Source: a virus
Lineage: Duplodnaviria > Caudoviricetes
Reading direction: 5' to 3' (one strand)
DNA length: 64,000 nt
Virus record (IMG/VR): IMGVR_UViG_3300022752_000016
Under the pieces are notes generated by a model that saw only the letters and a list, made by a program, of their open reading frames with translations, did no database searches and was not told where the DNA came from. Every line of letters begins with the position of its first letter. Position 1 is the first letter of the stretch. Both the position numbers and the translations under genes were made by a program. Below, piece by piece: positions 1 through 64,000 of this stretch.

Positions 1-1
1 T

Positions 2-274
2 AGAACAATATTAGTGAATGGAGAAATTATACAGTTTTCAGGTATTGATTTTGCAAACAATGCACTTCTTGGATTGTCCAGAGCATCATTTGGCACAGGA
101 GAAAGAGTTATAATTCCTAAATATAGTGTAGTTTATGGTTTATTATCCCAGGACAAACTTTCTGATAATCAATATAATTTAACTTGGAACTCATATACAT
201 TTAATACTGTGGAAGGAGATCCATTACAAATTAGTACAACTGATCCAGCTTTATTCCTTGAAAGTACTTCTTAA
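2..274 (+). CDS. C-terminal fragment of a large virion/baseplate-region protein (5' truncated by window)
   Basis: Frame is open from base 2 to TAA at 272-274; lies upstream of baseplate/tail genes. Confidence 0.55.
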   Translation, partial: RTILVNGEIIQFSGIDFANNALLGLSRASFGTGERVIIPKYSVVYGLLSQDKLSDNQYNLTWNSYTFNTVEGDPLQISTTDPALFLESTS

Positions 275-292
275 AGTAGGAAAATAATAAAT

Positions 293-300
293 GATAAATA
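293..300 (+). promoter_or_regulatory. T4-type late promoter (GATAAATA)
   Basis: Matches the TATAAATA late box; ATG follows 5 nt later with no SD. Confidence 0.55.
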
Positions 301-305
301 AAAAT

Positions 306-455
306 ATGAATAATTATAACCAAAACAAAAAGGTAAAATCTATTAAAAAAAATGTTAGACCAAATGAAGTAAGTGGATTTTACTTTTCCTCGACGTTAAA
401 AATTTTTGATCCTAATACCAAAGAGGTTTTAGTTCAAAAAAGAGGTGATATTTAA
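306..455 (+). CDS. 49-aa small protein (MNNYNQ...LKIFDPNTKEVLVQKRGDI), not in ORF track
   Basis: Translated by hand; TAATG stop/start overlap with next gene; similar to N-terminus of next gene. Confidence 0.65.
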   Translation: MNNYNQNKKVKSIKKNVRPNEVSGFYFSSTLKIFDPNTKEVLVQKRGDI

Positions 456-1075
456 TGTCAAGTCTAAATTTATCTTTAAAAATTGATGGATTTGTAAAAA
501 TACATGATCCTAATACTAAACAAATATTTGTTGATAAAAAAAATGCTATTAATTATGAAAATATAAGTGTAGCAATGGCTGATACATTAAGTGGAAGAAA
601 TTACGGTGAGATATTTGAAATGGCTTTTGGAAACGGTGGAGCCAGTGTTTCCGAAACAGGAATAATAACATATCTTCCTCCAAATGTAACTGGTCAAAAC
701 GCTGCGTTATATAATCAAACCTATCAAAAAATTGTAGATGACCAAAGTGTTTTAAATACTGATCCTACTAGAAATAAAATGACAGTATTACATACTGTTG
801 GAAAATATTATACGGATATATTAGTACAATGTTTATTAGATTACGGTGAGCCTCCAGGACAGGCTGCTTTTGATAACAGTACTCAAACAGATTCTAATTT
901 TGTATTTGACGAATTAGGTTTATTGGCAAATTATGGTACGGATAGTAATGGGGAAATAATTACAAGACTCTTAACTCATGTAATATTTCACCCCGTACAA
1001 AAATCATTAAATCGTCAAATTCAAATTGATTACACTTTAAGAATACAAAGTTTAACTAATTTGGTAACTATTTAA
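455..1075 (+). CDS. Virion structural protein, probably baseplate-associated
   Basis: 206 aa; position in structural module; composition typical of baseplate wedge proteins. Confidence 0.55.
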   Translation: MSSLNLSLKIDGFVKIHDPNTKQIFVDKKNAINYENISVAMADTLSGRNYGEIFEMAFGNGGASVSETGIITYLPPNVTGQNAALYNQTYQKIVDDQSVLNTDPTRNKMTVLHTVGKYYTDILVQCLLDYGEPPGQAAFDNSTQTDSNFVFDELGLLANYGTDSNGEIITRLLTHVIFHPVQKSLNRQIQIDYTLRIQSLTNLVTI

Positions 1076-1083
1076 GATAAATA
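1076..1083 (+). promoter_or_regulatory. Late promoter (GATAAATA)
   Basis: Intergenic late box followed by SD GGAG and ATG 1106. Confidence 0.55.
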
Positions 1084-1105
1084 AAATAACGGAGAGTAAT
1101 AAGAA

Positions 1106-2320
1106 ATGGCTTATACAATAGTTAAAAGTAACGGTACTGTATTAACGACAATTGCAGATGGCACTATAAATACAACAAGTACATCGTTAGGACTTCCAGG
1201 TAGAAATTATGCAGGGTATGGACAAACTCTAGACACAAACTTTGTTCATATATTAGAAAATTTTGCAGATACATCTCCTCCTAGTAATCCTCTTGAAGGG
1301 CAATTATGGTACAATACTAATACAGGAATTTTATATGTTTGTCCAAACGATGGGGAAACAAATGCTGCAAATTGGCTAGCTTTAACAGCTACGGCAACTG
1401 GTGGAACAACTACCTTTGGCCAAATAGATGTAACTGGAAATGTTACAGCAAATAATCTTTCTATTGTTAATTGGGCAAACGCTGCCAATGCAGCTTTTGA
1501 TAATTTAACTGTTACAAATAATGCCAATATAGCAAATGCTAATTTACAAGGTGTAACTACTGTTGCAAGTCTTAATACAACTTTAATTACAACGGGAAGT
1601 ACTACCACACCAGGCACTATGATTGGTACATGGACTGTAAATGGTGCAGTTTCAGGAAATGCGTTGGTATTAAATGGAAACCTATATATCGCAAACGCAG
1701 GTTCTGGGTATTACGGAATTAAAACAGACAATTACATGTATGCTAATGGTACACCTATTTCATTTGCAGGAACATATAATGACGCTAATGTAGAGGCATT
1801 GTTGCAAACTTATAATGGTCCAATATTGGCAAACACTATAACTGTAACAAATATAACAACAGGAGCTAACACTACTCCAGGTAATATAACAGGTAATTGG
1901 ATATTAACAAGTGGATCAAGATTACAAGCAACATATGCTGACTTAGCTGAACGGTTTGAATCGGATACTTCTTACGATCCTGGTACAGTTGTAGAATTAG
2001 GAGGTTCAAAAGAAATAACAGCAGTTAAATTTGATTTAAGCGAAGATATATTTGGTGTAATTAGTAGTACTGCTGCATATTTATTAAATGCAAGTGCTGG
2101 AAACGATAATACTCACCCTGCTGTAGCAGTAAGTGGTAGAGTGCCTGTAAAGGTCACTGGAAAAATTAAAAAGGGTGATAGATTGGTAAGTGCAGGTAAC
2201 GGTATAGCCAGAGCAGCAAAAGACAATGAAGCTACAGCATTTAATACAATAGGACGATCATTAAGTTCTAAGGAAACTTTGGATATGGGTTTTATTGAGG
2301 CAATAGTAAGTATAAGGTAA
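1106..2320 (+). CDS. Tail fibre/baseplate-associated protein with C-terminal chaperone-like domain
   Basis: T/N/G-rich beta-repeat body, N-terminal GQLWYNT motif, C-terminal YADLAERF...GRVPVKVTGKIKKGDRLV domain typical of phage fibre intramolecular chaperones. Confidence 0.7.
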   Translation: MAYTIVKSNGTVLTTIADGTINTTSTSLGLPGRNYAGYGQTLDTNFVHILENFADTSPPSNPLEGQLWYNTNTGILYVCPNDGETNAANWLALTATATGGTTTFGQIDVTGNVTANNLSIVNWANAANAAFDNLTVTNNANIANANLQGVTTVASLNTTLITTGSTTTPGTMIGTWTVNGAVSGNALVLNGNLYIANAGSGYYGIKTDNYMYANGTPISFAGTYNDANVEALLQTYNGPILANTITVTNITTGANTTPGNITGNWILTSGSRLQATYADLAERFESDTSYDPGTVVELGGSKEITAVKFDLSEDIFGVISSTAAYLLNASAGNDNTHPAVAVSGRVPVKVTGKIKKGDRLVSAGNGIARAAKDNEATAFNTIGRSLSSKETLDMGFIEAIVSIR

Positions 2321-2325
2321 AAAAT

Positions 2326-3276
2326 ATGTCATATGCACAATTTAATTTAATTGAAGCTTCAGATTTTAATGGTTTAGTAGGAAATTCTGTAACTACAACA
2401 TCAGGAGAACTTAATACTGTTTGGTCTACAGGAGGATCAGCCGCTGGATATGGTCAAACAGCAGTACCTAAGGTAGGACAGGGTAATAGTGTTGTTTTTA
2501 ATGATTGGGCAAATTTAGTAAATAGCACCTCAAATTCTGCTTTACATCAAGGAACAACAATAACTAGTGTTACGGTGCCTACACAGGGAGTAACTGTAAC
2601 ATATGTTAGTGCAATACAAACAAATTTAACGACAATTTATAATGGCAGACGAAATGCAGCAGCACAAGGATCAACTACTTCAAATACAGTAACCAGGGGT
2701 ACTTCATGGCAGAATGAAATAACCTTTACTAATATAGTAAGTTTTGCGAACGGGGATGCAGCACGTTATTTTTTTAATGCAGGTGGACAGATTGCTATGA
2801 CTGTAAGTCACCCAGGATCAACAGGAATTGACTTATTATTTAATAATTTAGCAAGTAACGTCGGAACAATTGTATTAAGTAGTATTTCAACAGGTACTGT
2901 TAGTATAGCATCCACCAACTATGCTGGTGTTACAAAAATTGGTGGTGGAGGAGCTACACCAACTATTGATGCTACTAAAGGTTATTATGGACTTACTACC
3001 AGTAACAGCAATATATTTACACAATTAGCTACCACAGGTTCTAGTAGTTACTTAAATTCATATATAAGGATGATTGCTAAAACGAATGGTACACAGGGTG
3101 GGAATGCTGACAATGGAAATGTAATCACAATTTATACACTTTGGGATGAGGTTCCTAATGGATTAACAGTTTCTTCTGGATCAATTACAACTTTGACAAT
3201 TCGTCCTCCTAGTACTGCACGTATTGCAAATACATGGGGAGTAATTACTTTAGCAGGGTCAGTTACTGGATCATAA
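2326..3276 (+). CDS. Virion structural (tail-associated) protein
   Basis: 316 aa, T/G/S/N-rich, adjacent to fibre gene. Confidence 0.55.
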   Translation: MSYAQFNLIEASDFNGLVGNSVTTTSGELNTVWSTGGSAAGYGQTAVPKVGQGNSVVFNDWANLVNSTSNSALHQGTTITSVTVPTQGVTVTYVSAIQTNLTTIYNGRRNAAAQGSTTSNTVTRGTSWQNEITFTNIVSFANGDAARYFFNAGGQIAMTVSHPGSTGIDLLFNNLASNVGTIVLSSISTGTVSIASTNYAGVTKIGGGGATPTIDATKGYYGLTTSNSNIFTQLATTGSSSYLNSYIRMIAKTNGTQGGNADNGNVITIYTLWDEVPNGLTVSSGSITTLTIRPPSTARIANTWGVITLAGSVTGS

Positions 3277-3298
3277 AAAAAATCTCATTAATATTTTA

Positions 3299-3306
3299 TA
3301 TAAATA
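3299..3306 (+). promoter_or_regulatory. Late promoter TATAAATA heading the glycosylation island
   Basis: Perfect T4 late consensus, followed by SD AGGAG and ATG 3325. Confidence 0.65.
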
Positions 3307-3324
3307 TTAGCAGGAGATTAATAT

Positions 3325-3633
3325 ATGAACACAGAGCAATTATTAAAAGATTCTAAAGCAAGATTTAGTCATAATTCTGCAAAATTTGCACTTAGTGAAA
3401 AATATGCAAATAAATTAATTATAGTTGAACAACATGGATTATGGAAGATTACTCCTGAAATTATTGCATATCTTAATTCTTTAGGTAATACAGAAGAAAC
3501 AATTATATTGGACGAATATAAAGATCCTAAAAAGGTTAAAGTTACTAATTTAAGAAAAAAATTTACAGAAGTTTATAATGAAGTTATGCAAGAATGGTAT
3601 AATGAATGGTCTATGTTAGAAGGTAAAAAATGA
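3325..3633 (+). CDS. Hypothetical protein
   Basis: 102-aa ORF with SD; coupled to next gene. Confidence 0.6.
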   Translation: MNTEQLLKDSKARFSHNSAKFALSEKYANKLIIVEQHGLWKITPEIIAYLNSLGNTEETIILDEYKDPKKVKVTNLRKKFTEVYNEVMQEWYNEWSMLEGKK

Positions 3634-4433
3634 AAGGAGTCGTGATTTTTTGCCATAATAACGGTAGTTTTGATTATTTAGCAATGGCAAAGTTTTGTGC
3701 TAAACGTGTAAATAAATTTTTAAGTTTACCTGTAACATTAATTACAGATAAAGAAACATTTAAAAAAAGCAAAACATATTTGTTTGATAAAGTTTTATTT
3801 GTTGAACCAAATAAAAATAACTTTAAAGAAAATACAATTTGGATAAACAAGGATAGATTTAAAGTTTTTGAATTAACTCCATATGATGAAACAATATTAT
3901 TGGATAGTGATTACATCGTAAATTCAACAAAATTATTAAAAACTTTTGATATTTGTAAAGACATTTGTGTGCATAATAGTGCCTCATATATAATGCAACC
4001 TAAATTGGAACAAGAATTAGTAAGTCCATATATGGATGTAACAGCTTGGGCCACTGTAATTACTTTTCAAAAAACTAAAAAGGCTAAACAGGTATTTGAA
4101 GTAATGGAAATGATTCAAAAAAATTATAATCATTACGCTAATTTACATAATTTTATAGCAGGAACATTTAGGAATGATTATGCATTAACATTGGCACTAA
4201 GAATAGTTGATGGACATTTACCTAATATAGCAAATTACATTCCTTGGAACTTACTACACGTAGGTAGAAACACAGTAGTTTATAACTTAAATGATGATAT
4301 TAACAATAATGAGTTTTTGTTTATGTTTGACAACTGGCGTAATAATAAAATAAAAAAAGAATATATTACACTTAAGAATTTAGATTTTCATTTAATGAAT
4401 AAAAACAATTTAAGTGAGCTTATAAATGAATAA
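3630..4433 (+). CDS. GT-A fold nucleotide-diphospho-sugar transferase-like protein
   Basis: YDETILLDSDY DxD motif, GVVIF N-terminal strand, late HxxK motif. Confidence 0.65.
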   Translation: MKGVVIFCHNNGSFDYLAMAKFCAKRVNKFLSLPVTLITDKETFKKSKTYLFDKVLFVEPNKNNFKENTIWINKDRFKVFELTPYDETILLDSDYIVNSTKLLKTFDICKDICVHNSASYIMQPKLEQELVSPYMDVTAWATVITFQKTKKAKQVFEVMEMIQKNYNHYANLHNFIAGTFRNDYALTLALRIVDGHLPNIANYIPWNLLHVGRNTVVYNLNDDINNNEFLFMFDNWRNNKIKKEYITLKNLDFHLMNKNNLSELINE

Positions 4434-5226
4434 TGGGTTTATAGTTTTAGCACAAAATACCGATAAAGTAGATTATGTAACTTGCGCCGAAGCATTGGCA
4501 ATATCTATTAAACGAGTTATGCCAGATGCTAAAATAAGTCTTATATCAAATAATAATACCAATTATAAACATTGGGACAAAGTAATACCATTACCATATG
4601 GCGATTTGGTACCAAATAGCAAGTGGAAATTACAAAATGATTGGCAAGTGTATGAAGCAAGTCCATATGATTACACTATCAAACTTGAAGCGGACATGTT
4701 TGTGCCAAGATCGCTAGAACACTGGTGGGATATTTTGAAAAATCACGACTTAGTAATTTCTACAACTATAAGAAATTTTAAGCAGGAAATTTCTAATGTA
4801 AAAGTATATAGAAAATTTATAACAGATAACAATTTGCCTGACACATATAATGGATTAACTTATTTTAAAAAATCTACGTTAGCAAATGAATTTTTTAAAA
4901 CTGTAGAAAACATATTCAAAGAATGGGAAAAATACAAAAAAATTTTAAAATGTAATATAAATGAAGAACCAACCACTGATTTTGTATATAGTATTGCGTC
5001 ACATATATTAGGCAAAGAAAAAACTACTTTACCTTCATTTAATGATTTTAGTATGGTTCACATGAAACCGTTTATAAATGAATTTGGGATACAAAATTGG
5101 ACAAAAATATTTACTTATGAACTTTTACCTCATGTTTTTAGAATAACCACGTATCCACAACTTTATCCCTTCCATTATATAGAAAAATCTTTTGCAAAGG
5201 AAATAATTGATGCCTACGGAAAATAA
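4426..5226 (+). CDS. GT-A fold glycosyltransferase-like protein (paralogue of 3630..4433)
   Basis: SPYDYTIKLEADM (ExD variant), GFIVLA N-terminus, VHMK motif. Confidence 0.6.
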   Translation: MNNGFIVLAQNTDKVDYVTCAEALAISIKRVMPDAKISLISNNNTNYKHWDKVIPLPYGDLVPNSKWKLQNDWQVYEASPYDYTIKLEADMFVPRSLEHWWDILKNHDLVISTTIRNFKQEISNVKVYRKFITDNNLPDTYNGLTYFKKSTLANEFFKTVENIFKEWEKYKKILKCNINEEPTTDFVYSIASHILGKEKTTLPSFNDFSMVHMKPFINEFGIQNWTKIFTYELLPHVFRITTYPQLYPFHYIEKSFAKEIIDAYGK

Positions 5227-5545
5227 AGATTTTATTGTTATATATGAAGCACCTGTTATTGAAAAACCTGAATTTAGATTATATTATGATGAAAAAGGTA
5301 ATGTCTTATCATACACTACTGATAAACTTGAAGGTAATTATATTGTCATAGATGCTGCAACTTTTGCTGAAGGGCGACCTGATGTAATTGTATTAGACAA
5401 TAAAATAACTAAAAAAAGTTTGACAACAATTTCTTCTAAGTATGTTCCTAGTGATAATCCTGAAGTTATTTGCCATAAGGATGATATATCAATAATAACT
5501 AATAAAAAAGGAAAAGGTTGGGTAATAAAGTTTTATGAATTATGA
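5207..5545 (+). CDS. Hypothetical protein
   Basis: 112-aa ORF overlapping both neighbours in operon. Confidence 0.55.
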   Translation: MMPTENKDFIVIYEAPVIEKPEFRLYYDEKGNVLSYTTDKLEGNYIVIDAATFAEGRPDVIVLDNKITKKSLTTISSKYVPSDNPEVICHKDDISIITNKKGKGWVIKFYEL

Positions 5546-6497
5546 TAACATTATTGATGTTGCTGATTTAGACTGTATATATCTTAGTTACGACGAACCG
5601 CAAAAAGAAGAATTTTGGCTCAAAATAAAAAATATAGTACCATGGGCTAAAAGGGTGGATGGCGTAAAAGGAAGTGACGCTGCACACAAAGCAGCAGGCG
5701 AAAAAAGTGATACAGAAAGATTTATATTAGTCGATGGTGATAATATGCCAGATGAATCTTTTTTTAATATTCAACTTGATTTTACAGATAAAGATTTAAT
5801 TTACCATAAAGCACAATTTCGTTGGAAGGCAATTAACAGTATAAATGGTTTATGTTATGGTAATGGCGGAATGAGTTCATGGACTAAAAGTTATGTAAAA
5901 AATATGAAAACACATGAAAATCAAACTGAGGGTGACTTAACACGAGTAGTTGATTTTTGTATGGACAGTAGTGATAACATATATTGGGCAATGTGGGATT
6001 GTTATTCTGTTACATATCCAAATTATACACCTTTTCAAGCATGGCGTGCAGGTTTTCGTGAAGGCGTTAAAATGAGTCTTTACAGAGGCGAAAAACCTAA
6101 TGTACAAGATTTTAAAAACAATGTATCATCACGTAATCTTAATAATCTTACTGTTTGGCATAATGTTGGTGCAGATGTTGAAAATGGTTATTGGGCTATA
6201 TATGGTGCACGATTAGGTACTTATATGACTTTATTATCCAATTGGGACCCTAAAAATGTACAGTGGTTCGATAATTACATAGATATGTGGGAAGAATACA
6301 AGAATCTAGATGCAAATGAGTTAAATAATTCAATTGAGAATATAGGTAACATATTGTATGACAAGTTAGATTTGCCTATGTGTATTCTATCACCTTCACA
6401 AAGTAAATTCTTTAAAAGACATTTAAATTCTAATAGGTATAATCGTGGACCTTTAATAAGAGAAATGGATGTTATTCGCCAAATTGAAGGCTGGTAA
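5535..6497 (+). CDS. Glycosyltransferase-like protein (GT-A, DGD motif)
   Basis: RVDGVKG...FILVDGDN...NGLCYGNGG...AWRAGFREGVKM; homologous to C-terminal domain of the 1942-aa protein. Confidence 0.65.
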   Translation: MNYDNIIDVADLDCIYLSYDEPQKEEFWLKIKNIVPWAKRVDGVKGSDAAHKAAGEKSDTERFILVDGDNMPDESFFNIQLDFTDKDLIYHKAQFRWKAINSINGLCYGNGGMSSWTKSYVKNMKTHENQTEGDLTRVVDFCMDSSDNIYWAMWDCYSVTYPNYTPFQAWRAGFREGVKMSLYRGEKPNVQDFKNNVSSRNLNNLTVWHNVGADVENGYWAIYGARLGTYMTLLSNWDPKNVQWFDNYIDMWEEYKNLDANELNNSIENIGNILYDKLDLPMCILSPSQSKFFKRHLNSNRYNRGPLIREMDVIRQIEGW

Positions 6498-7882
6498 TGA
6501 TTAATGAAGTAAGTACAATAAAAACCATAATACCTATTACAAACGAAATAAGTCAAACATTTTGTTACGCTAAATGGTATCATACAACAATTTACTTACA
6601 TATGGGAGAAACCCATAGTTGTTATCATCCTGCTCCCCATAAAGTTCCTTTGCAAGAATTAGAAAATAATCCAAGTGCGTTACACAATACAATTCATAAA
6701 AAAAAAGAACGTGCATTAATGCTTGTCGGTGAAAAACCTTCAGGTTGTCAATATTGTTGGAATGTCGAGTCTTTAGGTTCTGATTATGTTAGTGATAGGC
6801 ATATTAGAAATGCAAGTTTACATAGAAATAACTTTTACAACGAAATTACGAGCCAACCTTGGGATCAAAATATTACCCCAGATTATATAGAAGTGAGTTT
6901 TAGTAATGAATGTAATTTTAAATGTGGTTATTGCCATCCTAAACATTCAAGTAGTTATTACAATGAAATAAAATCATATGGGCCTTACTTAGATGTTTCT
7001 AATCATGCAAATAATATCAATTTATTTAAAATTCATAAGGAAGAGGATAACCCATATATTGAGGCATGGTGGAAATGGTGGCCTGAACTTAGCAAAAAAC
7101 TTAATATTTTACGAATTACAGGTGGTGAACCTCTTTTACATAAAAGCACATGGAGATTATTTGAACATTTAAATAAAGAGCCTAAACCAAATTTAGAATT
7201 AAATTTAAATAGTAACTTTGGAGCTAAAAATCAATTTATTTTAAAATTATCGGAAAACGTTAATAATCTTTTAAATAATAACAAAATAAAATCATTTAAA
7301 ATTTTTTCTAGTATGGAAACTTGGGGCGATAGGGCTGAATATATACGTACTGGTTTAGATATTAATTTATGGGAAAAGAATTTAGATTCTTACCTACAAA
7401 TTACAAAAAATCCAATTACTTTTATGTGTACTTTTAATATTCTTACAGTAACTTCTTTTATATTATTTTTAGAAAAAATATTAGAATGGAGATATAAGTA
7501 TAAACACTTGTTTAATAACTATGAGGATAAAAAACAAAAAATTAAATTTGACACTCCATACCTAAAAGAACCATTACAATTTGATATGCTTATATTACCA
7601 AAAAAAGAATTTTTGCCTTATTTTGATAAAATATTAAAATTTATATCTGATCATAAAGATGATAGTGATTTTACAAAATTTAGTGAATTAGAATATGAAA
7701 GGTTTCGTAGGATTCGTGATTACTTTGCCACAAAAGAATACTCAATTGAAAAAATTGTAGAAGGAAGAAATGATTTTTACAATTGGTTTAATCAATATGA
7801 CGAACGAAGGAATTTGAATTTTAAAAAAACTTTTCCTGAAATGGTTAATTTTTTTGAAGAGTCTGGAAATCTTACTAAGTAA
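6497..7882 (+). CDS. Radical SAM protein with extra N-terminal Cys cluster
   Basis: CNFKCGYC (CxxxCxxC), ITGGEP motif, N-terminal FCYAKW/SCYH/GCQYCW. Confidence 0.85.
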   Translation: MINEVSTIKTIIPITNEISQTFCYAKWYHTTIYLHMGETHSCYHPAPHKVPLQELENNPSALHNTIHKKKERALMLVGEKPSGCQYCWNVESLGSDYVSDRHIRNASLHRNNFYNEITSQPWDQNITPDYIEVSFSNECNFKCGYCHPKHSSSYYNEIKSYGPYLDVSNHANNINLFKIHKEEDNPYIEAWWKWWPELSKKLNILRITGGEPLLHKSTWRLFEHLNKEPKPNLELNLNSNFGAKNQFILKLSENVNNLLNNNKIKSFKIFSSMETWGDRAEYIRTGLDINLWEKNLDSYLQITKNPITFMCTFNILTVTSFILFLEKILEWRYKYKHLFNNYEDKKQKIKFDTPYLKEPLQFDMLILPKKEFLPYFDKILKFISDHKDDSDFTKFSELEYERFRRIRDYFATKEYSIEKIVEGRNDFYNWFNQYDERRNLNFKKTFPEMVNFFEESGNLTK

Positions 7883-7886
7883 TAAA

Positions 7887-8624
7887 ATGAATAATTTAAC
7901 AGAAATATTTTCACAAAATGTGTTAATCGATGAAAATACAAAAATTCTAGATGATCCTGTACGACATTGTATAAAAAAGAATTTTTTACCATATGATGTA
8001 GCGATTGGGATGTATAATGAAATTAAACAAATTGATAATACTTTATTAAAACATTTCACCAGAAATGGTAGTAATATGTATGAACTTATAGGAAATTATA
8101 ATGTGATTCCAATCGCATTTAACCTAATAGGTTATCTAAATAGCGGAAGTTTTCTCAAATCACTAGAAGATGTTACAGGTATTAAAGGATTGATATCCGA
8201 TCCATATATTTTAGGTGCTGGATATAGTAAGATTTATAATGGAGATAGAATAAAAGTTCATACTGATTTTAATTGGAATGATAACTTAAAATTACATAGA
8301 GCATGTTCTTTAATTATTTACCTAAGCCCTGATTGGAAAGAAGAGTATGGTGGAGCGTTAGATTTTTACGACAAATTTGGTGAAAATATTGTATCAACTG
8401 TGCCATGTTTATTTAATACCTGTTTAATTTGGAACTATAATAAATTTGGATTTCATGGCTGTACACAACCAGTACAATGTCCAAGTGATAAATTTAGAGC
8501 AGCATTTAGATTATTTTACTATACCAGTAATAGCACTTTTAAAGAAGATGATCCTCCTCACAGAAGCCAATATTGGAAAGATAACAAAACAAATTTACCC
8601 TATGACATAAAAGGATATAAATGA
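7887..8624 (+). CDS. 2OG-Fe(II) oxygenase (prolyl-hydroxylase-like)
   Basis: KVHTDFN (HxD) ... FHG ... R facial-triad pattern, YLSPDWKEEYGGALDF; start moved to ATG 7887. Confidence 0.75.
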   Translation: MNNLTEIFSQNVLIDENTKILDDPVRHCIKKNFLPYDVAIGMYNEIKQIDNTLLKHFTRNGSNMYELIGNYNVIPIAFNLIGYLNSGSFLKSLEDVTGIKGLISDPYILGAGYSKIYNGDRIKVHTDFNWNDNLKLHRACSLIIYLSPDWKEEYGGALDFYDKFGENIVSTVPCLFNTCLIWNYNKFGFHGCTQPVQCPSDKFRAAFRLFYYTSNSTFKEDDPPHRSQYWKDNKTNLPYDIKGYK

Positions 8625-9826
8625 AAATTTATACAAAAACAAACGCACACCATGGTTTTTTTGATAGGAAACATTTTTTTGATTTAAAAACATGTAAACA
8701 AGAAAATAATTGTATATATTGGTACGATCAACATGATTCTTCGGTTAGAGGAACACCTTTTCGTGATTTTTTAAATCATGAAAATTGGATTCATTGTTCT
8801 AAAGATCCTACAGCAAAAATTTTAATTTTTTATCCAGATGAGTATTATAATAGGCTTGATGTAGATGATTGGGCAAATACAATTAAAAAATATAATATAA
8901 ATCCAAATCAAATTTATATAGTTGCAATAGATGAAAATTTTAAGAATTGGACAATAAAAACTCTTGAATCATACCAAATAACTGGGGTTAACATTACATC
9001 TTATAATTATTTGCTTCAACGTGTTCAATACTCAGTAGATGCCTATAATATCAATTTAAATATTAATTTTACTAAAAAATTTAGTGCACTTAGTAGAAAT
9101 TACGGAATGTTATCAAAACCATATAGATTATTTTTATTTACAGAACTTTTTTGTAATAACTTACTGGATGATTTTTATTTTACATTCAATATTATAAATC
9201 CATATGGAGAAATTATAACCTATTCAAAAGATAAAATTAAAAATGATTTGGTAGTTGATTTTAATTATACTTTGACTCCCGCTTTACATAATTGGGTGGA
9301 CAATATGCCTTACCAACTTGAAATTGAAAATGTTTTAGATAAAATGTCTAATACCATTTATAAATATATTAATGAATCAGCAATTCATATTACCGTAGAG
9401 TCACACTTTGATCCTTTTTGGATGTTCAGAGGACATGCACACGAAAATATACAAGCATTTAGTCCTGCCTTTCCAACAGAAAAAACCTATAAACCAATTG
9501 CATTAAAAAAACCATTTATTATTTTTTCAACTCCTTATTTTTTACAAGAATTTAAAACTTTGGGATTTAAAACCTTTAGCCCTTATATTGACGAAGATTA
9601 TGATTTAATAGTAAATAACATTGATAGGACTAAGGCTATTGTTAAAGAAGTGCAAAGATTAAATTCTTTATCACAAAATGATTTTATTGCTTTATTAAGA
9701 AATTGTCAAGAAATTTGTGAACACAATTTTAACGTTTTTAAACAAATTTGTAGTAATAATATTTTTATAAATAATTTTGATTTTATAAATCATCTTAAAG
9801 ATAATGGTCAACAAATTCATTTTTAA
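8621..9826 (+). CDS. Putative glycosyltransferase-like protein, EKT(Y/F)KPI family paralogue 1
   Basis: C-terminal TEKTYKPIA..KPFII...LGFKTF..YIDEDYD block shared with 9804 and 12280 ORFs. Confidence 0.45.
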   Translation: MKIYTKTNAHHGFFDRKHFFDLKTCKQENNCIYWYDQHDSSVRGTPFRDFLNHENWIHCSKDPTAKILIFYPDEYYNRLDVDDWANTIKKYNINPNQIYIVAIDENFKNWTIKTLESYQITGVNITSYNYLLQRVQYSVDAYNINLNINFTKKFSALSRNYGMLSKPYRLFLFTELFCNNLLDDFYFTFNIINPYGEIITYSKDKIKNDLVVDFNYTLTPALHNWVDNMPYQLEIENVLDKMSNTIYKYINESAIHITVESHFDPFWMFRGHAHENIQAFSPAFPTEKTYKPIALKKPFIIFSTPYFLQEFKTLGFKTFSPYIDEDYDLIVNNIDRTKAIVKEVQRLNSLSQNDFIALLRNCQEICEHNFNVFKQICSNNIFINNFDFINHLKDNGQQIHF

Positions 9827-11243
9827 TTATAAATTATTAAAAAAAAATCCTTATATATATAAAGCACCTTGTATTACATTGTTAGAAAATGAACTTGGTA
9901 AAAATTTTAATACAAATCACTTAATAAGTATTGGGGTCGGTACTAGACCCCAATTATGGTGTAACTTTAATAAAAATTTGTTTAAAAATTTAAGTACTAA
10001 ACAACTTAAAACATTACAGCAAAAAAAATCAATTTTTTTAATAGATCAATCTTTAGAAGGATACTCAACTAGTTGGTTATGGGATTGGTTTCATAAAACT
10101 TGCATTGATTTTAAAGTTAATCCTAATTGTGTAATTTATATTACAGGAGACTTAAATGCAGAACAAAACTATAAAAAATTTGTTTTTAATAATAATATAA
10201 AAGAGGAAATTAAAGTTATATCGTTTTCCTACTTTGAACCATCTTTATATCGAAACTCGCAAAACTTTTTTTTAAATAAACCATTTTGGGATAAAGAACA
10301 TTTCAAAAATTTTAAACCGGTTTATAAACATTTAATAAAAGATAATGTGAATCATTGGTTTATTAAAATTTCATCGTTTGAAAGAAAACTAAGGAATAAT
10401 AAAATTTTAAAATTGTTATATTCTCTTTTAGGTCAATTTGATTTTAGTGAAAGTTTTAGTTACCCACAATTTTTTAAAATTGAACCCATTACAGTAAATA
10501 AAAAACTTCTTAACTACACTACAAATTTACAATTTAAAATTAAAAATAAACCAAGAATTAAAATGTTTGATATTTTGCAGAAACGTCCAAGAAGTCATAG
10601 AATTATTTTTTTTTATAAACTTTGGAAAAATAATTTATTAGAAAATAATATTTGTTCAATGAATACATTTGTTTATAATCCTGTTGATAATAAAAATGAT
10701 TTTGATTTTATTTCTAAAAATGATGTTGAAAATATGAACAAATTATTACCGTTACTTCCTCCTGATCATCCAAATGGGTACGGGGCAGGTAATTTTATGT
10801 CGGAAAACGGCGCTGCTTATATAAATGATATGAACATTAATATTAAGTTGCAATCTTTTTGTTCGGTAATAAGTGAAGTTTTTTATTTTGAAAAAGATGA
10901 TTTTTTTATAAGCGAAAAAACTTTTAAATCAATTGCAAACTCTCAACCATTTATAATTTTGAGCACAAAAAATTTTTTAAAAGAATTACAAAGATTAGGT
11001 TATAAAACTTTTCATCCATTTATAGATGAAACTTATGATGACCTAAATGATAAGGATAGAATGAATGCTATAATAAGTGAAATAATTCGACTGAACAAAA
11101 TGTCTATTGAAGAAAGAATAAATTGGTTTAAGACTTTACAACCAATATTAGAACATAATTATAATCATTTTCAATTTAGATATAATTATACTCTAAATAA
11201 TCTCCATGAGAATATTAAAAAGGCAACAAAAAAATTTTTATAG
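9804..11243 (+). CDS. Putative glycosyltransferase-like protein, EKTFK family paralogue 2
   Basis: SEKTFKSIANSQPFII...LGYKTFHPFIDETYD; DQSLEGY motif shared with 12280 ORF. Confidence 0.45.
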   Translation: MVNKFIFNYKLLKKNPYIYKAPCITLLENELGKNFNTNHLISIGVGTRPQLWCNFNKNLFKNLSTKQLKTLQQKKSIFLIDQSLEGYSTSWLWDWFHKTCIDFKVNPNCVIYITGDLNAEQNYKKFVFNNNIKEEIKVISFSYFEPSLYRNSQNFFLNKPFWDKEHFKNFKPVYKHLIKDNVNHWFIKISSFERKLRNNKILKLLYSLLGQFDFSESFSYPQFFKIEPITVNKKLLNYTTNLQFKIKNKPRIKMFDILQKRPRSHRIIFFYKLWKNNLLENNICSMNTFVYNPVDNKNDFDFISKNDVENMNKLLPLLPPDHPNGYGAGNFMSENGAAYINDMNINIKLQSFCSVISEVFYFEKDDFFISEKTFKSIANSQPFIILSTKNFLKELQRLGYKTFHPFIDETYDDLNDKDRMNAIISEIIRLNKMSIEERINWFKTLQPILEHNYNHFQFRYNYTLNNLHENIKKATKKFL

Positions 11244-11253
11244 AATTCTTTCC

Positions 11254-11261
11254 TATAAATA
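11254..11261 (+). promoter_or_regulatory. Late promoter TATAAATA
   Basis: Perfect consensus in intergenic gap, SD AAGGAG then TTG start. Confidence 0.6.
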
Positions 11262-11278
11262 AATTTAAAGGAGAAAAA

Positions 11279-12280
11279 TTGAAAATATTTATTACAGGTG
11301 TAGCAGGTTTTTTAGGTAGTCATGTAGCTGATAAGTTACTTGATTTGGGTCATACAGTACACGGCTGTGATAATTTGACAGGTGGCTATTTAGATAATGT
11401 AAGTAAAAATGTAAAGTTTTATAAAGGAGATTGTTGTAATCTAGATTTTATGGTAGCAGTAACAAAAGATATTGATATAATAGTACATACTGCTGCTACT
11501 CCGCATGAAGGATTAAGTATTTTTAGTCCATATTTTATTACTACAAATGTTTTTCAAGCAAGCGTAAGTACGATAAGCGCAGCCATTCAGAATAAAGTTA
11601 AAAAGTTTATATATTGTTCAAGCATGGCAAGATATGGATCACAAGAATATCCTTTTGTTGAAACTCAAACTCCGTCGCCCATAGATCCATACGGTATTGC
11701 CAAAGTAGCAGGTGAAGAAGTACTAAAAACGTTGGCTAGTTTAAATAAAATGGATTATATTATTGCTGTTCCACATAACATAGTTGGTCCAAGACAAAGA
11801 TATGATGATCCTTTCCGTAATGTCATGAGTATAATGATTAACAGATGTTTGCAAGGTAAACCTCCAATCATATATGGTGATGGTAGTCAAAAACGTTGTT
11901 TTAGTTATATAGGGGACAGTGTATTTTGTCTAGAGAAACTTATACTTGATAAAACGATTAAAAATGATATTTTTAATATTGGTCCAGATGAAGAATTTGT
12001 TTCAATTAAAGAACTTGCAGAGTTAGTTATTAAAGAATTAAAATTTGTAGGAGATCCTATTTATTTTCCAGATAGACCTAGAGAGGTCAAATATGCTACC
12101 TGTAGTGCAGAAAAAGCAAGAAAAGAATTGGGATATCGTACAAAAACATCACTTGTTGAATGTATACATGAAACTGCGGAATATATTAAAAAGCGTGGGG
12201 CTAAACCATTTGATTATACATATCCATTGGAATATATTAATGACAAAACTCCAAAAACATGGTCAGAAAGGTTAATGTAA
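11279..12280 (+). CDS. NAD-dependent nucleotide-sugar epimerase/dehydratase (extended SDR)
   Basis: GVAGFLG Rossmann motif, SS catalytic Ser, YGIAK (YxxxK); TTG start with SD. Confidence 0.9.
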   Translation: MKIFITGVAGFLGSHVADKLLDLGHTVHGCDNLTGGYLDNVSKNVKFYKGDCCNLDFMVAVTKDIDIIVHTAATPHEGLSIFSPYFITTNVFQASVSTISAAIQNKVKKFIYCSSMARYGSQEYPFVETQTPSPIDPYGIAKVAGEEVLKTLASLNKMDYIIAVPHNIVGPRQRYDDPFRNVMSIMINRCLQGKPPIIYGDGSQKRCFSYIGDSVFCLEKLILDKTIKNDIFNIGPDEEFVSIKELAELVIKELKFVGDPIYFPDRPREVKYATCSAEKARKELGYRTKTSLVECIHETAEYIKKRGAKPFDYTYPLEYINDKTPKTWSERLM

Positions 12281-13674
12281 TGTTATTTGTTTTTGAAAAT
12301 ATAATAAAAGTAGAAGGTCAGGTAGATATAAATTTAAACCTAATAGGTTGTACTGATAAAAATAAATCAGGACATCCTAGATTCAATCCGTCACCTGTTG
12401 TATTTTCTTTACTTCATAAACAGAAAACAGGTCAACTTAAAAAAGTTCATAGAGAACCAATGATTGCATTGCAAACACCTCCTATAGGTCTTCCATATAT
12501 TATTCCAGTTGGTGTTGCACATAATCCTGATGATTGGTGTGGCCCGGATAAGTTTAAAAATGGTTTAAATGCAAATTATCCTGATAGGAAAAATCTTTTT
12601 GAATGGCTAAATGAAGACTACCTAAAAGATTTACAAAATGGTATGGCATATTTATTAATTGATCAAACTCATGAAGGATATCATCCTGATTGGCTATTTC
12701 AATGGTTTCATAACTCATGTGATTCATTCGGAATTCCTGTAAATAGAATTATATATCTTACAGGGGATATGAATGCTGTAAAAAATTATAAATATTGGGC
12801 AGATACTTTTGGATTAGATTCAAGATTAAATATTATTTCTTGGCCACATTTTGAAACAGTTATTTTTGATATTTGTTCAGGTTACCATGGATTTGATGAA
12901 AATATTAAATTTGCAAATGATCATGTATTACCGCCTGGCTTAAAAATTCGTAAAAAGTTTCCGCATTTAATTGATCAATTAAATTATAAAAAAGCAAATT
13001 ACGAAAAAATTAAAACATTTGATATTTTACAAAAAAGAACAAGAAAACATAGGGTACAATTTTATAAGGGTTTGTATGATGCTGATCTTATTAAAGACAA
13101 TATAGTTTCAATGAATACTTTTGACTATGATTCCGATATTTTTCTAAATAAGAATTCGTATTTAGAAATAATTAAAAATCTACCATTATTACCTTTTGAC
13201 AACCCTAAAAATTATGAAAAAGATGATTTTGAATCAAGTGATGGAGCAAACTATATATTATATTTAAATGATGAAACTATGTATAATTCATTTTGTACAG
13301 TAGTAAGTGAAGTATTTTATAATGATGAAGATCCATGCTTTATAAGCGAAAAAACATTTAAACCAATTGCATGTTCTCAGCCTTTTATAATTCTAGGTAA
13401 TTATTTATTTTTAGAAACTTTAAAAGAATTAGGTTATAAAACTTTTCATCCTATCATCAATGAAAAATATGATACTTATGATGACCCTATTAGATTAAGA
13501 GTTATAATATTAGAAATGAAAAGAATTCAAAAGTTAAGTCAAAAAGAAAAATTAGAATGGTATTTAAGTATGCAAGATATTTTACAACATAATTTTGAAA
13601 TTTTTAACAAAAGACAACGATGTGATAACGTGACACATCTAATTAATATGTTACTAAGTTGTACGGAATTTTAA
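12280..13674 (+). CDS. Putative glycosyltransferase-like protein, EKTFKPI family paralogue 3
   Basis: SEKTFKPIACSQPFII...LGYKTFHPIINEKYD; start moved to coupled ATG 12280. Confidence 0.45.
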   Translation: MLFVFENIIKVEGQVDINLNLIGCTDKNKSGHPRFNPSPVVFSLLHKQKTGQLKKVHREPMIALQTPPIGLPYIIPVGVAHNPDDWCGPDKFKNGLNANYPDRKNLFEWLNEDYLKDLQNGMAYLLIDQTHEGYHPDWLFQWFHNSCDSFGIPVNRIIYLTGDMNAVKNYKYWADTFGLDSRLNIISWPHFETVIFDICSGYHGFDENIKFANDHVLPPGLKIRKKFPHLIDQLNYKKANYEKIKTFDILQKRTRKHRVQFYKGLYDADLIKDNIVSMNTFDYDSDIFLNKNSYLEIIKNLPLLPFDNPKNYEKDDFESSDGANYILYLNDETMYNSFCTVVSEVFYNDEDPCFISEKTFKPIACSQPFIILGNYLFLETLKELGYKTFHPIINEKYDTYDDPIRLRVIILEMKRIQKLSQKEKLEWYLSMQDILQHNFEIFNKRQRCDNVTHLINMLLSCTEF

Positions 13675-13675
13675 T

Positions 13676-14713
13676 ATGCGTGACATTCAAATACACAGAA
13701 TTAATAAAAAATTAGAAAATACCGATAAAGTAATCATAGCTTTGGGATGTAGTTTTGCTGAAGGACAAGGGGCAATATATGACTCGTTATATGATAACTA
13801 TAAGTGGCATTATCAAGGTATGGGTAAAGGTATGCTTGTTACTGTATCAGACAGCGAAAAAAAAGAAATTATGTATCAATATCCTGACAAAGTAACTGTA
13901 GATAAAGCCTCAGGAAAACTTGATTTTTCAATTATGGAAATAGAAAATAGTTTTTCACACGTATTAGCTGAAAAATACTTTGATAATGAATACGTGGCAA
14001 TAAACATGGGAATAAGAGGTACAGGAAATCGTGGACAAATAAAAGAATTATATTTTCGACCTGAAATCAATTGGCATAGAGTAAAAAAAATTATTGTTGT
14101 TTATTGTGTAAGTGGAATTGAACGATTTGATTTTGTAAATGATTTATGGGACACGCATTACCATTGGAAAGCAATGTGGCCAAAAAAGGAAATTGATGAA
14201 AATGACAGAAAACCTTTATGGGAAGGTTATGGGCAAACTGTATATAGTGAAAAGCAAGCTATAATTGAACAAATTGCTAACGTACAAGAACTTTTAACTT
14301 GGTGTAAACTGCACAATGCAAGTTTAATAATTACTCCAGGTTTTGAACAACGATATACAAAAGAGTATTTTAATGAAAATTTAAATACAATAGTTAATAG
14401 GAATTCTAGACAAGAAATAATTGAAAACTCATTTTTAAAAAATATTTTAGATGTTAAAAAAGTATCACATGATTACCTTTCACTATTATGGCCTTGGAAT
14501 AATATGTTTTATCCAGATGATAATGATACATTTATACGTTTATGTATGTCTCAAGAAAATGACGAGATAAAAAATAGTACAGATTGGTTTTGGCAATTTT
14601 TAGGTAATAGATCCCCTAAAGGATATATTACGGGATGCGCTCATCCAGGCGAAAAAGGTCATGATTTATTTGCAAAACATTTGTATTTTCATATTTTAAA
14701 AAATAACCTATAA
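13676..14713 (+). CDS. SGNH/GDSL-like hydrolase or acyltransferase
   Basis: ALGCSFAEG nucleophile block, NMGIRGTGN, C-terminal AHP...GH. Confidence 0.55.
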   Translation: MRDIQIHRINKKLENTDKVIIALGCSFAEGQGAIYDSLYDNYKWHYQGMGKGMLVTVSDSEKKEIMYQYPDKVTVDKASGKLDFSIMEIENSFSHVLAEKYFDNEYVAINMGIRGTGNRGQIKELYFRPEINWHRVKKIIVVYCVSGIERFDFVNDLWDTHYHWKAMWPKKEIDENDRKPLWEGYGQTVYSEKQAIIEQIANVQELLTWCKLHNASLIITPGFEQRYTKEYFNENLNTIVNRNSRQEIIENSFLKNILDVKKVSHDYLSLLWPWNNMFYPDDNDTFIRLCMSQENDEIKNSTDWFWQFLGNRSPKGYITGCAHPGEKGHDLFAKHLYFHILKNNL

Positions 14714-14714
14714 A

Positions 14715-15734
14715 ATGCACTATTCAAAAAAAATTTTAGATATTAATGAAAATTTGAAAAAAACTAAGAAATTATTTATTTCTTCAGGGTGTTCATATGT
14801 TGCAGGCAAGGCTGCATGGCCAAAATCTTTTATGGAAGAGTTTAGACCAAATTTTGACAATTATTATTATACTTGGGATCATTTAAGCAATAAACAAAAA
14901 GAATTAGCAATTAAAAAATTTCCAATTATAACAAATAATAATAATGTTTTTGAAACCATTAATTTAGAAGTTGATAATTCATTTACATCAATATTGCACA
15001 AAAATTACATTCCTAATTATACAATAGCTAATCTTGGAGAACAAGCAAAAGGATTATTTTCAAGTGTAATGAATTTATATGTTACACCAATTCAATTTGC
15101 ATTGGCAGATGAAATTATTTTATTTTTTTGTCCCACTGATTTACAACGATTTGATATCTTAAGCGATGAATATGCTTTTACAGACTCAAACGTTGCGGCA
15201 TGCAGATTATTTAACACATTTTGGCCTTTTGATAATGAAAAAAAAGATCCTATAGGACTTTTACAACTTGGGTATTCTCAGGCTGTACATAGTCTTAGAT
15301 TTGAAATCGTACATGCTATTATGTGTTTTAAATTGCTAATTAATTGGATAGAACAGTATAAGGCAAAATTAATTATATTTCCTGCTTTTAACAAGATTTA
15401 TAACAAAAATTATTTTTATGAAAATTTGGATATAACAATACTGCGTGATAAAACATTAAAACAAAAAGAAATAAAACATTTTACATTTAGAGATAGTTCA
15501 AATTTTTATATAGATAATTTTGTTCCATGGGATAATTTTACAACATTTGATGGTTTTAATACTTTTTTTGATTTAGCGTTTGGTCAAGAAAAAAACTATG
15601 ATCCAAATATTGAAATGCAAAGTTTGGTTGGACCAAATGGCGGAACATTAAATCAATTTATTATGAAATGTGGTCATCCAGGCGTTGAGGCACATGAATT
15701 ATTGGCAAAAAAAATTTATGAAAAATATTTTTAA
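14715..15734 (+). CDS. SGNH/GDSL-like protein (paralogue)
   Basis: SGCSYVAG, NLG, C-terminal GHPGVEAH. Confidence 0.5.
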   Translation: MHYSKKILDINENLKKTKKLFISSGCSYVAGKAAWPKSFMEEFRPNFDNYYYTWDHLSNKQKELAIKKFPIITNNNNVFETINLEVDNSFTSILHKNYIPNYTIANLGEQAKGLFSSVMNLYVTPIQFALADEIILFFCPTDLQRFDILSDEYAFTDSNVAACRLFNTFWPFDNEKKDPIGLLQLGYSQAVHSLRFEIVHAIMCFKLLINWIEQYKAKLIIFPAFNKIYNKNYFYENLDITILRDKTLKQKEIKHFTFRDSSNFYIDNFVPWDNFTTFDGFNTFFDLAFGQEKNYDPNIEMQSLVGPNGGTLNQFIMKCGHPGVEAHELLAKKIYEKYF

Positions 15735-16635
15735 TTATTTAAAAGAAAAATATACAATAAAAATTGATACTATTACTAAAAAAGAATCTTTTCATTTTAA
15801 AACATTTGATTCTTTGCCAATCAATTCAAATTTTTATGATTTTATAAATCATCCATTTTATAATTATCTTGATGACAATGTTCAATTAAAAAATTATTGT
15901 GGTAGTGATAATTATGAATTATTAAAAAAAAATATTATCCACCAACCATTGGAATGGAAATATGGTTTAAAAAAAATTACATATAGACTTAATAAAAGTG
16001 GATTCCGTACATATGAATTTAAAGACATTGATTGGAGAAATTGTATTGTTTTATTGGGTTGTAGTAATACGTTCGGAATAGGTGTTGATGAAGACGAAAC
16101 ATTATCGTATTTTTTAGAAAAATTAACAAATAAACAAGTAGTTAATTTAGGGATGGGGGGAATTTCAAATGATGTTATTATTGAAAAGTTAAACATTATT
16201 ATTAATAAATTTGAGATTCCTACTAACATTATTATTAATTGGACTTCACCTGACAGGTTTAGGTATTATTTAAAAAACAAATTCATAGATTGTGGTAATT
16301 GGATCACTGAGGAGAGTGAAAGAGAGTTGCAAAAAAATCAACTTTTTGGAAAAGAATTAGAAACAGTAAATTTAAATACACTTTATTATAATTTAAATGC
16401 CATAGAAACAAATATATATTTTAAAATGCGTAATTTAAGTAATATTTCTAAAGCACTTTCTAAAAATAATTTTAATTTAATTACATTTAGTTGCTTCCCT
16501 GACGCAGCATATTATAGTGAATCAGATTACTTTTTTCCAGATGACTCTAAGGTAAATAAGGCAAGAGATTTAATACACCCAGGCTCGGATTATAACCAAA
16601 TAGTAGCTGAGACAATTGTAGGTAAATTAAAATGA
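15718..16635 (+). CDS. SGNH/GDSL-like protein
   Basis: LGCSNTFGIG, NLGMGGISND, C-terminal DLIHPG (DxxH); start moved to ATG 15718. Confidence 0.6.
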   Translation: MKNIFNYLKEKYTIKIDTITKKESFHFKTFDSLPINSNFYDFINHPFYNYLDDNVQLKNYCGSDNYELLKKNIIHQPLEWKYGLKKITYRLNKSGFRTYEFKDIDWRNCIVLLGCSNTFGIGVDEDETLSYFLEKLTNKQVVNLGMGGISNDVIIEKLNIIINKFEIPTNIIINWTSPDRFRYYLKNKFIDCGNWITEESERELQKNQLFGKELETVNLNTLYYNLNAIETNIYFKMRNLSNISKALSKNNFNLITFSCFPDAAYYSESDYFFPDDSKVNKARDLIHPGSDYNQIVAETIVGKLK

Positions 16636-18146
16636 GTTTTTACAATCAAAATGCAGACCTTGCCGAAAAACAACTTAAATTTATTAGTAAAACTATGTGT
16701 TATGCTAAATGGGCGCAAGTTAGCATTCATTTAACAAATGGTATGACACAAAGTTGTTACCATCCACCTTTACATAAAATTGACACAAAAGAAATAAAAA
16801 ATAATCCAAGTGCACTTCATAATACAAAACAAAAGAAACAAGAAAGAAAATTAATGCTTCAAGGAGAAAGACCTGAAGGGTGTAATTATTGTTGGAAAAT
16901 AGAAGATAGCGGTGCAAGAAGCGATAGAATTTATAGATCAGGTGAATATTGGGCTCAAAATGCACGTATCGATATCATTGAAAATTTAGATACAGGTGAC
17001 ATAGATCCAAGATATGTAGAAGTAAATTTTAATCAGGCTTGTAATTTTAAGTGTATGTATTGTAGTCCTCATTTGAGCACAGCATGGGAAGATGAAATTA
17101 AAAAATATGGACCCTATTTATTAACTCATAATGAAAATACTAAAAAACATAATGATTTACATTCTTTAAAAAAACTTGGTCTTATGCCGTTAAAAATCAA
17201 ACAGAACGAAAATCCTTATGTAGATGCTTTTTGGCAATGGTGGCCTAAACTTTACAACAGTTTGGAAGTTTTTAGGCTGACAGGAGGCGAACCATTAATG
17301 GATATTAATACATATAAAATTTTAGATTATATTTATAATCATCCAAATGCTTGGTTAGAGTTAAGCGTTACTAGTAATTTTTGTCCGCCTAAACAGGAAT
17401 TAATGGAAAAATTTATTGAAAAAGTAAAAAAATTAGAAGAAATACAAATTTGGAATGATCCTAATAGGTTTAATTCGGGCTCGGGTAATAATTGGTATGT
17501 TAATATGGCTTTAAAACATTTTAGTTTATTTATAAGCCTTGACAGTGTAGGAAAACAGGCAGAGTATATTCGTTATGGCTTAGATTTTAATCTAATGACC
17601 GAAAACATATATCAATTTTTAAACAATACTAAAAACACAAATTTAACCTTTATTAATACATTTAATGCTTTAAGTGTTATAAAAATTAAAGAATTTCTAG
17701 AATATATTCTAGACTTACGTTCAATTTATAGTAAAGACAATCAAGGAGTTCAGTATATACCAATAAGCGATCCATATACAAAACATCCTGATTACGTTAT
17801 AAACCCAAGGCAAAGAATATGGTTCGATTTACCTATTTTACGAAATCCAATTTGGCAAAGTTTTCTTATTTTACCGAAAAAATATGATACATACATTGTT
17901 GATGCGATTAATTTTATGGAAAAGCATAAGGATACTGATAATTTTGTTGGTTTTTATGATTTTGAAATAGATAAACTAAAAAGAAATTTAACTATTTTAA
18001 AAGAAAATCGTTTTGTTGATAATGATGCTAAAAATCATAGAAAAAACTTTATTGAATTTTTTAAACAGTATGATGCAAAAAAAAATATTTCTTTTAGTAA
18101 AGCTTTTCCTGAATTTGAAAACTTTAAGGAAGAATTATGTTTATAA
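16632..18146 (+). CDS. Radical SAM protein (paralogue of 6497..7882)
   Basis: CNFKCMYC, LTGGEP, N-terminal MCYAKW/SCYH/GCNYCW. Confidence 0.85.
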   Translation: MSFYNQNADLAEKQLKFISKTMCYAKWAQVSIHLTNGMTQSCYHPPLHKIDTKEIKNNPSALHNTKQKKQERKLMLQGERPEGCNYCWKIEDSGARSDRIYRSGEYWAQNARIDIIENLDTGDIDPRYVEVNFNQACNFKCMYCSPHLSTAWEDEIKKYGPYLLTHNENTKKHNDLHSLKKLGLMPLKIKQNENPYVDAFWQWWPKLYNSLEVFRLTGGEPLMDINTYKILDYIYNHPNAWLELSVTSNFCPPKQELMEKFIEKVKKLEEIQIWNDPNRFNSGSGNNWYVNMALKHFSLFISLDSVGKQAEYIRYGLDFNLMTENIYQFLNNTKNTNLTFINTFNALSVIKIKEFLEYILDLRSIYSKDNQGVQYIPISDPYTKHPDYVINPRQRIWFDLPILRNPIWQSFLILPKKYDTYIVDAINFMEKHKDTDNFVGFYDFEIDKLKRNLTILKENRFVDNDAKNHRKNFIEFFKQYDAKKNISFSKAFPEFENFKEELCL

Positions 18147-18235
18147 TTAAATTTATTAAAAAGATTATAAAAGAATACAAATATAGAAAAAGAATTAAAG
18201 AATTACGAAAACGTGATCCTTTTATATATAAATAA
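18137..18235 (+). CDS. 32-aa highly basic peptide (MFIIKFIKKIIKEYKYRKRIKELRKRDPFIYK), not in ORF track
   Basis: Translated by hand; fills the gap between radical SAM and carbamoyltransferase; AAGGA upstream. Confidence 0.55.
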   Translation: MFIIKFIKKIIKEYKYRKRIKELRKRDPFIYK

Positions 18236-18237
18236 TT

Positions 18238-19719
18238 ATGCAATATATAGGAATTTCAAGTCATTTTCATGACGCTGCAATAACTCTTTTGTCCAATAAT
18301 GGGGATATATTATTTGCAGGACATAGTGAAAGATATAGTAAAACTAAACATGATTCACTATTAAATATTGATTTAATTAATGATCTGTTATACTATGACA
18401 ACAAATATGATAAGTTTTCAATTCATTATTATGAAAGACCTTTTATAACACAATTAAGACAAATTAGAGCAGGTCAAAAACTTGATTTTGTTACAACTAA
18501 AAGTCGTATAGGCAAACCAATTTTACAAATGTTAGGCAATCCTGATATAAAAAATTATAATCACCATTTAAGTCATGCAGCCGCGGGTTTTCAAACCAGT
18601 CTATTTGATAATGCTACAGTTGTTATAATAGATGCAATTGGAGAATTCGATACAATATCAATTTATGATGCTTATTATAATGATAAAGGATATGCAAAGT
18701 ATAAAAAACTATATAGTCAAAAATATCCTAATAGCATTGGATTATTTTATAGTGCAATGACTAAAAGAGTTGGATTGAAACCTTTAGATGAGGAATATAT
18801 TTTAATGGGCATGTCAGCTTATGGGATAGATAAACATAGTGGGGAAATGTTAAAATTCTTTAATGATATAAAAAATATTGAAATGAATACTAATTTGCAT
18901 ATAGGGGTAGATGATAATTTTTTATTTGGTGCTGATTTAATGGATATTGCATGTAGTACTCAAGTGGTTGTTGAGCAGTTGATTGAAATAGTTATGAGTA
19001 AAGCAAAATTACTAGGACGAAGTAATAATCTAGTTTATGGAGGAGGCGTGGCTTTAAATTGTTTAGCAAACAGGAAATTAGGAAATTTTTTTGATAAAAT
19101 TTGGATAATGCCGAATCCTGGTGATGCAGGGAGTAGTCTAGGTGCTGCTGCATTAGGATATGGAAAAAGATTAAAATGGGAAAATGCATTTTTAGGATAT
19201 GATATTAAAGGTGTGTATCCAATAGATAATATTCTTAAAGAACTAAACAGTAATAAAATAGTAGGTGTTGCCAATGGGCGTGCAGAATTTGGACCAAGAG
19301 CCTTAGGTAATCGAAGTTTATTAGCTGATCCACGCGGTAATTTAATTAAGGATAAAGTTAACGAGATTAAGCGTAGACAAAAATTTAGACCATTTGCTCC
19401 TGTGATACTTGAGGAATATGTAGATGAGTATTTTGTAATGCCAAAAGGATTTAGTATCAGTCCATATATGCAAGTAGTTGCAAAATGTAAACAACCTGAA
19501 TTATTACCAGCTATTATACATCATGATGGTACGAGTAGGGTACAAACAGTAGGTAAGGACAATACGGGAATAAGAAAACTTTTAGAAAAATGGTATGATT
19601 TAACAAAATGTCCTTTGTTATTAAATACATCACTAAACATACGCGGTGAACCTATGGTTAATGATAAAAAGGATGCAGTTAGATTTGAAAATCTGTACGG
19701 AGTTAAAGTTTTTTCATAA
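18238..19719 (+). CDS. Carbamoyltransferase (CmcH/NodU family)
   Basis: HDAA..., HHLSHAA metal site, GGVALNC, GDAGSSLG, RAEFGPRALGNRS, LLNTSLN. Confidence 0.92.
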   Translation: MQYIGISSHFHDAAITLLSNNGDILFAGHSERYSKTKHDSLLNIDLINDLLYYDNKYDKFSIHYYERPFITQLRQIRAGQKLDFVTTKSRIGKPILQMLGNPDIKNYNHHLSHAAAGFQTSLFDNATVVIIDAIGEFDTISIYDAYYNDKGYAKYKKLYSQKYPNSIGLFYSAMTKRVGLKPLDEEYILMGMSAYGIDKHSGEMLKFFNDIKNIEMNTNLHIGVDDNFLFGADLMDIACSTQVVVEQLIEIVMSKAKLLGRSNNLVYGGGVALNCLANRKLGNFFDKIWIMPNPGDAGSSLGAAALGYGKRLKWENAFLGYDIKGVYPIDNILKELNSNKIVGVANGRAEFGPRALGNRSLLADPRGNLIKDKVNEIKRRQKFRPFAPVILEEYVDEYFVMPKGFSISPYMQVVAKCKQPELLPAIIHHDGTSRVQTVGKDNTGIRKLLEKWYDLTKCPLLLNTSLNIRGEPMVNDKKDAVRFENLYGVKVFS

Positions 19720-19727
19720 GTAGACTT

Positions 19728-22700
19728 ATGATTAGAGATGTTTTTTATTATGGCAAGAAGCCTAACATTCATCCAAGAGAAAGATTTGCTAAAAACCTTG
19801 AAGAAGCAAGAGAGTTATCAAATACAGAGCATTTTTGGATAATAAATGAATTTTGTGATTATAAAAATTTTGATTGGGATTTCGATTACGAATTTTTACC
19901 AGACGAGGATGTATGGGCGCAGGATCATATAAATATATGGCCAAGTTTATATCAAAAAGATAGTGGAACATGGTTAGTTCCAAATAATAATAGTTTAGTG
20001 AGAATTTACAGAAATGATGTACAACCTGTAGATAGAAAAATAATTAAAGATAATTGGATTATTTATTCACAAATAGACAGTAAAAAATTTGATTTAAAAT
20101 GGCATCCTGATCCACTTGATCCGCCCTTTATTTATGTATGGGGGAATAAATTTATACCAGCAGAACTGCAACCTACAATAGAATATTATACACCTAGTGC
20201 TGTTGAACGAAAATACATGGGTGAAGTTGAGGTATTACCACAAATGGAACGTTGGGTAATGGTTCAAGATATAACTGAGGATTTTGATTTAACTTGGAGA
20301 CCTGATCCAAGAGAACCTCCGTACATTTACGTTTGGGGAAACAAATATATACCTGGAGAGTTACAATCTACAATTGAATATCATACTCCTAATGCAATCA
20401 ATAAAAAATATATGGGTAATGCACCTGTTTTACCTGATAAAAATTGGAAAATTATACAGGAAATTGATAAAACTAAATTTGATTTATCTTGGAGACCTGA
20501 TCCACGTGAACCTCCATACATTTATACTTGGGGAAATAAGTTTATTCCTGCTGAAATAATGCCTACAATTCAATACTTATGTCCAAACGCTACTGAACAT
20601 AAGTACATGCAAGAACCATTAGAGGTATTACCTGAATATGAAAAATGGGTAGAAGTACAGGCTATCGATAAAACTAAATTTGATTTATCTTGGAGACCTG
20701 ATCCACGTGAACCTCCATATATTTACGTTTGGGGAAACAAATATATACCTGGTGAATTATTACCTACATTGCAATATAATTGTATAGGAGCAAAAGAATA
20801 CAAATATATGGGTGATGTTGAGGTTATTCCAGAACACGAAAAATGGGTAGAAGTACAGGCTATCGACAAAACAAAATTTGATTTATCTTGGAGACCTGAT
20901 CCACGTGAACCTCCATACATTTATACTTGGGGAAATAAATATATACCTGGTGAATTAATGCCAACTTTAGAATATAGATGTATTGGAGCAACAGAACGCA
21001 AATATATGGGTGATGTTGAGGTTATTCCAGAACACGAAAAATGGGTCGAAATTCAACTAATTGATAAGACAACATTTGACATGACATGGAGACCTGATCC
21101 AAGAGAACCTCCATATATTTACGTTTGGGGGAATAAGTTTATTCCTGCAGAATTAATGTCAACTTTAGAATATAGATGTATTGGAGCAAAAGAATACAAA
21201 TATATGGGTGATGTTGAGGTTATTCCAGAACACGATAAATGGGTCGAAGTGCAGTTAATTGATAAGACAAAATTTGACATGACATGGAGACCTGATCCAA
21301 GAGAACCTCCATATATTTACGTTTGGGGGAATAAGTTTATTCCTGCAGAATTAATGCCAACTTTAGAATATAGATGTATTGGAGCCACTGAGCGAAAATA
21401 TATGGGAAATATTGATGTATTGCCTGAGTTTAATAGATGGGTCGAAGTTCAAACTATTGATAAGACTAAATTTGATATGACATGGAGACCTGATCCAAGA
21501 GAACCACCTTATATCTATGTATGGGGAAACAAATATATACCAGGCGAATTAAAATCAACAATTGAATACCATACCCCTAATAGTACTGAACGTAAGTATA
21601 TGGGAGATGTTGATGTTTTACCAGAAACAGAACGTTGGAATATTGTTCAAAAACCTAAGGATTTTGATTTAACATGGAGACCTGACCCAAAAGAACCACC
21701 ATACATTTATGTATGGGGCAATAAATATATACCTGGGGAGATACAATCTACAATAGAATATCATACACCTGACGCTCAAGAAATAAAATATATGGGTGAC
21801 ATAGAAGTTGTACCATATTATGAACATTGGAATATTGTGCAAGAAGTCGGTGATGATTTTGATCTTTGTTGGAGACCTGATCCAAGAGAACCACCATACA
21901 TTTATGTATGGGGGAACAACTATATACCTGGCGAGGTTAAAGCTACAATTGAATATCATACACCTAATAGTATTGAACGCAAGTATATGGGTATTGCCAG
22001 TGTTAAACCTGACAAAAATTGGAAAATTACACAGGATATTGATATTGAAAAATTTGATTTATGTTGGAGACCTGATCCTAGGGAGCCTGCATACATTTAT
22101 ACTTGGGGTAATAAGTATGTAAGTGCTGAACTAGTACCAACCATTGAATATTATACTCCTAACGCCACTGAACGTAAGTATATGGGTGAAGTAGACGTTA
22201 TTCCTGAATTTGATCGTTGGGTAGAAGTACAACCAATTGACAAATCAACATTTGATATGACATGGAGACCTGATCCAAGAGAACCACCATACATTTATGT
22301 ATGGGGTAATAAACATATTCCCGCCGAACTAAAACCCACGCTAGAATATTATACTCCAAACGCAACAGATAGAAAATATATGGGTAATGTTGAAGTTTTA
22401 CCAATAAACGAAAATTGGAAAATTACCCAAGAAGCTATAAACTTTGATTACACATGGAGACCGGACCCAAGAGAACCTGATTATATCTATGTATGGGGTA
22501 ACAAGTATATACCTGGCGAGTTAAAACCTACAATTGAATACATTTGTCCTAACGCTATTGAAAAAAAGTATATGGGGAATGTTGAAGTAGCCTCTGAATG
22601 GGACAAATATAGAATACTGATCCCTGTTGATAAGAATAGTTTTGATTTTAGTTGGAGACCTGATCCAAGAGAGCCTCCCTATATTTACGTTTGGGGCAAT

Positions 22701-25556
22701 CAAACTAATAGTGCCACTATAGAACCTACGATAGAATATCATTGCACAGGTGCTGTTGAACGCAAATACATGGTTGACAGAGTAGCTACAACGTTACCAG
22801 ATATTGAAAAATTTAAAATTTTAATTTCAGTAAAAGATTTTGATTTTAGTTGGAGACCAGATCCTCATAGTCCTCCTTATATCTACGTGTTTGGTAACCA
22901 ATGGCATGATGCAATGACTGAACCTACAGTAGAATATCATGTACCTGGTGCGAAAGAAAAAAAATATATAACAGATATTATAGCGAAGGTAAGTCCTACA
23001 CAGGAAAATTGGAAAACACTTATCCCTGTTGTAGATTTTGATTATAGCTGGAGGCCTAACCCACACAGTACTCCATACATTTATGTATTTGGAAATCAAT
23101 GGAATCCTATTGAATTAGAGCATACAGTTGAATACCATACACCTGGGGCAAAAGACTACAAATATATAACAGATATTGTAGCAAATCTTAAACCAACTAA
23201 CACTGAAAAACATTGGAAAAGGTTGTTACCTGTTGAAAGTTTTGATTATAGTTGGAAACCTGATCCAAGAGAACCTGCATTAATATATGTATTTGGAAAT
23301 AAATGGAATGATTCTAAGACTGAGCCTACTATTGAATATCATTGTGAAGGTGCTACAGAACGAAAATACTTAGATTTTCCTGTAGCTAAACCCACAGTTG
23401 AATTTAAATATTGGTCCATATCAAATAATTACGATCTAGAATCATTTGATTTTAGTTGGAGACCTAATCCGCATAGTCCACCACAAATTTATCAATGGGA
23501 AAATAATGGTCCAAGATATAATGTACCAGGTGCTACAGACGTTGTATTAATGAAAAGAATTGATACTGACTATGCACCGAAAATTAATAAATATTTTATT
23601 AAAACTAACCTTACCGATTTGATTAGTGAACATCCAAATGAAGTATTTTGGGCTTTAAATCCTGATCTAAATTATGATAAGTTTGACTTTACATGGAAGC
23701 CTAATAAAGAAAATTTTACACACATAAATGTTTTTGGTAATGAATATAGTAAAAATACCCACACATATTATATAAACGGGCCAATGTATAACTTGGGATA
23801 TAGGCAATATAATTATATAAATAATCAAAAATTTAGTGGGGATACAAACCTTTCAATGTTTTTTATTGATAGGGGTAATGATTATAGTCAAAAAAGATTC
23901 GATGCACTTAAAACAAAGTACCCACAATTACAAAAAACAAGATTTCTAAATTCTTGGGTAGATACTATTAATCGTTGCACTCAAAAATCTTATACAAAGT
24001 TCCTTTGGGTTTTAAGTAGCGAATTAGATTATAGTGAATTTGAGTTTGACTTTTATCCTAGTCCATGGCAAGAAAAAATGGTACATGTGTTTGGTACACA
24101 ATGGAGTCATTGGGGTAATACATACCTAATAAACAAGGAAACATTTGCAAATGATACTAAGTATATAAAAATTATTGAACATTTGTCATGTTTAAATTTT
24201 GTCAAAACTAAACGTGCAAAAGCTGTGGACATTATTTATGATATTGTCTATATTGACCACAAAAATACAAAAGTGGATAGTAATAAATTTAAATATGTGA
24301 TTGAGTATGAGGATAATTATTATAAAACTTTTAAAAAATTAATTGATGTTTTACCTAAAAAGAAAGAGCATTATATTTGGATAATAAGTTCAATCTGTGA
24401 TTATACAAACTTTAATTTTACTTACATTTGTGACCCATTTGCTAAAGAACAATTACACGTTTTTCCAAGCGATAAACAAAAATATGGTGACACATTTTTT
24501 GTAGACGTTAATAATTTACGTGAACAAATTGAAAATATTGAAAAACTTAAAAATTTTACAAAAATAAATTTTAATAATCATCAAACAGTAAAAAGATTAG
24601 ATTGTCCTAAATTTGTAATAGAGGATGATACTTTTGTAAATTCAATTAATGTTGAATTTAATTTTCCCTATGCAAATTTTGTAACGGTAGATAATTGTAC
24701 ATTAAATGTTGTGGACGATGATCCAATCAATTTGTGGGAAGAAGAAACAAAAAATATTATAGTGCAAAGTACAGGTAATACAAATATTATTATACCCAAA
24801 GAAGTAAAGAAATATGTAAAAAAAGAATTGTATGATTATCCTTATATCACTAAACGTGATAAATTACAATCAAGTTTTCCATTAGATATTGTTTTTTTAA
24901 GTAATGGTGAAAAAAATGCTGATGCAAACTATGAACATCTATTATCTGTAATAAAAAATAAACCAAATAGAGTAATAAGAGTTGATGGTATTAATGGTAG
25001 AAAAAATGCAAATTACGCAGTTGCAGATATTAGTAATACTCCTTGGATGTTTGTAGTATTTGCAAAGTTAAAAGTAAAAGAAAACTTTGATTGGGATTGG
25101 CAACCTGATAGAATGCAATTACCAAAACATTATATTTTTTATGCTAGGAATCCTGTTAATGGTTTGTTTTACGGACACCAAGCAATGATAGCATGGAATA
25201 AAAATATAGTTTTACAAACACAAGGAGTAGACTTAGATTTTACAATGGAAGGTAACCATGAAGTTGTTAAGATAGATAGCGGAACACCTTATTATAATAC
25301 AGATGAATATAGCACATGGAGGACTGCTTTTAGAGAGGTTATAAAATTGAAGTATTACAACAATAAAGAAAGTCAGCATCGTTTAAAAGTATGGTCAAGT
25401 ATAGCAGAAGGTGATTTTGCCCAATTTAGTTTACAAGGAGCAAAACATGCTATAGATTACTTTAATGCGGTTGATGGTAATATTGATAAATTAAAATTAA
25501 GTTACGAATGGGCTTGGTGTAAAGAATATTTTCTTAAAAAGTATGATAGAATTTAA
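19728..25556 (+). CDS. 1942-aa tandem-repeat protein with C-terminal glycosyltransferase-like domain
   Basis: 18 clear ~60-aa repeats (FDxxWRPDPREPPYIYVWGN...) plus degenerate copies; C-terminal DIVFLSNGE...RVDGING...WRTAFREVIKL domain. Confidence 0.8.
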   Translation: MIRDVFYYGKKPNIHPRERFAKNLEEARELSNTEHFWIINEFCDYKNFDWDFDYEFLPDEDVWAQDHINIWPSLYQKDSGTWLVPNNNSLVRIYRNDVQPVDRKIIKDNWIIYSQIDSKKFDLKWHPDPLDPPFIYVWGNKFIPAELQPTIEYYTPSAVERKYMGEVEVLPQMERWVMVQDITEDFDLTWRPDPREPPYIYVWGNKYIPGELQSTIEYHTPNAINKKYMGNAPVLPDKNWKIIQEIDKTKFDLSWRPDPREPPYIYTWGNKFIPAEIMPTIQYLCPNATEHKYMQEPLEVLPEYEKWVEVQAIDKTKFDLSWRPDPREPPYIYVWGNKYIPGELLPTLQYNCIGAKEYKYMGDVEVIPEHEKWVEVQAIDKTKFDLSWRPDPREPPYIYTWGNKYIPGELMPTLEYRCIGATERKYMGDVEVIPEHEKWVEIQLIDKTTFDMTWRPDPREPPYIYVWGNKFIPAELMSTLEYRCIGAKEYKYMGDVEVIPEHDKWVEVQLIDKTKFDMTWRPDPREPPYIYVWGNKFIPAELMPTLEYRCIGATERKYMGNIDVLPEFNRWVEVQTIDKTKFDMTWRPDPREPPYIYVWGNKYIPGELKSTIEYHTPNSTERKYMGDVDVLPETERWNIVQKPKDFDLTWRPDPKEPPYIYVWGNKYIPGEIQSTIEYHTPDAQEIKYMGDIEVVPYYEHWNIVQEVGDDFDLCWRPDPREPPYIYVWGNNYIPGEVKATIEYHTPNSIERKYMGIASVKPDKNWKITQDIDIEKFDLCWRPDPREPAYIYTWGNKYVSAELVPTIEYYTPNATERKYMGEVDVIPEFDRWVEVQPIDKSTFDMTWRPDPREPPYIYVWGNKHIPAELKPTLEYYTPNATDRKYMGNVEVLPINENWKITQEAINFDYTWRPDPREPDYIYVWGNKYIPGELKPTIEYICPNAIEKKYMGNVEVASEWDKYRILIPVDKNSFDFSWRPDPREPPYIYVWGNQTNSATIEPTIEYHCTGAVERKYMVDRVATTLPDIEKFKILISVKDFDFSWRPDPHSPPYIYVFGNQWHDAMTEPTVEYHVPGAKEKKYITDIIAKVSPTQENWKTLIPVVDFDYSWRPNPHSTPYIYVFGNQWNPIELEHTVEYHTPGAKDYKYITDIVANLKPTNTEKHWKRLLPVESFDYSWKPDPREPALIYVFGNKWNDSKTEPTIEYHCEGATERKYLDFPVAKPTVEFKYWSISNNYDLESFDFSWRPNPHSPPQIYQWENNGPRYNVPGATDVVLMKRIDTDYAPKINKYFIKTNLTDLISEHPNEVFWALNPDLNYDKFDFTWKPNKENFTHINVFGNEYSKNTHTYYINGPMYNLGYRQYNYINNQKFSGDTNLSMFFIDRGNDYSQKRFDALKTKYPQLQKTRFLNSWVDTINRCTQKSYTKFLWVLSSELDYSEFEFDFYPSPWQEKMVHVFGTQWSHWGNTYLINKETFANDTKYIKIIEHLSCLNFVKTKRAKAVDIIYDIVYIDHKNTKVDSNKFKYVIEYEDNYYKTFKKLIDVLPKKKEHYIWIISSICDYTNFNFTYICDPFAKEQLHVFPSDKQKYGDTFFVDVNNLREQIENIEKLKNFTKINFNNHQTVKRLDCPKFVIEDDTFVNSINVEFNFPYANFVTVDNCTLNVVDDDPINLWEEETKNIIVQSTGNTNIIIPKEVKKYVKKELYDYPYITKRDKLQSSFPLDIVFLSNGEKNADANYEHLLSVIKNKPNRVIRVDGINGRKNANYAVADISNTPWMFVVFAKLKVKENFDWDWQPDRMQLPKHYIFYARNPVNGLFYGHQAMIAWNKNIVLQTQGVDLDFTMEGNHEVVKIDSGTPYYNTDEYSTWRTAFREVIKLKYYNNKESQHRLKVWSSIAEGDFAQFSLQGAKHAIDYFNAVDGNIDKLKLSYEWAWCKEYFLKKYDRI
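20080..23520 (+). repeat. Intragenic tandem array of ~180-nt units (tggagacctgatcca core)
   Basis: Near-identical DNA units, most similar between ~20480 and 21550. Confidence 0.9.
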
Positions 25557-25561
25557 AAAAT

Positions 25562-25696
25562 ATGTTATTACTTTTTTCATCTCATTTAAATCATTCTATT
25601 TTACAAAATTTATCACAGGAAGAAAGATTTGTAGTTGCTTTTAATTTTTTTATGAAGGGAAATATAGGTACTAATGAATGGATGTTAAAACTATAA
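25562..25696 (+). pseudogene. C-terminal remnant of a 2OG-Fe(II) oxygenase-like gene
   Basis: MLLLFSSHLNHSILQNLSQEERFVVAFNFFMKG resembles the distal H...R..hFN strand region; in-frame stops at 25544-25549 remove the N-terminal part. Confidence 0.55.
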
Positions 25697-25699
25697 ATA
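25692..25699 (+). promoter_or_regulatory. Late promoter TATAAATA in front of tmRNA acceptor piece
   Basis: Perfect consensus just upstream of the acceptor piece. Confidence 0.65.
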
Positions 25700-25704
25700 A
25701 AGAA

Positions 25705-25774
25705 TAAAGAATTGTTGTATGAAGTTGAAGGAAAAGTGCTGCGGACGCGGGTTCGACTCCCGCCTGGTCCACCA
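25705..25774 (+). ncRNA. ssrA: tmRNA acceptor piece of a circularly permuted (two-piece) ssrA
   Basis: GGAC-GCGGG-TTCGACT-CCCGC T-arm, CTGGTCC-A-CCA end pairing with GGGCCAG at 26001 including G3-U70; TGTTGT (25713) pairs with ACAACA (26042); 5' end approximate. Confidence 0.9.
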
Positions 25775-25813
25775 TAAGGAAATATCCATAAGGAAATATC
25801 CATAAGGAAATAT
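25772..25813 (+). repeat. Three perfect copies of CCATAAGGAAATAT (14 nt)
   Basis: 25772-85, 25786-99, 25800-13; first copy begins at the tmRNA CCA, last ends at ATG 25814. Confidence 0.95.
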
Positions 25814-25999
25814 ATGAGAGTTACAAACACAGAATCAATTCAACTTACACCTAAAGATGGTAAATGGTATGCTATGCCAAATGACCAATACATTAGATGG
25901 AATTTTGATGAGAGAATTTGGGATTATATGATCACAAAAGAAGGGGACACAAAGCCTAGATTTTGGGATCAATTACCGGATGGTACGGTTTCCTTATGA
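25814..25999 (+). CDS. 61-aa Trp-rich protein inside the tmRNA intervening segment
   Basis: SD AAGGA 5 nt upstream; fills the intervening segment; TGA ends 1 nt before the tmRNA 5' G. Confidence 0.65.
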   Translation: MRVTNTESIQLTPKDGKWYAMPNDQYIRWNFDERIWDYMITKEGDTKPRFWDQLPDGTVSL

Positions 26000-26000
26000 T

Positions 26001-26170
26001 GGGCCAGACATGGTTTCGACGGGGTAAAGAGTACGGATATGGACAACACGGTAGGCGAAGACCGCAAATCTAGCAAAGCAAATAGACGCAAATGACGACT
26101 ATTTTTATCAGGATCTCAAGCTAGCCGCTTGAGCCTGACGGGGTAGGAAAGACCTTGTAACCAAACAAAC
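26001..26170 (+). ncRNA. ssrA: tmRNA coding piece; tag ANDDYFYQDLKLAA* (26088-26132)
   Basis: GGGCCAGACATGGTTTCGACGGGG 5' end, AAATAGAC-GCA resume context, LAA-stop tag, stop codon in CTCAAGC/GCTTGAG hairpin; 3' end approximate. Confidence 0.9.
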
Positions 26171-26171
26171 C

Positions 26172-26193
26172 TAGGCTCTACGGAGCCTATTTT
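26172..26193 (+). terminator. Rho-independent terminator after tmRNA
   Basis: TAGGCTC-TACG-GAGCCTA-TTTT. Confidence 0.75.
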
Positions 26194-26328
26194 ACCCAAT
26201 ATCTATAGACATTGCGTAAAAAAGTGTTATAGTTTGCACTAATACTTTAATTAATTAGGTTAGATTATATGCACTAAATATTAATCTACACCTGATTTTT
26301 ATCAGGTATTATTTTATAAGGAACTAGA

Positions 26329-27342
26329 ATGAAAAAACTTTTATTAGCGTCACTTATTGCAGGTGCTACATCAGTTGCAGTTGCACAAACAACTGTATAT
26401 GGTTTGGCTGATGCATATTATGGACATCAAACAAATGCAAAAAATAGCAATCAAGTAAATGCTGGTGGTATGACAACTAGTTACATTGGTATCAGTGCAT
26501 CTGAAAAAATTGGCGATCTACAAGCTAGAGCAGTATTAGAGACATTTTTGCGTCCTGATACCGCACAACAAGGTCGTTTTAATAATGATACTTTTTATGC
26601 AAGAAACGCATATGTTGCACTATCATCTAAAGCAGGTGAAGTACAACTTGGTCGTGTAACTACACCATACTTTATCTCAACAATTGCATTTAATGCATTA
26701 GGTGATAGCTTTGTATTCAGTCCAACAGTAACATCAAGGGTTGGAGTTAATAACTTTAATCTTGGTGGTGGTGGAAGTGATACAGGATGGAATAACTCAG
26801 TTTTAGTAAAAACTAGTATGGCTGGTTTAGCACTTACAGGTGTCTATAGTGCAGGAGTTACTGATGATAGCAACGCAAAATTATCAGGTAAAAGCGTTGG
26901 CGCCATGTACTTTCAAGGTCCAATTGGTTTAACTGCAACTTGGCAAGACGTAGAGCAAGGCGCAGGTAAAGCAAGTATGTCATCAACAATCGTTGGTGCA
27001 AGTTATGATCTTAAAGTAGCAAAGGTGTTTGCTCAACATGAGACTGTTAAAAACAGCGATAATGTAACAAAAGAAGATAGAGGTTATACAGTAGGCGCAA
27101 CAATGCCAATGGGTAAAAATACTCTAATGGCAAGCTATGCAAAGAAAGACCATGATTTCACAAATGGTAGAACTGCTGAAACAGCAAGCTGGGCAGTAGG
27201 TGTAAGCCATGCACTAAGCAAGCGTACTGATTTATATGCTGCTGTACGTGATACAAATTATACTAATGACGGTTTAAATAGAACAAATGCAAACTTCGTC
27301 GATACCCGTGTAACAGGTGTAGGCGTACGTCATCGTTTTTAA
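26329..27342 (+). CDS. Gram-negative general porin (Betaproteobacteria-like)
   Basis: Signal peptide, TTVYGLADA N-terminus, YALSKRT-like HALSKRTDLYAA, C-terminal GVRHRF with terminal Phe. Confidence 0.88.
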   Translation: MKKLLLASLIAGATSVAVAQTTVYGLADAYYGHQTNAKNSNQVNAGGMTTSYIGISASEKIGDLQARAVLETFLRPDTAQQGRFNNDTFYARNAYVALSSKAGEVQLGRVTTPYFISTIAFNALGDSFVFSPTVTSRVGVNNFNLGGGGSDTGWNNSVLVKTSMAGLALTGVYSAGVTDDSNAKLSGKSVGAMYFQGPIGLTATWQDVEQGAGKASMSSTIVGASYDLKVAKVFAQHETVKNSDNVTKEDRGYTVGATMPMGKNTLMASYAKKDHDFTNGRTAETASWAVGVSHALSKRTDLYAAVRDTNYTNDGLNRTNANFVDTRVTGVGVRHRF

Positions 27343-27364
27343 TATATACTTTAGTTGTATAAAC

Positions 27365-27388
27365 AAAGGCACATATTGTGCCTTTTTT
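27365..27388 (+). terminator. Terminator after porin
   Basis: AAAGGCAC-ATATT-GTGCCTTT-TTT. Confidence 0.75.
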
Positions 27389-27439
27389 ATTTTGTGCTAA
27401 ATAAAACTATGAATAAAACTCTTATAGCATTAATGTTTT

Positions 27440-27461
27440 TGCCCGAAAGGGCATTTTTTTT
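27440..27461 (+). terminator. GNRA-capped hairpin with T8 run (terminator/attenuator-like)
   Basis: TGCCC-GAAA-GGGCA-TTTTTTTT, downstream of late-like box GCTAAATA (27396). Confidence 0.6.
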
Positions 27462-27472
27462 GGAGAAATATT

Positions 27473-27577
27473 ATGTCATGGTTTAGACACTTTAGACCCA
27501 AGCACCCACCTTTCCCACCGTATAAGCAACCTGTTCCTATACCAAAAAATAAGGAGCCAGTGAAACCTAAATCATAA
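27473..27577 (+). CDS. 34-aa proline-rich basic peptide (MSWFRHFRPKHPPFPPYKQPVPIPKNKEPVKPKS), not in ORF track
   Basis: SD GGAG at 27462; translated by hand; 10 Pro, 8 Lys/Arg. Confidence 0.5.
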   Translation: MSWFRHFRPKHPPFPPYKQPVPIPKNKEPVKPKS

Positions 27578-27584
27578 ATACTTA

Positions 27585-29681
27585 ATGGACATTAAAGAAC
27601 TACACTCATTTAGATTAAGTGACGCAGTAAAATTTCAGGATAAACTTAACCCAAAATTATTCTTGGGAAACCGTTTAGATCCTGCTGTAAAAAATCAATT
27701 AATTACAATTGCTAAAGATTTTCTTACAGAATTAGGGATAGGTGATGTAAAAGTTAAAGATATAACAATATCAGGTAGCAATGCAGCATTTACTTATACA
27801 CCACATAGCGATTTAGACTTACACATAGTTGTTGATTATAATCAATTTTCCAATGATAGCGTTTACAAAGAATTGTTTAACGCTAAGAAAAATTTATACA
27901 ACGATAGTCATAACATTACAATACGTGGTATTCCAGTAGAAGTATATATGGAAGATAGCAATGAACCAGTCATTAGTGTTGGTGAATACAGTATACTAAA
28001 GGATAAATGGAATCAAATTCCAACTAAACGTAGAGCAAACTTTGATCAAACTGCCACTAAGGCGAAGTATGGTAAACTAAATGATTTTATACTAAGAGCA
28101 TTAAAAGAAAAAAGTAGCAAAAAGATAGCCAAAGCATTAAAAATAATTAAGCGTTACAGACAAGCAGGGTTAGATAAAGGTGGTGAGTTTAGTCCTGAAA
28201 ATTTAGCATACAAAGCTTTACGTAGTCAAAAAGCAATTGAAAAACTATATAAGTTGCGTGATGAATTACATAGTAAAGAATTAAGTATTGAAAACATGTA
28301 TCAGGAACAAAAGCTAAATCGATTCGATGAAGACATTCCAGTTCAAAAAGGACCAGCGCGGTTAAAAAGACAAAGTGAATTAGAAAAGACACAAGACGAA
28401 TTAGGATCAGGTTTTTTTGGTACAGTTTATGATGAACCAAAAAGTAAAACTGGTGTAGGCACTGCTAGAAAAGTTTCTACATTTGATAGAGATGAGATGA
28501 CTGCTGACGGGTATTATGCTTATATCAATAAGATTATTGATCTTAAAAATGAAACTAATAATCCATACTTACCACAAGTATATGATGCTAAAGTTGTAAA
28601 ACCAAAGTCAGTAGGAAGTGAGCCATACTTTGAATTAGAACTTGAAAAATTAAGTAAATGGGAAGATTTAAGTGGTAATCAATTACGAGCAATACTAGAA
28701 AAAATGCTTGATGAAAGTTTTGAAAATGAAAAGAAACTACAAGATGTTTTGAAATTTTTAGGGCATTCAGGTGCGTCAGATACGAGTGACGAATGGTTAA
28801 TGTATGTAATTTTATATTTTATTAGGCTTACAATTAAAAATCCAAACTTTAGTTTAATGGGTATGAAAATTCGTGACCCACAACTTCTTGAAGTCACTGA
28901 TATGTTAAGATATCTGTCTAAGTCAGGGTATGGTATGGACTTACATGATCAAAATATCATGGTAAGAAATAGTAAATATGGCCCACAATTAGTTATTACA
29001 GATCCTTTAAGCTTTGGTGAAACTAGTCAGATACGAAAATTTAAACAAGGCAATATGAAAATGGATGTAAGGGGTGTAACTATACCACCTAATTACATAA
29101 TTTATGACATACATGATAAAGATAGACCAGTATTGCGTGGCTATGGCAGTTACGAAGAAATCTACCAACAATTCATAGAATTAAAGAATAAAAAACCATA
29201 TAATGATTATGAAATAGCTCCAATGAATCAAAAAGCTTCGGATGAAATGGATGCGAAGCAAGCAAGTGTAAAAGCAAAGTATAAAGAAAAACCACCTGCA
29301 AATCCTAAATATCAGCTTAAACCAAAATATACTTATGCTGTTTATGATAAAGATAAAACAAGCAATATGCTAATTGGTTATGTTAATGCTAACCATGATT
29401 CTGAAGCATTGGGATTGGCAAGAAAAAAATTCCCCGATGTAAAAAATATTAATGTGTTGCCTGATTTACTTGGTGATCCAAATGATAAATTTGCTGGTAT
29501 GTTAGAAGAAGCATTGGGTGAAAGTGCCTCGGGATATATCCCAAGCAAAAAACAAGCTAATGACCCAAGATTTAAGACTGCCTTGACAGTAGACATAAAA
29601 CCCGATAGCATCCAAAAGAATGCCAAAGCTTTTGGGTTTAAAGTAAAAAGGTCTGGAATCCCACCCCTGCTAAGACCCTAA
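27585..29681 (+). CDS. Pol-beta-family nucleotidyltransferase fused to a protein-kinase-like domain
   Basis: ISGSNAAFTYTPHSDLDLH (GS..DxD); LGSGFFGTVY, RKV, DLHDQNIMV, VITDP kinase motifs. Confidence 0.75.
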   Translation: MDIKELHSFRLSDAVKFQDKLNPKLFLGNRLDPAVKNQLITIAKDFLTELGIGDVKVKDITISGSNAAFTYTPHSDLDLHIVVDYNQFSNDSVYKELFNAKKNLYNDSHNITIRGIPVEVYMEDSNEPVISVGEYSILKDKWNQIPTKRRANFDQTATKAKYGKLNDFILRALKEKSSKKIAKALKIIKRYRQAGLDKGGEFSPENLAYKALRSQKAIEKLYKLRDELHSKELSIENMYQEQKLNRFDEDIPVQKGPARLKRQSELEKTQDELGSGFFGTVYDEPKSKTGVGTARKVSTFDRDEMTADGYYAYINKIIDLKNETNNPYLPQVYDAKVVKPKSVGSEPYFELELEKLSKWEDLSGNQLRAILEKMLDESFENEKKLQDVLKFLGHSGASDTSDEWLMYVILYFIRLTIKNPNFSLMGMKIRDPQLLEVTDMLRYLSKSGYGMDLHDQNIMVRNSKYGPQLVITDPLSFGETSQIRKFKQGNMKMDVRGVTIPPNYIIYDIHDKDRPVLRGYGSYEEIYQQFIELKNKKPYNDYEIAPMNQKASDEMDAKQASVKAKYKEKPPANPKYQLKPKYTYAVYDKDKTSNMLIGYVNANHDSEALGLARKKFPDVKNINVLPDLLGDPNDKFAGMLEEALGESASGYIPSKKQANDPRFKTALTVDIKPDSIQKNAKAFGFKVKRSGIPPLLRP

Positions 29682-29689
29682 CCCAAAAC

Positions 29690-29718
29690 TTGACAATAAT
29701 TACCCGAAATGCTATACT
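29690..29718 (+). promoter_or_regulatory. Sigma70-type early promoter
   Basis: TTGACA-17-TATACT. Confidence 0.8.
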
Positions 29719-29746
29719 ATGGGTATAGTAAATCAACGGGGTAAGT

Positions 29747-29830
29747 ATGCAAGATTTGAAAGACTTATTGTTAGGGATCGCAAGTTCTACTACTTTAGTA
29801 CTATTGGTAAGTGCTTTGAAAGCATTGTGA
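29747..29830 (+). CDS. 27-aa hydrophobic peptide (MQDLKDLLLGIASSTTLVLLVSALKAL)
   Basis: First ATG after promoter, GGGG SD-like; stop directly before next promoter. Confidence 0.45.
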   Translation: MQDLKDLLLGIASSTTLVLLVSALKAL

Positions 29831-29833
29831 GAC

Positions 29834-29862
29834 TTGACAATAAATCAAATCGGCTTTATAAT
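29834..29862 (+). promoter_or_regulatory. Sigma70-type early promoter
   Basis: TTGACA-17-TATAAT (perfect consensus). Confidence 0.85.
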
Positions 29863-29893
29863 ACTCACATACACTCAAAAAACAGGAGTTTTT

Positions 29894-30148
29894 ATGCGTA
29901 GGTCTCAAGTCATCAAGGGTCTTAATAATAGTCAAAAAGTACGTGTTATTGTCAATGGTGTAGGTTTCTATACTACGGTGCAGAGTGCGTTAGATATGTG
30001 TTTCACCCGACAGCGTAGTGCCGTAGAAATGGCTTTGACTACGATTGGTCTTAGTAAGATTGCAAAAAAGCCAATTACAGGCTTTGCAAGCAACTATGAC
30101 TTTGCAGGTACCTCACAACCTGTTGAAGTTCAAGTTGACCTAATCTAA
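29894..30148 (+). CDS. Early hypothetical protein
   Basis: SD AGGAG then ATG 29894 (track start lies in the promoter). Confidence 0.7.
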   Translation: MRRSQVIKGLNNSQKVRVIVNGVGFYTTVQSALDMCFTRQRSAVEMALTTIGLSKIAKKPITGFASNYDFAGTSQPVEVQVDLI

Positions 30149-30158
30149 GGAGTTGTAT

Positions 30159-30377
30159 ATGGGATATAAGGTACTTGCCGATAAGTCTCAAATGGATGAA
30201 ATGCGACAAAAGTATGGACCACGCAAAGGTTTAGAAGGTCCATTTAACTTTTCGGGTAGAGTGTTGTATTATGACAACAAAGAAGGGTTGTACTACGATC
30301 CTAAAACGGACTTTTATGTTGAGCAATCAGAAATGGATCTAATCCATAATGGTTTAGTCCAAAAACTAATCAAATAA
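30159..30377 (+). CDS. Early hypothetical protein (YYDNKEGLYYDPKTDFY motif)
   Basis: SD AGGAG; internal YYD repeat. Confidence 0.7.
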   Translation: MGYKVLADKSQMDEMRQKYGPRKGLEGPFNFSGRVLYYDNKEGLYYDPKTDFYVEQSEMDLIHNGLVQKLIK

Positions 30378-30385
30378 GGAAACTT

Positions 30386-30655
30386 ATGGCATTTATTGTA
30401 CGTGACAATGAAATAGTCCCAATCGCTATTCCCTTGGGAAAACGTATAAAGATTGGGTCCAATTACACTGCGCCTTATGAAAATTATGTAGCCAATGACC
30501 AACTTTGGATACAGGACGTATTTACATTTAAGAATATTCCATGGTATGCCATACGTAATCGCTTTGAAAAATATTTGGTTGTTGGGGTTATCTATTGTGC
30601 AATCGTATTGATCCTATCAATGATAGGACGGTATTATTTGGGTGCTCCAAGTTGA
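30386..30655 (+). CDS. Early hypothetical membrane protein
   Basis: SD AAGGA; C-terminal TM helix. Confidence 0.65.
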   Translation: MAFIVRDNEIVPIAIPLGKRIKIGSNYTAPYENYVANDQLWIQDVFTFKNIPWYAIRNRFEKYLVVGVIYCAIVLILSMIGRYYLGAPS

Positions 30656-30680
30656 CAATAAATGGACTTGGTAGTATACT
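30652..30680 (+). promoter_or_regulatory. Sigma70-type early promoter
   Basis: TTGACA-17-TATACT. Confidence 0.8.
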
Positions 30681-30710
30681 ATATGTATGTTGAATAACAA
30701 GGAGTTGCAA

Positions 30711-30971
30711 ATGGAATACGTAGTTTATCACAAAGCAAGTACAAAGATTCTTAAAGTGTTCAATGCAAAGGCTTCAGCCAAGCGTAGTGCTACTTGTATG
30801 AATCGTAAAGCAGGTGATGTATACTACACTTTTGCTGATCGTGAAACCTACGAACGCCGTGTTGTAACCCGTAAAACTGTAAAAAATTTGTTGACTGGGC
30901 AGGATGTTGAAATTGATAGTAACACTCCACATTGTTGTGATCCTTCCAGCGAAACCTATTGGTCAATGTAG
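30711..30971 (+). CDS. Early hypothetical protein (C-terminal TPHCCDPSSETYWSM)
   Basis: SD AAGGAG then ATG 30711. Confidence 0.7.
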   Translation: MEYVVYHKASTKILKVFNAKASAKRSATCMNRKAGDVYYTFADRETYERRVVTRKTVKNLLTGQDVEIDSNTPHCCDPSSETYWSM

Positions 30972-30974
30972 TGT

Positions 30975-31003
30975 TTGACAATAAATCACATATTTTGTAC
31001 AAT
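30975..31003 (+). promoter_or_regulatory. Sigma70-type early promoter
   Basis: TTGACA-17-TACAAT. Confidence 0.8.
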
Positions 31004-31035
31004 AGAATTTCTTAAATAATTCGATAGGAGTTTAT

Positions 31036-32133
31036 ATGACTAAAGTTTCTGATAACCACACTGTAACTAGTGTTCAAGCACGTAAGGCTTTGCTTAAGGC
31101 TTTTGATGCTAAACGCCCCATTTTCTTGTGGGGTCCTCCCGGTATCGGTAAATCTGAGGTAGTTGCAGAGGTTACTGAGGAACTTGGCGGTTTTATGATT
31201 GATTTGCGTATGGCGCAAATGGAGCCTACTGACATTCGAGGCATTCCGTTCTTCAATCGTGACCTTAACAAAATGGATTGGGCTCCACCGATTGATCTTC
31301 CCGATGAGGAGCTTGCAAGTCAATATCCACTGATTGTGTTGTTCCTTGATGAAATGAACAGTGCACCGCCCGCAGTACAGGCTGCAGGTTATCAACTTGT
31401 TTTAAATCGCCGTGTGGGCAAGTATGTGTTACCTGACAATGTTGTGATTGTTGCGGCAGGTAATCGTGATAGCGACAAGGGTGTTACTTATCGTATGCCA
31501 ATGCCCCTTGCTAATCGTTTCATTCACCTTGAAATGCGAGCCGACTTTGCAAGTTGGCAGAACTGGGCAGTAAACAAAGGCATTCATAAAGATGTGGTTG
31601 GTTACTTGTCATTCAGTAAACAGGACTTGTACGAGTTTGATAACAAAAGTTCTAGCCGTGCATTTGCTACTCCGCGTAGTTGGGTCTTTGTTTCAGATTT
31701 ACTCAATGATGAGGAAAGCGATTACGATACCCTGTACAACTTGGTAGCAGGTAGTGTCGGTGACGGATTGGCTGTAAAGTTTATGGCACACCGTAAGGTT
31801 GCAGGTAGCATGCCTGAACCAAGTGACATTCTTAGCGGTAAAGTTAAGGATCTCAAAGTTAAAGAAATTAGTGCTATGTATTCGCTAACCATCTCAATGT
31901 GTTACGAATTGCGTGATGCATTGGATAACAAGAAAGTGGATAACAAGAAATTCCACGATATGGCAAACAATTTCTTTACTTACATTATGGCTAACTTTGA
32001 GACTGAGTTGGTTGTAATGGGTGCAAAGATTGCTTTAAAAACTTACAAGCTTCCAATTGAACCCAGTCAATTGAAGAACTTTGATGAGTTTCACAAGCGT
32101 TATGGTAAATACATTGTAGAGGCAGGTAACTAA
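31036..32133 (+). CDS. MoxR-like AAA+ ATPase
   Basis: GPPGIGKS Walker A, LFLDEMN Walker B, AAGNR, LANRF. Confidence 0.88.
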   Translation: MTKVSDNHTVTSVQARKALLKAFDAKRPIFLWGPPGIGKSEVVAEVTEELGGFMIDLRMAQMEPTDIRGIPFFNRDLNKMDWAPPIDLPDEELASQYPLIVLFLDEMNSAPPAVQAAGYQLVLNRRVGKYVLPDNVVIVAAGNRDSDKGVTYRMPMPLANRFIHLEMRADFASWQNWAVNKGIHKDVVGYLSFSKQDLYEFDNKSSSRAFATPRSWVFVSDLLNDEESDYDTLYNLVAGSVGDGLAVKFMAHRKVAGSMPEPSDILSGKVKDLKVKEISAMYSLTISMCYELRDALDNKKVDNKKFHDMANNFFTYIMANFETELVVMGAKIALKTYKLPIEPSQLKNFDEFHKRYGKYIVEAGN

Positions 32134-32134
32134 A

Positions 32135-32302
32135 ATGAAGAAACAACTAGGGGGTAAAAAGTATTTTTATGCCCTTGGTCAGTGGGCCCGTAGTAAAGGG
32201 CTCACCAAGGATCAAGGTATGAGTGTTTTAGGTCTTAAAGAAGGGACCTATGCTAGTATTGCGTATGACAAAGGTTATCGTGGACTATCAACTAAAGGTT
32301 GA
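32135..32302 (+). CDS. 55-aa basic hypothetical protein (MKKQLGGKKYFYALGQW...), not in ORF track
   Basis: ATG 1 nt after the MoxR stop; fills the gap up to the next promoter. Confidence 0.55.
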   Translation: MKKQLGGKKYFYALGQWARSKGLTKDQGMSVLGLKEGTYASIAYDKGYRGLSTKG

Positions 32303-32327
32303 CAGTAATTCTTTGTATTGCTATACT
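32299..32327 (+). promoter_or_regulatory. Sigma70-type early promoter
   Basis: TTGACA-17-TATACT. Confidence 0.8.
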
Positions 32328-32348
32328 AGTAAAAATTAAGGAGCTTAT

Positions 32349-33614
32349 ATGTCTGATGTAATTGGTCGCAAGAGTAAAAAACGTAGTAGCAAGTTTGATA
32401 ACTTGATTGGTGTCACTGATCCTAAAATTGATAATTTGGCACGTGAGAAGTTAGTAACTGCTAGAATTGGTTTGTTACTGCGCCATAGTTTTTTCGGTAA
32501 TCTTGCTACCCGTCTCAGACTAATTAACGCGGATGAGTGGTGTAGCACTGCGGCCACTGACGGATTAAAATTCTATTACAATTCACGTTTCATTAATATG
32601 CTCAAGCCTAAGGAAGTAGAATTCCTAGTAGGGCATGAAGTGTTACACGTGGTCTATGATCACATGGGCCGTCGCAATAATCGTGATCCGCAGATTTGGA
32701 ACATTGCTGATGACTATGCAGTTAACGCAGACCTAAAACGTCATCGTGTTGGCGAGTTTATCAAAACTGTTCCGTGCTTATACGAGGCAAAATATGACGG
32801 CAAGGCAGCTGAGGAAATCTATGATGACCTGATGAAAAATGTTCAAAAGATTAATATTGAGGACCTCATCGACCAAATGATTGATGATCATATGGACGGA
32901 GAAGGTGATGGAGAAAGTGACGGAGAAGGTAATAGTAATCGTCCTAAGATGAGTGCCGAGGAGCGTGAACGTGTCCGTCAAGAAGTAAGGCAAGCAATTC
33001 TTAATGCCGCACAGGGTGCTGAAGCAGGAACTATTCCCAAAGGTGTTGAACGTCTTATTAAACAGCATACGAATCCAGTTATGCCGTGGCGTGAGTTAAT
33101 TCAAACTAACCTGACTAGTGCTATTCGCACTGATTTTAGTTGGATACGTCCTAGTCGGCGTGGTTGGCATAGTGACGCAATCATGCCTGGTATGACCCCA
33201 GGTGAAGAAATTGATGTAACTGTTGCTATTGACATGAGTGGATCAATCAGTGACAAACAGGCTCAAGCATTTTTGGGTGAAATTGCAGGCATGATGGCAA
33301 GTTTTGATGGGTACAAAGTACATGTATTTTGCTTTGATACTGATGTATACAATCCTGCTGATTTTAATTCAGAGAATATGGATACGATTGAATCGTATGA
33401 GCCAGCAGGTGGAGGTGGTACTGACTTTGATGTAATCTTTAGCTATCTTAAGGAACATGCAATTGATCCCAAACGATTGATTGTTTTTACTGATGGATAT
33501 CCCTGTGGTAGTTGGGGTGATCCTGATTATTGCGATACTACTTGGATCATTCACGGTGACAAGGATCCGAATCCTCCTTTCGGTACTTTCGCACTCTATG
33601 ATGAAAAGTCATAA
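32349..33614 (+). CDS. Metallopeptidase-like/VWA domain protein (MoxR partner)
   Basis: HEVLH (HExxH), DMSGS MIDAS motif, GGGGTDF, VFTDGY. Confidence 0.85.
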   Translation: MSDVIGRKSKKRSSKFDNLIGVTDPKIDNLAREKLVTARIGLLLRHSFFGNLATRLRLINADEWCSTAATDGLKFYYNSRFINMLKPKEVEFLVGHEVLHVVYDHMGRRNNRDPQIWNIADDYAVNADLKRHRVGEFIKTVPCLYEAKYDGKAAEEIYDDLMKNVQKINIEDLIDQMIDDHMDGEGDGESDGEGNSNRPKMSAEERERVRQEVRQAILNAAQGAEAGTIPKGVERLIKQHTNPVMPWRELIQTNLTSAIRTDFSWIRPSRRGWHSDAIMPGMTPGEEIDVTVAIDMSGSISDKQAQAFLGEIAGMMASFDGYKVHVFCFDTDVYNPADFNSENMDTIESYEPAGGGGTDFDVIFSYLKEHAIDPKRLIVFTDGYPCGSWGDPDYCDTTWIIHGDKDPNPPFGTFALYDEKS

Positions 33615-33852
33615 TAATGATGTAGTTTACGAAAGTCCAGATGGAGGTAAGACGGTGTACGCACGTAAGATTGGCGACACCGTCCGTACTTTACATCAAG
33701 TTGATCCAAATTGGTTTAAAGAAACACAAATTTATGAACGTTGGGAAAGACTAAAACCAGCAGTCTATATGGCTGAGAACGATAAAAGTTTAGATGATGC
33801 CATTAAAACAGTAGAGATTTTATATGCCCTCAAGAAAAAAGAAAACACATAA
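33598..33852 (+). CDS. Hypothetical protein (VYESPDGGKTVYAR)
   Basis: Coupled ATG near end of VWA gene. Confidence 0.6.
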   Translation: MMKSHNNDVVYESPDGGKTVYARKIGDTVRTLHQVDPNWFKETQIYERWERLKPAVYMAENDKSLDDAIKTVEILYALKKKENT

Positions 33853-34195
33853 TTTTTTAGTTGTTTGGGATGTACTTGGTTTAGAAAGTATATTTGATGT
33901 TGATGATGCCATGTGTATCATTGAGGATTATGAAAAAGAAAAAACATGGAAGTTACTAAAAGGGGAACCAGTATCCAAACGACCAAATCCTATACCATTA
34001 CAAACGATATTGATGAGGGCTAGAGTAAACACACAACGTAGTTATGAAATATTTACGTTTAATAGTGAATTTACAATGAACGAGGTCAGAAAATTATTTG
34101 CTGATGATCCACAACCGATTGTGGATTGGATCCGTGAAAACGGTAATAAAATATACAGCGATTATTCTAAGACTAAAAAGAATTTGATTACATGA
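33824..34195 (+). CDS. Hypothetical protein
   Basis: 123-aa ORF in operon. Confidence 0.6.
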   Translation: MPSRKKKTHNFLVVWDVLGLESIFDVDDAMCIIEDYEKEKTWKLLKGEPVSKRPNPIPLQTILMRARVNTQRSYEIFTFNSEFTMNEVRKLFADDPQPIVDWIRENGNKIYSDYSKTKKNLIT

Positions 34196-34286
34196 TGTAT
34201 ATATCAACAAAGTGTCCGAGGTGAAGCTATTATAATTATTACCTGAACAGCATGAGATAAGTACAAAGTATTAATAATATTAATTC

Positions 34287-34535
34287 ATGAATGAAATTAA
34301 CCTACATACTTGGTATCAACAAAGAGAGGTACCATATTGCCCACAACATTTTGTAAAAACACGCACTGTTATTAGTAAAGAATCTTTACAATGGATTAAA
34401 CAAAAGTTAGTTGGTCGCTATGCTTTTGTACCTGCAATAGACGGAGAATATGCTTCAGTGCATGGTCAACTGGATAACGCACCTGCCTTTGAGGATCCTA
34501 CAGAAGCAATTTTATACGAATTAAAATGGTCGTAG
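34287..34535 (+). CDS. Hypothetical protein (FEDPTEAILYELKWS)
   Basis: 82-aa ORF. Confidence 0.6.
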   Translation: MNEINLHTWYQQREVPYCPQHFVKTRTVISKESLQWIKQKLVGRYAFVPAIDGEYASVHGQLDNAPAFEDPTEAILYELKWS

Positions 34536-34592
34536 TAAAAATTAAATTCATACAATTTACACATTAAATAGACAATAGACAGGAGAAAATAA

Positions 34593-35264
34593 ATGGCTTT
34601 TTTAAGACATGTTGGAAAGCATGGTGACAGGAAAGTTGCTGTAGTTTTTAGAGAAATTCCAGGTGAAGAACATATGTGTTTAGTCACTTATACTGAATTG
34701 TTAAATCAAAACATTCATGATCCAATGATTAAATGTATTGAAAGTGATATTGGACAACATAGTGAAAACTTAGCGGATGCACTTAATCGTACACATACAA
34801 AAGATGGAAGAATTATCCTACAAGTATTGCATGGAGAAGCACAATTAAAGAAAGTTAATACAGAACAAGTTGTAATGACTCCTCAACCTAATGTTAAAAT
34901 TAAATTAAGTGAACTAAACAAAATTTTAGATGAAATGAAACAAGGTGAGGCTGCTGTTAAGAAGTTAGCAGAGATGGATGCAAGTATGGGTATGCAAAAT
35001 CCTGTTGATGTTGCTAAACGTTTACGTGGAAATCAAAATCAACCAGTTGTATCTAGTGGTGACACATTGAGTGATGGGCATTTAGCAAATCAATTACGTG
35101 ACCAAGCTAATCGTATGAGCATGGAAGCAAAAGGATTAATGGCAGAAGCAGAACGGTTATTAAAAGAAGCCTCAAACTTAGACCCAATTGCTAAAGAATT
35201 AGTAACAGAGGGTATACCTGCAACAGTTAGTAAACGAGGTAGAAAGCCAAAAATTAAAGTGTAA
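34593..35264 (+). CDS. Hypothetical protein with C-terminal AT-hook-like KRGRKPK
   Basis: Late box TTAAATA and SD AGGAG upstream. Confidence 0.7.
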   Translation: MAFLRHVGKHGDRKVAVVFREIPGEEHMCLVTYTELLNQNIHDPMIKCIESDIGQHSENLADALNRTHTKDGRIILQVLHGEAQLKKVNTEQVVMTPQPNVKIKLSELNKILDEMKQGEAAVKKLAEMDASMGMQNPVDVAKRLRGNQNQPVVSSGDTLSDGHLANQLRDQANRMSMEAKGLMAEAERLLKEASNLDPIAKELVTEGIPATVSKRGRKPKIKV

Positions 35265-35268
35265 AACT

Positions 35269-35565
35269 ATGTCACCTGATTTCATTAAAAAATGGGAACA
35301 CATTCTCGAGGATGTGGAAAAACAAAAGATTCCAATTCAATTCATTAAAAAATTGGTAATTAAATTGGATAGTAAACGTCAACAAACAATTAATATACAA
35401 CGGTTACTTAATCAAGGATTAGATCCTGAACAAGTTGAGGTGGCAGTAAGTAAAAAATTGCATGAATTGGATGATGAAATAGCAAGTGTAGAATTTATAT
35501 TAAATGTAGAAGGAATAGCACAAATTGTTCAGCCTGAAACTGACAAATTACTTAATAAGTTATGA
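35269..35565 (+). CDS. Hypothetical protein
   Basis: 98-aa ORF in operon. Confidence 0.6.
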   Translation: MSPDFIKKWEHILEDVEKQKIPIQFIKKLVIKLDSKRQQTINIQRLLNQGLDPEQVEVAVSKKLHELDDEIASVEFILNVEGIAQIVQPETDKLLNKL

Positions 35566-36029
35566 AGTTAATTGTTGCTTGTGATGTAAATGGCGGTATA
35601 GGATATAAAAATAGTTTACCATGGAATAAAATAAAAGATGATTTGCCTAGATTTAGAAATTTGACAGAAGGAGGAGTGGTTATAATGGGACGTAATACTT
35701 GGGAAAGTCTTCCTATAAAACCTCTCCCAAATCGTATCAATTTTATAGTCACAAGCAAAACTGGTTTTTTTCCTAGAAGTTGTTTTACTATCCCAAATTT
35801 AAATTACCTAAGTAATTTTAAAAATGGTTGGATAATAGGCGGAGCTAAACTAATTAATACAAGTTGGGATTTAATTGATGAAGTGCACCTTACCAAAACA
35901 ATAATTAACTATGATTGTGATTCTTATATCAACTTATTCCAGTTAAAACAAAATTACAAGATTAAAACTATACAAAATAATGAAGATCATACCTATGAGG
36001 TTTATGTAAAAAATGCAACAATATCATGA
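35562..36029 (+). CDS. folA: Dihydrofolate reductase
   Basis: IVACD.NGGIG..LPW, VIMGRNTWESL, LPNR, IIGGA. Confidence 0.92.
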   Translation: MKLIVACDVNGGIGYKNSLPWNKIKDDLPRFRNLTEGGVVIMGRNTWESLPIKPLPNRINFIVTSKTGFFPRSCFTIPNLNYLSNFKNGWIIGGAKLINTSWDLIDEVHLTKTIINYDCDSYINLFQLKQNYKIKTIQNNEDHTYEVYVKNATIS

Positions 36030-36861
36030 TTTATTAAAAGACATTTTAGAAAACGGAGAAGATAAAGATGATAGAACTGGTGTGGGTACCATTAGTGTTT
36101 TTGGTCGTAATCTTCGCTTTGATTTGCGTAGAGGATTCCCTGCCATTACCACTAAGAAACTTGCTTGGAAAGCTATCGTTGGCGAGTTACTTTGGTTTAT
36201 TGAAGGTTCAAAAGATGAAAGACGATTGGCAGAAATAATCTATGGAACCAGAGAAGGAGTAGTTACTATTTGGACTCCTAATTCTTTAGCAGGGTATTGG
36301 AAAAATAAAGCTAAATTTGATGGTGATGTTGGACGTATTTACGGCGTACAGTGGCGACGTTGGCGTAAACCCTTTAATGAAGGATATGTAGACCAATTAC
36401 AAAATTTAATTGATGGATTAATACAAGATCCTAATGGGCGTAGACATATTATATCTGCTTGGAACCCAGGTGAATTACATGAAATGGTATTACCACCCTG
36501 TCATATATTGGCACAATTTTATGTTAATAAAAATAAAGAATTAAGTTGTCAAATGTATCAACGTAGTGTGGATGTTTTTCTTGGATTGCCATTTAATATT
36601 GCAAGTTATGCATTATTTACACATATGATTGCACAAGTTACAGATTTAAAAGTAGGTGAATTAATTATTAATATGGGTGACACCCATATATACAAAACTC
36701 ATATTGAACAAACTAAGCAACAACTTACAAGAGATGTATTATCAAGTCCTTTACTAGTTTTAAATCCTGAAATAAAGGATATAACAAAATTTACATTCAA
36801 AGATATTAGTTTATTAAATTATACACATCATGGCATAATAAAAGCTGAAATGGCAGTATGA
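36013..36861 (+). CDS. thyA: Thymidylate synthase (canonical, dUMP-specific)
   Basis: DRTGVGT, LPPCH, YQRSVDVFLGLPFNIASY, GDTHIY. Confidence 0.96.
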   Translation: MQQYHDLLKDILENGEDKDDRTGVGTISVFGRNLRFDLRRGFPAITTKKLAWKAIVGELLWFIEGSKDERRLAEIIYGTREGVVTIWTPNSLAGYWKNKAKFDGDVGRIYGVQWRRWRKPFNEGYVDQLQNLIDGLIQDPNGRRHIISAWNPGELHEMVLPPCHILAQFYVNKNKELSCQMYQRSVDVFLGLPFNIASYALFTHMIAQVTDLKVGELIINMGDTHIYKTHIEQTKQQLTRDVLSSPLLVLNPEIKDITKFTFKDISLLNYTHHGIIKAEMAV

Positions 36862-37103
36862 ATACATTTAATACAGTTGTTTTTAAATTCAGCATGGGTG
36901 ACGTTGATGATCCTGATATATATGCAGCTCAATCTATAATGCAATGGCAAAGTACTGAAAGTGGTAAATGGATAATGGACCATGCTCTTTACTTACCAAA
37001 GTGGGAACGTTACGCAGATCCTTACCAACATGGTTGGACTTTCACAGTAAGAGCAACTCTAAGTCCTGAAAATTACACATTTTGGAAATTGAAGTATGCA
37101 TGA
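36858..37103 (+). CDS. Hypothetical protein (GDVDDPDIYAA)
   Basis: 81-aa ORF coupled to thyA. Confidence 0.6.
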   Translation: MNTFNTVVFKFSMGDVDDPDIYAAQSIMQWQSTESGKWIMDHALYLPKWERYADPYQHGWTFTVRATLSPENYTFWKLKYA

Positions 37104-37122
37104 TAAATATGATAAATAAGCG

Positions 37123-37587
37123 ATGTGGATATTTACTGTTTTATCTGAATTATATATACATATAATATTTTTTGCAGGTTTTATATTAACACTTGCAGGG
37201 TTTGTGCTAGGCTTTATACCTTTTATAAAAACTTATAAAATACCTATACAGGTTCTAGGTGTACTAACCTTAATATTAGGCACATATTTGGAAGGTGGTT
37301 TAGCAGATAATAAAGAATGGCAATTAAAAGTTAAAGAATTAGAAATACAAGCCGCTAAAGTTGAAACAAAATCAGCCGAAAAAAACATAGAAATACAAGA
37401 AAAAATTGTCACAAAAACAAAAGTAATTAAAGAAAAGGGTGACGATGTAATAAAATACATTGACCGTGAGATTATTAAAAAAGAAGAAGTAATTAAATAT
37501 ATTGAGAATTGTCCGGTTCCTAAGGATATTATTGATGCACACAATGCTGCTGCTAAACTAAATGATACGGCAAAGGATAGAAAATGA
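37123..37587 (+). CDS. Inner-membrane spanin (Rz-like)
   Basis: N-terminal TM helices, periplasmic coiled coil, stop overlaps lipoprotein start. Confidence 0.7.
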   Translation: MWIFTVLSELYIHIIFFAGFILTLAGFVLGFIPFIKTYKIPIQVLGVLTLILGTYLEGGLADNKEWQLKVKELEIQAAKVETKSAEKNIEIQEKIVTKTKVIKEKGDDVIKYIDREIIKKEEVIKYIENCPVPKDIIDAHNAAAKLNDTAKDRK

Positions 37588-37862
37588 GACTGTTATCAAT
37601 ATTTTTTTTTACAATATTTGTGACAGGGTGTTCATTGTTTAAGCAGCCTGTTACAGTTGTGCCAAAGTTTCCTAACGCCACTCCCGAATTAATGAAAAAA
37701 TGTGAGAATCTTAAGCAAATAGAAGGTGACAAAGTGTCTATAGCGGATATGTTAAAAGTGGTAGTAAATAATTACACATTGTACTATGAATGTTCTACTA
37801 AAGTTGATGGTTGGCAAGACTGGTATTATGAACAAAAGAAAATATATGAAACTAAAAAATAG
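37584..37862 (+). CDS. Outer-membrane spanin lipoprotein (Rz1-like)
   Basis: Lipobox VTGC, P..PELMKKC...C..WQDWY pattern. Confidence 0.75.
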   Translation: MRLLSIFFFTIFVTGCSLFKQPVTVVPKFPNATPELMKKCENLKQIEGDKVSIADMLKVVVNNYTLYYECSTKVDGWQDWYYEQKKIYETKK

Positions 37863-37870
37863 GAGTTACC

Positions 37871-38752
37871 ATGAAAAAAAAATTACTTGTAACGATTTTA
37901 GCTAGTTTAAGTTTAATTGGGTGTGCATCCACACAAACTGCATATCAATTATATGCAGAAACACAAGCAAAAATAGCTCAGGCCAATGCGGTTGCTGAAA
38001 CAGCAAGATATAATGCACTTGCAGAAATTGCTAAAACTGGGGATAGTGCTGCCAAAGTTGCTGCTGTTTTAAGCATTCAAATAAATAATGGTACTTCACA
38101 ACGAAATCATTTACAAATGGTTCCACCAGAATCTTTTGAAGATAAAGCATTAAAATGGACAAGTGTGTTATTGCCTAACTTTGTACAGTTTTATACAATT
38201 AATAGAAATACAAGCGTGGCAATGAGACAAAGTGATAATCAGGCAGCTATAGCTATTAGTACAAATAAAGCATTTACTGATATATCTAATGCAGGTCATG
38301 CTGCAAATAGTAGTATTGCAAATAACGGATTTAGTGCTATGAATACATCTACTATTGCAGGTCATGCTGCAAATAGTAGTATTGCAAATAACGGATTTAG
38401 TGCTATGAATACATCTACTATTGCAGGATTTAACGCTTTGGGTACACAAAGCACAGCAGCGTTTAACACTTTACAAAACATAGGTGTGGCTGGGTTTAAT
38501 TCTCTTAAGGATGTTGCACCAACCGTTACGGTACAAGGAAACTATAATATAGGCGAAAACAGCGGTAACAGTGGTAAGTTAGCTGGTTATGGATTAAATG
38601 ACAATACTTCTACCCCAACAGTTGTTACACAGCCTGCTCCAACTATTGTTAATCCTACTGTTGTTACACAGCCTACGCCTACTATTGTTAATCCTACTGT
38701 TGTTACACAACCTGCTCCTACTATTGTAAATCCAGTCATAGTTAGACCTTAA
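37871..38752 (+). CDS. Predicted lipoprotein with internal repeats
   Basis: Lipobox LIGC, SD AGGAG, 22-aa duplication and Pro/Thr-rich tail. Confidence 0.7.
   Translation: MKKKLLVTILASLSLIGCASTQTAYQLYAETQAKIAQANAVAETARYNALAEIAKTGDSAAKVAAVLSIQINNGTSQRNHLQMVPPESFEDKALKWTSVLLPNFVQFYTINRNTSVAMRQSDNQAAIAISTNKAFTDISNAGHAANSSIANNGFSAMNTSTIAGHAANSSIANNGFSAMNTSTIAGFNALGTQSTAAFNTLQNIGVAGFNSLKDVAPTVTVQGNYNIGENSGNSGKLAGYGLNDNTSTPTVVTQPAPTIVNPTVVTQPTPTIVNPTVVTQPAPTIVNPVIVRP
38290..38427 (+). repeat. Perfect 66-nt tandem duplication (GHAANSSIANNGFSAMNTSTIA x2)
   Basis: GCAGG at 38291, 38357 and 38423 with identical intervening sequence. Confidence 0.95.
38615..38731 (+). repeat. Three 39-nt units encoding PTVVTQP(A/T)PTIVN
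   Basis: Direct reading. Confidence 0.9.
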
Positions 38753-38780
38753 TAGTGATAAATACACTATAGGATAAATT

Positions 38781-39689
38781 ATGTCTGAGCAACAAGTTAT
38801 TAATTTGGGTACTTTATCAATTGAGGAAACTTTAAGCACTTCAAATGCTAATATTGTTTTGGCAAATATTAATGTTGGAACTTTACCTAATGATGGTTTA
38901 GGTGATCCATTAAGAATTGCATTTAGTAAAATCAACAATAATTTTAGTAATTTAATAAGTACGCTTGGTGGTAACCTAAGTAGTACAATAGAACTGACAC
39001 AAGTAGAGGATTTTAGAGAAACTACTAGTATAGAAAACAATTTATATATTAACCAACTCAGTATTTTTAATAATAACGTAAGCACTGTAACAAGCACTCC
39101 TTTACCCATAGTAAGTACTCCTATTAATTCTGCAAATCTTGCTACCCAAATAGGTCCGTTTGGAAATCAGTTGTATATTAATATTGGTAATACCCCAAAT
39201 GATGGACAGGGAGATCCCTTACGTGTTGCCTTTGGCAAAATCAATAATAATTTTAGTAATTTATTTTTTACTACAACTAATACCACATTAAGTTATACTG
39301 TTGGAGTATTGGATCAAATTATTTTTGAAGCAGATGCTAATAAATTTACACAGGCAGAATTTAAAATTCAAACTTCCGATAGTGAAGGACCCAATAGTCA
39401 AAATATAACTATATCTGCTCAAATGAAAAATAGTGGAACAAATGTTAGATGGACGGGATATGCTACAATATTTGATGGATCTCCGCTTACAAATTACAAT
39501 TTAGAAGTAATTGGAGGAAATGTAGTAATTATTGCTAAACCTATTGCAAATACTACAATGACACATTTTATTGCTAGCTCTATTACATGGCAAGGTGATC
39601 CTTTACCTGGATTAGACATTGAACTTGATGGATACATGAACTCAGTAATGTCTACACAAAATAATTTAAATATCACTACAGAAAATTAA
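38781..39689 (+). CDS. Virion structural protein with two T4 gp9/gp10-like motifs
   Basis: IN(V/I)G..PNDG.GDPLR.AF.KINNNFSNL occurs twice; late box GATAAATA at 38757. Confidence 0.7.
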   Translation: MSEQQVINLGTLSIEETLSTSNANIVLANINVGTLPNDGLGDPLRIAFSKINNNFSNLISTLGGNLSSTIELTQVEDFRETTSIENNLYINQLSIFNNNVSTVTSTPLPIVSTPINSANLATQIGPFGNQLYINIGNTPNDGQGDPLRVAFGKINNNFSNLFFTTTNTTLSYTVGVLDQIIFEADANKFTQAEFKIQTSDSEGPNSQNITISAQMKNSGTNVRWTGYATIFDGSPLTNYNLEVIGGNVVIIAKPIANTTMTHFIASSITWQGDPLPGLDIELDGYMNSVMSTQNNLNITTEN

Positions 39690-40090
39690 TGAGAGCAAAA
39701 GAATTTATTAAAGAACAAAAATTAAGTGATGTCCATGATGGATTGGATGTAGCTGCTAAAGCATTACCCAATACATTTGTTATTCCTGAATTAAAAAATC
39801 AAGACTTTTATGATTTGTACAGATTTGGTGTGGCGATAGCTGATGTTCGTGGTAATTCAGGTGATGTAAAAAATATTGACCCTTATAAACCAAAATTTCG
39901 TCCTGAAACAAGATGGGGTGAAAATCAAATTATAAGTAGTTTTGATCCTAATATAGGAAAAATTATTGACCAAGCACTTAAGAAAGTTAAAAAAACAGGA
40001 AAACGTGCAGTAAGTAGTCCAGGTAGTGATGAATTTGATGATACCTTAAAAAATAGTCCTATTAAACCTTTTAAAGGGTATAAACGATGA
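39689..40090 (+). CDS. Putative internal head protein (MRAKEFIKE leader)
   Basis: N-terminus resembles T4 capsid targeting sequence MKTYQEFIAE; C-terminus PIKPFKGYK. Confidence 0.55.
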   Translation: MRAKEFIKEQKLSDVHDGLDVAAKALPNTFVIPELKNQDFYDLYRFGVAIADVRGNSGDVKNIDPYKPKFRPETRWGENQIISSFDPNIGKIIDQALKKVKKTGKRAVSSPGSDEFDDTLKNSPIKPFKGYKR

Positions 40091-40464
40091 GAGCAAATGA
40101 GTTTATATCTGAGGCTAAAAAGAACGGAAAAATTAGAAAAAGTCATAGGTTTGCAACAAGAGGGTTACATAAGTTTAGAGATGAAACTTTAGCAGATAGA
40201 ATATATGAATTAAATAGAATTATGATGGCAGCTGCATCAACTGATGGCACATTTATGCCAGATATGAATCATGAAAGTTGGGCAGGAAGATATGATATCG
40301 CTGCCCCCTACACTAAACAAGAGCATGATATGTTAAAAATGGCTTATGCTGTAAACGGTACAGAATATAAAGATTTAAATAATGGCGATTTGCGTAGTCA
40401 AGAATTACCTGGGACAAATACAACAAGTATAGTAAAGCCATTTAAAGGCTACAAGAAAAAATAA
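40087..40464 (+). CDS. Putative internal head protein (MRANEFISE leader), paralogue
   Basis: Same leader type; C-terminus IVKPFKGYK. Confidence 0.55.
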   Translation: MRANEFISEAKKNGKIRKSHRFATRGLHKFRDETLADRIYELNRIMMAAASTDGTFMPDMNHESWAGRYDIAAPYTKQEHDMLKMAYAVNGTEYKDLNNGDLRSQELPGTNTTSIVKPFKGYKKK

Positions 40465-40509
40465 CATATTCATAAATTTAAATAAGTAATATTTAAATAG
40501 AGGGTAATT

Positions 40510-41205
40510 ATGGAAGTTATAGATATTAATAAAACATTAGACTTAGTAAAAATAAAGTTTTATAATGAATGGTTATATACTGCACACATATACGACGAGG
40601 GTGATAGTCAATTTCATAAAGAATTAACAAAGCAAGTTGTTACAAAATATGTTGATCCATTAAATTTGTCAAAAGATGCTAAAATTTTAGATTTAGGTTG
40701 TGGTCCTGGATATTTTTTAGATGAAATGAAGGCACGTGATTATACTGATATTATTGGAGTTACATTAAGTCCTGGAGATATAAAAATTTGTGAAAATAAA
40801 GGTCATAAAATTAAAAAATATGATCTAAGTTTCTTGCCACAACAAGAAGGATATTACGATGAATCAGTAGATTTTTTATTTATCCGTCATGCTTTAGAAC
40901 ATAGTCCTTATCCAATTTTTAGTCTTATTGAATATAATCGTGTATTAAAACAAAATGCTAAAATGTATATAGAAGTACCTGCCCCAGATTGTGAGCGTCA
41001 GCATGAATTTAATGCTAATCACTATAGTATACTTGGGTCAATGCAATTAGGGGCATTGCTTGTAAGAACAGGTTTTAAAATTGATATTTTTAATAATTTA
41101 GAATTTGACCTAAACGCTCCTGATAATAACGGCGAATTAAGAACTTATAAAGAAAAATATTATTGTATAATTGCAACAAAGGTTCAACCACTTGATATAA
41201 AATAA
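40510..41205 (+). CDS. Class I SAM-dependent methyltransferase
   Basis: ILDLGCGPG motif I, RHALEH, EYNRVLK. Confidence 0.85.
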   Translation: MEVIDINKTLDLVKIKFYNEWLYTAHIYDEGDSQFHKELTKQVVTKYVDPLNLSKDAKILDLGCGPGYFLDEMKARDYTDIIGVTLSPGDIKICENKGHKIKKYDLSFLPQQEGYYDESVDFLFIRHALEHSPYPIFSLIEYNRVLKQNAKMYIEVPAPDCERQHEFNANHYSILGSMQLGALLVRTGFKIDIFNNLEFDLNAPDNNGELRTYKEKYYCIIATKVQPLDIK

Positions 41206-41239
41206 TTATAAATACTTTTAACAATGTTAAAGGTATTAT

Positions 41240-41881
41240 ATGCTCAAAGACCATTTAAAAAGAAGATATACAGCTAAATGGTGGGATGACAAGGAAGTTG
41301 AACAAGAAAAACTAAACAATGTTTTAGAAACCACATATCTTGCACCAAGTAAACAAGGTATTTACCCCTATACTGTGATTGTTGCTACAAATAGTATAGA
41401 GGGTAAAACTTTTAAAAATTGGTTATTCTATGATCACACATGGTGTGTCGATGGAATCCGTGGAAAAAAATCCGATAATCTTAAAGTTTATAATGGACAA
41501 GTATTAGCTCCTATACTACTAGTTTATCTTTGTCATTCTCAAAATATTTCTAATCAACAATTGATTTTAGAATATACTATGGATACTATAGTAAGTGCAA
41601 CAATAGCAATGTGTGCAGCAGAAGAGCAAGGATTACAAACAGGTTTTTGTGCCTGTCTTCATGGATTGACGATAGCAGAAAAATTAAAAGTTTCTGATGC
41701 AACCTGTACAGTTTTATTAGGTATAGGATATGCAACTCATGATTTGAGAATTAGACGTGGATTATATGATAGTAATGATAAATTGTATGGAATGGATAGA
41801 TCAAATACAGATCCTAGATTAAAAATAAGTAGTAATAGACTACAAAAAAAAGAATATGAAAACTTTTATAAAGTATTATGA
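41240..41881 (+). CDS. Nitroreductase-family protein
   Basis: LKRRYT, LAPSKQ, AMCAAEEQGLQTGFC, LLGIGY. Confidence 0.75.
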   Translation: MLKDHLKRRYTAKWWDDKEVEQEKLNNVLETTYLAPSKQGIYPYTVIVATNSIEGKTFKNWLFYDHTWCVDGIRGKKSDNLKVYNGQVLAPILLVYLCHSQNISNQQLILEYTMDTIVSATIAMCAAEEQGLQTGFCACLHGLTIAEKLKVSDATCTVLLGIGYATHDLRIRRGLYDSNDKLYGMDRSNTDPRLKISSNRLQKKEYENFYKVL

Positions 41882-42198
41882 TTAAAGAAATTAGTTTAAG
41901 ATTATTACATAATAAGAATACAGTAAACTTTGAAGATGAACTTGATAAAGTTTTTGTAAATGAAAAAGCTATTATTTTAGCTGATTGGGAAAAATTAATT
42001 TGGGATATGGAACTTAGGGGAGTTTTCCTACATAGGAAATTAAATTCTTTAAATAATGGTTTTGAATGCATATTTGTTACGGATAAATCTGATAACTTTT
42101 TAAGCTATTTTAATAACTCACTTTTTCAAAAATTATTTACCATATTAAAAAATAATAATTGGACAATAGAACACAGAGTAGAGGATTGGTCCATTTAA
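41878..42198 (+). CDS. Hypothetical protein
   Basis: 106-aa coupled ORF. Confidence 0.5.
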   Translation: MIKEISLRLLHNKNTVNFEDELDKVFVNEKAIILADWEKLIWDMELRGVFLHRKLNSLNNGFECIFVTDKSDNFLSYFNNSLFQKLFTILKNNNWTIEHRVEDWSI

Positions 42199-42240
42199 TA
42201 AAGATTGTTTAAATATTACAAGAGATTTATAAATAATTTT

Positions 42241-43794
42241 ATGAATAAGTCAGGATCAGTAACATTAATTAAAGATCCATATGTAAAAACTGTTTTTAAA
42301 ACACAACAAGAACTTGATGACTTTATCAAATGTTGTGATCCAAAAACTGGTTATTTGCATTTTATGGATAATTTCTTTTATATACAACATCCTACCAAAG
42401 GTAGCATGGTGTATCACCCATATCCATATCAAAAACGTTTAATTGAAACCTATCATAACTATCGTTTTAGTATATCATTGATGCCAAGACAAAGTGGTAA
42501 ATCTACCAGTGCAGCAGGGTATTTATTATGGTATGCAATGTTTGTACCAGATAGTACGATATTGATTGCTGCACACAAATACACAGGTGCTCAAGAAATT
42601 ATGCAACGTATTCGTTATGCTTATGAAAATTGTCCTATGCATATAAAAGCTGGTGTTACAACATATAATAAAGGTAGTCTAGATTTTGAGAATGGTAGTA
42701 GAATTGTAAGTGCAACTACAACAGAAAATACAGGTCGTGGTATGTCTATATCGTTACTGTACTTAGACGAATTTGCATTCGTTAGACCAACCATTGCTGA
42801 ATTGTTTTGGACATCAATAACACCAACATTAGCGACTGGTGGTAAAGCTATTATTACCAGCACACCAAATAGTGATGAAGATCAATTTGCATTAATTTGG
42901 AAACAGGCTACCAAAACAGAGGATGAATATGGAAATCAAACAGAATTAGGTAAGAATGGTTTCAGAGCTTATCGTGCTAATTGGTGGGAACAACCAGGAC
43001 GTGATGAAGCTTGGGCAAAAGAAATCAGAGCACAACTAGGTGAAGATCGTTTTAGGCGTGAGATTGGTTGTGAATTTATTATTGCAGAAGAAACTTTGAT
43101 CGCACCTACTACATTGGTAGATATGGAAGGCATTGAACCTGTACAACGTATGGGACAAGTTCGTTGGTATAAGAAACCAGAGAAAGGTAATATATATGTT
43201 GTTGGATTAGATCCTAGTTTAGGTACAGGAAGTGATCCTGCAGCTATACAAATATACGAAGCTAACACTACCATACAAATAGGTGAGTGGAAACATAATC
43301 AAACAGATATCCCAAATCAAGTTAAATTATTAGCACAAATAAACAAATATATTGAAGAATGCACTAATGAACCAAATAATATATATTACAGTATTGAAAA
43401 TAATACGATAGGAGAAGCCGCATTAATTTCATTAGCAGAATACAGTGAAAGTAATATACCTGGTATATTTTTAAGTGAGCATGGGAAGAAAAGAAAAGGA
43501 TTTAATACAACTCATAAGGTAAAATTAGCAGCGTGTGCTAAATTTAAAACCTTAATTGAAAGTAGAAAAATGAAAGTAAATAGCCGTAGTTTGGTAAGTG
43601 AATTAAAAACTTTTGTAGCAACAGATGGAAGTTATAGAGCGAAAATAGGCGAAACAGATGATTTGGTTATGGCAAGTTTATTAGTAATTAGAATGTTACA
43701 ACATTTAAGTGATTATCATGTAGATTTAGAGACACAAATTCGTGACCATGACGAATACATTCCACCATTGCCATTCTTTGCAGTACTGAACTAG
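42241..43794 (+). CDS. terL: Terminase large subunit (T4 gp17-like)
   Basis: LMPRQSGKST Walker A, LYLDEFAF Walker B, VGLDPS and DDLVMA nuclease acids; start moved to ATG after TATAAATA (42228). Confidence 0.93.
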   Translation: MNKSGSVTLIKDPYVKTVFKTQQELDDFIKCCDPKTGYLHFMDNFFYIQHPTKGSMVYHPYPYQKRLIETYHNYRFSISLMPRQSGKSTSAAGYLLWYAMFVPDSTILIAAHKYTGAQEIMQRIRYAYENCPMHIKAGVTTYNKGSLDFENGSRIVSATTTENTGRGMSISLLYLDEFAFVRPTIAELFWTSITPTLATGGKAIITSTPNSDEDQFALIWKQATKTEDEYGNQTELGKNGFRAYRANWWEQPGRDEAWAKEIRAQLGEDRFRREIGCEFIIAEETLIAPTTLVDMEGIEPVQRMGQVRWYKKPEKGNIYVVGLDPSLGTGSDPAAIQIYEANTTIQIGEWKHNQTDIPNQVKLLAQINKYIEECTNEPNNIYYSIENNTIGEAALISLAEYSESNIPGIFLSEHGKKRKGFNTTHKVKLAACAKFKTLIESRKMKVNSRSLVSELKTFVATDGSYRAKIGETDDLVMASLLVIRMLQHLSDYHVDLETQIRDHDEYIPPLPFFAVLN

Positions 43795-43812
43795 GTTTGG
43801 ACTAAATAATAA

Positions 43813-46629
43813 ATGCCACTAGACAAAAATTCTTACAATCTTAAATTATATAACCTGTTAAAGACACGAGGTTATCGTCCTATTCCATTAGATAGTAAAG
43901 GCGAACGTTCAGAAGCACCACAGGAAGCAGATGTTTTCAAGTTTACTTTTTCAAAAGCTGATGAAAAAGTAGGCACAATGTATGCAACTGTAGAAGAAGG
44001 TGACATAGTCCTTTATTATGATGAAGATGAAGTTAGTAAATCAAGCGATGCTAATACATCAGGAACAGAGTTTACTGATAGTTTTACAGGATTGATAAGA
44101 CATTTAAAGCATTGGGCAATGACAAGACAATTAGGTTTTAGAACTGAACCTGATGACAAATTAGGTAGTGATATGGCGCAAAGGGAATATATGAAAAAGA
44201 AAGAAAACATTAGCGAGGGATATTATCCCATGGGTAAATCAGCAAGTTACAATGATGCTGTACCTACAGTAAAAATTATTTTACAACATACTCGCCAAAT
44301 ACAAGAGGGTGAACAACGTTTTCGCCATGTAAGTAAGATATTTTTAGAAAACACTTTAGGTGAAAGAATTCTTGCACCAACTATTCGTCCTGGCATTGCC
44401 CAAGTATATGCCAGACATATTGCTGAAGGTGGAGTTCCTAATGATGAGCGTTGGAATCATATTAAAAGCCTTTGTGAAGATTATAGTAAAATGGCAGGTT
44501 TTGTTCGTGCTGTAAAAAATAATCAATTTAATGAATCAGCACAACAATTAGTTAATGAAGGTGTTAATCATTATCAAAGTTTGCGTGAAACCTTAGGAAG
44601 AATGCGTGGTCATCGTGGGTATAACGCTTATTTTGAAAGTTGGACGCCAACATTAATGGAAGAGGAAAATTCTGATAATACATTAAATGAATTATTTGTC
44701 CAAGAAACATTAGATCCTAGAATTGAAAGTGTTCTTCCAATATTAAGTAAATTAAGAAAAACAGTTGGTGAAATGAAAGAAGTTAATGAATTAGCGGAAT
44801 GGGCTGAAGAATTAACTGAAGCGCCTGGTGCCGAAACATTAGCACATAATGAAAAAACAGAAAAGTCACGTTTGGATGCATTTGACCTAGAGGAAAGTGA
44901 TGATGCAGTAAAAGCAGGTCAAGTAGCCCGTGATAAAATTAAGAAGCCTGCGTTTATGCGTAAAGCAGCAGGCGAGAGGCCAGCCACATTAGGTGATGTT
45001 GAAAGATCACAGCAGCATCGTAGTAGCCAAGCAATGGTTGGTCAAAAAGGTGAAGAAGTTGAAGAAAGTGGATTACAAGCATATCTTGGTAATAAGAAGT
45101 ATGGCAAAGATGGTATGGATGCTTTACGCAAAGCAGGGCGTGATGGTGCAAGCAAAGAAAAAATGGCTAAGATTCGTGCCAAGTATGACAAATTAGATGA
45201 AGAAGGTGTGGCGGAAGCAGCCAAATGGCGTGATCCAAAGTATAAAGATAAACTCTATACACAAGAACCCGGTGATAGTGATGACTATGACAATATTGGC
45301 TATGGATACGATTTTCCAGAACGGCCAGAAAATGACCCAGGTCAGAAACGTAGAATGGGTGGTGTAGGCAGTGAATTTGATCGCAATGACCCTTTGGTCA
45401 AGGGGCAGGGCATTGGTCGTAGCGGCATCAAGCACAGCCTCAATCTTGCTGGCAAGAGAAAAGGTCTGCCGTCAAGAGATCAAATCACCAGCCTTAAAGG
45501 CAGTATCAAAGATGCACATGGAAAACATCGCAAGCCCAATTTGCCAGAGCAAGGTGTGGCGGAAGGCTGGAATGACCATTTAGATGATCCTGATGATTAT
45601 GAAGGACATTTGGAAAGATTGCGTGATTTAGCAGACCTAAAGCGTATGCAGGATAGAGAAAAAGAATCTACGGATAAAGAAGATAATAGTAAAAAAAAAG
45701 TAGATGAGGTTAATCCACATTATTACGATAGTGATTTAGATTATTATGATGCTGTTAGGCGTAGTAAATTACCTAAAATGCCTCGTCCTGGAGATGAGGA
45801 CTTTGAAAAATACGATACCTTTGATAAACCATATGATGACTATGACGACGATGATAAAGATTTAAAGGAAGGTGTAACAAAAAGGTCATTATCAGAAATG
45901 GATTCTCAAGGTTATAAAGGATACAGGGACAATGAAGATAAAGGTAAAGGTCCAGAGAAAGTAGTCAAGCCAGCTAAGGCAAAAGATGTTGCTAAAGATG
46001 CTGAAAAAGAATTGACCAAGGTAATGGATAAAGCACACAAGAAAGATGTGGCAGAAGGCAGTGGCTCAAAATACAAAGTTAAATCTATTGGTAAAGATAG
46101 TAAAGGTGATTATTATATAAGTCCAGTCACTGGTAAAAAAGTATATAAGTCAGGAGTTAATAAAGGTGATCACGAAAATCCTAAAACAGGAGAAATTAAA
46201 AAAGGTGTGGCGGAAGGCTCGCTGCGTGAATTCGCACCCGATGATGGGGGTGACGGTGGCGATGATGGGTTCAGTGAAGAAACACTAAAGCGATTTGCGG
46301 CACAATGGTACAACGGTGATGAAGATCCCAGGATCGAACGTGCCCTAGCAGCAGCTGGTTGGGAGATCGGACAGGATGAGGGCTACGACGATGAGCCCGG
46401 TGTGTTCGTGGTACAGGTTGGTGATGTCAACGGCAATAGCTATCTAAGTTGGCCAGCACACGAATTGAAGCAAGGTGTCTCGGAAGACCTAGATGCTAAT
46501 CAAAAGCGTGTAGGTCAATTGGGCCCAACTGAAAAAGTCAAAAATAATAATATTGGTAAATTGGTTGGAGCAAGTGAATCAATACAACATGATCCATTAA
46601 AAGATATTTTAAGATTATCGGGTAAATAA
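43813..46629 (+). CDS. 938-aa putative head/core protein: conserved-looking N-terminal half plus modular C-terminal polyprotein
   Basis: Follows terL behind late box ACTAAATA; C-terminal half is segmented by (G/D)V(A/S)E and other [LIV]xE sites. Confidence 0.65.
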   Translation: MPLDKNSYNLKLYNLLKTRGYRPIPLDSKGERSEAPQEADVFKFTFSKADEKVGTMYATVEEGDIVLYYDEDEVSKSSDANTSGTEFTDSFTGLIRHLKHWAMTRQLGFRTEPDDKLGSDMAQREYMKKKENISEGYYPMGKSASYNDAVPTVKIILQHTRQIQEGEQRFRHVSKIFLENTLGERILAPTIRPGIAQVYARHIAEGGVPNDERWNHIKSLCEDYSKMAGFVRAVKNNQFNESAQQLVNEGVNHYQSLRETLGRMRGHRGYNAYFESWTPTLMEEENSDNTLNELFVQETLDPRIESVLPILSKLRKTVGEMKEVNELAEWAEELTEAPGAETLAHNEKTEKSRLDAFDLEESDDAVKAGQVARDKIKKPAFMRKAAGERPATLGDVERSQQHRSSQAMVGQKGEEVEESGLQAYLGNKKYGKDGMDALRKAGRDGASKEKMAKIRAKYDKLDEEGVAEAAKWRDPKYKDKLYTQEPGDSDDYDNIGYGYDFPERPENDPGQKRRMGGVGSEFDRNDPLVKGQGIGRSGIKHSLNLAGKRKGLPSRDQITSLKGSIKDAHGKHRKPNLPEQGVAEGWNDHLDDPDDYEGHLERLRDLADLKRMQDREKESTDKEDNSKKKVDEVNPHYYDSDLDYYDAVRRSKLPKMPRPGDEDFEKYDTFDKPYDDYDDDDKDLKEGVTKRSLSEMDSQGYKGYRDNEDKGKGPEKVVKPAKAKDVAKDAEKELTKVMDKAHKKDVAEGSGSKYKVKSIGKDSKGDYYISPVTGKKVYKSGVNKGDHENPKTGEIKKGVAEGSLREFAPDDGGDGGDDGFSEETLKRFAAQWYNGDEDPRIERALAAAGWEIGQDEGYDDEPGVFVVQVGDVNGNSYLSWPAHELKQGVSEDLDANQKRVGQLGPTEKVKNNNIGKLVGASESIQHDPLKDILRLSGK
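45203..46486 (+). repeat. Dispersed motif AAGGTGTGGCGGAAG (encodes GVAE), 3 perfect and 2 variant copies
   Basis: Perfect at 45203, 45551, 46202; variants GATGTGGCAGAAG (46045) and GGTGTCTCGGAAG (46474). Confidence 0.9.
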
Positions 46630-46638
46630 ACTTACAAA

Positions 46639-46662
46639 AAACCGCACAAAAAAGTGCGGTTT
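46639..46662 (+). terminator. Hairpin terminator
   Basis: AAACCGCAC-AAAAAA-GTGCGGTTT. Confidence 0.65.
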
Positions 46663-46673
46663 ACCATATTTGG

Positions 46674-46714
46674 GATAAATATATATTGACACAGCGTATT
46701 ATGTAGTTTATAAT
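46674..46714 (+). promoter_or_regulatory. Tandem late (GATAAATA) and early (TTGACA-17-TATAAT) promoters for gp32
   Basis: 46674-81; 46686-91 and 46709-14. Confidence 0.75.
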
Positions 46715-46782
46715 CATTCTGTGTTTAGGCAAATTTTTAGGCACAAAACAAAGACCATCTTAATGAAATAAGGAGAAACATT

Positions 46783-47799
46783 ATGGCAAGTTTAGCAGAT
46801 ATCCGCGCAAGAATCGCAGCGCAAGAAAACAAAACACAAAAAGGTCAAATCACGACCGACAACGCAGTATATCCTCACTGGAATATGGAAGAAGGTACAG
46901 TTGCTACTATTCGTTTCCTACCAGATGCAGATTCAAACAATACGTTCTTTTGGGTAGAACGTCAAATCATCAAGCTTCCCTTCAATGGGCTTAAGGGTGA
47001 TCCTAATGTAAAACAAATTACTGTACAAGTACCTTGTGCTGAGATGTATGGCGATACTTGCCCAGTACTAACTGAAGTTCGTCCTTGGTATAAAGATGAA
47101 ACACTAAAAGAAATGGCAAATAAATATTGGAAAAAGCGTAGTTATCTATTCCAAGCTTTTGTTCGTCAAAATCCAATTGGTGATGATAAGACACCAGCTA
47201 ATCCAATTCGTAGACTTGTGATAAGTCCACAGATTTTCACAATTATCAAATCAAGTTTGATGGATCCTGAAATGGAAGAATTACCCACTGATTATGTACG
47301 TGGGTTGGATTTTAATATTAAGAAAACTAGTAAAGGTGGTTATGCTGATTATTCAACAAGTAACTGGGCACGTAAAGAAAGTCCATTGACTGAAGCAGAG
47401 CAAGCAGCAATTGAAGCACATGGATTATTTAATCTAGCAGATTTCTTACCAAAGCGTCCTAATGAAGCAGAATTGAATATTATTAAAGAAATGTTTGAAG
47501 CTTCGGTAGATGGGCAACCTTATGACAATGATCGTTGGGGTTCGTATTATCGTCCCTTTGGAGTTGATGCTCCGCAACATCAGGTAGATAGTGATAGCGA
47601 AACTGTTACAGAAAAGAAAGTATCAGTTTCAGTTTCAAAGCCTGCTGTTTCGAAGCCTGATGTTAAAGAAGAAACTGCTCCATGGGAAGATGAACCAGCT
47701 GAGGCAAGTCAACCTGTTAATATTCCAAAGTCAACATCAAGTGATAAGGCACAAGATATTTTAGCAATGATTCGTGCCCGTCAAAACAAGACAGCCTAA
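46783..47799 (+). CDS. ssb: Single-stranded DNA-binding protein (T4 gp32 family)
   Basis: IRFLPD, VPC.E..G..CPV, YWKKRSY, LDFNIKK..KGGYADYSTS.W. Confidence 0.9.
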   Translation: MASLADIRARIAAQENKTQKGQITTDNAVYPHWNMEEGTVATIRFLPDADSNNTFFWVERQIIKLPFNGLKGDPNVKQITVQVPCAEMYGDTCPVLTEVRPWYKDETLKEMANKYWKKRSYLFQAFVRQNPIGDDKTPANPIRRLVISPQIFTIIKSSLMDPEMEELPTDYVRGLDFNIKKTSKGGYADYSTSNWARKESPLTEAEQAAIEAHGLFNLADFLPKRPNEAELNIIKEMFEASVDGQPYDNDRWGSYYRPFGVDAPQHQVDSDSETVTEKKVSVSVSKPAVSKPDVKEETAPWEDEPAEASQPVNIPKSTSSDKAQDILAMIRARQNKTA

Positions 47800-47807
47800 G
47801 GTAACAC

Positions 47808-47826
47808 GGGAGGATTAATTCCTCCC
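47808..47826 (+). terminator. Hairpin after gp32
   Basis: GGGAGGA-TTAAT-TCCTCCC; weak U tail. Confidence 0.45.
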
Positions 47827-47846
47827 TATTCAATTAGGAGAATACA

Positions 47847-48083
47847 ATGACGTTACCAGACGAAAGATACAGAGCCTTAAAACAGGGCAAAAAGTTATTA
47901 GAGGAATTGTGCGACCCAGGTCGCACACCACGTGTTCCTAGTTTAATCAGAGATAGGGCAAGGGCAGCATTACGACATTACCCGAGTGATTATGAATTGG
48001 ATCGTATTGCTGATAGTTGTCCAGATATGCTTGATAAGATAAGTTTTTCTGATAAACTATACATGAAAATAGCAAACAAATAA
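47847..48083 (+). CDS. Hypothetical protein (MTLPDERYRA...)
   Basis: SD AGGAG; 78 aa. Confidence 0.7.
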   Translation: MTLPDERYRALKQGKKLLEELCDPGRTPRVPSLIRDRARAALRHYPSDYELDRIADSCPDMLDKISFSDKLYMKIANK

Positions 48084-48093
48084 GGAGAGACCC

Positions 48094-49161
48094 TTGGGGA
48101 AACCGTTCGATGTTAGTAAATTTAGAAAAGATATTACCAAGTCCATTGAGGGACTTAGTATCGGGTTTAACGATCCAACAGATTGGATTAGTACAGGAAA
48201 TCACGCACTTAATTATCTCATTAGTGGTGATTTTAATAAAGGCGTACCTCTTGGTAAAGTTACTGTCTTTGCCGGAGAGTCAGGATCAGGAAAAAGTTAT
48301 ATCTGTGCAGGAAATCTCGTCCGTCACGCACAACAACAAGGGATCTTTGTCGTATTGGTCGATACTGAAAATGCGCTTGATGAAGATTGGTTACATAACT
48401 TGGGAGTTGATACGTCAGAAGAAAAACTATTAAAACTTAATATGGCAATGATTGATGATGTTGCCAAAACTATTAGCGAGTTTATGAAAGGATATCGCAC
48501 TATTCCTAGTGAAGATCGTCCTAAAGTACTTTTTATTATTGATAGCTTAGGAATGTTACTTACTCCTACTGATGTTAATCAATTTGAAGGCGGTGATTTA
48601 AAAGGTGATATGGGTCGTAAACCAAAAGCACTAACCGCACTAGTACGTAATTGTGTAAATATGTTTGGTAGTCACAATGTTGGATTGGTAGCTACAAATC
48701 ATACCTACGCAAGTCAGGATATGTTTGATCCTGACGATAAAATCTCAGGTGGGCAAGGCTTTATCTATGCAAGTTCAATTGTTGTAGCAATGAAAAAATT
48801 GAAACTTAAAGAAGATGAAGATGGTAATAAAACAAGTGAAGTCCTTGGTATTCGTAGTGCTTGTAAAGTAATGAAAACACGTTATGCTAAACCTTTTGAA
48901 AGTGTACAAGTAAAGATTCCATATAGTACAGGAATGAATCCATATAGTGGGTTGTTAGATTTATTTGAAAAATCAGGGCTGCTTGTAAAAGAAGGCAATC
49001 GTTTAAGCTACACTACGTTAGATGGTGAAGTTATCAAACATTTCCGTAAAGGTTGGGAAACTAATACTGATAATTGTTTAGATACGGTTATGAGTGAGTA
49101 TAGTAAAAGAAACGAAAATAAACTAAGTAATGTAACAACTGAGGAGGAAGTTACAGAATGA
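48094..49161 (+). CDS. uvsX: RecA/UvsX recombinase
   Basis: GESGSGKS Walker A, DTENA, IIDSLGML, TNHTY, SGGQG; TTG start with SD AAGGAG. Confidence 0.92.
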   Translation: MGKPFDVSKFRKDITKSIEGLSIGFNDPTDWISTGNHALNYLISGDFNKGVPLGKVTVFAGESGSGKSYICAGNLVRHAQQQGIFVVLVDTENALDEDWLHNLGVDTSEEKLLKLNMAMIDDVAKTISEFMKGYRTIPSEDRPKVLFIIDSLGMLLTPTDVNQFEGGDLKGDMGRKPKALTALVRNCVNMFGSHNVGLVATNHTYASQDMFDPDDKISGGQGFIYASSIVVAMKKLKLKEDEDGNKTSEVLGIRSACKVMKTRYAKPFESVQVKIPYSTGMNPYSGLLDLFEKSGLLVKEGNRLSYTTLDGEVIKHFRKGWETNTDNCLDTVMSEYSKRNENKLSNVTTEEEVTE

Positions 49162-49403
49162 GTTTAACATTGATTAGTGAAGCATGGGATGCATTACGCC
49201 AACATATCCAAATGGCAGATAAAAGTGACGCTGCCGATACTTTGGTTAATTTGTTAATTGATAACGGGTATGATGTAGATGAGATTAAAGAAAATTTTCG
49301 TGGGGATAAAGACATTGCTAATGCTCTAGTTTATTTTAGTGAACAGGACGATTATATAGAAGATTATGAGGATGACAATTTAACCGACGATGATGAATGG
49401 TGA
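49158..49403 (+). CDS. Acidic hypothetical protein
   Basis: 81 aa with D/E-rich tail, between uvsX and uvsY. Confidence 0.65.
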   Translation: MSLTLISEAWDALRQHIQMADKSDAADTLVNLLIDNGYDVDEIKENFRGDKDIANALVYFSEQDDYIEDYEDDNLTDDDEW

Positions 49404-49407
49404 TTAA

Positions 49408-49866
49408 GTGAGTTGGTATTCACAGATAACAGGTGACTTATCTGTTATCCCTGATTTTATTACGCACTATGAGTCTGAGTTAAACTCAGCCAAAAAAGAT
49501 GTAAAAATATTTGGTAATGTTGAAAAGAACATTTCAGCATTACCTGGTATTACTGAACATCGTTTTAATCAACTACAAGAAATTGAAGCAGTATTAAATT
49601 TCTTAAATGTACAGCTAAGAAAAATTCGCCGAAAACATTTTCAAAAATATCTTGAGGCGTATAATAGAGTTTTAACAAGTCGTGATGCTGAAAAATATGT
49701 TGATGGGGAGGGTGAAGTTATTGACTTTGAGACAATCATCAATGATGTAGCATTGTTAAGAAACAAGTGGTTGGGCGTAATGAAAGGTCTAGATAGTAAA
49801 AACTTTATGCTAGGTCATATTGTAAGATTACGTTCAGCTGGTATGGAAGATATAACCGTAAGTTAA
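49408..49866 (+). CDS. uvsY: UvsY recombination mediator
   Basis: YLEAYNRVLTSRDAEKYVDGE, KGLDSK; synteny with uvsX and gp32. Confidence 0.8.
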   Translation: MSWYSQITGDLSVIPDFITHYESELNSAKKDVKIFGNVEKNISALPGITEHRFNQLQEIEAVLNFLNVQLRKIRRKHFQKYLEAYNRVLTSRDAEKYVDGEGEVIDFETIINDVALLRNKWLGVMKGLDSKNFMLGHIVRLRSAGMEDITVS

Positions 49867-49874
49867 GGAATAGT

Positions 49875-50585
49875 ATGGCTAAGATTCAAAATCTTTTTAA
49901 TGATATATTAAATGATACAATATCTGAGGGGACGAATAATATATATATTACAGATTATCCATTATTAGTATTAAGTGCATGTAATTACAGGTTAAAACAA
50001 GAAGATCCTGAATTTAATTCTAATTCTTTACTAGGCAATATTATTATAAATCATGTAACAGATATTGATATAGAGTTTGCAAATAAAATTGGTGACTACT
50101 ATAGTAAAAAATTAATGTTACTTAAATTAAAAGGTAAAGAGTTGACAAAGTTTCGCAAAGAATTAATTACTTTTTTACATGACAATTTTAACCATCAAGA
50201 TGGTAGGTACCATACCCCTGAGAAATTTGCAGGTATGGCTTATAAATTACCTTATTTTTACACATATGACACAACATTAGATATGTTATTTGATTTGAAA
50301 AGTATTCCATATAAGCCTTTTAAAGGTGTTAAGCAATTAAAGTTTGTTACAAAACTTTTTACATCAAGAAAACATTGGGGAAATATTATAGAATATTGGT
50401 TTGTAGATATTGACAATAATAAATATCTTTTAGACTTTAACAAAGAAAATATGTTATGTAGTTTATTAGAAAAGGTAATTGAAAAAAATCAAATTATAGT
50501 ATCAGGTGTATTTGGTGTAAATAGGAAAGACTATGAGTTTTTTGTACCAAGCAAATATACAATGGACTTCAAAAATATTATTTAA
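49875..50585 (+). CDS. Hypothetical protein
   Basis: 236-aa ORF with SD AAGGA. Confidence 0.6.
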   Translation: MAKIQNLFNDILNDTISEGTNNIYITDYPLLVLSACNYRLKQEDPEFNSNSLLGNIIINHVTDIDIEFANKIGDYYSKKLMLLKLKGKELTKFRKELITFLHDNFNHQDGRYHTPEKFAGMAYKLPYFYTYDTTLDMLFDLKSIPYKPFKGVKQLKFVTKLFTSRKHWGNIIEYWFVDIDNNKYLLDFNKENMLCSLLEKVIEKNQIIVSGVFGVNRKDYEFFVPSKYTMDFKNII

Positions 50586-51336
50586 ATTTTTTGTTATCTT
50601 TATCAACTGCTTTAAATAAAGAAATATTAAGCCCCAATTGTTTAGTAAGTTTATTAAAACTTTTCACATCTTTAGGAAGACAGGTTCCACCGTATCCACG
50701 TAAATTTTTATTCACTTCTAAATAATCAGAAGTGGGTGTTCCTCTCAAAATATATGTGTCTTTTATTTTGCTATAATTTGAATTTAATTTTTTACAAATT
50801 TCATACATGCTATTAGCAAAAACTATTTTGGTAGCATTGTATACATTGGAATAATATTTTAGTATTTCTGCCTCAGTTGGTGTAAGACTTACTATGTTTT
50901 TTGGTAAGAACCCATGGCTGGCAACAATTTTTTTAAAAATTTCTTTTCTATGACACCCAATGGCAAGTAAATTGTGATTTATTATAAAATCTTTTTCAGC
51001 ATGAACTTCACGTAAAAATTCAGGAACAAAACAAATATTTAAATTGGTTTCTTTTATTAATTTTTCTGTAGTACCAGGTACTAAGGTAGACTTAATAGCT
51101 ATTATTCCATCAAAGGATATTTTTTGTAAATCTTTTAAAACATTTTTAATTATTTTGTCTGTATACTTATTACCTTTATGTGTAGGAACACAAATATAAA
51201 TAATTTCTGTTTTTTTTAAGGATTTAATATCAGTTTTGTATTTAATATCATGTACAATAACTTTATGACCTAGTAATGTGAAACCTTGTTTACATGCATT
51301 ACCTACAACACCAGCACCTATTATACCAATTTTCAT
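50578..51336 (-). CDS. ugd: UDP-glucose 6-dehydrogenase, short form lacking C-terminal domain
   Basis: GAGVVG Rossmann, KST..PGTT, PEFLRE, K..SN, GYGGTCLPKD catalytic Cys. Confidence 0.82.
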   Translation of the reverse strand: MKIGIIGAGVVGNACKQGFTLLGHKVIVHDIKYKTDIKSLKKTEIIYICVPTHKGNKYTDKIIKNVLKDLQKISFDGIIAIKSTLVPGTTEKLIKETNLNICFVPEFLREVHAEKDFIINHNLLAIGCHRKEIFKKIVASHGFLPKNIVSLTPTEAEILKYYSNVYNATKIVFANSMYEICKKLNSNYSKIKDTYILRGTPTSDYLEVNKNLRGYGGTCLPKDVKSFNKLTKQLGLNISLFKAVDKDNKKFK

Positions 51337-52211
51337 AATGAGTCCAAAGTTAACTTTATCCCTTGTTCTAATGAAATTTTAGGTTTAAAATTAATTATTT
51401 TTTTTAGTTTGTTAGTATCACACAACCGTCTTGATACACTTCCAATAGGAGCATTATTAAGAATAAGATTTTTATTTATTTTTGCATATCTACAAATTAG
51501 TTCTGCAACTTCTTTAATTGTTCTTTCGTCACTGACCCCTATATTTATAATTTCATTATTACAATTTTGAGTTTCTAGAATATTTACAGTGGCATCAACA
51601 GCATCACTTACATACATAAAACTTCTTGTATTAGAGTGTCCGTACAAATTTAAATCTCCTTTTTTAATTCTGCCATAAAACTCTGGTATAAAGTGATTAA
51701 TTTGTCTTGGTCCATAAACATTATGATACCTCAATATAATAAAGTTTTGTTTTGTTTGATGATATGCAGCATTTACTTGTACCTCATTAGCAATTTTGCT
51801 AGCAGCATAGCTCCAGCGTGGATTAGTTACATCACTTATTGATAAAGGAACTTGTTCGTCTGTAGGAATTTTATAATTAAATGTATCAATTGTGCCTGCA
51901 TAGGTTTCACAGCTACTTGAAAATATAAATTTTTCTATCTTACCTGCATATCTATCAAGTAAATATTGAGTTGGCAATAAATTATTTCTAATTACATCAA
52001 AAGGACGCTGGTAAAAAAATTTGGTACCATTTAATGCTGCTAAATGCACAACAATTTCAACATCGGGTAAATTCTTAACATTTTCCCAATTAGATAAATC
52101 AAGACCTGTTTTAATATCTGCCTTGTGTAAATTATATCCTAAATTTTCTAATTTGTCACACAGATGACTTCCAATGAATCCACAACTGCCTGTAACTAAA
52201 ATTGATTTCAT
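51333..52211 (-). CDS. NAD-dependent nucleotide-sugar epimerase/decarboxylase
   Basis: TGSCGFIG, FSSS, YAASK (YxxxK), RYHNVYGP. Confidence 0.88.
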   Translation of the reverse strand: MKSILVTGSCGFIGSHLCDKLENLGYNLHKADIKTGLDLSNWENVKNLPDVEIVVHLAALNGTKFFYQRPFDVIRNNLLPTQYLLDRYAGKIEKFIFSSSCETYAGTIDTFNYKIPTDEQVPLSISDVTNPRWSYAASKIANEVQVNAAYHQTKQNFIILRYHNVYGPRQINHFIPEFYGRIKKGDLNLYGHSNTRSFMYVSDAVDATVNILETQNCNNEIINIGVSDERTIKEVAELICRYAKINKNLILNNAPIGSVSRRLCDTNKLKKIINFKPKISLEQGIKLTLDSL

Positions 52212-52219
52212 ATATAAAT

Positions 52220-52231
52220 TATTTATAAATA
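52220..52231. promoter_or_regulatory. Palindromic bidirectional late promoter TATTTATAAATA
   Basis: Contains TATAAATA on both strands between divergent genes. Confidence 0.6.
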
Positions 52232-52256
52232 TAAATCGACGCTTTAAATAAGTGTA

Positions 52257-52892
52257 ATGAAACCTAAGATAAAAATATTTTTAAATCATCCTGAGTGTAG
52301 TATAGAGTGTGGTGCAGGAATGTACCATGCTCTTAATAAAGATTTTCGTATAGACTTTTTTACAAAAGACGATATTAAACCCAAATTATTTAGAAACTTA
52401 GAAATTATTGCCTTCCCTGGCGGTATTGGTGATAGTGATAAATTTGATAAAATTCTTAAACACAACCAAGATTACATTATTGAATTTGTAAAAAATAATG
52501 GAAGATACTTAGGTATTTGTATGGGTGCTTATTGGGCGGGTAGTCATTATTTTAATATACTTAAAAATGTAGAACCTGTACAATATATTAAAAGACCTAG
52601 GGCAAATATTAAAAGAAGTTACGGTACCACAACAAAAATAAATTGGCTAGGTAACGAACATAAAATGTATTTTTATGATGGCTGTGCATTGATTGGCAAT
52701 GAAAGTAAATTTAAAGTAATAGCAAGATATAGTAATAAAGATCCAATGGCTATCATTCAGAAAAACATTGGGTTAATAGGTTGTCATCCTGAAAGTATGC
52801 CAACTTGGTATAATAAAAAATATCTTTCAGATAAATGGCACAATTACCATCATCATTATTTGTTATTAGACTTCACAAAACGATTATTGTAA
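52257..52892 (+). CDS. Class I glutamine amidotransferase-like protein (BPL_N-like)
   Basis: FPGG, YLGICMGAY nucleophile elbow, GCHPE. Confidence 0.75.
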   Translation: MKPKIKIFLNHPECSIECGAGMYHALNKDFRIDFFTKDDIKPKLFRNLEIIAFPGGIGDSDKFDKILKHNQDYIIEFVKNNGRYLGICMGAYWAGSHYFNILKNVEPVQYIKRPRANIKRSYGTTTKINWLGNEHKMYFYDGCALIGNESKFKVIARYSNKDPMAIIQKNIGLIGCHPESMPTWYNKKYLSDKWHNYHHHYLLLDFTKRLL

Positions 52893-52920
52893 TACTTTTG
52901 TAATAATAATATGATAGTAT
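52887..52920 (+). promoter_or_regulatory. Putative Pho box with -10 element
   Basis: TTGTAAT-ACTT-TTGTAAT (11-bp period), then 10 nt, then TAGTAT, as in PhoB promoters. Confidence 0.6.
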
Positions 52921-52951
52921 ATATGTAAATACGACAACATATAAAAGGAGA

Positions 52952-55168
52952 ATGCGTATGTTACAACAAGTAGTACAAGAAGAAAACACTTCTAACAATG
53001 AGCATATTAATGACATTGTAAATCAAATATTACAAGATCCCAAACGCCGAACTTTTTTAAAAACAGGTTCGGCGTTTTTAACTGCTGCCACAGGCGCAAC
53101 TTTAGCAGGTTGTGCTAGTGGAGATGACACCTTAACTGTGTCACATCTCAATTTTCCTGCTGTAGCTAAAAATATAGCAGATAAAATTACATTACCACCA
53201 GGTTATCAATATTCAATAGTACATGCTACCGGAGATAGACTGACTAGTAGTGTAGGTGCTTATACCAATAAAGGAACTGAAACTGATGATTGGTCTAACA
53301 GAGTAGGTGACCATCATGATGGTGTAGAATTATTTCACCTAGATAGTGCAGGTAAACGTACAAATCAAATGACTGATCGTGCTTTATTAGTTATGAATCA
53401 TGAAAGTTCAGCAGACGCACACTTCTTTCACCCAAATGGACAAACCAGTAATGGAACTACCGGCAAAAAGTACGACCAATTTGGAAGTTGGGATTTAGGG
53501 GTTCGTCCTGGACTTGAAGCATTAAAAGAAATAAATCATCACGGCGTTAGTGTTGTTGAAATTAATAAGAGTAGCAATGGTTGGTCTTATAAATTAGATA
53601 GCGGGTTTAATAGACGTATTACTCCTCAAACAGTAATGAAAATTGCTGGACCTGTTAATGAACTTAGTAACATTAAAGCATTATTAGCAACCAAATATGA
53701 TCCAACAGGTGCTACAAGTCGTGGTACATTAAACAATTGTGGTACAGGCATTACACCATGGGGTACTTTCTTAACATGCGAAGAAAATTGGGCTACCTAT
53801 TTCGCTATGCCTAAAGGTAGCGTTGCTCCAGATGCACGTATGGCGCAGAGCCGTGCTAGATATGGTGTTCGTAACGCAGCTATTGCCGATACTGCCACAA
53901 CAAGTAATACACAAGGATGGCACACTGTAACCGACATGCCCGATACCGCACAAAGATTTAGTCGTTGGGATGTAAGTGTAAAGGGAGCTACAGACAAAGA
54001 TGATTTTCGTAATGAACCACATACGTTTGGTTACATCGTAGAAATTGATCCAACTAACCCAACAAGTCAACCAGTAAAGCGTATTGCTTTAGGTCGTACA
54101 GCACATGAAGCAGCAGTATATGGAAAATTAGTTGCAGGTCAACCAGTAACTTTTTACATGGGATGTGACAGTCGAAATGAGTATATCTATAAGTGGGTAA
54201 GTAATCAACCATGGAATCCAGCCGATGCTAACGGTGGTTTGGCAGCAGGTGACAAATATTTAAATGATGGCAAACTGTACGCAGCTAAATTTAATAATGA
54301 TGGAACTGGTGTATGGTTAGAATTAAGCATTACAAATCCTCTTATTGCAGGATATTCAACTTTTGTATTTAAAAACCAAGCTGAAGTTTATGTTTTTACT
54401 AGACTTGCTGCTGACGCAGTTGGTGCCACCAAAATGGATCGCCCAGAATGGGGTGCTGTAAATCCTGCTAATGGTGAAGTGTATTTTGCTTTAACAAATA
54501 ATAGTTCTGCAAATCGTACGCCTTCTACAGTTAATGCAGCTAACCCACGTAGTTATGCTGATCCAGATGGCAAAAAAGGTTCAGGCAATCCTAATGGGCA
54601 CATTATTCGTTGGCGTGAAGAAACTAGTGGATTTAAGTGGGATATTTTCTTATTTGGTTCAGAAGAGGATAATTCTCAAAGTAATGTCAGCAAACTGACT
54701 GCCAATAATAGTTTTAGTAGCCCAGATGGATTATGGTTTAGTCGTGCTACTGGCTTATGCTGGATTCAAACTGACGATGGTGCATATACTGATGAAGTTC
54801 ATAATCAATTACTTGTTGCTATCCCTGGTAAAGTTGGCGATGGTCAGGCAATTACAGTCAATAACAGTCTAAGTGGTGCTACTGGCACACAAGCAACATT
54901 TGTTGGTGCTGAATTAGGGGAAACTAAATTACGTAGATTCATGACTGGTCCTGCTGGTTGCGAAATTACTGGTATTACTGAATCAGCAGATGGTCGTGCT
55001 ATCTTTGTAAATGTTCAGCATCCTGGCGAAGATACTTCGGCAGCATTTTGGACAGGAGGAGCGCCACAAAGTCAATGGCCAGGTAATGCTAATTATGGGA
55101 TAACTGGTCGTCCTCGCTCAGCCACAATTTGTATTACAAGGGTTGACGGAGGCCTAATAGGCGTATAA
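52952..55168 (+). CDS. phoX: PhoX alkaline phosphatase (Tat lipoprotein)
   Basis: KRRTFLK Tat motif, LAGC lipobox, GDHHDG, TPWGTFLTCEEN, KMDRPEW, SPDGL, GCEITG, NVQHPGE. Confidence 0.93.
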   Translation: MRMLQQVVQEENTSNNEHINDIVNQILQDPKRRTFLKTGSAFLTAATGATLAGCASGDDTLTVSHLNFPAVAKNIADKITLPPGYQYSIVHATGDRLTSSVGAYTNKGTETDDWSNRVGDHHDGVELFHLDSAGKRTNQMTDRALLVMNHESSADAHFFHPNGQTSNGTTGKKYDQFGSWDLGVRPGLEALKEINHHGVSVVEINKSSNGWSYKLDSGFNRRITPQTVMKIAGPVNELSNIKALLATKYDPTGATSRGTLNNCGTGITPWGTFLTCEENWATYFAMPKGSVAPDARMAQSRARYGVRNAAIADTATTSNTQGWHTVTDMPDTAQRFSRWDVSVKGATDKDDFRNEPHTFGYIVEIDPTNPTSQPVKRIALGRTAHEAAVYGKLVAGQPVTFYMGCDSRNEYIYKWVSNQPWNPADANGGLAAGDKYLNDGKLYAAKFNNDGTGVWLELSITNPLIAGYSTFVFKNQAEVYVFTRLAADAVGATKMDRPEWGAVNPANGEVYFALTNNSSANRTPSTVNAANPRSYADPDGKKGSGNPNGHIIRWREETSGFKWDIFLFGSEEDNSQSNVSKLTANNSFSSPDGLWFSRATGLCWIQTDDGAYTDEVHNQLLVAIPGKVGDGQAITVNNSLSGATGTQATFVGAELGETKLRRFMTGPAGCEITGITESADGRAIFVNVQHPGEDTSAAFWTGGAPQSQWPGNANYGITGRPRSATICITRVDGGLIGV

Positions 55169-55196
55169 AATATCAATCACACACAAAGGAAAAACA

Positions 55197-56201
55197 ATGA
55201 AAAAATTTATATTGGCTCTTGCGACCATATTTTTCGCAATTTCAGCACAGGCACAAATTACAGGTGCAGGTGCTACATTCCCTTATCCGATCTATGCTAA
55301 ATGGGCAGAAGCCTATCAAAAGCAAACAAGCGTCGGTCTTAATTATCAAAGCATTGGTAGTTCGGGGGGAATCCGTCAAATTAATGCCAAGACTGTAACA
55401 TTTGGAGCAACAGATGCGCCAGTTAAAGGTGAAGACCTTGATAAGAACGGTCAAGTTCAATTTCCTGTTATCATTGGCGGTACTGTGCCCGTTATTAATC
55501 TTGACGGTTTTAAGCCAAGTGAACTTCGCATTACAGGTGCTGTCTTGGCAGAAGTTTTTATGGGAAACATTGTTAAATGGAATGATCCGAAATTATCACA
55601 ATTAAACCCAGGTAAAAATTTACCTGATCTTAATATAACGGTAGTGCATCGTGCTGATGGTTCTGGTACAACATTTAATTTTACTGATTATCTAACTGAA
55701 GTAAGTCCTGCTTGGAAGGACAAGGTTGGTAAAGGTGCAGCAGTTAAATGGCCTGCTAATAGTTCTGTTGGTGGAAAAGGTAACGAAGGTGTTGCAGCTA
55801 ATGTTAATAGAGTTAAAGGTGCAATTGGATATGTTGAATATGCTTATGTTAAAAAGAATAACATGAATTATATGAAACTACAAAACAAAGCAGGTAACTT
55901 TGTTGACCCTGATGATACAACATTTGCTGCCGCAGCAGCAGGTGCAGATTGGTTCTCAGTTCCAGGAATGGGATTGAGTATTGTAAATCAAGGCGGCAAA
56001 GATACTTGGCCCATAACAACAGCTAGCTTTATTATAATGCATAAAGATCCTGCTGATAAAAAGGCTAGCCAAGAAGTCATCAAGTTCTTTGACTGGGCAT
56101 TTAGGAATGGTGCCAAAATGAGTGCGGATCTTGATTATGTTCATTTACCAGAGAAATTACAGAATGAAATACGTACAAAAGTATGGACTCAAATTAAGTA
56201 A
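55197..56201 (+). CDS. pstS: Phosphate ABC transporter substrate-binding protein
   Basis: GAGATFPYP, YQSIGSSGG, HRADGSGTT, GKGNEGV, IGYVEY. Confidence 0.95.
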   Translation: MKKFILALATIFFAISAQAQITGAGATFPYPIYAKWAEAYQKQTSVGLNYQSIGSSGGIRQINAKTVTFGATDAPVKGEDLDKNGQVQFPVIIGGTVPVINLDGFKPSELRITGAVLAEVFMGNIVKWNDPKLSQLNPGKNLPDLNITVVHRADGSGTTFNFTDYLTEVSPAWKDKVGKGAAVKWPANSSVGGKGNEGVAANVNRVKGAIGYVEYAYVKKNNMNYMKLQNKAGNFVDPDDTTFAAAAAGADWFSVPGMGLSIVNQGGKDTWPITTASFIIMHKDPADKKASQEVIKFFDWAFRNGAKMSADLDYVHLPEKLQNEIRTKVWTQIK

Positions 56202-56294
56202 TGTAATAATACTGTAAACTAATCAAAAGTTAAATTTTGTAAATAGTTATAGAGAATCACAAATTCTCTATAACCCACATCAAGGAGTCACAAA

Positions 56295-56519
56295 ATGAAA
56301 CTAGAAATGAGAGCTTGGGATTTAGACGTAAAATTAGAATTACAGGATGATGATGCAGTAGACCAATTACAAGTTTTGGAAGTTGTTAAAAATTTATTAG
56401 ACACACTTTCACAATTTGAAAAAGTCAATGTAGTAATTAAACAAATTGAAGAAACAACAGAAGAATTAGATAATAATTCTGATAACGTTGAAGCAATTAC
56501 TCATACAACAGGTTACTAA
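56295..56519 (+). CDS. Acidic hypothetical protein
   Basis: SD AAGGAG; 74 aa. Confidence 0.65.
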   Translation: MKLEMRAWDLDVKLELQDDDAVDQLQVLEVVKNLLDTLSQFEKVNVVIKQIEETTEELDNNSDNVEAITHTTGY

Positions 56520-56535
56520 AAGGTCCCCCAATGAA

Positions 56536-57306
56536 ATGGTTTATAATGCTATCTTTATATCAGATGTACACTTGGGCACAAAAGGATGTAAAGCCGAAGA
56601 ATTAATTAATTTTTTGAAAAACAACACCGCTTCAAAGTTATATCTTATAGGTGATATATTAGACGGCTGGAAAATACAACAAAATAAATGGGTCTGGAAA
56701 CAGACCCATTCCAATGTAATCCGTAGAATTTTAGGTCATGCTAAAAATGGTACAGAAGTTTTCTATGCTATAGGAAATCATGATGAATTTATACGTCCTT
56801 TACTTCCATATAAGATAAGTTTTGGCAAAATTAAACTTGCTAATCAGTTTACACATAATGGTATAGATGGGAAGAAATATTTAGTTGTTCACGGAGATTT
56901 ATTTGATGGAATAACAAGGCTCGCTCCTTGGATTAGTTTTTTGGGGGATAGAGCCTATGACATGCTTCTTTCACTTAATACCACATTTAATCGTATTCGC
57001 CATCGTTTTGGGTTCGGCTATTGGAGTCTTAGCAAATATCTTAAGCACAGAGTCAAACGGGCTATGGATTTTATGTTTAGATTTGAGAATAATATGGCTG
57101 ATTATTGTATTAAGCGTGGGTATGATGGAGTTATATGTGGTCATATACATTATGCCGAAATTAAAACAATAAAGGGTATAACATATATGAATGATGGTGA
57201 TTGGGTAGAAAGTTGTAGCGCACTAGTAGAAAATGTCAATGGAAGTTGGGAAATTATATATTGGACAAAAAAGCAAGATGTGGATATTGTTCCTAGTGGT
57301 AGTTAA
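56536..57306 (+). CDS. plcP: LpxH-like metallophosphoesterase, PlcP-type phospholipase C
   Basis: FISDVHLG, IGDILDGW, GNHDE, HGD, CGHIH, YMNDGDWVESCSAL; context with a GT4 gene after pstS; start moved to ATG 56536. Confidence 0.75.
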   Translation: MVYNAIFISDVHLGTKGCKAEELINFLKNNTASKLYLIGDILDGWKIQQNKWVWKQTHSNVIRRILGHAKNGTEVFYAIGNHDEFIRPLLPYKISFGKIKLANQFTHNGIDGKKYLVVHGDLFDGITRLAPWISFLGDRAYDMLLSLNTTFNRIRHRFGFGYWSLSKYLKHRVKRAMDFMFRFENNMADYCIKRGYDGVICGHIHYAEIKTIKGITYMNDGDWVESCSALVENVNGSWEIIYWTKKQDVDIVPSGS

Positions 57307-57463
57307 TACATTTGATACGAATGATGTACCTGGTAGAATCCAATTACAGTTTAAGGATCAACAAAGTTGTGAATTCGCACTGGCTAATATGACAAGTTAT
57401 GTTAAATTTCCTTGGTTTAAAGTAGAGGGTAAATGTGAAAAAAATATTAATAATAACAGATAA
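57278..57463 (+). CDS. Small exported/membrane hypothetical protein
   Basis: MWILFLVVV start, two Cys; between plcP and GT4. Confidence 0.55.
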   Translation: MWILFLVVVNTFDTNDVPGRIQLQFKDQQSCEFALANMTSYVKFPWFKVEGKCEKNINNNR

Positions 57464-58430
57464 TTTACAGGATCAAATAAATGGTGTGGTTACCACTTAC
57501 AAAAATCTTGAAGCGTGTGCGGTTCGTGACAACTATAACATTGTTTATATTACTCCCGATGAGTTCCGCCACTTTGATTGCCCTATCTATAACGAAGTCA
57601 AGATTGCCTTTCCGAGGAAAATGGGCGAGAAGATTGAGGAGATATCTCCACATCATATCCACATCGCCACAGAAGGTCCTGTGGGTCTGTGGGCTAGAGC
57701 ATATCTTACAAAACATAATTATAATTACAATACTGCTTATCATACTAAATTTCCTGAAGGATTACATACCTTGGTTGGACTTCCTGAGTCTATTACTTGG
57801 CGCTATATAAAATGGTTTCATAAACATACAGGAAAAGTTCTTACAACCACTAATTCTATGGTTGAACAATTACAACAAAAAGGATTAAAAAATCTTGTAC
57901 CATGGACTAGAGGTGTTGATAGAGAAATATTTTCTTCTAAATTACGAACAAAAACAGCGGAAAAACTTAATCTTGTCTGTGTAAGTCGAATTAGTAAAGA
58001 AAAAAACTTAGACGATTTTTGTAGTATCGATTATTTTCATGCACATAAAATAATGGTAGGTGATGGTCCTTATCGTAGGGAATTAGAAAAGAAATATCCT
58101 AACGTAGAATTTGTAGGATTTAAAACAGGAGTAGAATTGGCTACATATTTTGCAAACGCCGATGTATTTGTTTTTCCAAGTCGTTGGGAAACATTTGGTA
58201 TCGTTATGATTGAGGCTATGGCGTGTGGTACACCTGTTGCGGCATATCCCTGTCAAGGACCACTGGATGTTGTAGATCATGGGATAACAGGGTTCTTACG
58301 AGATAATCTTAAACAGGCTATTACAGAATGTTTAACATTAGATAGGTATACAGTTGAAAAGCATAGTTTAAAATACAGCTGGGATAAAGCTTGGGAAATT
58401 TTTAAAAATAATTTAATACCATTAAAGTAA
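57435..58430 (+). CDS. agt: GT4 glycosyltransferase, Agt-like diacylglycerol glycosyltransferase
   Basis: IITD...QINGVVTT, HIATEGPVG, TAYHTKFPE, VSRISKEKN, ETFGIVMIEAMACG. Confidence 0.75.
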   Translation: MKKILIITDNLQDQINGVVTTYKNLEACAVRDNYNIVYITPDEFRHFDCPIYNEVKIAFPRKMGEKIEEISPHHIHIATEGPVGLWARAYLTKHNYNYNTAYHTKFPEGLHTLVGLPESITWRYIKWFHKHTGKVLTTTNSMVEQLQQKGLKNLVPWTRGVDREIFSSKLRTKTAEKLNLVCVSRISKEKNLDDFCSIDYFHAHKIMVGDGPYRRELEKKYPNVEFVGFKTGVELATYFANADVFVFPSRWETFGIVMIEAMACGTPVAAYPCQGPLDVVDHGITGFLRDNLKQAITECLTLDRYTVEKHSLKYSWDKAWEIFKNNLIPLK

Positions 58431-58467
58431 TTAAAAATTAACAATAAAACAATAATTTTTAAATATA

Positions 58468-58496
58468 TTGACTTTCTAATATAAATATTGTACAAT
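58468..58496 (+). promoter_or_regulatory. Nested sigma70 (TTGACT-17-TACAAT) and late (TATAAATA, 58480) promoters for ahpC
   Basis: Direct motif match. Confidence 0.6.
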
Positions 58497-58517
58497 TACA
58501 CACACAAGGAGAAAACT

Positions 58518-59111
58518 ATGAAAACAGTTGGAGATGTACTTAAGCCTTTCGCAATGACAGGCGTAAAACCAGGAGCGTTAACCTTAGATAATGCTTTTGA
58601 AACAATCACAGAAAAATCTTTTGAAGGTAAGTGGAAAGTAATCGTTTACTATCCTAAAGATTTTACTTTTGTATGCCCCACAGAAATTGTAGCATATGAT
58701 AAACTTAACAGTGACTTTGCTGACCGTGATGCTGTATTATTAATTGGTAGCACAGATAATGAGTTTTGTAAATTAGCATGGCGTAATGCACATGAAGATT
58801 TGAAAAAAACTAATAGCTGGATGTTTGCTGATACAGCAAGAGAAGCAGATGAGAGTTATAACGTTGAAAGTGATAAATGGGAGCATAAGCTTCCAGAAGG
58901 TTTAGCTCAACAACTTGGTATTTTTTACAAACCTGCAGGAGCAGCATTAAGAGCTACATTTATTGTTGATCCTAATAATGTTATTCAACATGTTACTGTA
59001 AACAATTTAGATGTTGGTCGTAACCCAGATGAAACACTACGCATTTTAGATGCACTACAAACTGGTGAACTTTGCCCATGTAGTCGTCCAATAGGCGGTG
59101 AAACACTTTAA
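58518..59111 (+). CDS. ahpC: Peroxiredoxin AhpC
   Basis: YPKDFTFVCPTEI, GELCPC; SD AAGGAG before ATG 58518. Confidence 0.93.
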   Translation: MKTVGDVLKPFAMTGVKPGALTLDNAFETITEKSFEGKWKVIVYYPKDFTFVCPTEIVAYDKLNSDFADRDAVLLIGSTDNEFCKLAWRNAHEDLKKTNSWMFADTAREADESYNVESDKWEHKLPEGLAQQLGIFYKPAGAALRATFIVDPNNVIQHVTVNNLDVGRNPDETLRILDALQTGELCPCSRPIGGETL

Positions 59112-59278
59112 TGTTTAAGTATGAAACTCTTTGGGATTTTTACAAAGTAAAATTTTTATTTCTTTTAATTTCTTTTGTAGTAGCAATAATTTTATCAAAC
59201 TATTTGTATAACCATGATAAAGATAAAAAGATGATTGAGTTTCATAAAACATTTATTAAAAAATATTATGGAGAATGA
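59111..59278 (+). CDS. 55-aa single-TM protein between ahpC and ahpD, not in ORF track
   Basis: TAATG overlap with ahpC; KFLFLLISFVVAIILS helix; stop 1 nt before ahpD TTG. Confidence 0.55.
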   Translation: MFKYETLWDFYKVKFLFLLISFVVAIILSNYLYNHDKDKKMIEFHKTFIKKYYGE

Positions 59279-59279
59279 G

Positions 59280-59795
59280 TTGAACTGGATAGATCAAATT
59301 AAAGCAAGCATTCCTGAACATTGTAAGGATAATAAACTTAACCTTGATAGTGTAATGAACCGTAGTGGTTTGGATGAGATAGATGCTCATGGGTGTGCGT
59401 TAGCCGCAGCGATATCTGCAGGCAATGGAGAATTAGCTTATGACATTCAATTAAATGGTCCTTTAAAAGGCACTAAAGAATCTGAGGCAGCAAAAACGGC
59501 AGCAGCGTTAATGGGTATTAATAATGTATTTTATCCATTTATTGAAATGTGTAATGATCCTGATTTAAAAGGATTGCCACCTGGATTGCGTATGAATGCT
59601 TATGCTAACCATGGCGGAGTCAGTAAAAAGCAATTTGAAATGTATGCGTTAGCAGCAAGTATTGTTGGTAAATGTCATTTTTGTGTAAAAAATCATTATG
59701 ACACATTAAAGAAAGAAGGTCTTACCGTTCAGCAATTACAAGCAATCGGTAAGATTGCTAGTGTAATTGCTAGTATTAATAAGATAGCAGTATAA
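59280..59795 (+). CDS. ahpD: Alkyl hydroperoxidase AhpD
   Basis: DNKLNL, GLRMNAY, SIVGKCHFCVKNH (CxxC...H); probable TTG start after GGAG. Confidence 0.85.
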   Translation: MNWIDQIKASIPEHCKDNKLNLDSVMNRSGLDEIDAHGCALAAAISAGNGELAYDIQLNGPLKGTKESEAAKTAAALMGINNVFYPFIEMCNDPDLKGLPPGLRMNAYANHGGVSKKQFEMYALAASIVGKCHFCVKNHYDTLKKEGLTVQQLQAIGKIASVIASINKIAV

Positions 59796-59918
59796 TTAAA
59801 TTATCCACCACTTACTGGCACGATAAACACAGTTTACACCGTCTAATACATTTATAAAATCACCTACTTCAACAACACCATATTCGGTAGTTGATGCTGG
59901 TACTGATAAATAACTCAT
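59796..59918 (-). pseudogene. 40-aa minigene MSYLSVPASTTEYGVVEVGDFINVLDGVNCVYRASKWWII, probably internally deleted
   Basis: Strong SD AAGGAG; C-terminus mirrors the collagen gene end ([11 protein letters not shown]). Confidence 0.45.
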
Positions 59919-59933
59919 TTATTATTCTCCTTA

Positions 59934-60611
59934 TCAAATTATATACCAATTACTTGAACCGCTATAAATCAAATGAACTGCTTGCCATGGAACTTCTATA
60001 ATATATTGTGTTTCACCATCAATAAATGATCCATCACTAGTGGTTATTGTAATTTTTCGATTACCTAAAGGTGGACCCATTTCAGCTTTTATAATAATTT
60101 CATCACAACCTGAAGGATTTGGGGGAAGTGTAACAGTAACCGGTCCATCACTATTAACGCCAATATAATAATCATCCATCGTAGCAGTGTAGTCTTGGTA
60201 AACCAAAACAGCTTGGCATTTGCAATCACACTGCCCAGGCGGTCCAATAGGTCCTGGAGGCCCTTGTTCACCAGGAGGGCCTGGCTCTCCAGCAGGTCCA
60301 GTCGAGCCTTGTGGGCCCTCAGGTCCAGGTGGTCCTGGTGGACCTTGTTCTCCAATTGGTCCAGGCGGACCTTCAGGACCTTGGGGTCCTGCTGGGCCTG
60401 GTGGTCCAGGGGGGCATTCATCGCATGGATCTCCTTTATCATTATTATTAATTACAATAGTATCATTACCTGGGCCAGTATTAATTGGAATTCTTCCGCC
60501 TGCTAATTGTAATTGAGCATGTTGTAACAGTTTTGGGTCTACTGGTTTACCCATACTCATAGTTAATAATGCCTGTTGCAATTCTACTAATCTTCTATCA
60601 TGTCCGTCCAT
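59934..60611 (-). CDS. Collagen-like protein
   Basis: About 20 uninterrupted Gly-X-Y triplets flanked by CDEC and CDCKC; globular C-terminal domain. Confidence 0.88.
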
Positions 60612-60630
60612 ATCATGATCCTCATTTGAA

Positions 60631-60663
60631 ATAAGGTAATTTCCTTGTGAGAAATTACCTTAT
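60631..60663. other. 13-bp perfect inverted repeat, 7-nt loop
   Basis: ATAAGGTAATTTC-CTTGTGA-GAAATTACCTTAT. Confidence 0.7.
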
Positions 60664-60696
60664 AGTTTATACAACTATTGTGAGTTTTATCTCACA

Positions 60697-61287
60697 TTAT
60701 TGTACATTATTGCTTGTTGCTCTTTGACCAACACCTAATTGTGTACCAAAATTGACCATGCTTGCTTGTGCTTGGCCTAATTGGCTACCAAATGCTTGGA
60801 TTTGTGACTGAAGTGATGCCCACTGAGCTTGGTCAGCGTGGTGTCTCCAGTGACGACCTTCTACAACTTCAGCATTACGCTCAATTAGCATACGATTTAA
60901 ATCTTGTGTTTTCAAATCGTTAATTAATGCACGAGTTTTTTCACCATCAGCATCAATCTTATCGCTAATATAAGTTGATTGTCTAGCAATTTCAGCTTGT
61001 GTTTTAAGAGCAGTAATTTCTGTATCTTTGCTCACACCTGAAAATCCTGCTGCCATTTGCTGCTGTTGTGCAACTACTTGAGCACGTAGGTCAGCGGAAT
61101 CACGACCCACTGTAAAAAAACGGTCGTCAACATTTACTTCAAATGCATTAATACGACTGTTAATATCAAAACGTGCGTCTTTAATTGCACCTAATGTAGC
61201 GTAGCTTTCTTTTAAACCTTCTTTAATTATTTCTGTGTGACCATTTTCTAACATCATTACATCATTTTTGTCTGCTGGATCAGCCAT
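60697..61287 (-). CDS. 196-aa Gln/Ala-rich helical protein (KIDADGEKTRALI motif)
   Basis: SD AGGAG before ATG 61287; the track start lies upstream in low-information sequence. Confidence 0.7.
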   Translation of the reverse strand: MADPADKNDVMMLENGHTEIIKEGLKESYATLGAIKDARFDINSRINAFEVNVDDRFFTVGRDSADLRAQVVAQQQQMAAGFSGVSKDTEITALKTQAEIARQSTYISDKIDADGEKTRALINDLKTQDLNRMLIERNAEVVEGRHWRHHADQAQWASLQSQIQAFGSQLGQAQASMVNFGTQLGVGQRATSNNVQ

Positions 61288-61399
61288 TGTTTTTTTCTCC
61301 TGAAAATTATAGAGGGGCAATTCATCATCACCCTTCATATAATACTTAAAAGAAAAACCTTTACTTTTACCTATGTTTTGGTATAGTATATACTTCAGC

Positions 61400-62110
61400 T
61401 TATGTTTCCAAAGAATTTGCAAACACTGCGAGTTGTGTTCTATTTCTTAACCCATATTTGCGTAATATTGCACCCATGTGTAGTTTTACAGTGCTTTCAG
61501 CAATTTTTAATGTCTTTGCTATAACTTTATTAGTAGCACCACGTTTTGCTACCATTGTAAACACTTGTTTTTGCCTTGGCGTTAACTCTACTTCTGTACT
61601 TTTTTCTTTTTTTGATTTGCGTTTTAACATGTTTTGTATTGGTTTAGGTGTGCTTAAATCACCCGAAACTAATTTTATTTGATCCTCTACTAACATATCC
61701 ATTGTAAACTTATCACACATACTCATTTGTAAACCATCAACTAATTTGCTAATTTCTTTAATATCACTTATTTTTGACTCACTATTGGCACAGGCTAAAA
61801 TCTTAGTAGTTCGCTTTTTGGTTTTATCTTCATCAATAAACAATGTAGATATTGCTAAAATTTTCAATGTATTAATTAAAGCAATTGGGTCCCCGTGTTC
61901 AAAATTACTCAATTCATCAACATCAATAAGAATATAATCAACATCAAATTTTGGATCACTTAATTTTGGAAAAAGTGACTCAATATTTGGATAACTGCAA
62001 TAAGACGCATTGGGAATTTTTTCCTTTGCTAAAGGTATCCAAACATCGTAAAACATTCTGTCAGGATATTTGCCATTATTTACATAAACAATTTTTGTAG
62101 TATGGGGCAT
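61400..62110 (-). CDS. LuxR/NarL-type HTH transcriptional regulator
   Basis: LTPRQKQVF...GATNKVIAKTLKIAESTVKLHMGAILRKYGLRNRTQL; N-terminal receiver-like YILIDVD. Confidence 0.88.
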   Translation of the reverse strand: MPHTTKIVYVNNGKYPDRMFYDVWIPLAKEKIPNASYCSYPNIESLFPKLSDPKFDVDYILIDVDELSNFEHGDPIALINTLKILAISTLFIDEDKTKKRTTKILACANSESKISDIKEISKLVDGLQMSMCDKFTMDMLVEDQIKLVSGDLSTPKPIQNMLKRKSKKEKSTEVELTPRQKQVFTMVAKRGATNKVIAKTLKIAESTVKLHMGAILRKYGLRNRTQLAVFANSLET

Positions 62111-62323
62111 AGAACTTCCTTTATTTGTAGTACTTAATTTTTTTAATACAAGGGGTTTAGATAGGTAAGTTGTGGGTGTACTAGGGTATATGTTTTGTCT
62201 ATTTTTAAATATAAGCTATTGTACAAATGATTTGAATTATTGTCTTGCGTATAGGACACAACATTCCATTTATTTTTTGCCCAATGAAGTTTACAATAAT
62301 TAAGAGTAAGCATAGATTATTTT

Positions 62324-62578
62324 ATGGAACCTTGTACAGCACTACAATATAGGCAAAAAGTTGAGACTATTAGAGCAAACCTTCGCACAATAAGGTTCAA
62401 CATGGACTTACATACTATGTTACGCAACATTGATAAAATGGTTACAGAATATGGTAAACTTGAAGTACAATGTAGACACCATACCAAACGTTATCAATTA
62501 GAAGAACCTAGCAAAAAGATAGCAAACAGCATAGACCACTTGGAAAAATTGATGCTCATGGCTAAATTGATGGATTGA
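62324..62578 (+). CDS. Hypothetical protein
   Basis: 84-aa helical ORF. Confidence 0.6.
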   Translation: MEPCTALQYRQKVETIRANLRTIRFNMDLHTMLRNIDKMVTEYGKLEVQCRHHTKRYQLEEPSKKIANSIDHLEKLMLMAKLMD

Positions 62579-62603
62579 CAATAATTAGAAAATCAACTAT
62601 ACT
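62575..62603 (+). promoter_or_regulatory. Sigma70-type early promoter
   Basis: TTGACA-17-TATACT; shares flanks with the 29690 promoter. Confidence 0.8.
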
Positions 62604-62632
62604 ATGGGTATTGTAAATAAAAGGAATGTGAA

Positions 62633-62779
62633 ATGTTCCAATTTGAGTTTAGATTTATTGATGGCGAGTCTTTACCCCATGCTATGACCGTGTTTAATGC
62701 TGATAGTTTGGAACAGGCTATTGCTAAATTCCGTCGTTTTTATACAACAAATCGAATTATTCAGGTGATTGCACACTAG
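62633..62779 (+). CDS. 48-aa early protein (MFQFEFRFIDGESLPH...), not in ORF track
   Basis: SD AAGGA; exactly fills the space between two promoters. Confidence 0.6.
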   Translation: MFQFEFRFIDGESLPHAMTVFNADSLEQAIAKFRRFYTTNRIIQVIAH

Positions 62780-62780
62780 G

Positions 62781-62809
62781 TTGACAATAAATCAGCTTGG
62801 GTGTATAAT
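62781..62809 (+). promoter_or_regulatory. Sigma70-type early promoter
   Basis: TTGACA-17-TATAAT. Confidence 0.85.
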
Positions 62810-62843
62810 ACGTAGTATTGAAACTGATTAACAGGGATAGCAA

Positions 62844-63875
62844 ATGAGCACTGTACGAGTGATTTCAGGAACTTATCGTAATCTTCCCGTCATAAATACA
62901 ACTTTCAAGTTAGTCAAGGGCTTTACAAAAGGCGCTAAAGGCAACTATATTACTGTTAAAAACGACGGACAGTTTGCCATTAACATTGACAGTGTTAAAG
63001 TAAAAGTAGATAATATTAGTGATTTTGAATTCGTAGATGGAGAACCAATGTTAGAAAATACTGTGAAATTTACTAAACCTGTTGTAACCGAATCCGATGA
63101 AGATGCAATGAATCGGATTGCAACTCGGTTCGCAATTTTGGACGAGATGAGCAAGGCATGTATTGCAGGCGATATCCGTGCTATGATCGTATCTGGTCCT
63201 CCAGGTGTCGGTAAATCGTTTGGCGTTGAAACGCAACTTGAAAAGGCAGCAATGTTTGACAAGATTGCAGGTAAACGTGTTCGCTTTGAAATTGTAAAAG
63301 GTGCAATGACCCCTATCGGGTTGTATTGTACGCTTTACAAATACAGCGACCCAAAAAATGTGTTGGTGTTTGATGATTGCGATTCAGTGTTTCAAGATGA
63401 CCTAGCACTTAACATCCTTAAGGCAGCACTTGACTCAGGCAAGCGTCGGCGTATCTGCTGGAACAGCGATAGTGCTATGTTACGCCGTGAAGGAGTTCCC
63501 GATACTTTTGAGTTTAAAGGTTCGGCAATCTTCATCACTAACTTGAAGTTTGAAAACCTCAAGTCTAAAAAGTTGCAGGATCACTTAGAAGCATTGCAAA
63601 GCCGTTGTCACTTTCTTGACCTTACTATTGATAGTGAGCGTGATAAGATTTTACGCATCAAACAAGTACACCGTGATACCGATGGTGGGTTGTTTAAAGA
63701 TTACACCTTTGACGATGCTAATACTGCCGAATATATTTTGGACTTCATGCAGACCAATAAAAACAAATTGCGTGAGTTGTCGCTACGTATGGCACTAAAA
63801 ATTGCCGACTTAGTAAAAGTGTCTCCCAGTAACTGGAGAATTCTTGCTGAGTCTACGGTAATGAAACGTAGCTAG
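62844..63875 (+). CDS. P-loop AAA-type ATPase
   Basis: GPPGVGKS Walker A, LVFDDCD Walker B, LQSR arginine finger. Confidence 0.8.
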   Translation: MSTVRVISGTYRNLPVINTTFKLVKGFTKGAKGNYITVKNDGQFAINIDSVKVKVDNISDFEFVDGEPMLENTVKFTKPVVTESDEDAMNRIATRFAILDEMSKACIAGDIRAMIVSGPPGVGKSFGVETQLEKAAMFDKIAGKRVRFEIVKGAMTPIGLYCTLYKYSDPKNVLVFDDCDSVFQDDLALNILKAALDSGKRRRICWNSDSAMLRREGVPDTFEFKGSAIFITNLKFENLKSKKLQDHLEALQSRCHFLDLTIDSERDKILRIKQVHRDTDGGLFKDYTFDDANTAEYILDFMQTNKNKLRELSLRMALKIADLVKVSPSNWRILAESTVMKRS

Positions 63876-63890
63876 GTTGTAGTACTTTTA

Positions 63891-63915
63891 AAGGGAGCAT
63901 ATGCTCCCTTTTTTT
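63891..63915 (+). terminator. Rho-independent terminator
   Basis: AAGGGAGC-ATAT-GCTCCCTT-TTTTT. Confidence 0.85.
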
Positions 63916-64000
63916 GCCTTATAACTTGCATAAGTAACTGTATATTATACAATACTACAATGAAATCCTACAAGAATAAAGAGGAAATACTTGTCCAATT

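Follow-up and report, generated by a model that had tools for sequence, protein, structure and literature searches.

A lake phage locus joining phosphate-uptake genes to PlcP- and Agt-type genes of membrane-lipid remodelling behind Pho-box-like repeats

Known systems

Bacteria encode two enzymes that replace phosphate-containing membrane lipids with sugar lipids, the phosphoesterase PlcP and the glycosyltransferase Agt, which occur together in the "type 2" arrangement of the lipid-renovation operon described by Sebastian et al. 2016 (PMC4796936). Members of these families include PlcP of Sinorhizobium (SMc00171), Phaeobacter (MED193_17359) and SAR11 (PB7211_983), and Agt of Agrobacterium (Atu2297) and SAR11 (PB7211_960, GTcp; PMC8231724). 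In other operon types, plcP is found next to processive diacylglycerol glycosyltransferases Pgt (GT21) of Mesorhizobium and Agrobacterium. The phage phosphate genes known so far include pstS, represented in PHROG 5385, and phoA, and in cyanomyoviruses these genes appear to be controlled by the host PhoBR system (Zeng and Chisholm 2012). Virus surveys have so far listed the plcP-like gene as the cell-wall gene lpxH, and no paper in the literature collection that we searched describes a phage PlcP.

A co-oriented phosphate and lipid gene block in a T4-like phage

We analyzed a 64-kb stretch of DNA (hereafter, the window) from a T4-like phage record in IMG/VR, derived from lake metagenomes (137 kb, CheckV 40% complete). 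The first-pass annotation of the window had proposed a phage-borne phosphate-starvation regulon composed of PhoX, PstS, an LpxH-like metallophosphoesterase and a GT4 enzyme. All four genes were confirmed on the + strand; however, two small conserved ORFs had been missed. The locus and its neighbors are organized as follows.

50578-52211 (- strand): possibly linked sugar-nucleotide genes, a short UDP-glucose dehydrogenase-like gene (252 aa, no C-terminal domain) and an NAD-dependent epimerase (292 aa)
52887-52931 (+ strand): Pho-box-like promoter of phoX; TTGTAAT (52887-52893), 4 nt, TTGTAAT (52898-52904), 10 nt, TAGTAT (52915-52920), then TGTAAATA (52924-52931)
52952-55168 (+ strand): phoX, Tat-exported alkaline phosphatase, 738 aa
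55197-56201 (+ strand): pstS, periplasmic phosphate-binding protein, 334 aa
56201-56245 (+ strand): Pho-box-like promoter of the orf74-plcP-orf61-agt operon; ATGTAAT, 4 nt, CTGTAAA, then the invariant TAAATA within TGTAAATA (56238-56245)
56247-56273 (+ strand): conserved predicted stem-loop between the promoter and the ribosome-binding site of orf74 (TTATAGAGAAT-CACAA-ATTCTCTATAA)
56295-56519 (+ strand): orf74, acidic 74-aa protein of unknown function, first gene of the operon
56536-57306 (+ strand): plcP-like Mn-type metallophosphoesterase, 256 aa
57278-57463 (+ strand): orf61, 61-aa protein overlapping the plcP 3' end and the agt 5' end by 29 nt each
57435-58430 (+ strand): agt-like GT4 glycosyltransferase, 331 aa
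58488-59795 (+ strand): AhpC-like peroxiredoxin and AhpD-like genes, probably a separate unit behind a T4-late-type TATAAATA at 58480

The PhoX protein matched Pfam PF05787 at 410.7 bits (E 1.6e-122) over residues 67-692, covering the whole profile, and carries a Tat motif KRRTFLK followed by LAGC at the N-terminus. The PstS protein scored 397.6 bits against the NCBIfam equivalog NF008171 (cut-off 339), 366.7 bits against TIGR00975 (cut-off 205) and 231 bits against PHROG 5385 "phosphate transporter subunit," and carries the Sec signal peptide MKKFILALATIFFAISAQAQ. The phosphoesterase ORF, which matched Pfam Metallophos, opens at TTG 56488, although the likely start is ATG 56536, giving 256 aa like its homologs. 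The GT4 matched Pfam Glyco_transf_4 and Glycos_transf_1.

Homologs of orf74 precede plcP in related phages (72 aa in contig L089; also in loci L141-L144, L153, L159, L161 and L177), but orf74 gave no Pfam, NCBIfam or PHROG hit, and its atlas neighbors were viral hypotheticals with scores too low to count. The orf61 product has a hydrophobic N-terminus (MWILFLVVVN...) and two Cys residues. It is called as a 61-aa gene in contigs L087 and L089 and was detected by tblastn between plcP and agt in 49 of 80 viral loci, whereas in the closest named cellular operons no ORF fits, as plcP and agt are 5 nt apart in two of them (L003 and L009). No family hit was obtained for orf61. Matches to the sugar-nucleotide genes at 50578-52211 and to the downstream genes were found in Pfam, and for the latter also in NCBIfam. 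A similar short Ugd (265 aa) directly follows agt on the same strand in contigs L214/L217, but a link to the Agt donor sugar is inference. The AhpC/AhpD-like genes were found near the module in 9-11 of 80 related loci.

The phage context is supported by TerL, gp32 and UvsX at 42-49 kb of the window, and close homologs lie on phage-like contigs of 86-513 kb. The block is not a chance juxtaposition: in the 80 IMG/VR loci closest by GT4, the phosphoesterase lies upstream on the same strand in 79, pstS is adjacent to the module in 30 and phoX is present in 9, and contigs L087/L088 carry phoX in the same gene order. At least 592 IMG/VR contigs carry the plcP-like gene. In 74 of 75 informative loci a glycosyltransferase follows it, an Agt-type GT4 in 31 and a GT2/GT21-like gene of 236-256 aa in 43, so that plcP is followed by one of two unrelated glycosyltransferases. 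This mirrors the bacterial operon types (PMC4796936). The GC3 of the module equals that of phage core genes, which together with the number of contigs carrying the gene is consistent with long residence and selection.

The phosphoesterase belongs to the PlcP family

In order to distinguish PlcP from LpxH, profile scores, phylogeny, invariant alignment columns and a predicted structure were compared. The phage protein scored only 40-46 bits against LpxH models with cut-offs of 134-190. Alphaproteobacterial plcP-like loci scored the same 40-46 bits, and a real LpxH (220 bits) coexists with the plcP-like gene in one gammaproteobacterial genome. In the tree, a very long branch with 100% support separates the PlcP-like family, including the phage protein, from Escherichia coli LpxH and 13 other over-cut-off LpxH proteins. 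The phage protein keeps 63 of 63 PlcP-invariant columns, 42 of which carry another consensus residue or a gap in LpxH, for example GNHDE against GNRDF and CGHIH against HGHTH. The best PDB matches of the AF2 model are all LpxH, at 17-20% identity, and the predicted fold is LpxH-like with the helical insert that forms the lipid-binding lid in LpxH.

The GT4 is nested in the Agt/GTcp clade

A plcP gene followed by a GT4 was seen in about 35 of 80 named cellular loci and in 15 of 15 loci from 14 unnamed alphaproteobacterial genomes, including HIMB59 and a Pelagibacteraceae genome. All of those GT4s carry the motifs published for the clade of HTCC7211 GTcp and Agrobacterium Agt. The phage GT4 is 33-46% identical over its full length to GT4s directly downstream of plcP in named and unnamed Proteobacteria and is nested in that clade of diacylglycerol glycosyltransferases. 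No characterized PlcP or Agt sequence could be placed in the trees. The link runs through synteny, published motifs and named congeners. The phage enzyme keeps 63 of 75 Agt-invariant columns and 13 of 14 mutagenized GTcp residues, among them His103, Thr158, Arg159, Trp316, Arg185 and Lys190. Its AF2 model has a pLDDT of 92.5, and the nearest reviewed structures are lipid-acceptor GT4s of the MgtA/PimB type, SQD2 and MGlcDAG synthases.

However, the phage protein carries SRISKEKN and FPSRWETFG against the published GRVAxEKN and FPSxTDTFG, and the whole phage clade has FPSxWETFG, such that the catalytic Asp is replaced by Glu and the preceding Thr by Trp. In GTcp, the D256E change removed more than 90% of activity. 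Eleven otherwise invariant Agt columns are changed, so donor or acceptor may differ, and the lipid product is not certain to be MGDG/GADG.

Pho-box-like repeats and a leader hairpin

Pho-box-like direct repeats (TGTAAY-N5-TGTAAY) precede both phoX and the plcP operon. The pattern TGT[AC]A[ACT]-N5-NGTA[AG] occurs only three times on the + strand of the window, at 52888, 56202 and 59673, and TGTAAATA lies exactly 36 nt downstream of the first two. In an alignment of nine related phages, TGT.A of repeat 1, GTA of repeat 2 and TAAATA are invariant. The motif lies upstream of orf74/plcP in 39 of 76 related IMG/VR loci, at 2.02 per kb against a background of 0.049 per kb, an enrichment of about 40-fold. 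Nevertheless, the motif is TGTAAY rather than TGTCAY, the type carried by cellular plcP loci (TGTCAT-type boxes), and a scan with the E. coli consensus gave no enrichment in this window alone, with 16 hits against 12.4 expected. RNAalifold on the same nine-phage alignment predicted a hairpin of nine pairs, of which seven show compensatory double changes and none is broken in the nine sequences. The repeats and their conservation in relatives support the term "regulon" used in the first-pass annotation.

Interpretation

Taken together, we favor, with a probability of roughly 0.65, an auxiliary module for phosphorus economy with two arms, wired to the phosphate-starvation signal of the host. In the periplasm, PhoX would release phosphate from external phosphoesters and PstS would feed it to the host PstCAB transporter. 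At the inner membrane, the PlcP-type enzyme would cut the phospho-head group off host glycerophospholipids, leaving diacylglycerol, to which the Agt-derived GT4 would add a sugar from a UDP-sugar, so that the bilayer is kept as a phosphorus-free glycolipid while the head-group phosphorus becomes available for phage nucleotide synthesis. PlcP, however, releases phospho-head groups rather than free phosphate, and the phosphatase needed in the cytoplasm is not encoded in the module, PhoX being periplasmic. Because both arms sit behind Pho-box-like repeats, they are most likely switched on by host PhoB when the infected cell is phosphate-starved. The enzyme activities, PhoB binding, the sugar used and the benefit to the phage are inferred, as are the earlier proposals that the phage mines the membrane for DNA phosphate and may change receptor or superinfection properties.

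A less likely possibility is that the pair remodels the envelope for the protection or timing of the phage itself rather than for phosphorus, with the altered Agt making a phage-specific glycolipid, perhaps helped by orf61, that changes membrane properties, receptor function or superinfection by other phages, and PlcP serving only to supply diacylglycerol. The fixed clade-specific changes at the catalytic motif and nine other invariant Agt columns and the phage-only small ORF with a hydrophobic N-terminus between the two genes are in line with this view. Published work also shows that lipid remodeling changes phage attachment and membrane protein content in bacteria, and pelagimyophage glycosyltransferases have been interpreted as surface modifiers. 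The proximity to pstS and phoX, the Pho-box-like sites and the full conservation of PlcP point instead to phosphate economy, although the two readings are not exclusive. It is also unlikely, though possible, that the GT4 no longer glycosylates diacylglycerol and acts on another lipid carrier or a cell-envelope sugar chain, with the phosphoesterase acting on a different phosphodiester. The Asp to Glu change with its adjacent Trp, changes in the N-terminal DAWxPQ segment and at Tyr109, and the lack of an NCBIfam equivalog favor this reading. In contrast, the residues crucial for diacylglycerol binding in GTcp (His104, Thr162, Arg163 and Trp320) are all kept, Glu is the normal catalytic residue of other GT4 enzymes such as MshA, the nearest structures have lipid acceptors, linkage with an unchanged PlcP is invariant, and an unrelated GT2/GT21-like enzyme replaces the GT4 at the same position in other phages.

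A true LpxH serving lipid A or LPS synthesis, as public annotations ("UDP-2,3-diacylglucosamine diphosphatase") and the nearest solved fold would suggest, is very improbable given the scores 3-5 times below the LpxH cut-offs, the separate clade and the 42 differing columns. Moreover, the four alphaproteobacterial genomes searched show no LpxH above the cut-off, and three of them match only weakly at their plcP-like gene. Recently captured host DNA or a binning or assembly artifact without function for the phage is similarly improbable. The genes are of bacterial origin and some close homologs are filed under bacterial MAG names, but those contigs show phage gene content, and this reading is already contradicted by the flanking phage genes, the occurrence in hundreds of IMG/VR contigs, the phage-specific clades, the GC3 and the conservation of every catalytic column of PlcP.

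Comparison with known systems

Compared with the bacterial PlcP-Agt operon, the phage locus has the same two families in the same order and strand with a Pho-box-type site upstream, and its GT4, of about 330 aa, keeps the catalytic His, the UDP-binding Arg/Lys/Glu and the diacylglycerol-binding Thr-Arg and Trp. It differs in being encoded by a lytic-type T4-like phage, in the Glu and Trp substitutions with nine further fixed changes, in the addition of two phage-only small ORFs, in the TGTAAY box and conserved leader hairpin, and in its physical joining to phoX and pstS. LpxH (e.g., E. coli b0524; PDB 5k8k, 6pj3 and 5b49) shares the calcineurin-like metallophosphoesterase core with a helical insert, whereas the phage protein has an extra YWS segment in addition to the motif differences above.

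Relative to cyanomyovirus pstS and phoA, the pstS is of the same phage family type and the host-type Pho box logic inferred here is the same, but PhoX is present rather than PhoA and a lipid-remodeling arm is added. A search with PhoX found no true phage in the isolate collection, as the two matching records are mislabeled bacterial contigs. Among isolated phages, Pelagibacter phage Mosig EXVC030M (Mosig_00120) and Synechococcus phage S-SRM01 (QPX48289.1) carry genes of the plcP-like family annotated as LpxH, at 48% and 36% identity, and in Mosig the gene lies beside pstS. No Agt-type GT4 was found in either genome, and neither of the two papers checked, the pelagimyophage survey and the S-SRM01 description, mentions the gene or lipid remodeling. 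Finally, the GT2/GT21-like enzyme that takes the place of Agt directly after plcP in 43 related viral loci, and that is not present in this window, resembles the arrangement of bacterial operons in which Pgt lies next to plcP (PMC4796936).

Gene content of the region

The sequence corresponds to bases 32001-96000 of a 137,248-bp IMG/VR virus record that CheckV rates about 40% complete, and its overall G+C is 32%. The first-pass annotation had proposed a co-oriented block of PhoX, PstS, an LpxH-like metallophosphoesterase and a GT4 enzyme forming a phosphate-starvation regulon with membrane lipid remodelling. All four genes are present on the + strand, and two small ORFs that had not been noted lie among them. 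The features of the region and its surroundings are as follows (window coordinates).

6497-25556 (+): a run of radical-SAM-like proteins, a carbamoyltransferase (18238-19719) and a 1942-aa ORF (19728-25556) in the AT-rich left part of the window
25713-26132 (+): permuted (two-piece) tmRNA
26329-27342 (+): Gram-negative porin
31036-33614 (+): AAA ATPase plus a DUF2201 metallopeptidase/VWA pair
42205-43794: large terminase
46783-47799: gp32
48094-49161: UvsX
50578-52211 (-): short UDP-glucose dehydrogenase-like gene (252 aa, lacking the C-terminal UDP-binding domain) plus an NAD-dependent epimerase, very AT-rich (26-29% GC)
52257-52892 (+): GATase/BPL_N-like protein of 211 aa
52887-52904: direct repeat upstream of phoX
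52952-55168 (+): phoX
55197-56201 (+): pstS
56201-56218: direct repeat upstream of orf74
56247-56273: leader stem-loop
56295-56519 (+): orf74, acidic small protein
56488 (TTG) or, more likely, 56536 (ATG) to 57306 (+): plcP-like calcineurin-like phosphoesterase
57278-57463 (+): orf61, hydrophobic N-terminus, overlapping both neighbours by 29 nt
57435-58430 (+): GT4 glycosyltransferase
58488-59795 (+): AhpC-like peroxiredoxin and AhpD-like protein
59934-62110 (-): a group including a collagen-repeat protein (59934-60611) and a LuxR/GerE-type regulator (61400-62110)

The large terminase, gp32 and UvsX are of T4 type, and the collagen-repeat protein and LuxR/GerE-type regulator are unusual for a lytic T4-like phage. 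PhoX matched Pfam PF05787 over the full profile at 410.7 bits and carries a twin-arginine signal (KRRTFLK, then LAGC), whereas PstS scored 397.6 bits against the NCBIfam equivalog NF008171 (cut-off 339) and has a Sec signal peptide. Both products should therefore reach the host periplasm. No family was found for orf74 or orf61 in Pfam, NCBIfam, PHROGs or the protein atlas. Neither PhoH nor a fatty-acid desaturase was found in the 137-kb record, although this record is only about 40% complete.

The phosphoesterase is PlcP-like and distinct from LpxH

In order to distinguish PlcP from LpxH, the phosphoesterase was compared with curated LpxH models, placed in a phylogeny and examined for family-invariant residues. 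The LpxH models TIGR01854 and NF003743 gave only 40.2 bits (cut-off 190) and 46 bits (cut-off 134), respectively. In four alphaproteobacterial genomes the same model reached no cut-off, and in three of these it matched only the plcP-like gene, at 40-46 bits, whereas in a gammaproteobacterial MAG a real LpxH (220 bits) coexists with the plcP-like gene. We built a tree of 127 sequences that included E. coli LpxH (b0524) and 13 further LpxH above the cut-off, in which LpxH separated from the plcP-like family at 100% support and the window protein sat in a clade of phage and metagenome sequences (97%) inside that family. The nearest named anchors are plcP-agt loci of HIMB59, a Pelagibacteraceae genome, Kordiimonas sediminis and Sphingomonadales MAGs. 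The possibility that the protein would cluster with true LpxH was thus not borne out.

All 63 columns that are at least 95% invariant in 91 cellular members are kept in the phage clade, while 42 of them carry another consensus residue or a gap in LpxH; examples are GNHDE against GNRDF, CGHIH against HGHTH and an extra YWS segment. The protein matches Pfam Metallophos, and the metal-binding residues D26, H28, G55-D56, G96-N97-H98-D99, H135 and G218-H219-I220-H221 (numbered from TTG 56488) all lie in invariant columns. The AlphaFold model has a pLDDT of 78, lower in the helical insert, and its best 25 PDB matches are all LpxH, at 17-20% identity. The predicted fold is therefore LpxH-like while the family is different.

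The glycosyltransferase is a derived variant of Agt

A full-length homolog of the phage GT4 (33-46% identity) lies directly downstream of the plcP-like gene on the same strand in many cellular genomes. It was found in about 35 of the 80 closest named loci, including Kordiimonas, Belnapia, Roseomonas, Rhodospirillaceae and Sphingomonadales (the 80 contained no Sinorhizobium, Agrobacterium, Pseudomonas or HTCC7211), and in 15 of 15 loci from 14 unnamed alphaproteobacterial genomes. Two of the low-GC genomes could be named through cluster mates as HIMB59 and a Pelagibacteraceae genome, and one SAR11-type genome (L101, Pelagibacteraceae) carries two convergent plcP-agt copies, at 4871-6674 (+) and 11131-12929 (-), about 4.5 kb apart and with clearly diverged protein pairs. 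All these cellular GT4s carry the two motifs published for the clade of SAR11 GTcp and Agrobacterium Agt, GRVAxEKN and FPSxTDTFG.

The phage protein instead has SRISKEKN and FPSRWETFG. In the first motif Arg, Glu, Lys and Asn are kept while Gly is Ser and Ala is Ser, a difference fixed in the phage clade. In the second motif the catalytic Asp is Glu and the neighbouring Thr is Trp, and the 120 closest metagenome homologs (68-100% identity) also have W-E wherever the motif is found, whereas all 46 cellular plcP-adjacent GT4s have T-D. Of 75 columns nearly invariant in 46 cellular Agt-type proteins, the phage clade keeps 63 and differs in a fixed way at 11. Of the 14 residues mutagenised in GTcp, 13 are kept, including the catalytic His and the diacylglycerol-binding Thr-Arg and Trp (His103, Thr158, Arg159 and Trp316, corresponding to His104, Thr162, Arg163 and Trp320 of GTcp), with His, Arg and Trp in invariant columns; only Asp256 is replaced, by Glu. 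In GTcp the D256E change removed over 90% of activity, although Glu is the usual residue in other GT4 enzymes. An exact-numbering match to the 14 GTcp residues was not found in any of the SAR11-like GT4s retrieved.

In the tree the W-E clade (100% support) is nested among Agt-type sequences and groups at 95-99% with a jumbo-phage sequence that still has Asp (L109, ADTFG), an 11-kb contig filed under a Fischerella MAG (L003) and a Ruthturnera MAG (L009) (TDTFG), and then with SAR11-like sequences. The root is uncertain, as the outgroups, an Acinetobacter GT4 and a faecal-contig GT4, gave very long branches and one was drawn into the ingroup. The structural model is confident (pLDDT 92.5), with two Rossmann-like halves, and its nearest reviewed structures are all lipid-acceptor GT4s (TM 0.82-0.89), namely MgtA/PimB-type mannosyltransferases, plant SQD2 (27% identity) and alpha-monoglucosyl-diacylglycerol synthases. 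On this basis we consider the enzyme a derived variant of Agt and not a plain member. The Asp-to-Glu/Trp variant gives enzymologists a natural experiment on the catalytic motif of diacylglycerol glycosyltransferases.

Conserved linkage in phages

The GT4 has relatives on 275 IMG/VR contigs. In the best 80 loci the plcP-like gene lies upstream on the same strand in 79, and the remaining locus is cut at the contig end; in the window the GT4 start is 129 nt after the plcP stop. Within 8 kb in those 80 loci, orf61 is detected in 49, pstS in 30, phoX in 9, ahpC in 11 and ahpD in 9. A GIY-YIG (LEM-3-like) endonuclease ORF, as in the related viral locus L214 (1278-2141), is inserted between plcP and agt in some relatives, which explains the wider spacing of the two genes there. 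The GATase/BPL_N-like protein recurs near the module in 23 of 80 and 27 of 80 related viral loci and in a 513-kb contig, and the AAA plus DUF2201 pair lies 2-4 kb from plcP-agt in the 513-kb relative (L107). The short UDP-glucose dehydrogenase also recurs, a similar form (265 aa) directly following agt in the related loci L214/L217, and may supply UDP-glucuronate-type donors.

At least 592 IMG/VR contigs, mostly from lake metagenomes and including contigs over 500 kb, carry the plcP-like gene. Of a best 80 viral loci, 75 have enough downstream sequence, and of these 31 have the Agt-type GT4 and 43 have instead a 236-256 aa GT2/GT21-like glycosyltransferase at the same place (among loci L223-L302, for example L247:3898-4620 and L261:3743-4453), a second, non-homologous phage version of the pathway. 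Two unrelated glycosyltransferases at one position behind an unchanged PlcP argue strongly that glycosylation of the PlcP product is the selected function.

Close homologs lie on contigs of 86-513 kb that carry phage-type genes among many small ORFs, such as a GP38 tail-fibre adhesin and the AAA plus DUF2201 pair, and the atlas clusters nearest the GT4 are 95-100% viral. GC3 of the module genes (0.20-0.25) equals that of phage core genes (0.19-0.23), indicating that they are old residents of the phage genome. Short contigs filed under bacterial MAGs (Fischerella, Competibacteraceae and Caulobacteraceae; L003, L040 and L089/L090) carry the phage-clade plcP-agt. Gene content marks L089/L090 as phage, whereas for L003 and L040 only their place in the phage clade suggests mis-binned phage DNA. 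Conversely, two records named 'Acinetobacter phage MD-2021a' (L139, CAKLQH020000017.1, and CAKLQH020000005.1) are bacterial chromosome contigs (nagZ, prc, ndk, rodZ), and their PhoX and GT4 hits are not phage genes.

Putative phosphate-responsive promoters

Upstream of phoX lies TTGTAAT-ACTT-TTGTAAT, followed by 10 nt, TAGTAT and then TGTAAATA, and upstream of orf74 lies ATGTAAT-AATA-CTGTAAA, followed by TGTAAATA at the same 36-nt offset. This 11-bp-period repeat pattern occurs only three times on the + strand of the window, in contrast to the T4-late-type TATAAATA, which occurs 15 times on the + strand, several times within about 35 nt of an ORF start. An alignment of nine relatives showed the repeat cores and TAAATA as invariant, and the repeat is found just upstream of orf74/plcP in 39 of 76 viral loci, at 2.02 per kb against 0.049 per kb background. 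Cellular plcP loci show the canonical TGTCAT-N5-TGTCAT in 12 of 97. The viral repeat, TGTAAY-N5-TGTAAY, deviates from TGTCAY, and a scan with the E. coli consensus gave 16 hits at 14 or more of 18 positions against 12.4 in shuffles, so that there is no enrichment in this AT-rich window and the consensus alone proves nothing. The case therefore rests on architecture and conservation among relatives, and PhoB binding is inferred. A generic sigma-70 and terminator scan of 52-60.2 kb was at chance level.

Between the promoter and the ribosome-binding site of orf74 lies a stem-loop whose 9 pairs are all kept in nine sequences, 7 of them through double changes. The AhpC-like and AhpD-like genes directly after agt lie behind a T4-late-type TATAAATA at 58480, and the pair recurs near the module in 9-11 of 80 relatives.

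Habitat and host

Near-identical DNA occurs in runs from about six studies labelled lake water, freshwater or aquatic metagenome. One is labelled marine. No RNA run contained the sequence, which is no evidence of silence. The host is unknown; three features fit a Gram-negative host, probably a proteobacterium: the phage-borne porin, the exported PhoX and PstS, and the permuted tmRNA. The porin (Pfam Porin_4, E 1.3e-40) lies just after the tmRNA, and porin homologs also lie next to pstS in three related viral loci (L183, L193, L196). The tmRNA matched Rfam RF04321 at 114.9 bits against a gathering score of 47, with the tag peptide ANDDYFYQDLKLAA given by ARAGORN. Permuted tmRNAs appear to be typical of Alphaproteobacteria, some Betaproteobacteria and cyanobacteria, and the gene may therefore hint at the host.

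Interpretation and relation to known systems

Taken together, the gene block is confirmed and its reading as a phosphate and lipid-remodelling module is supported. The most likely mechanism has two parts under host phosphate stress, in which PhoX and PstS would raise phosphate import while PlcP and the Agt variant would convert host phospholipid to glycolipid, freeing head-group phosphorus; the enzyme activities, PhoB control and the cytoplasmic phosphatase step are inferred. The catalytic-motif change, however, makes the sugar used a real question. A more far-reaching possibility, which we consider only tentative, is that the phage lineage has evolved its own version of the lipid-renovation pathway. 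In this view the Agt variant, with Trp-Glu in place of Thr-Asp plus 9 other fixed changes, uses another sugar donor, perhaps fed by the phage's short Ugd and epimerase, or makes a glycolipid not made by the host; two phage-only small proteins, orf74 and the membrane-anchored orf61, assist; and a promoter combines a host PhoB site with a conserved structured RNA leader. Infection would then leave a virus-specific lipid signature in phosphate-poor lakes.

Among the literature searched, no paper that mentions PlcP also describes it in a phage. The pelagimyophage survey and the paper on Synechococcus phage S-SRM01 do not discuss the gene, a soil-phage phosphorus survey does not list it, and PHROGs v4 has no family for the phosphoesterase, the GT4 or PhoX. 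Among isolate genomes, only Pelagibacter phage Mosig and S-SRM01 carry the plcP-like gene, and no Agt-type GT4 is found in either genome; S-SRM01 also has a peroxiredoxin 4 kb from its plcP-like gene. Both genes are annotated as LpxH, and a Lake Baikal virome table lists 'lpxH' under LPS biosynthesis, so that the present assignment corrects a systematic annotation error.

The gene order in the cellular genomes is the 'type 2' plcP-agt arrangement of Sebastian et al. (PMC4796936), and bacterial operons show the same alternative glycosyltransferases behind plcP as the related phages. Known phage phosphate genes act on uptake (pstS, phoA) or are of unclear role (phoH). A phage-encoded phospholipid-to-glycolipid switch would be a different strategy, as it taps an internal phosphorus store of the host while keeping the membrane intact until lysis.
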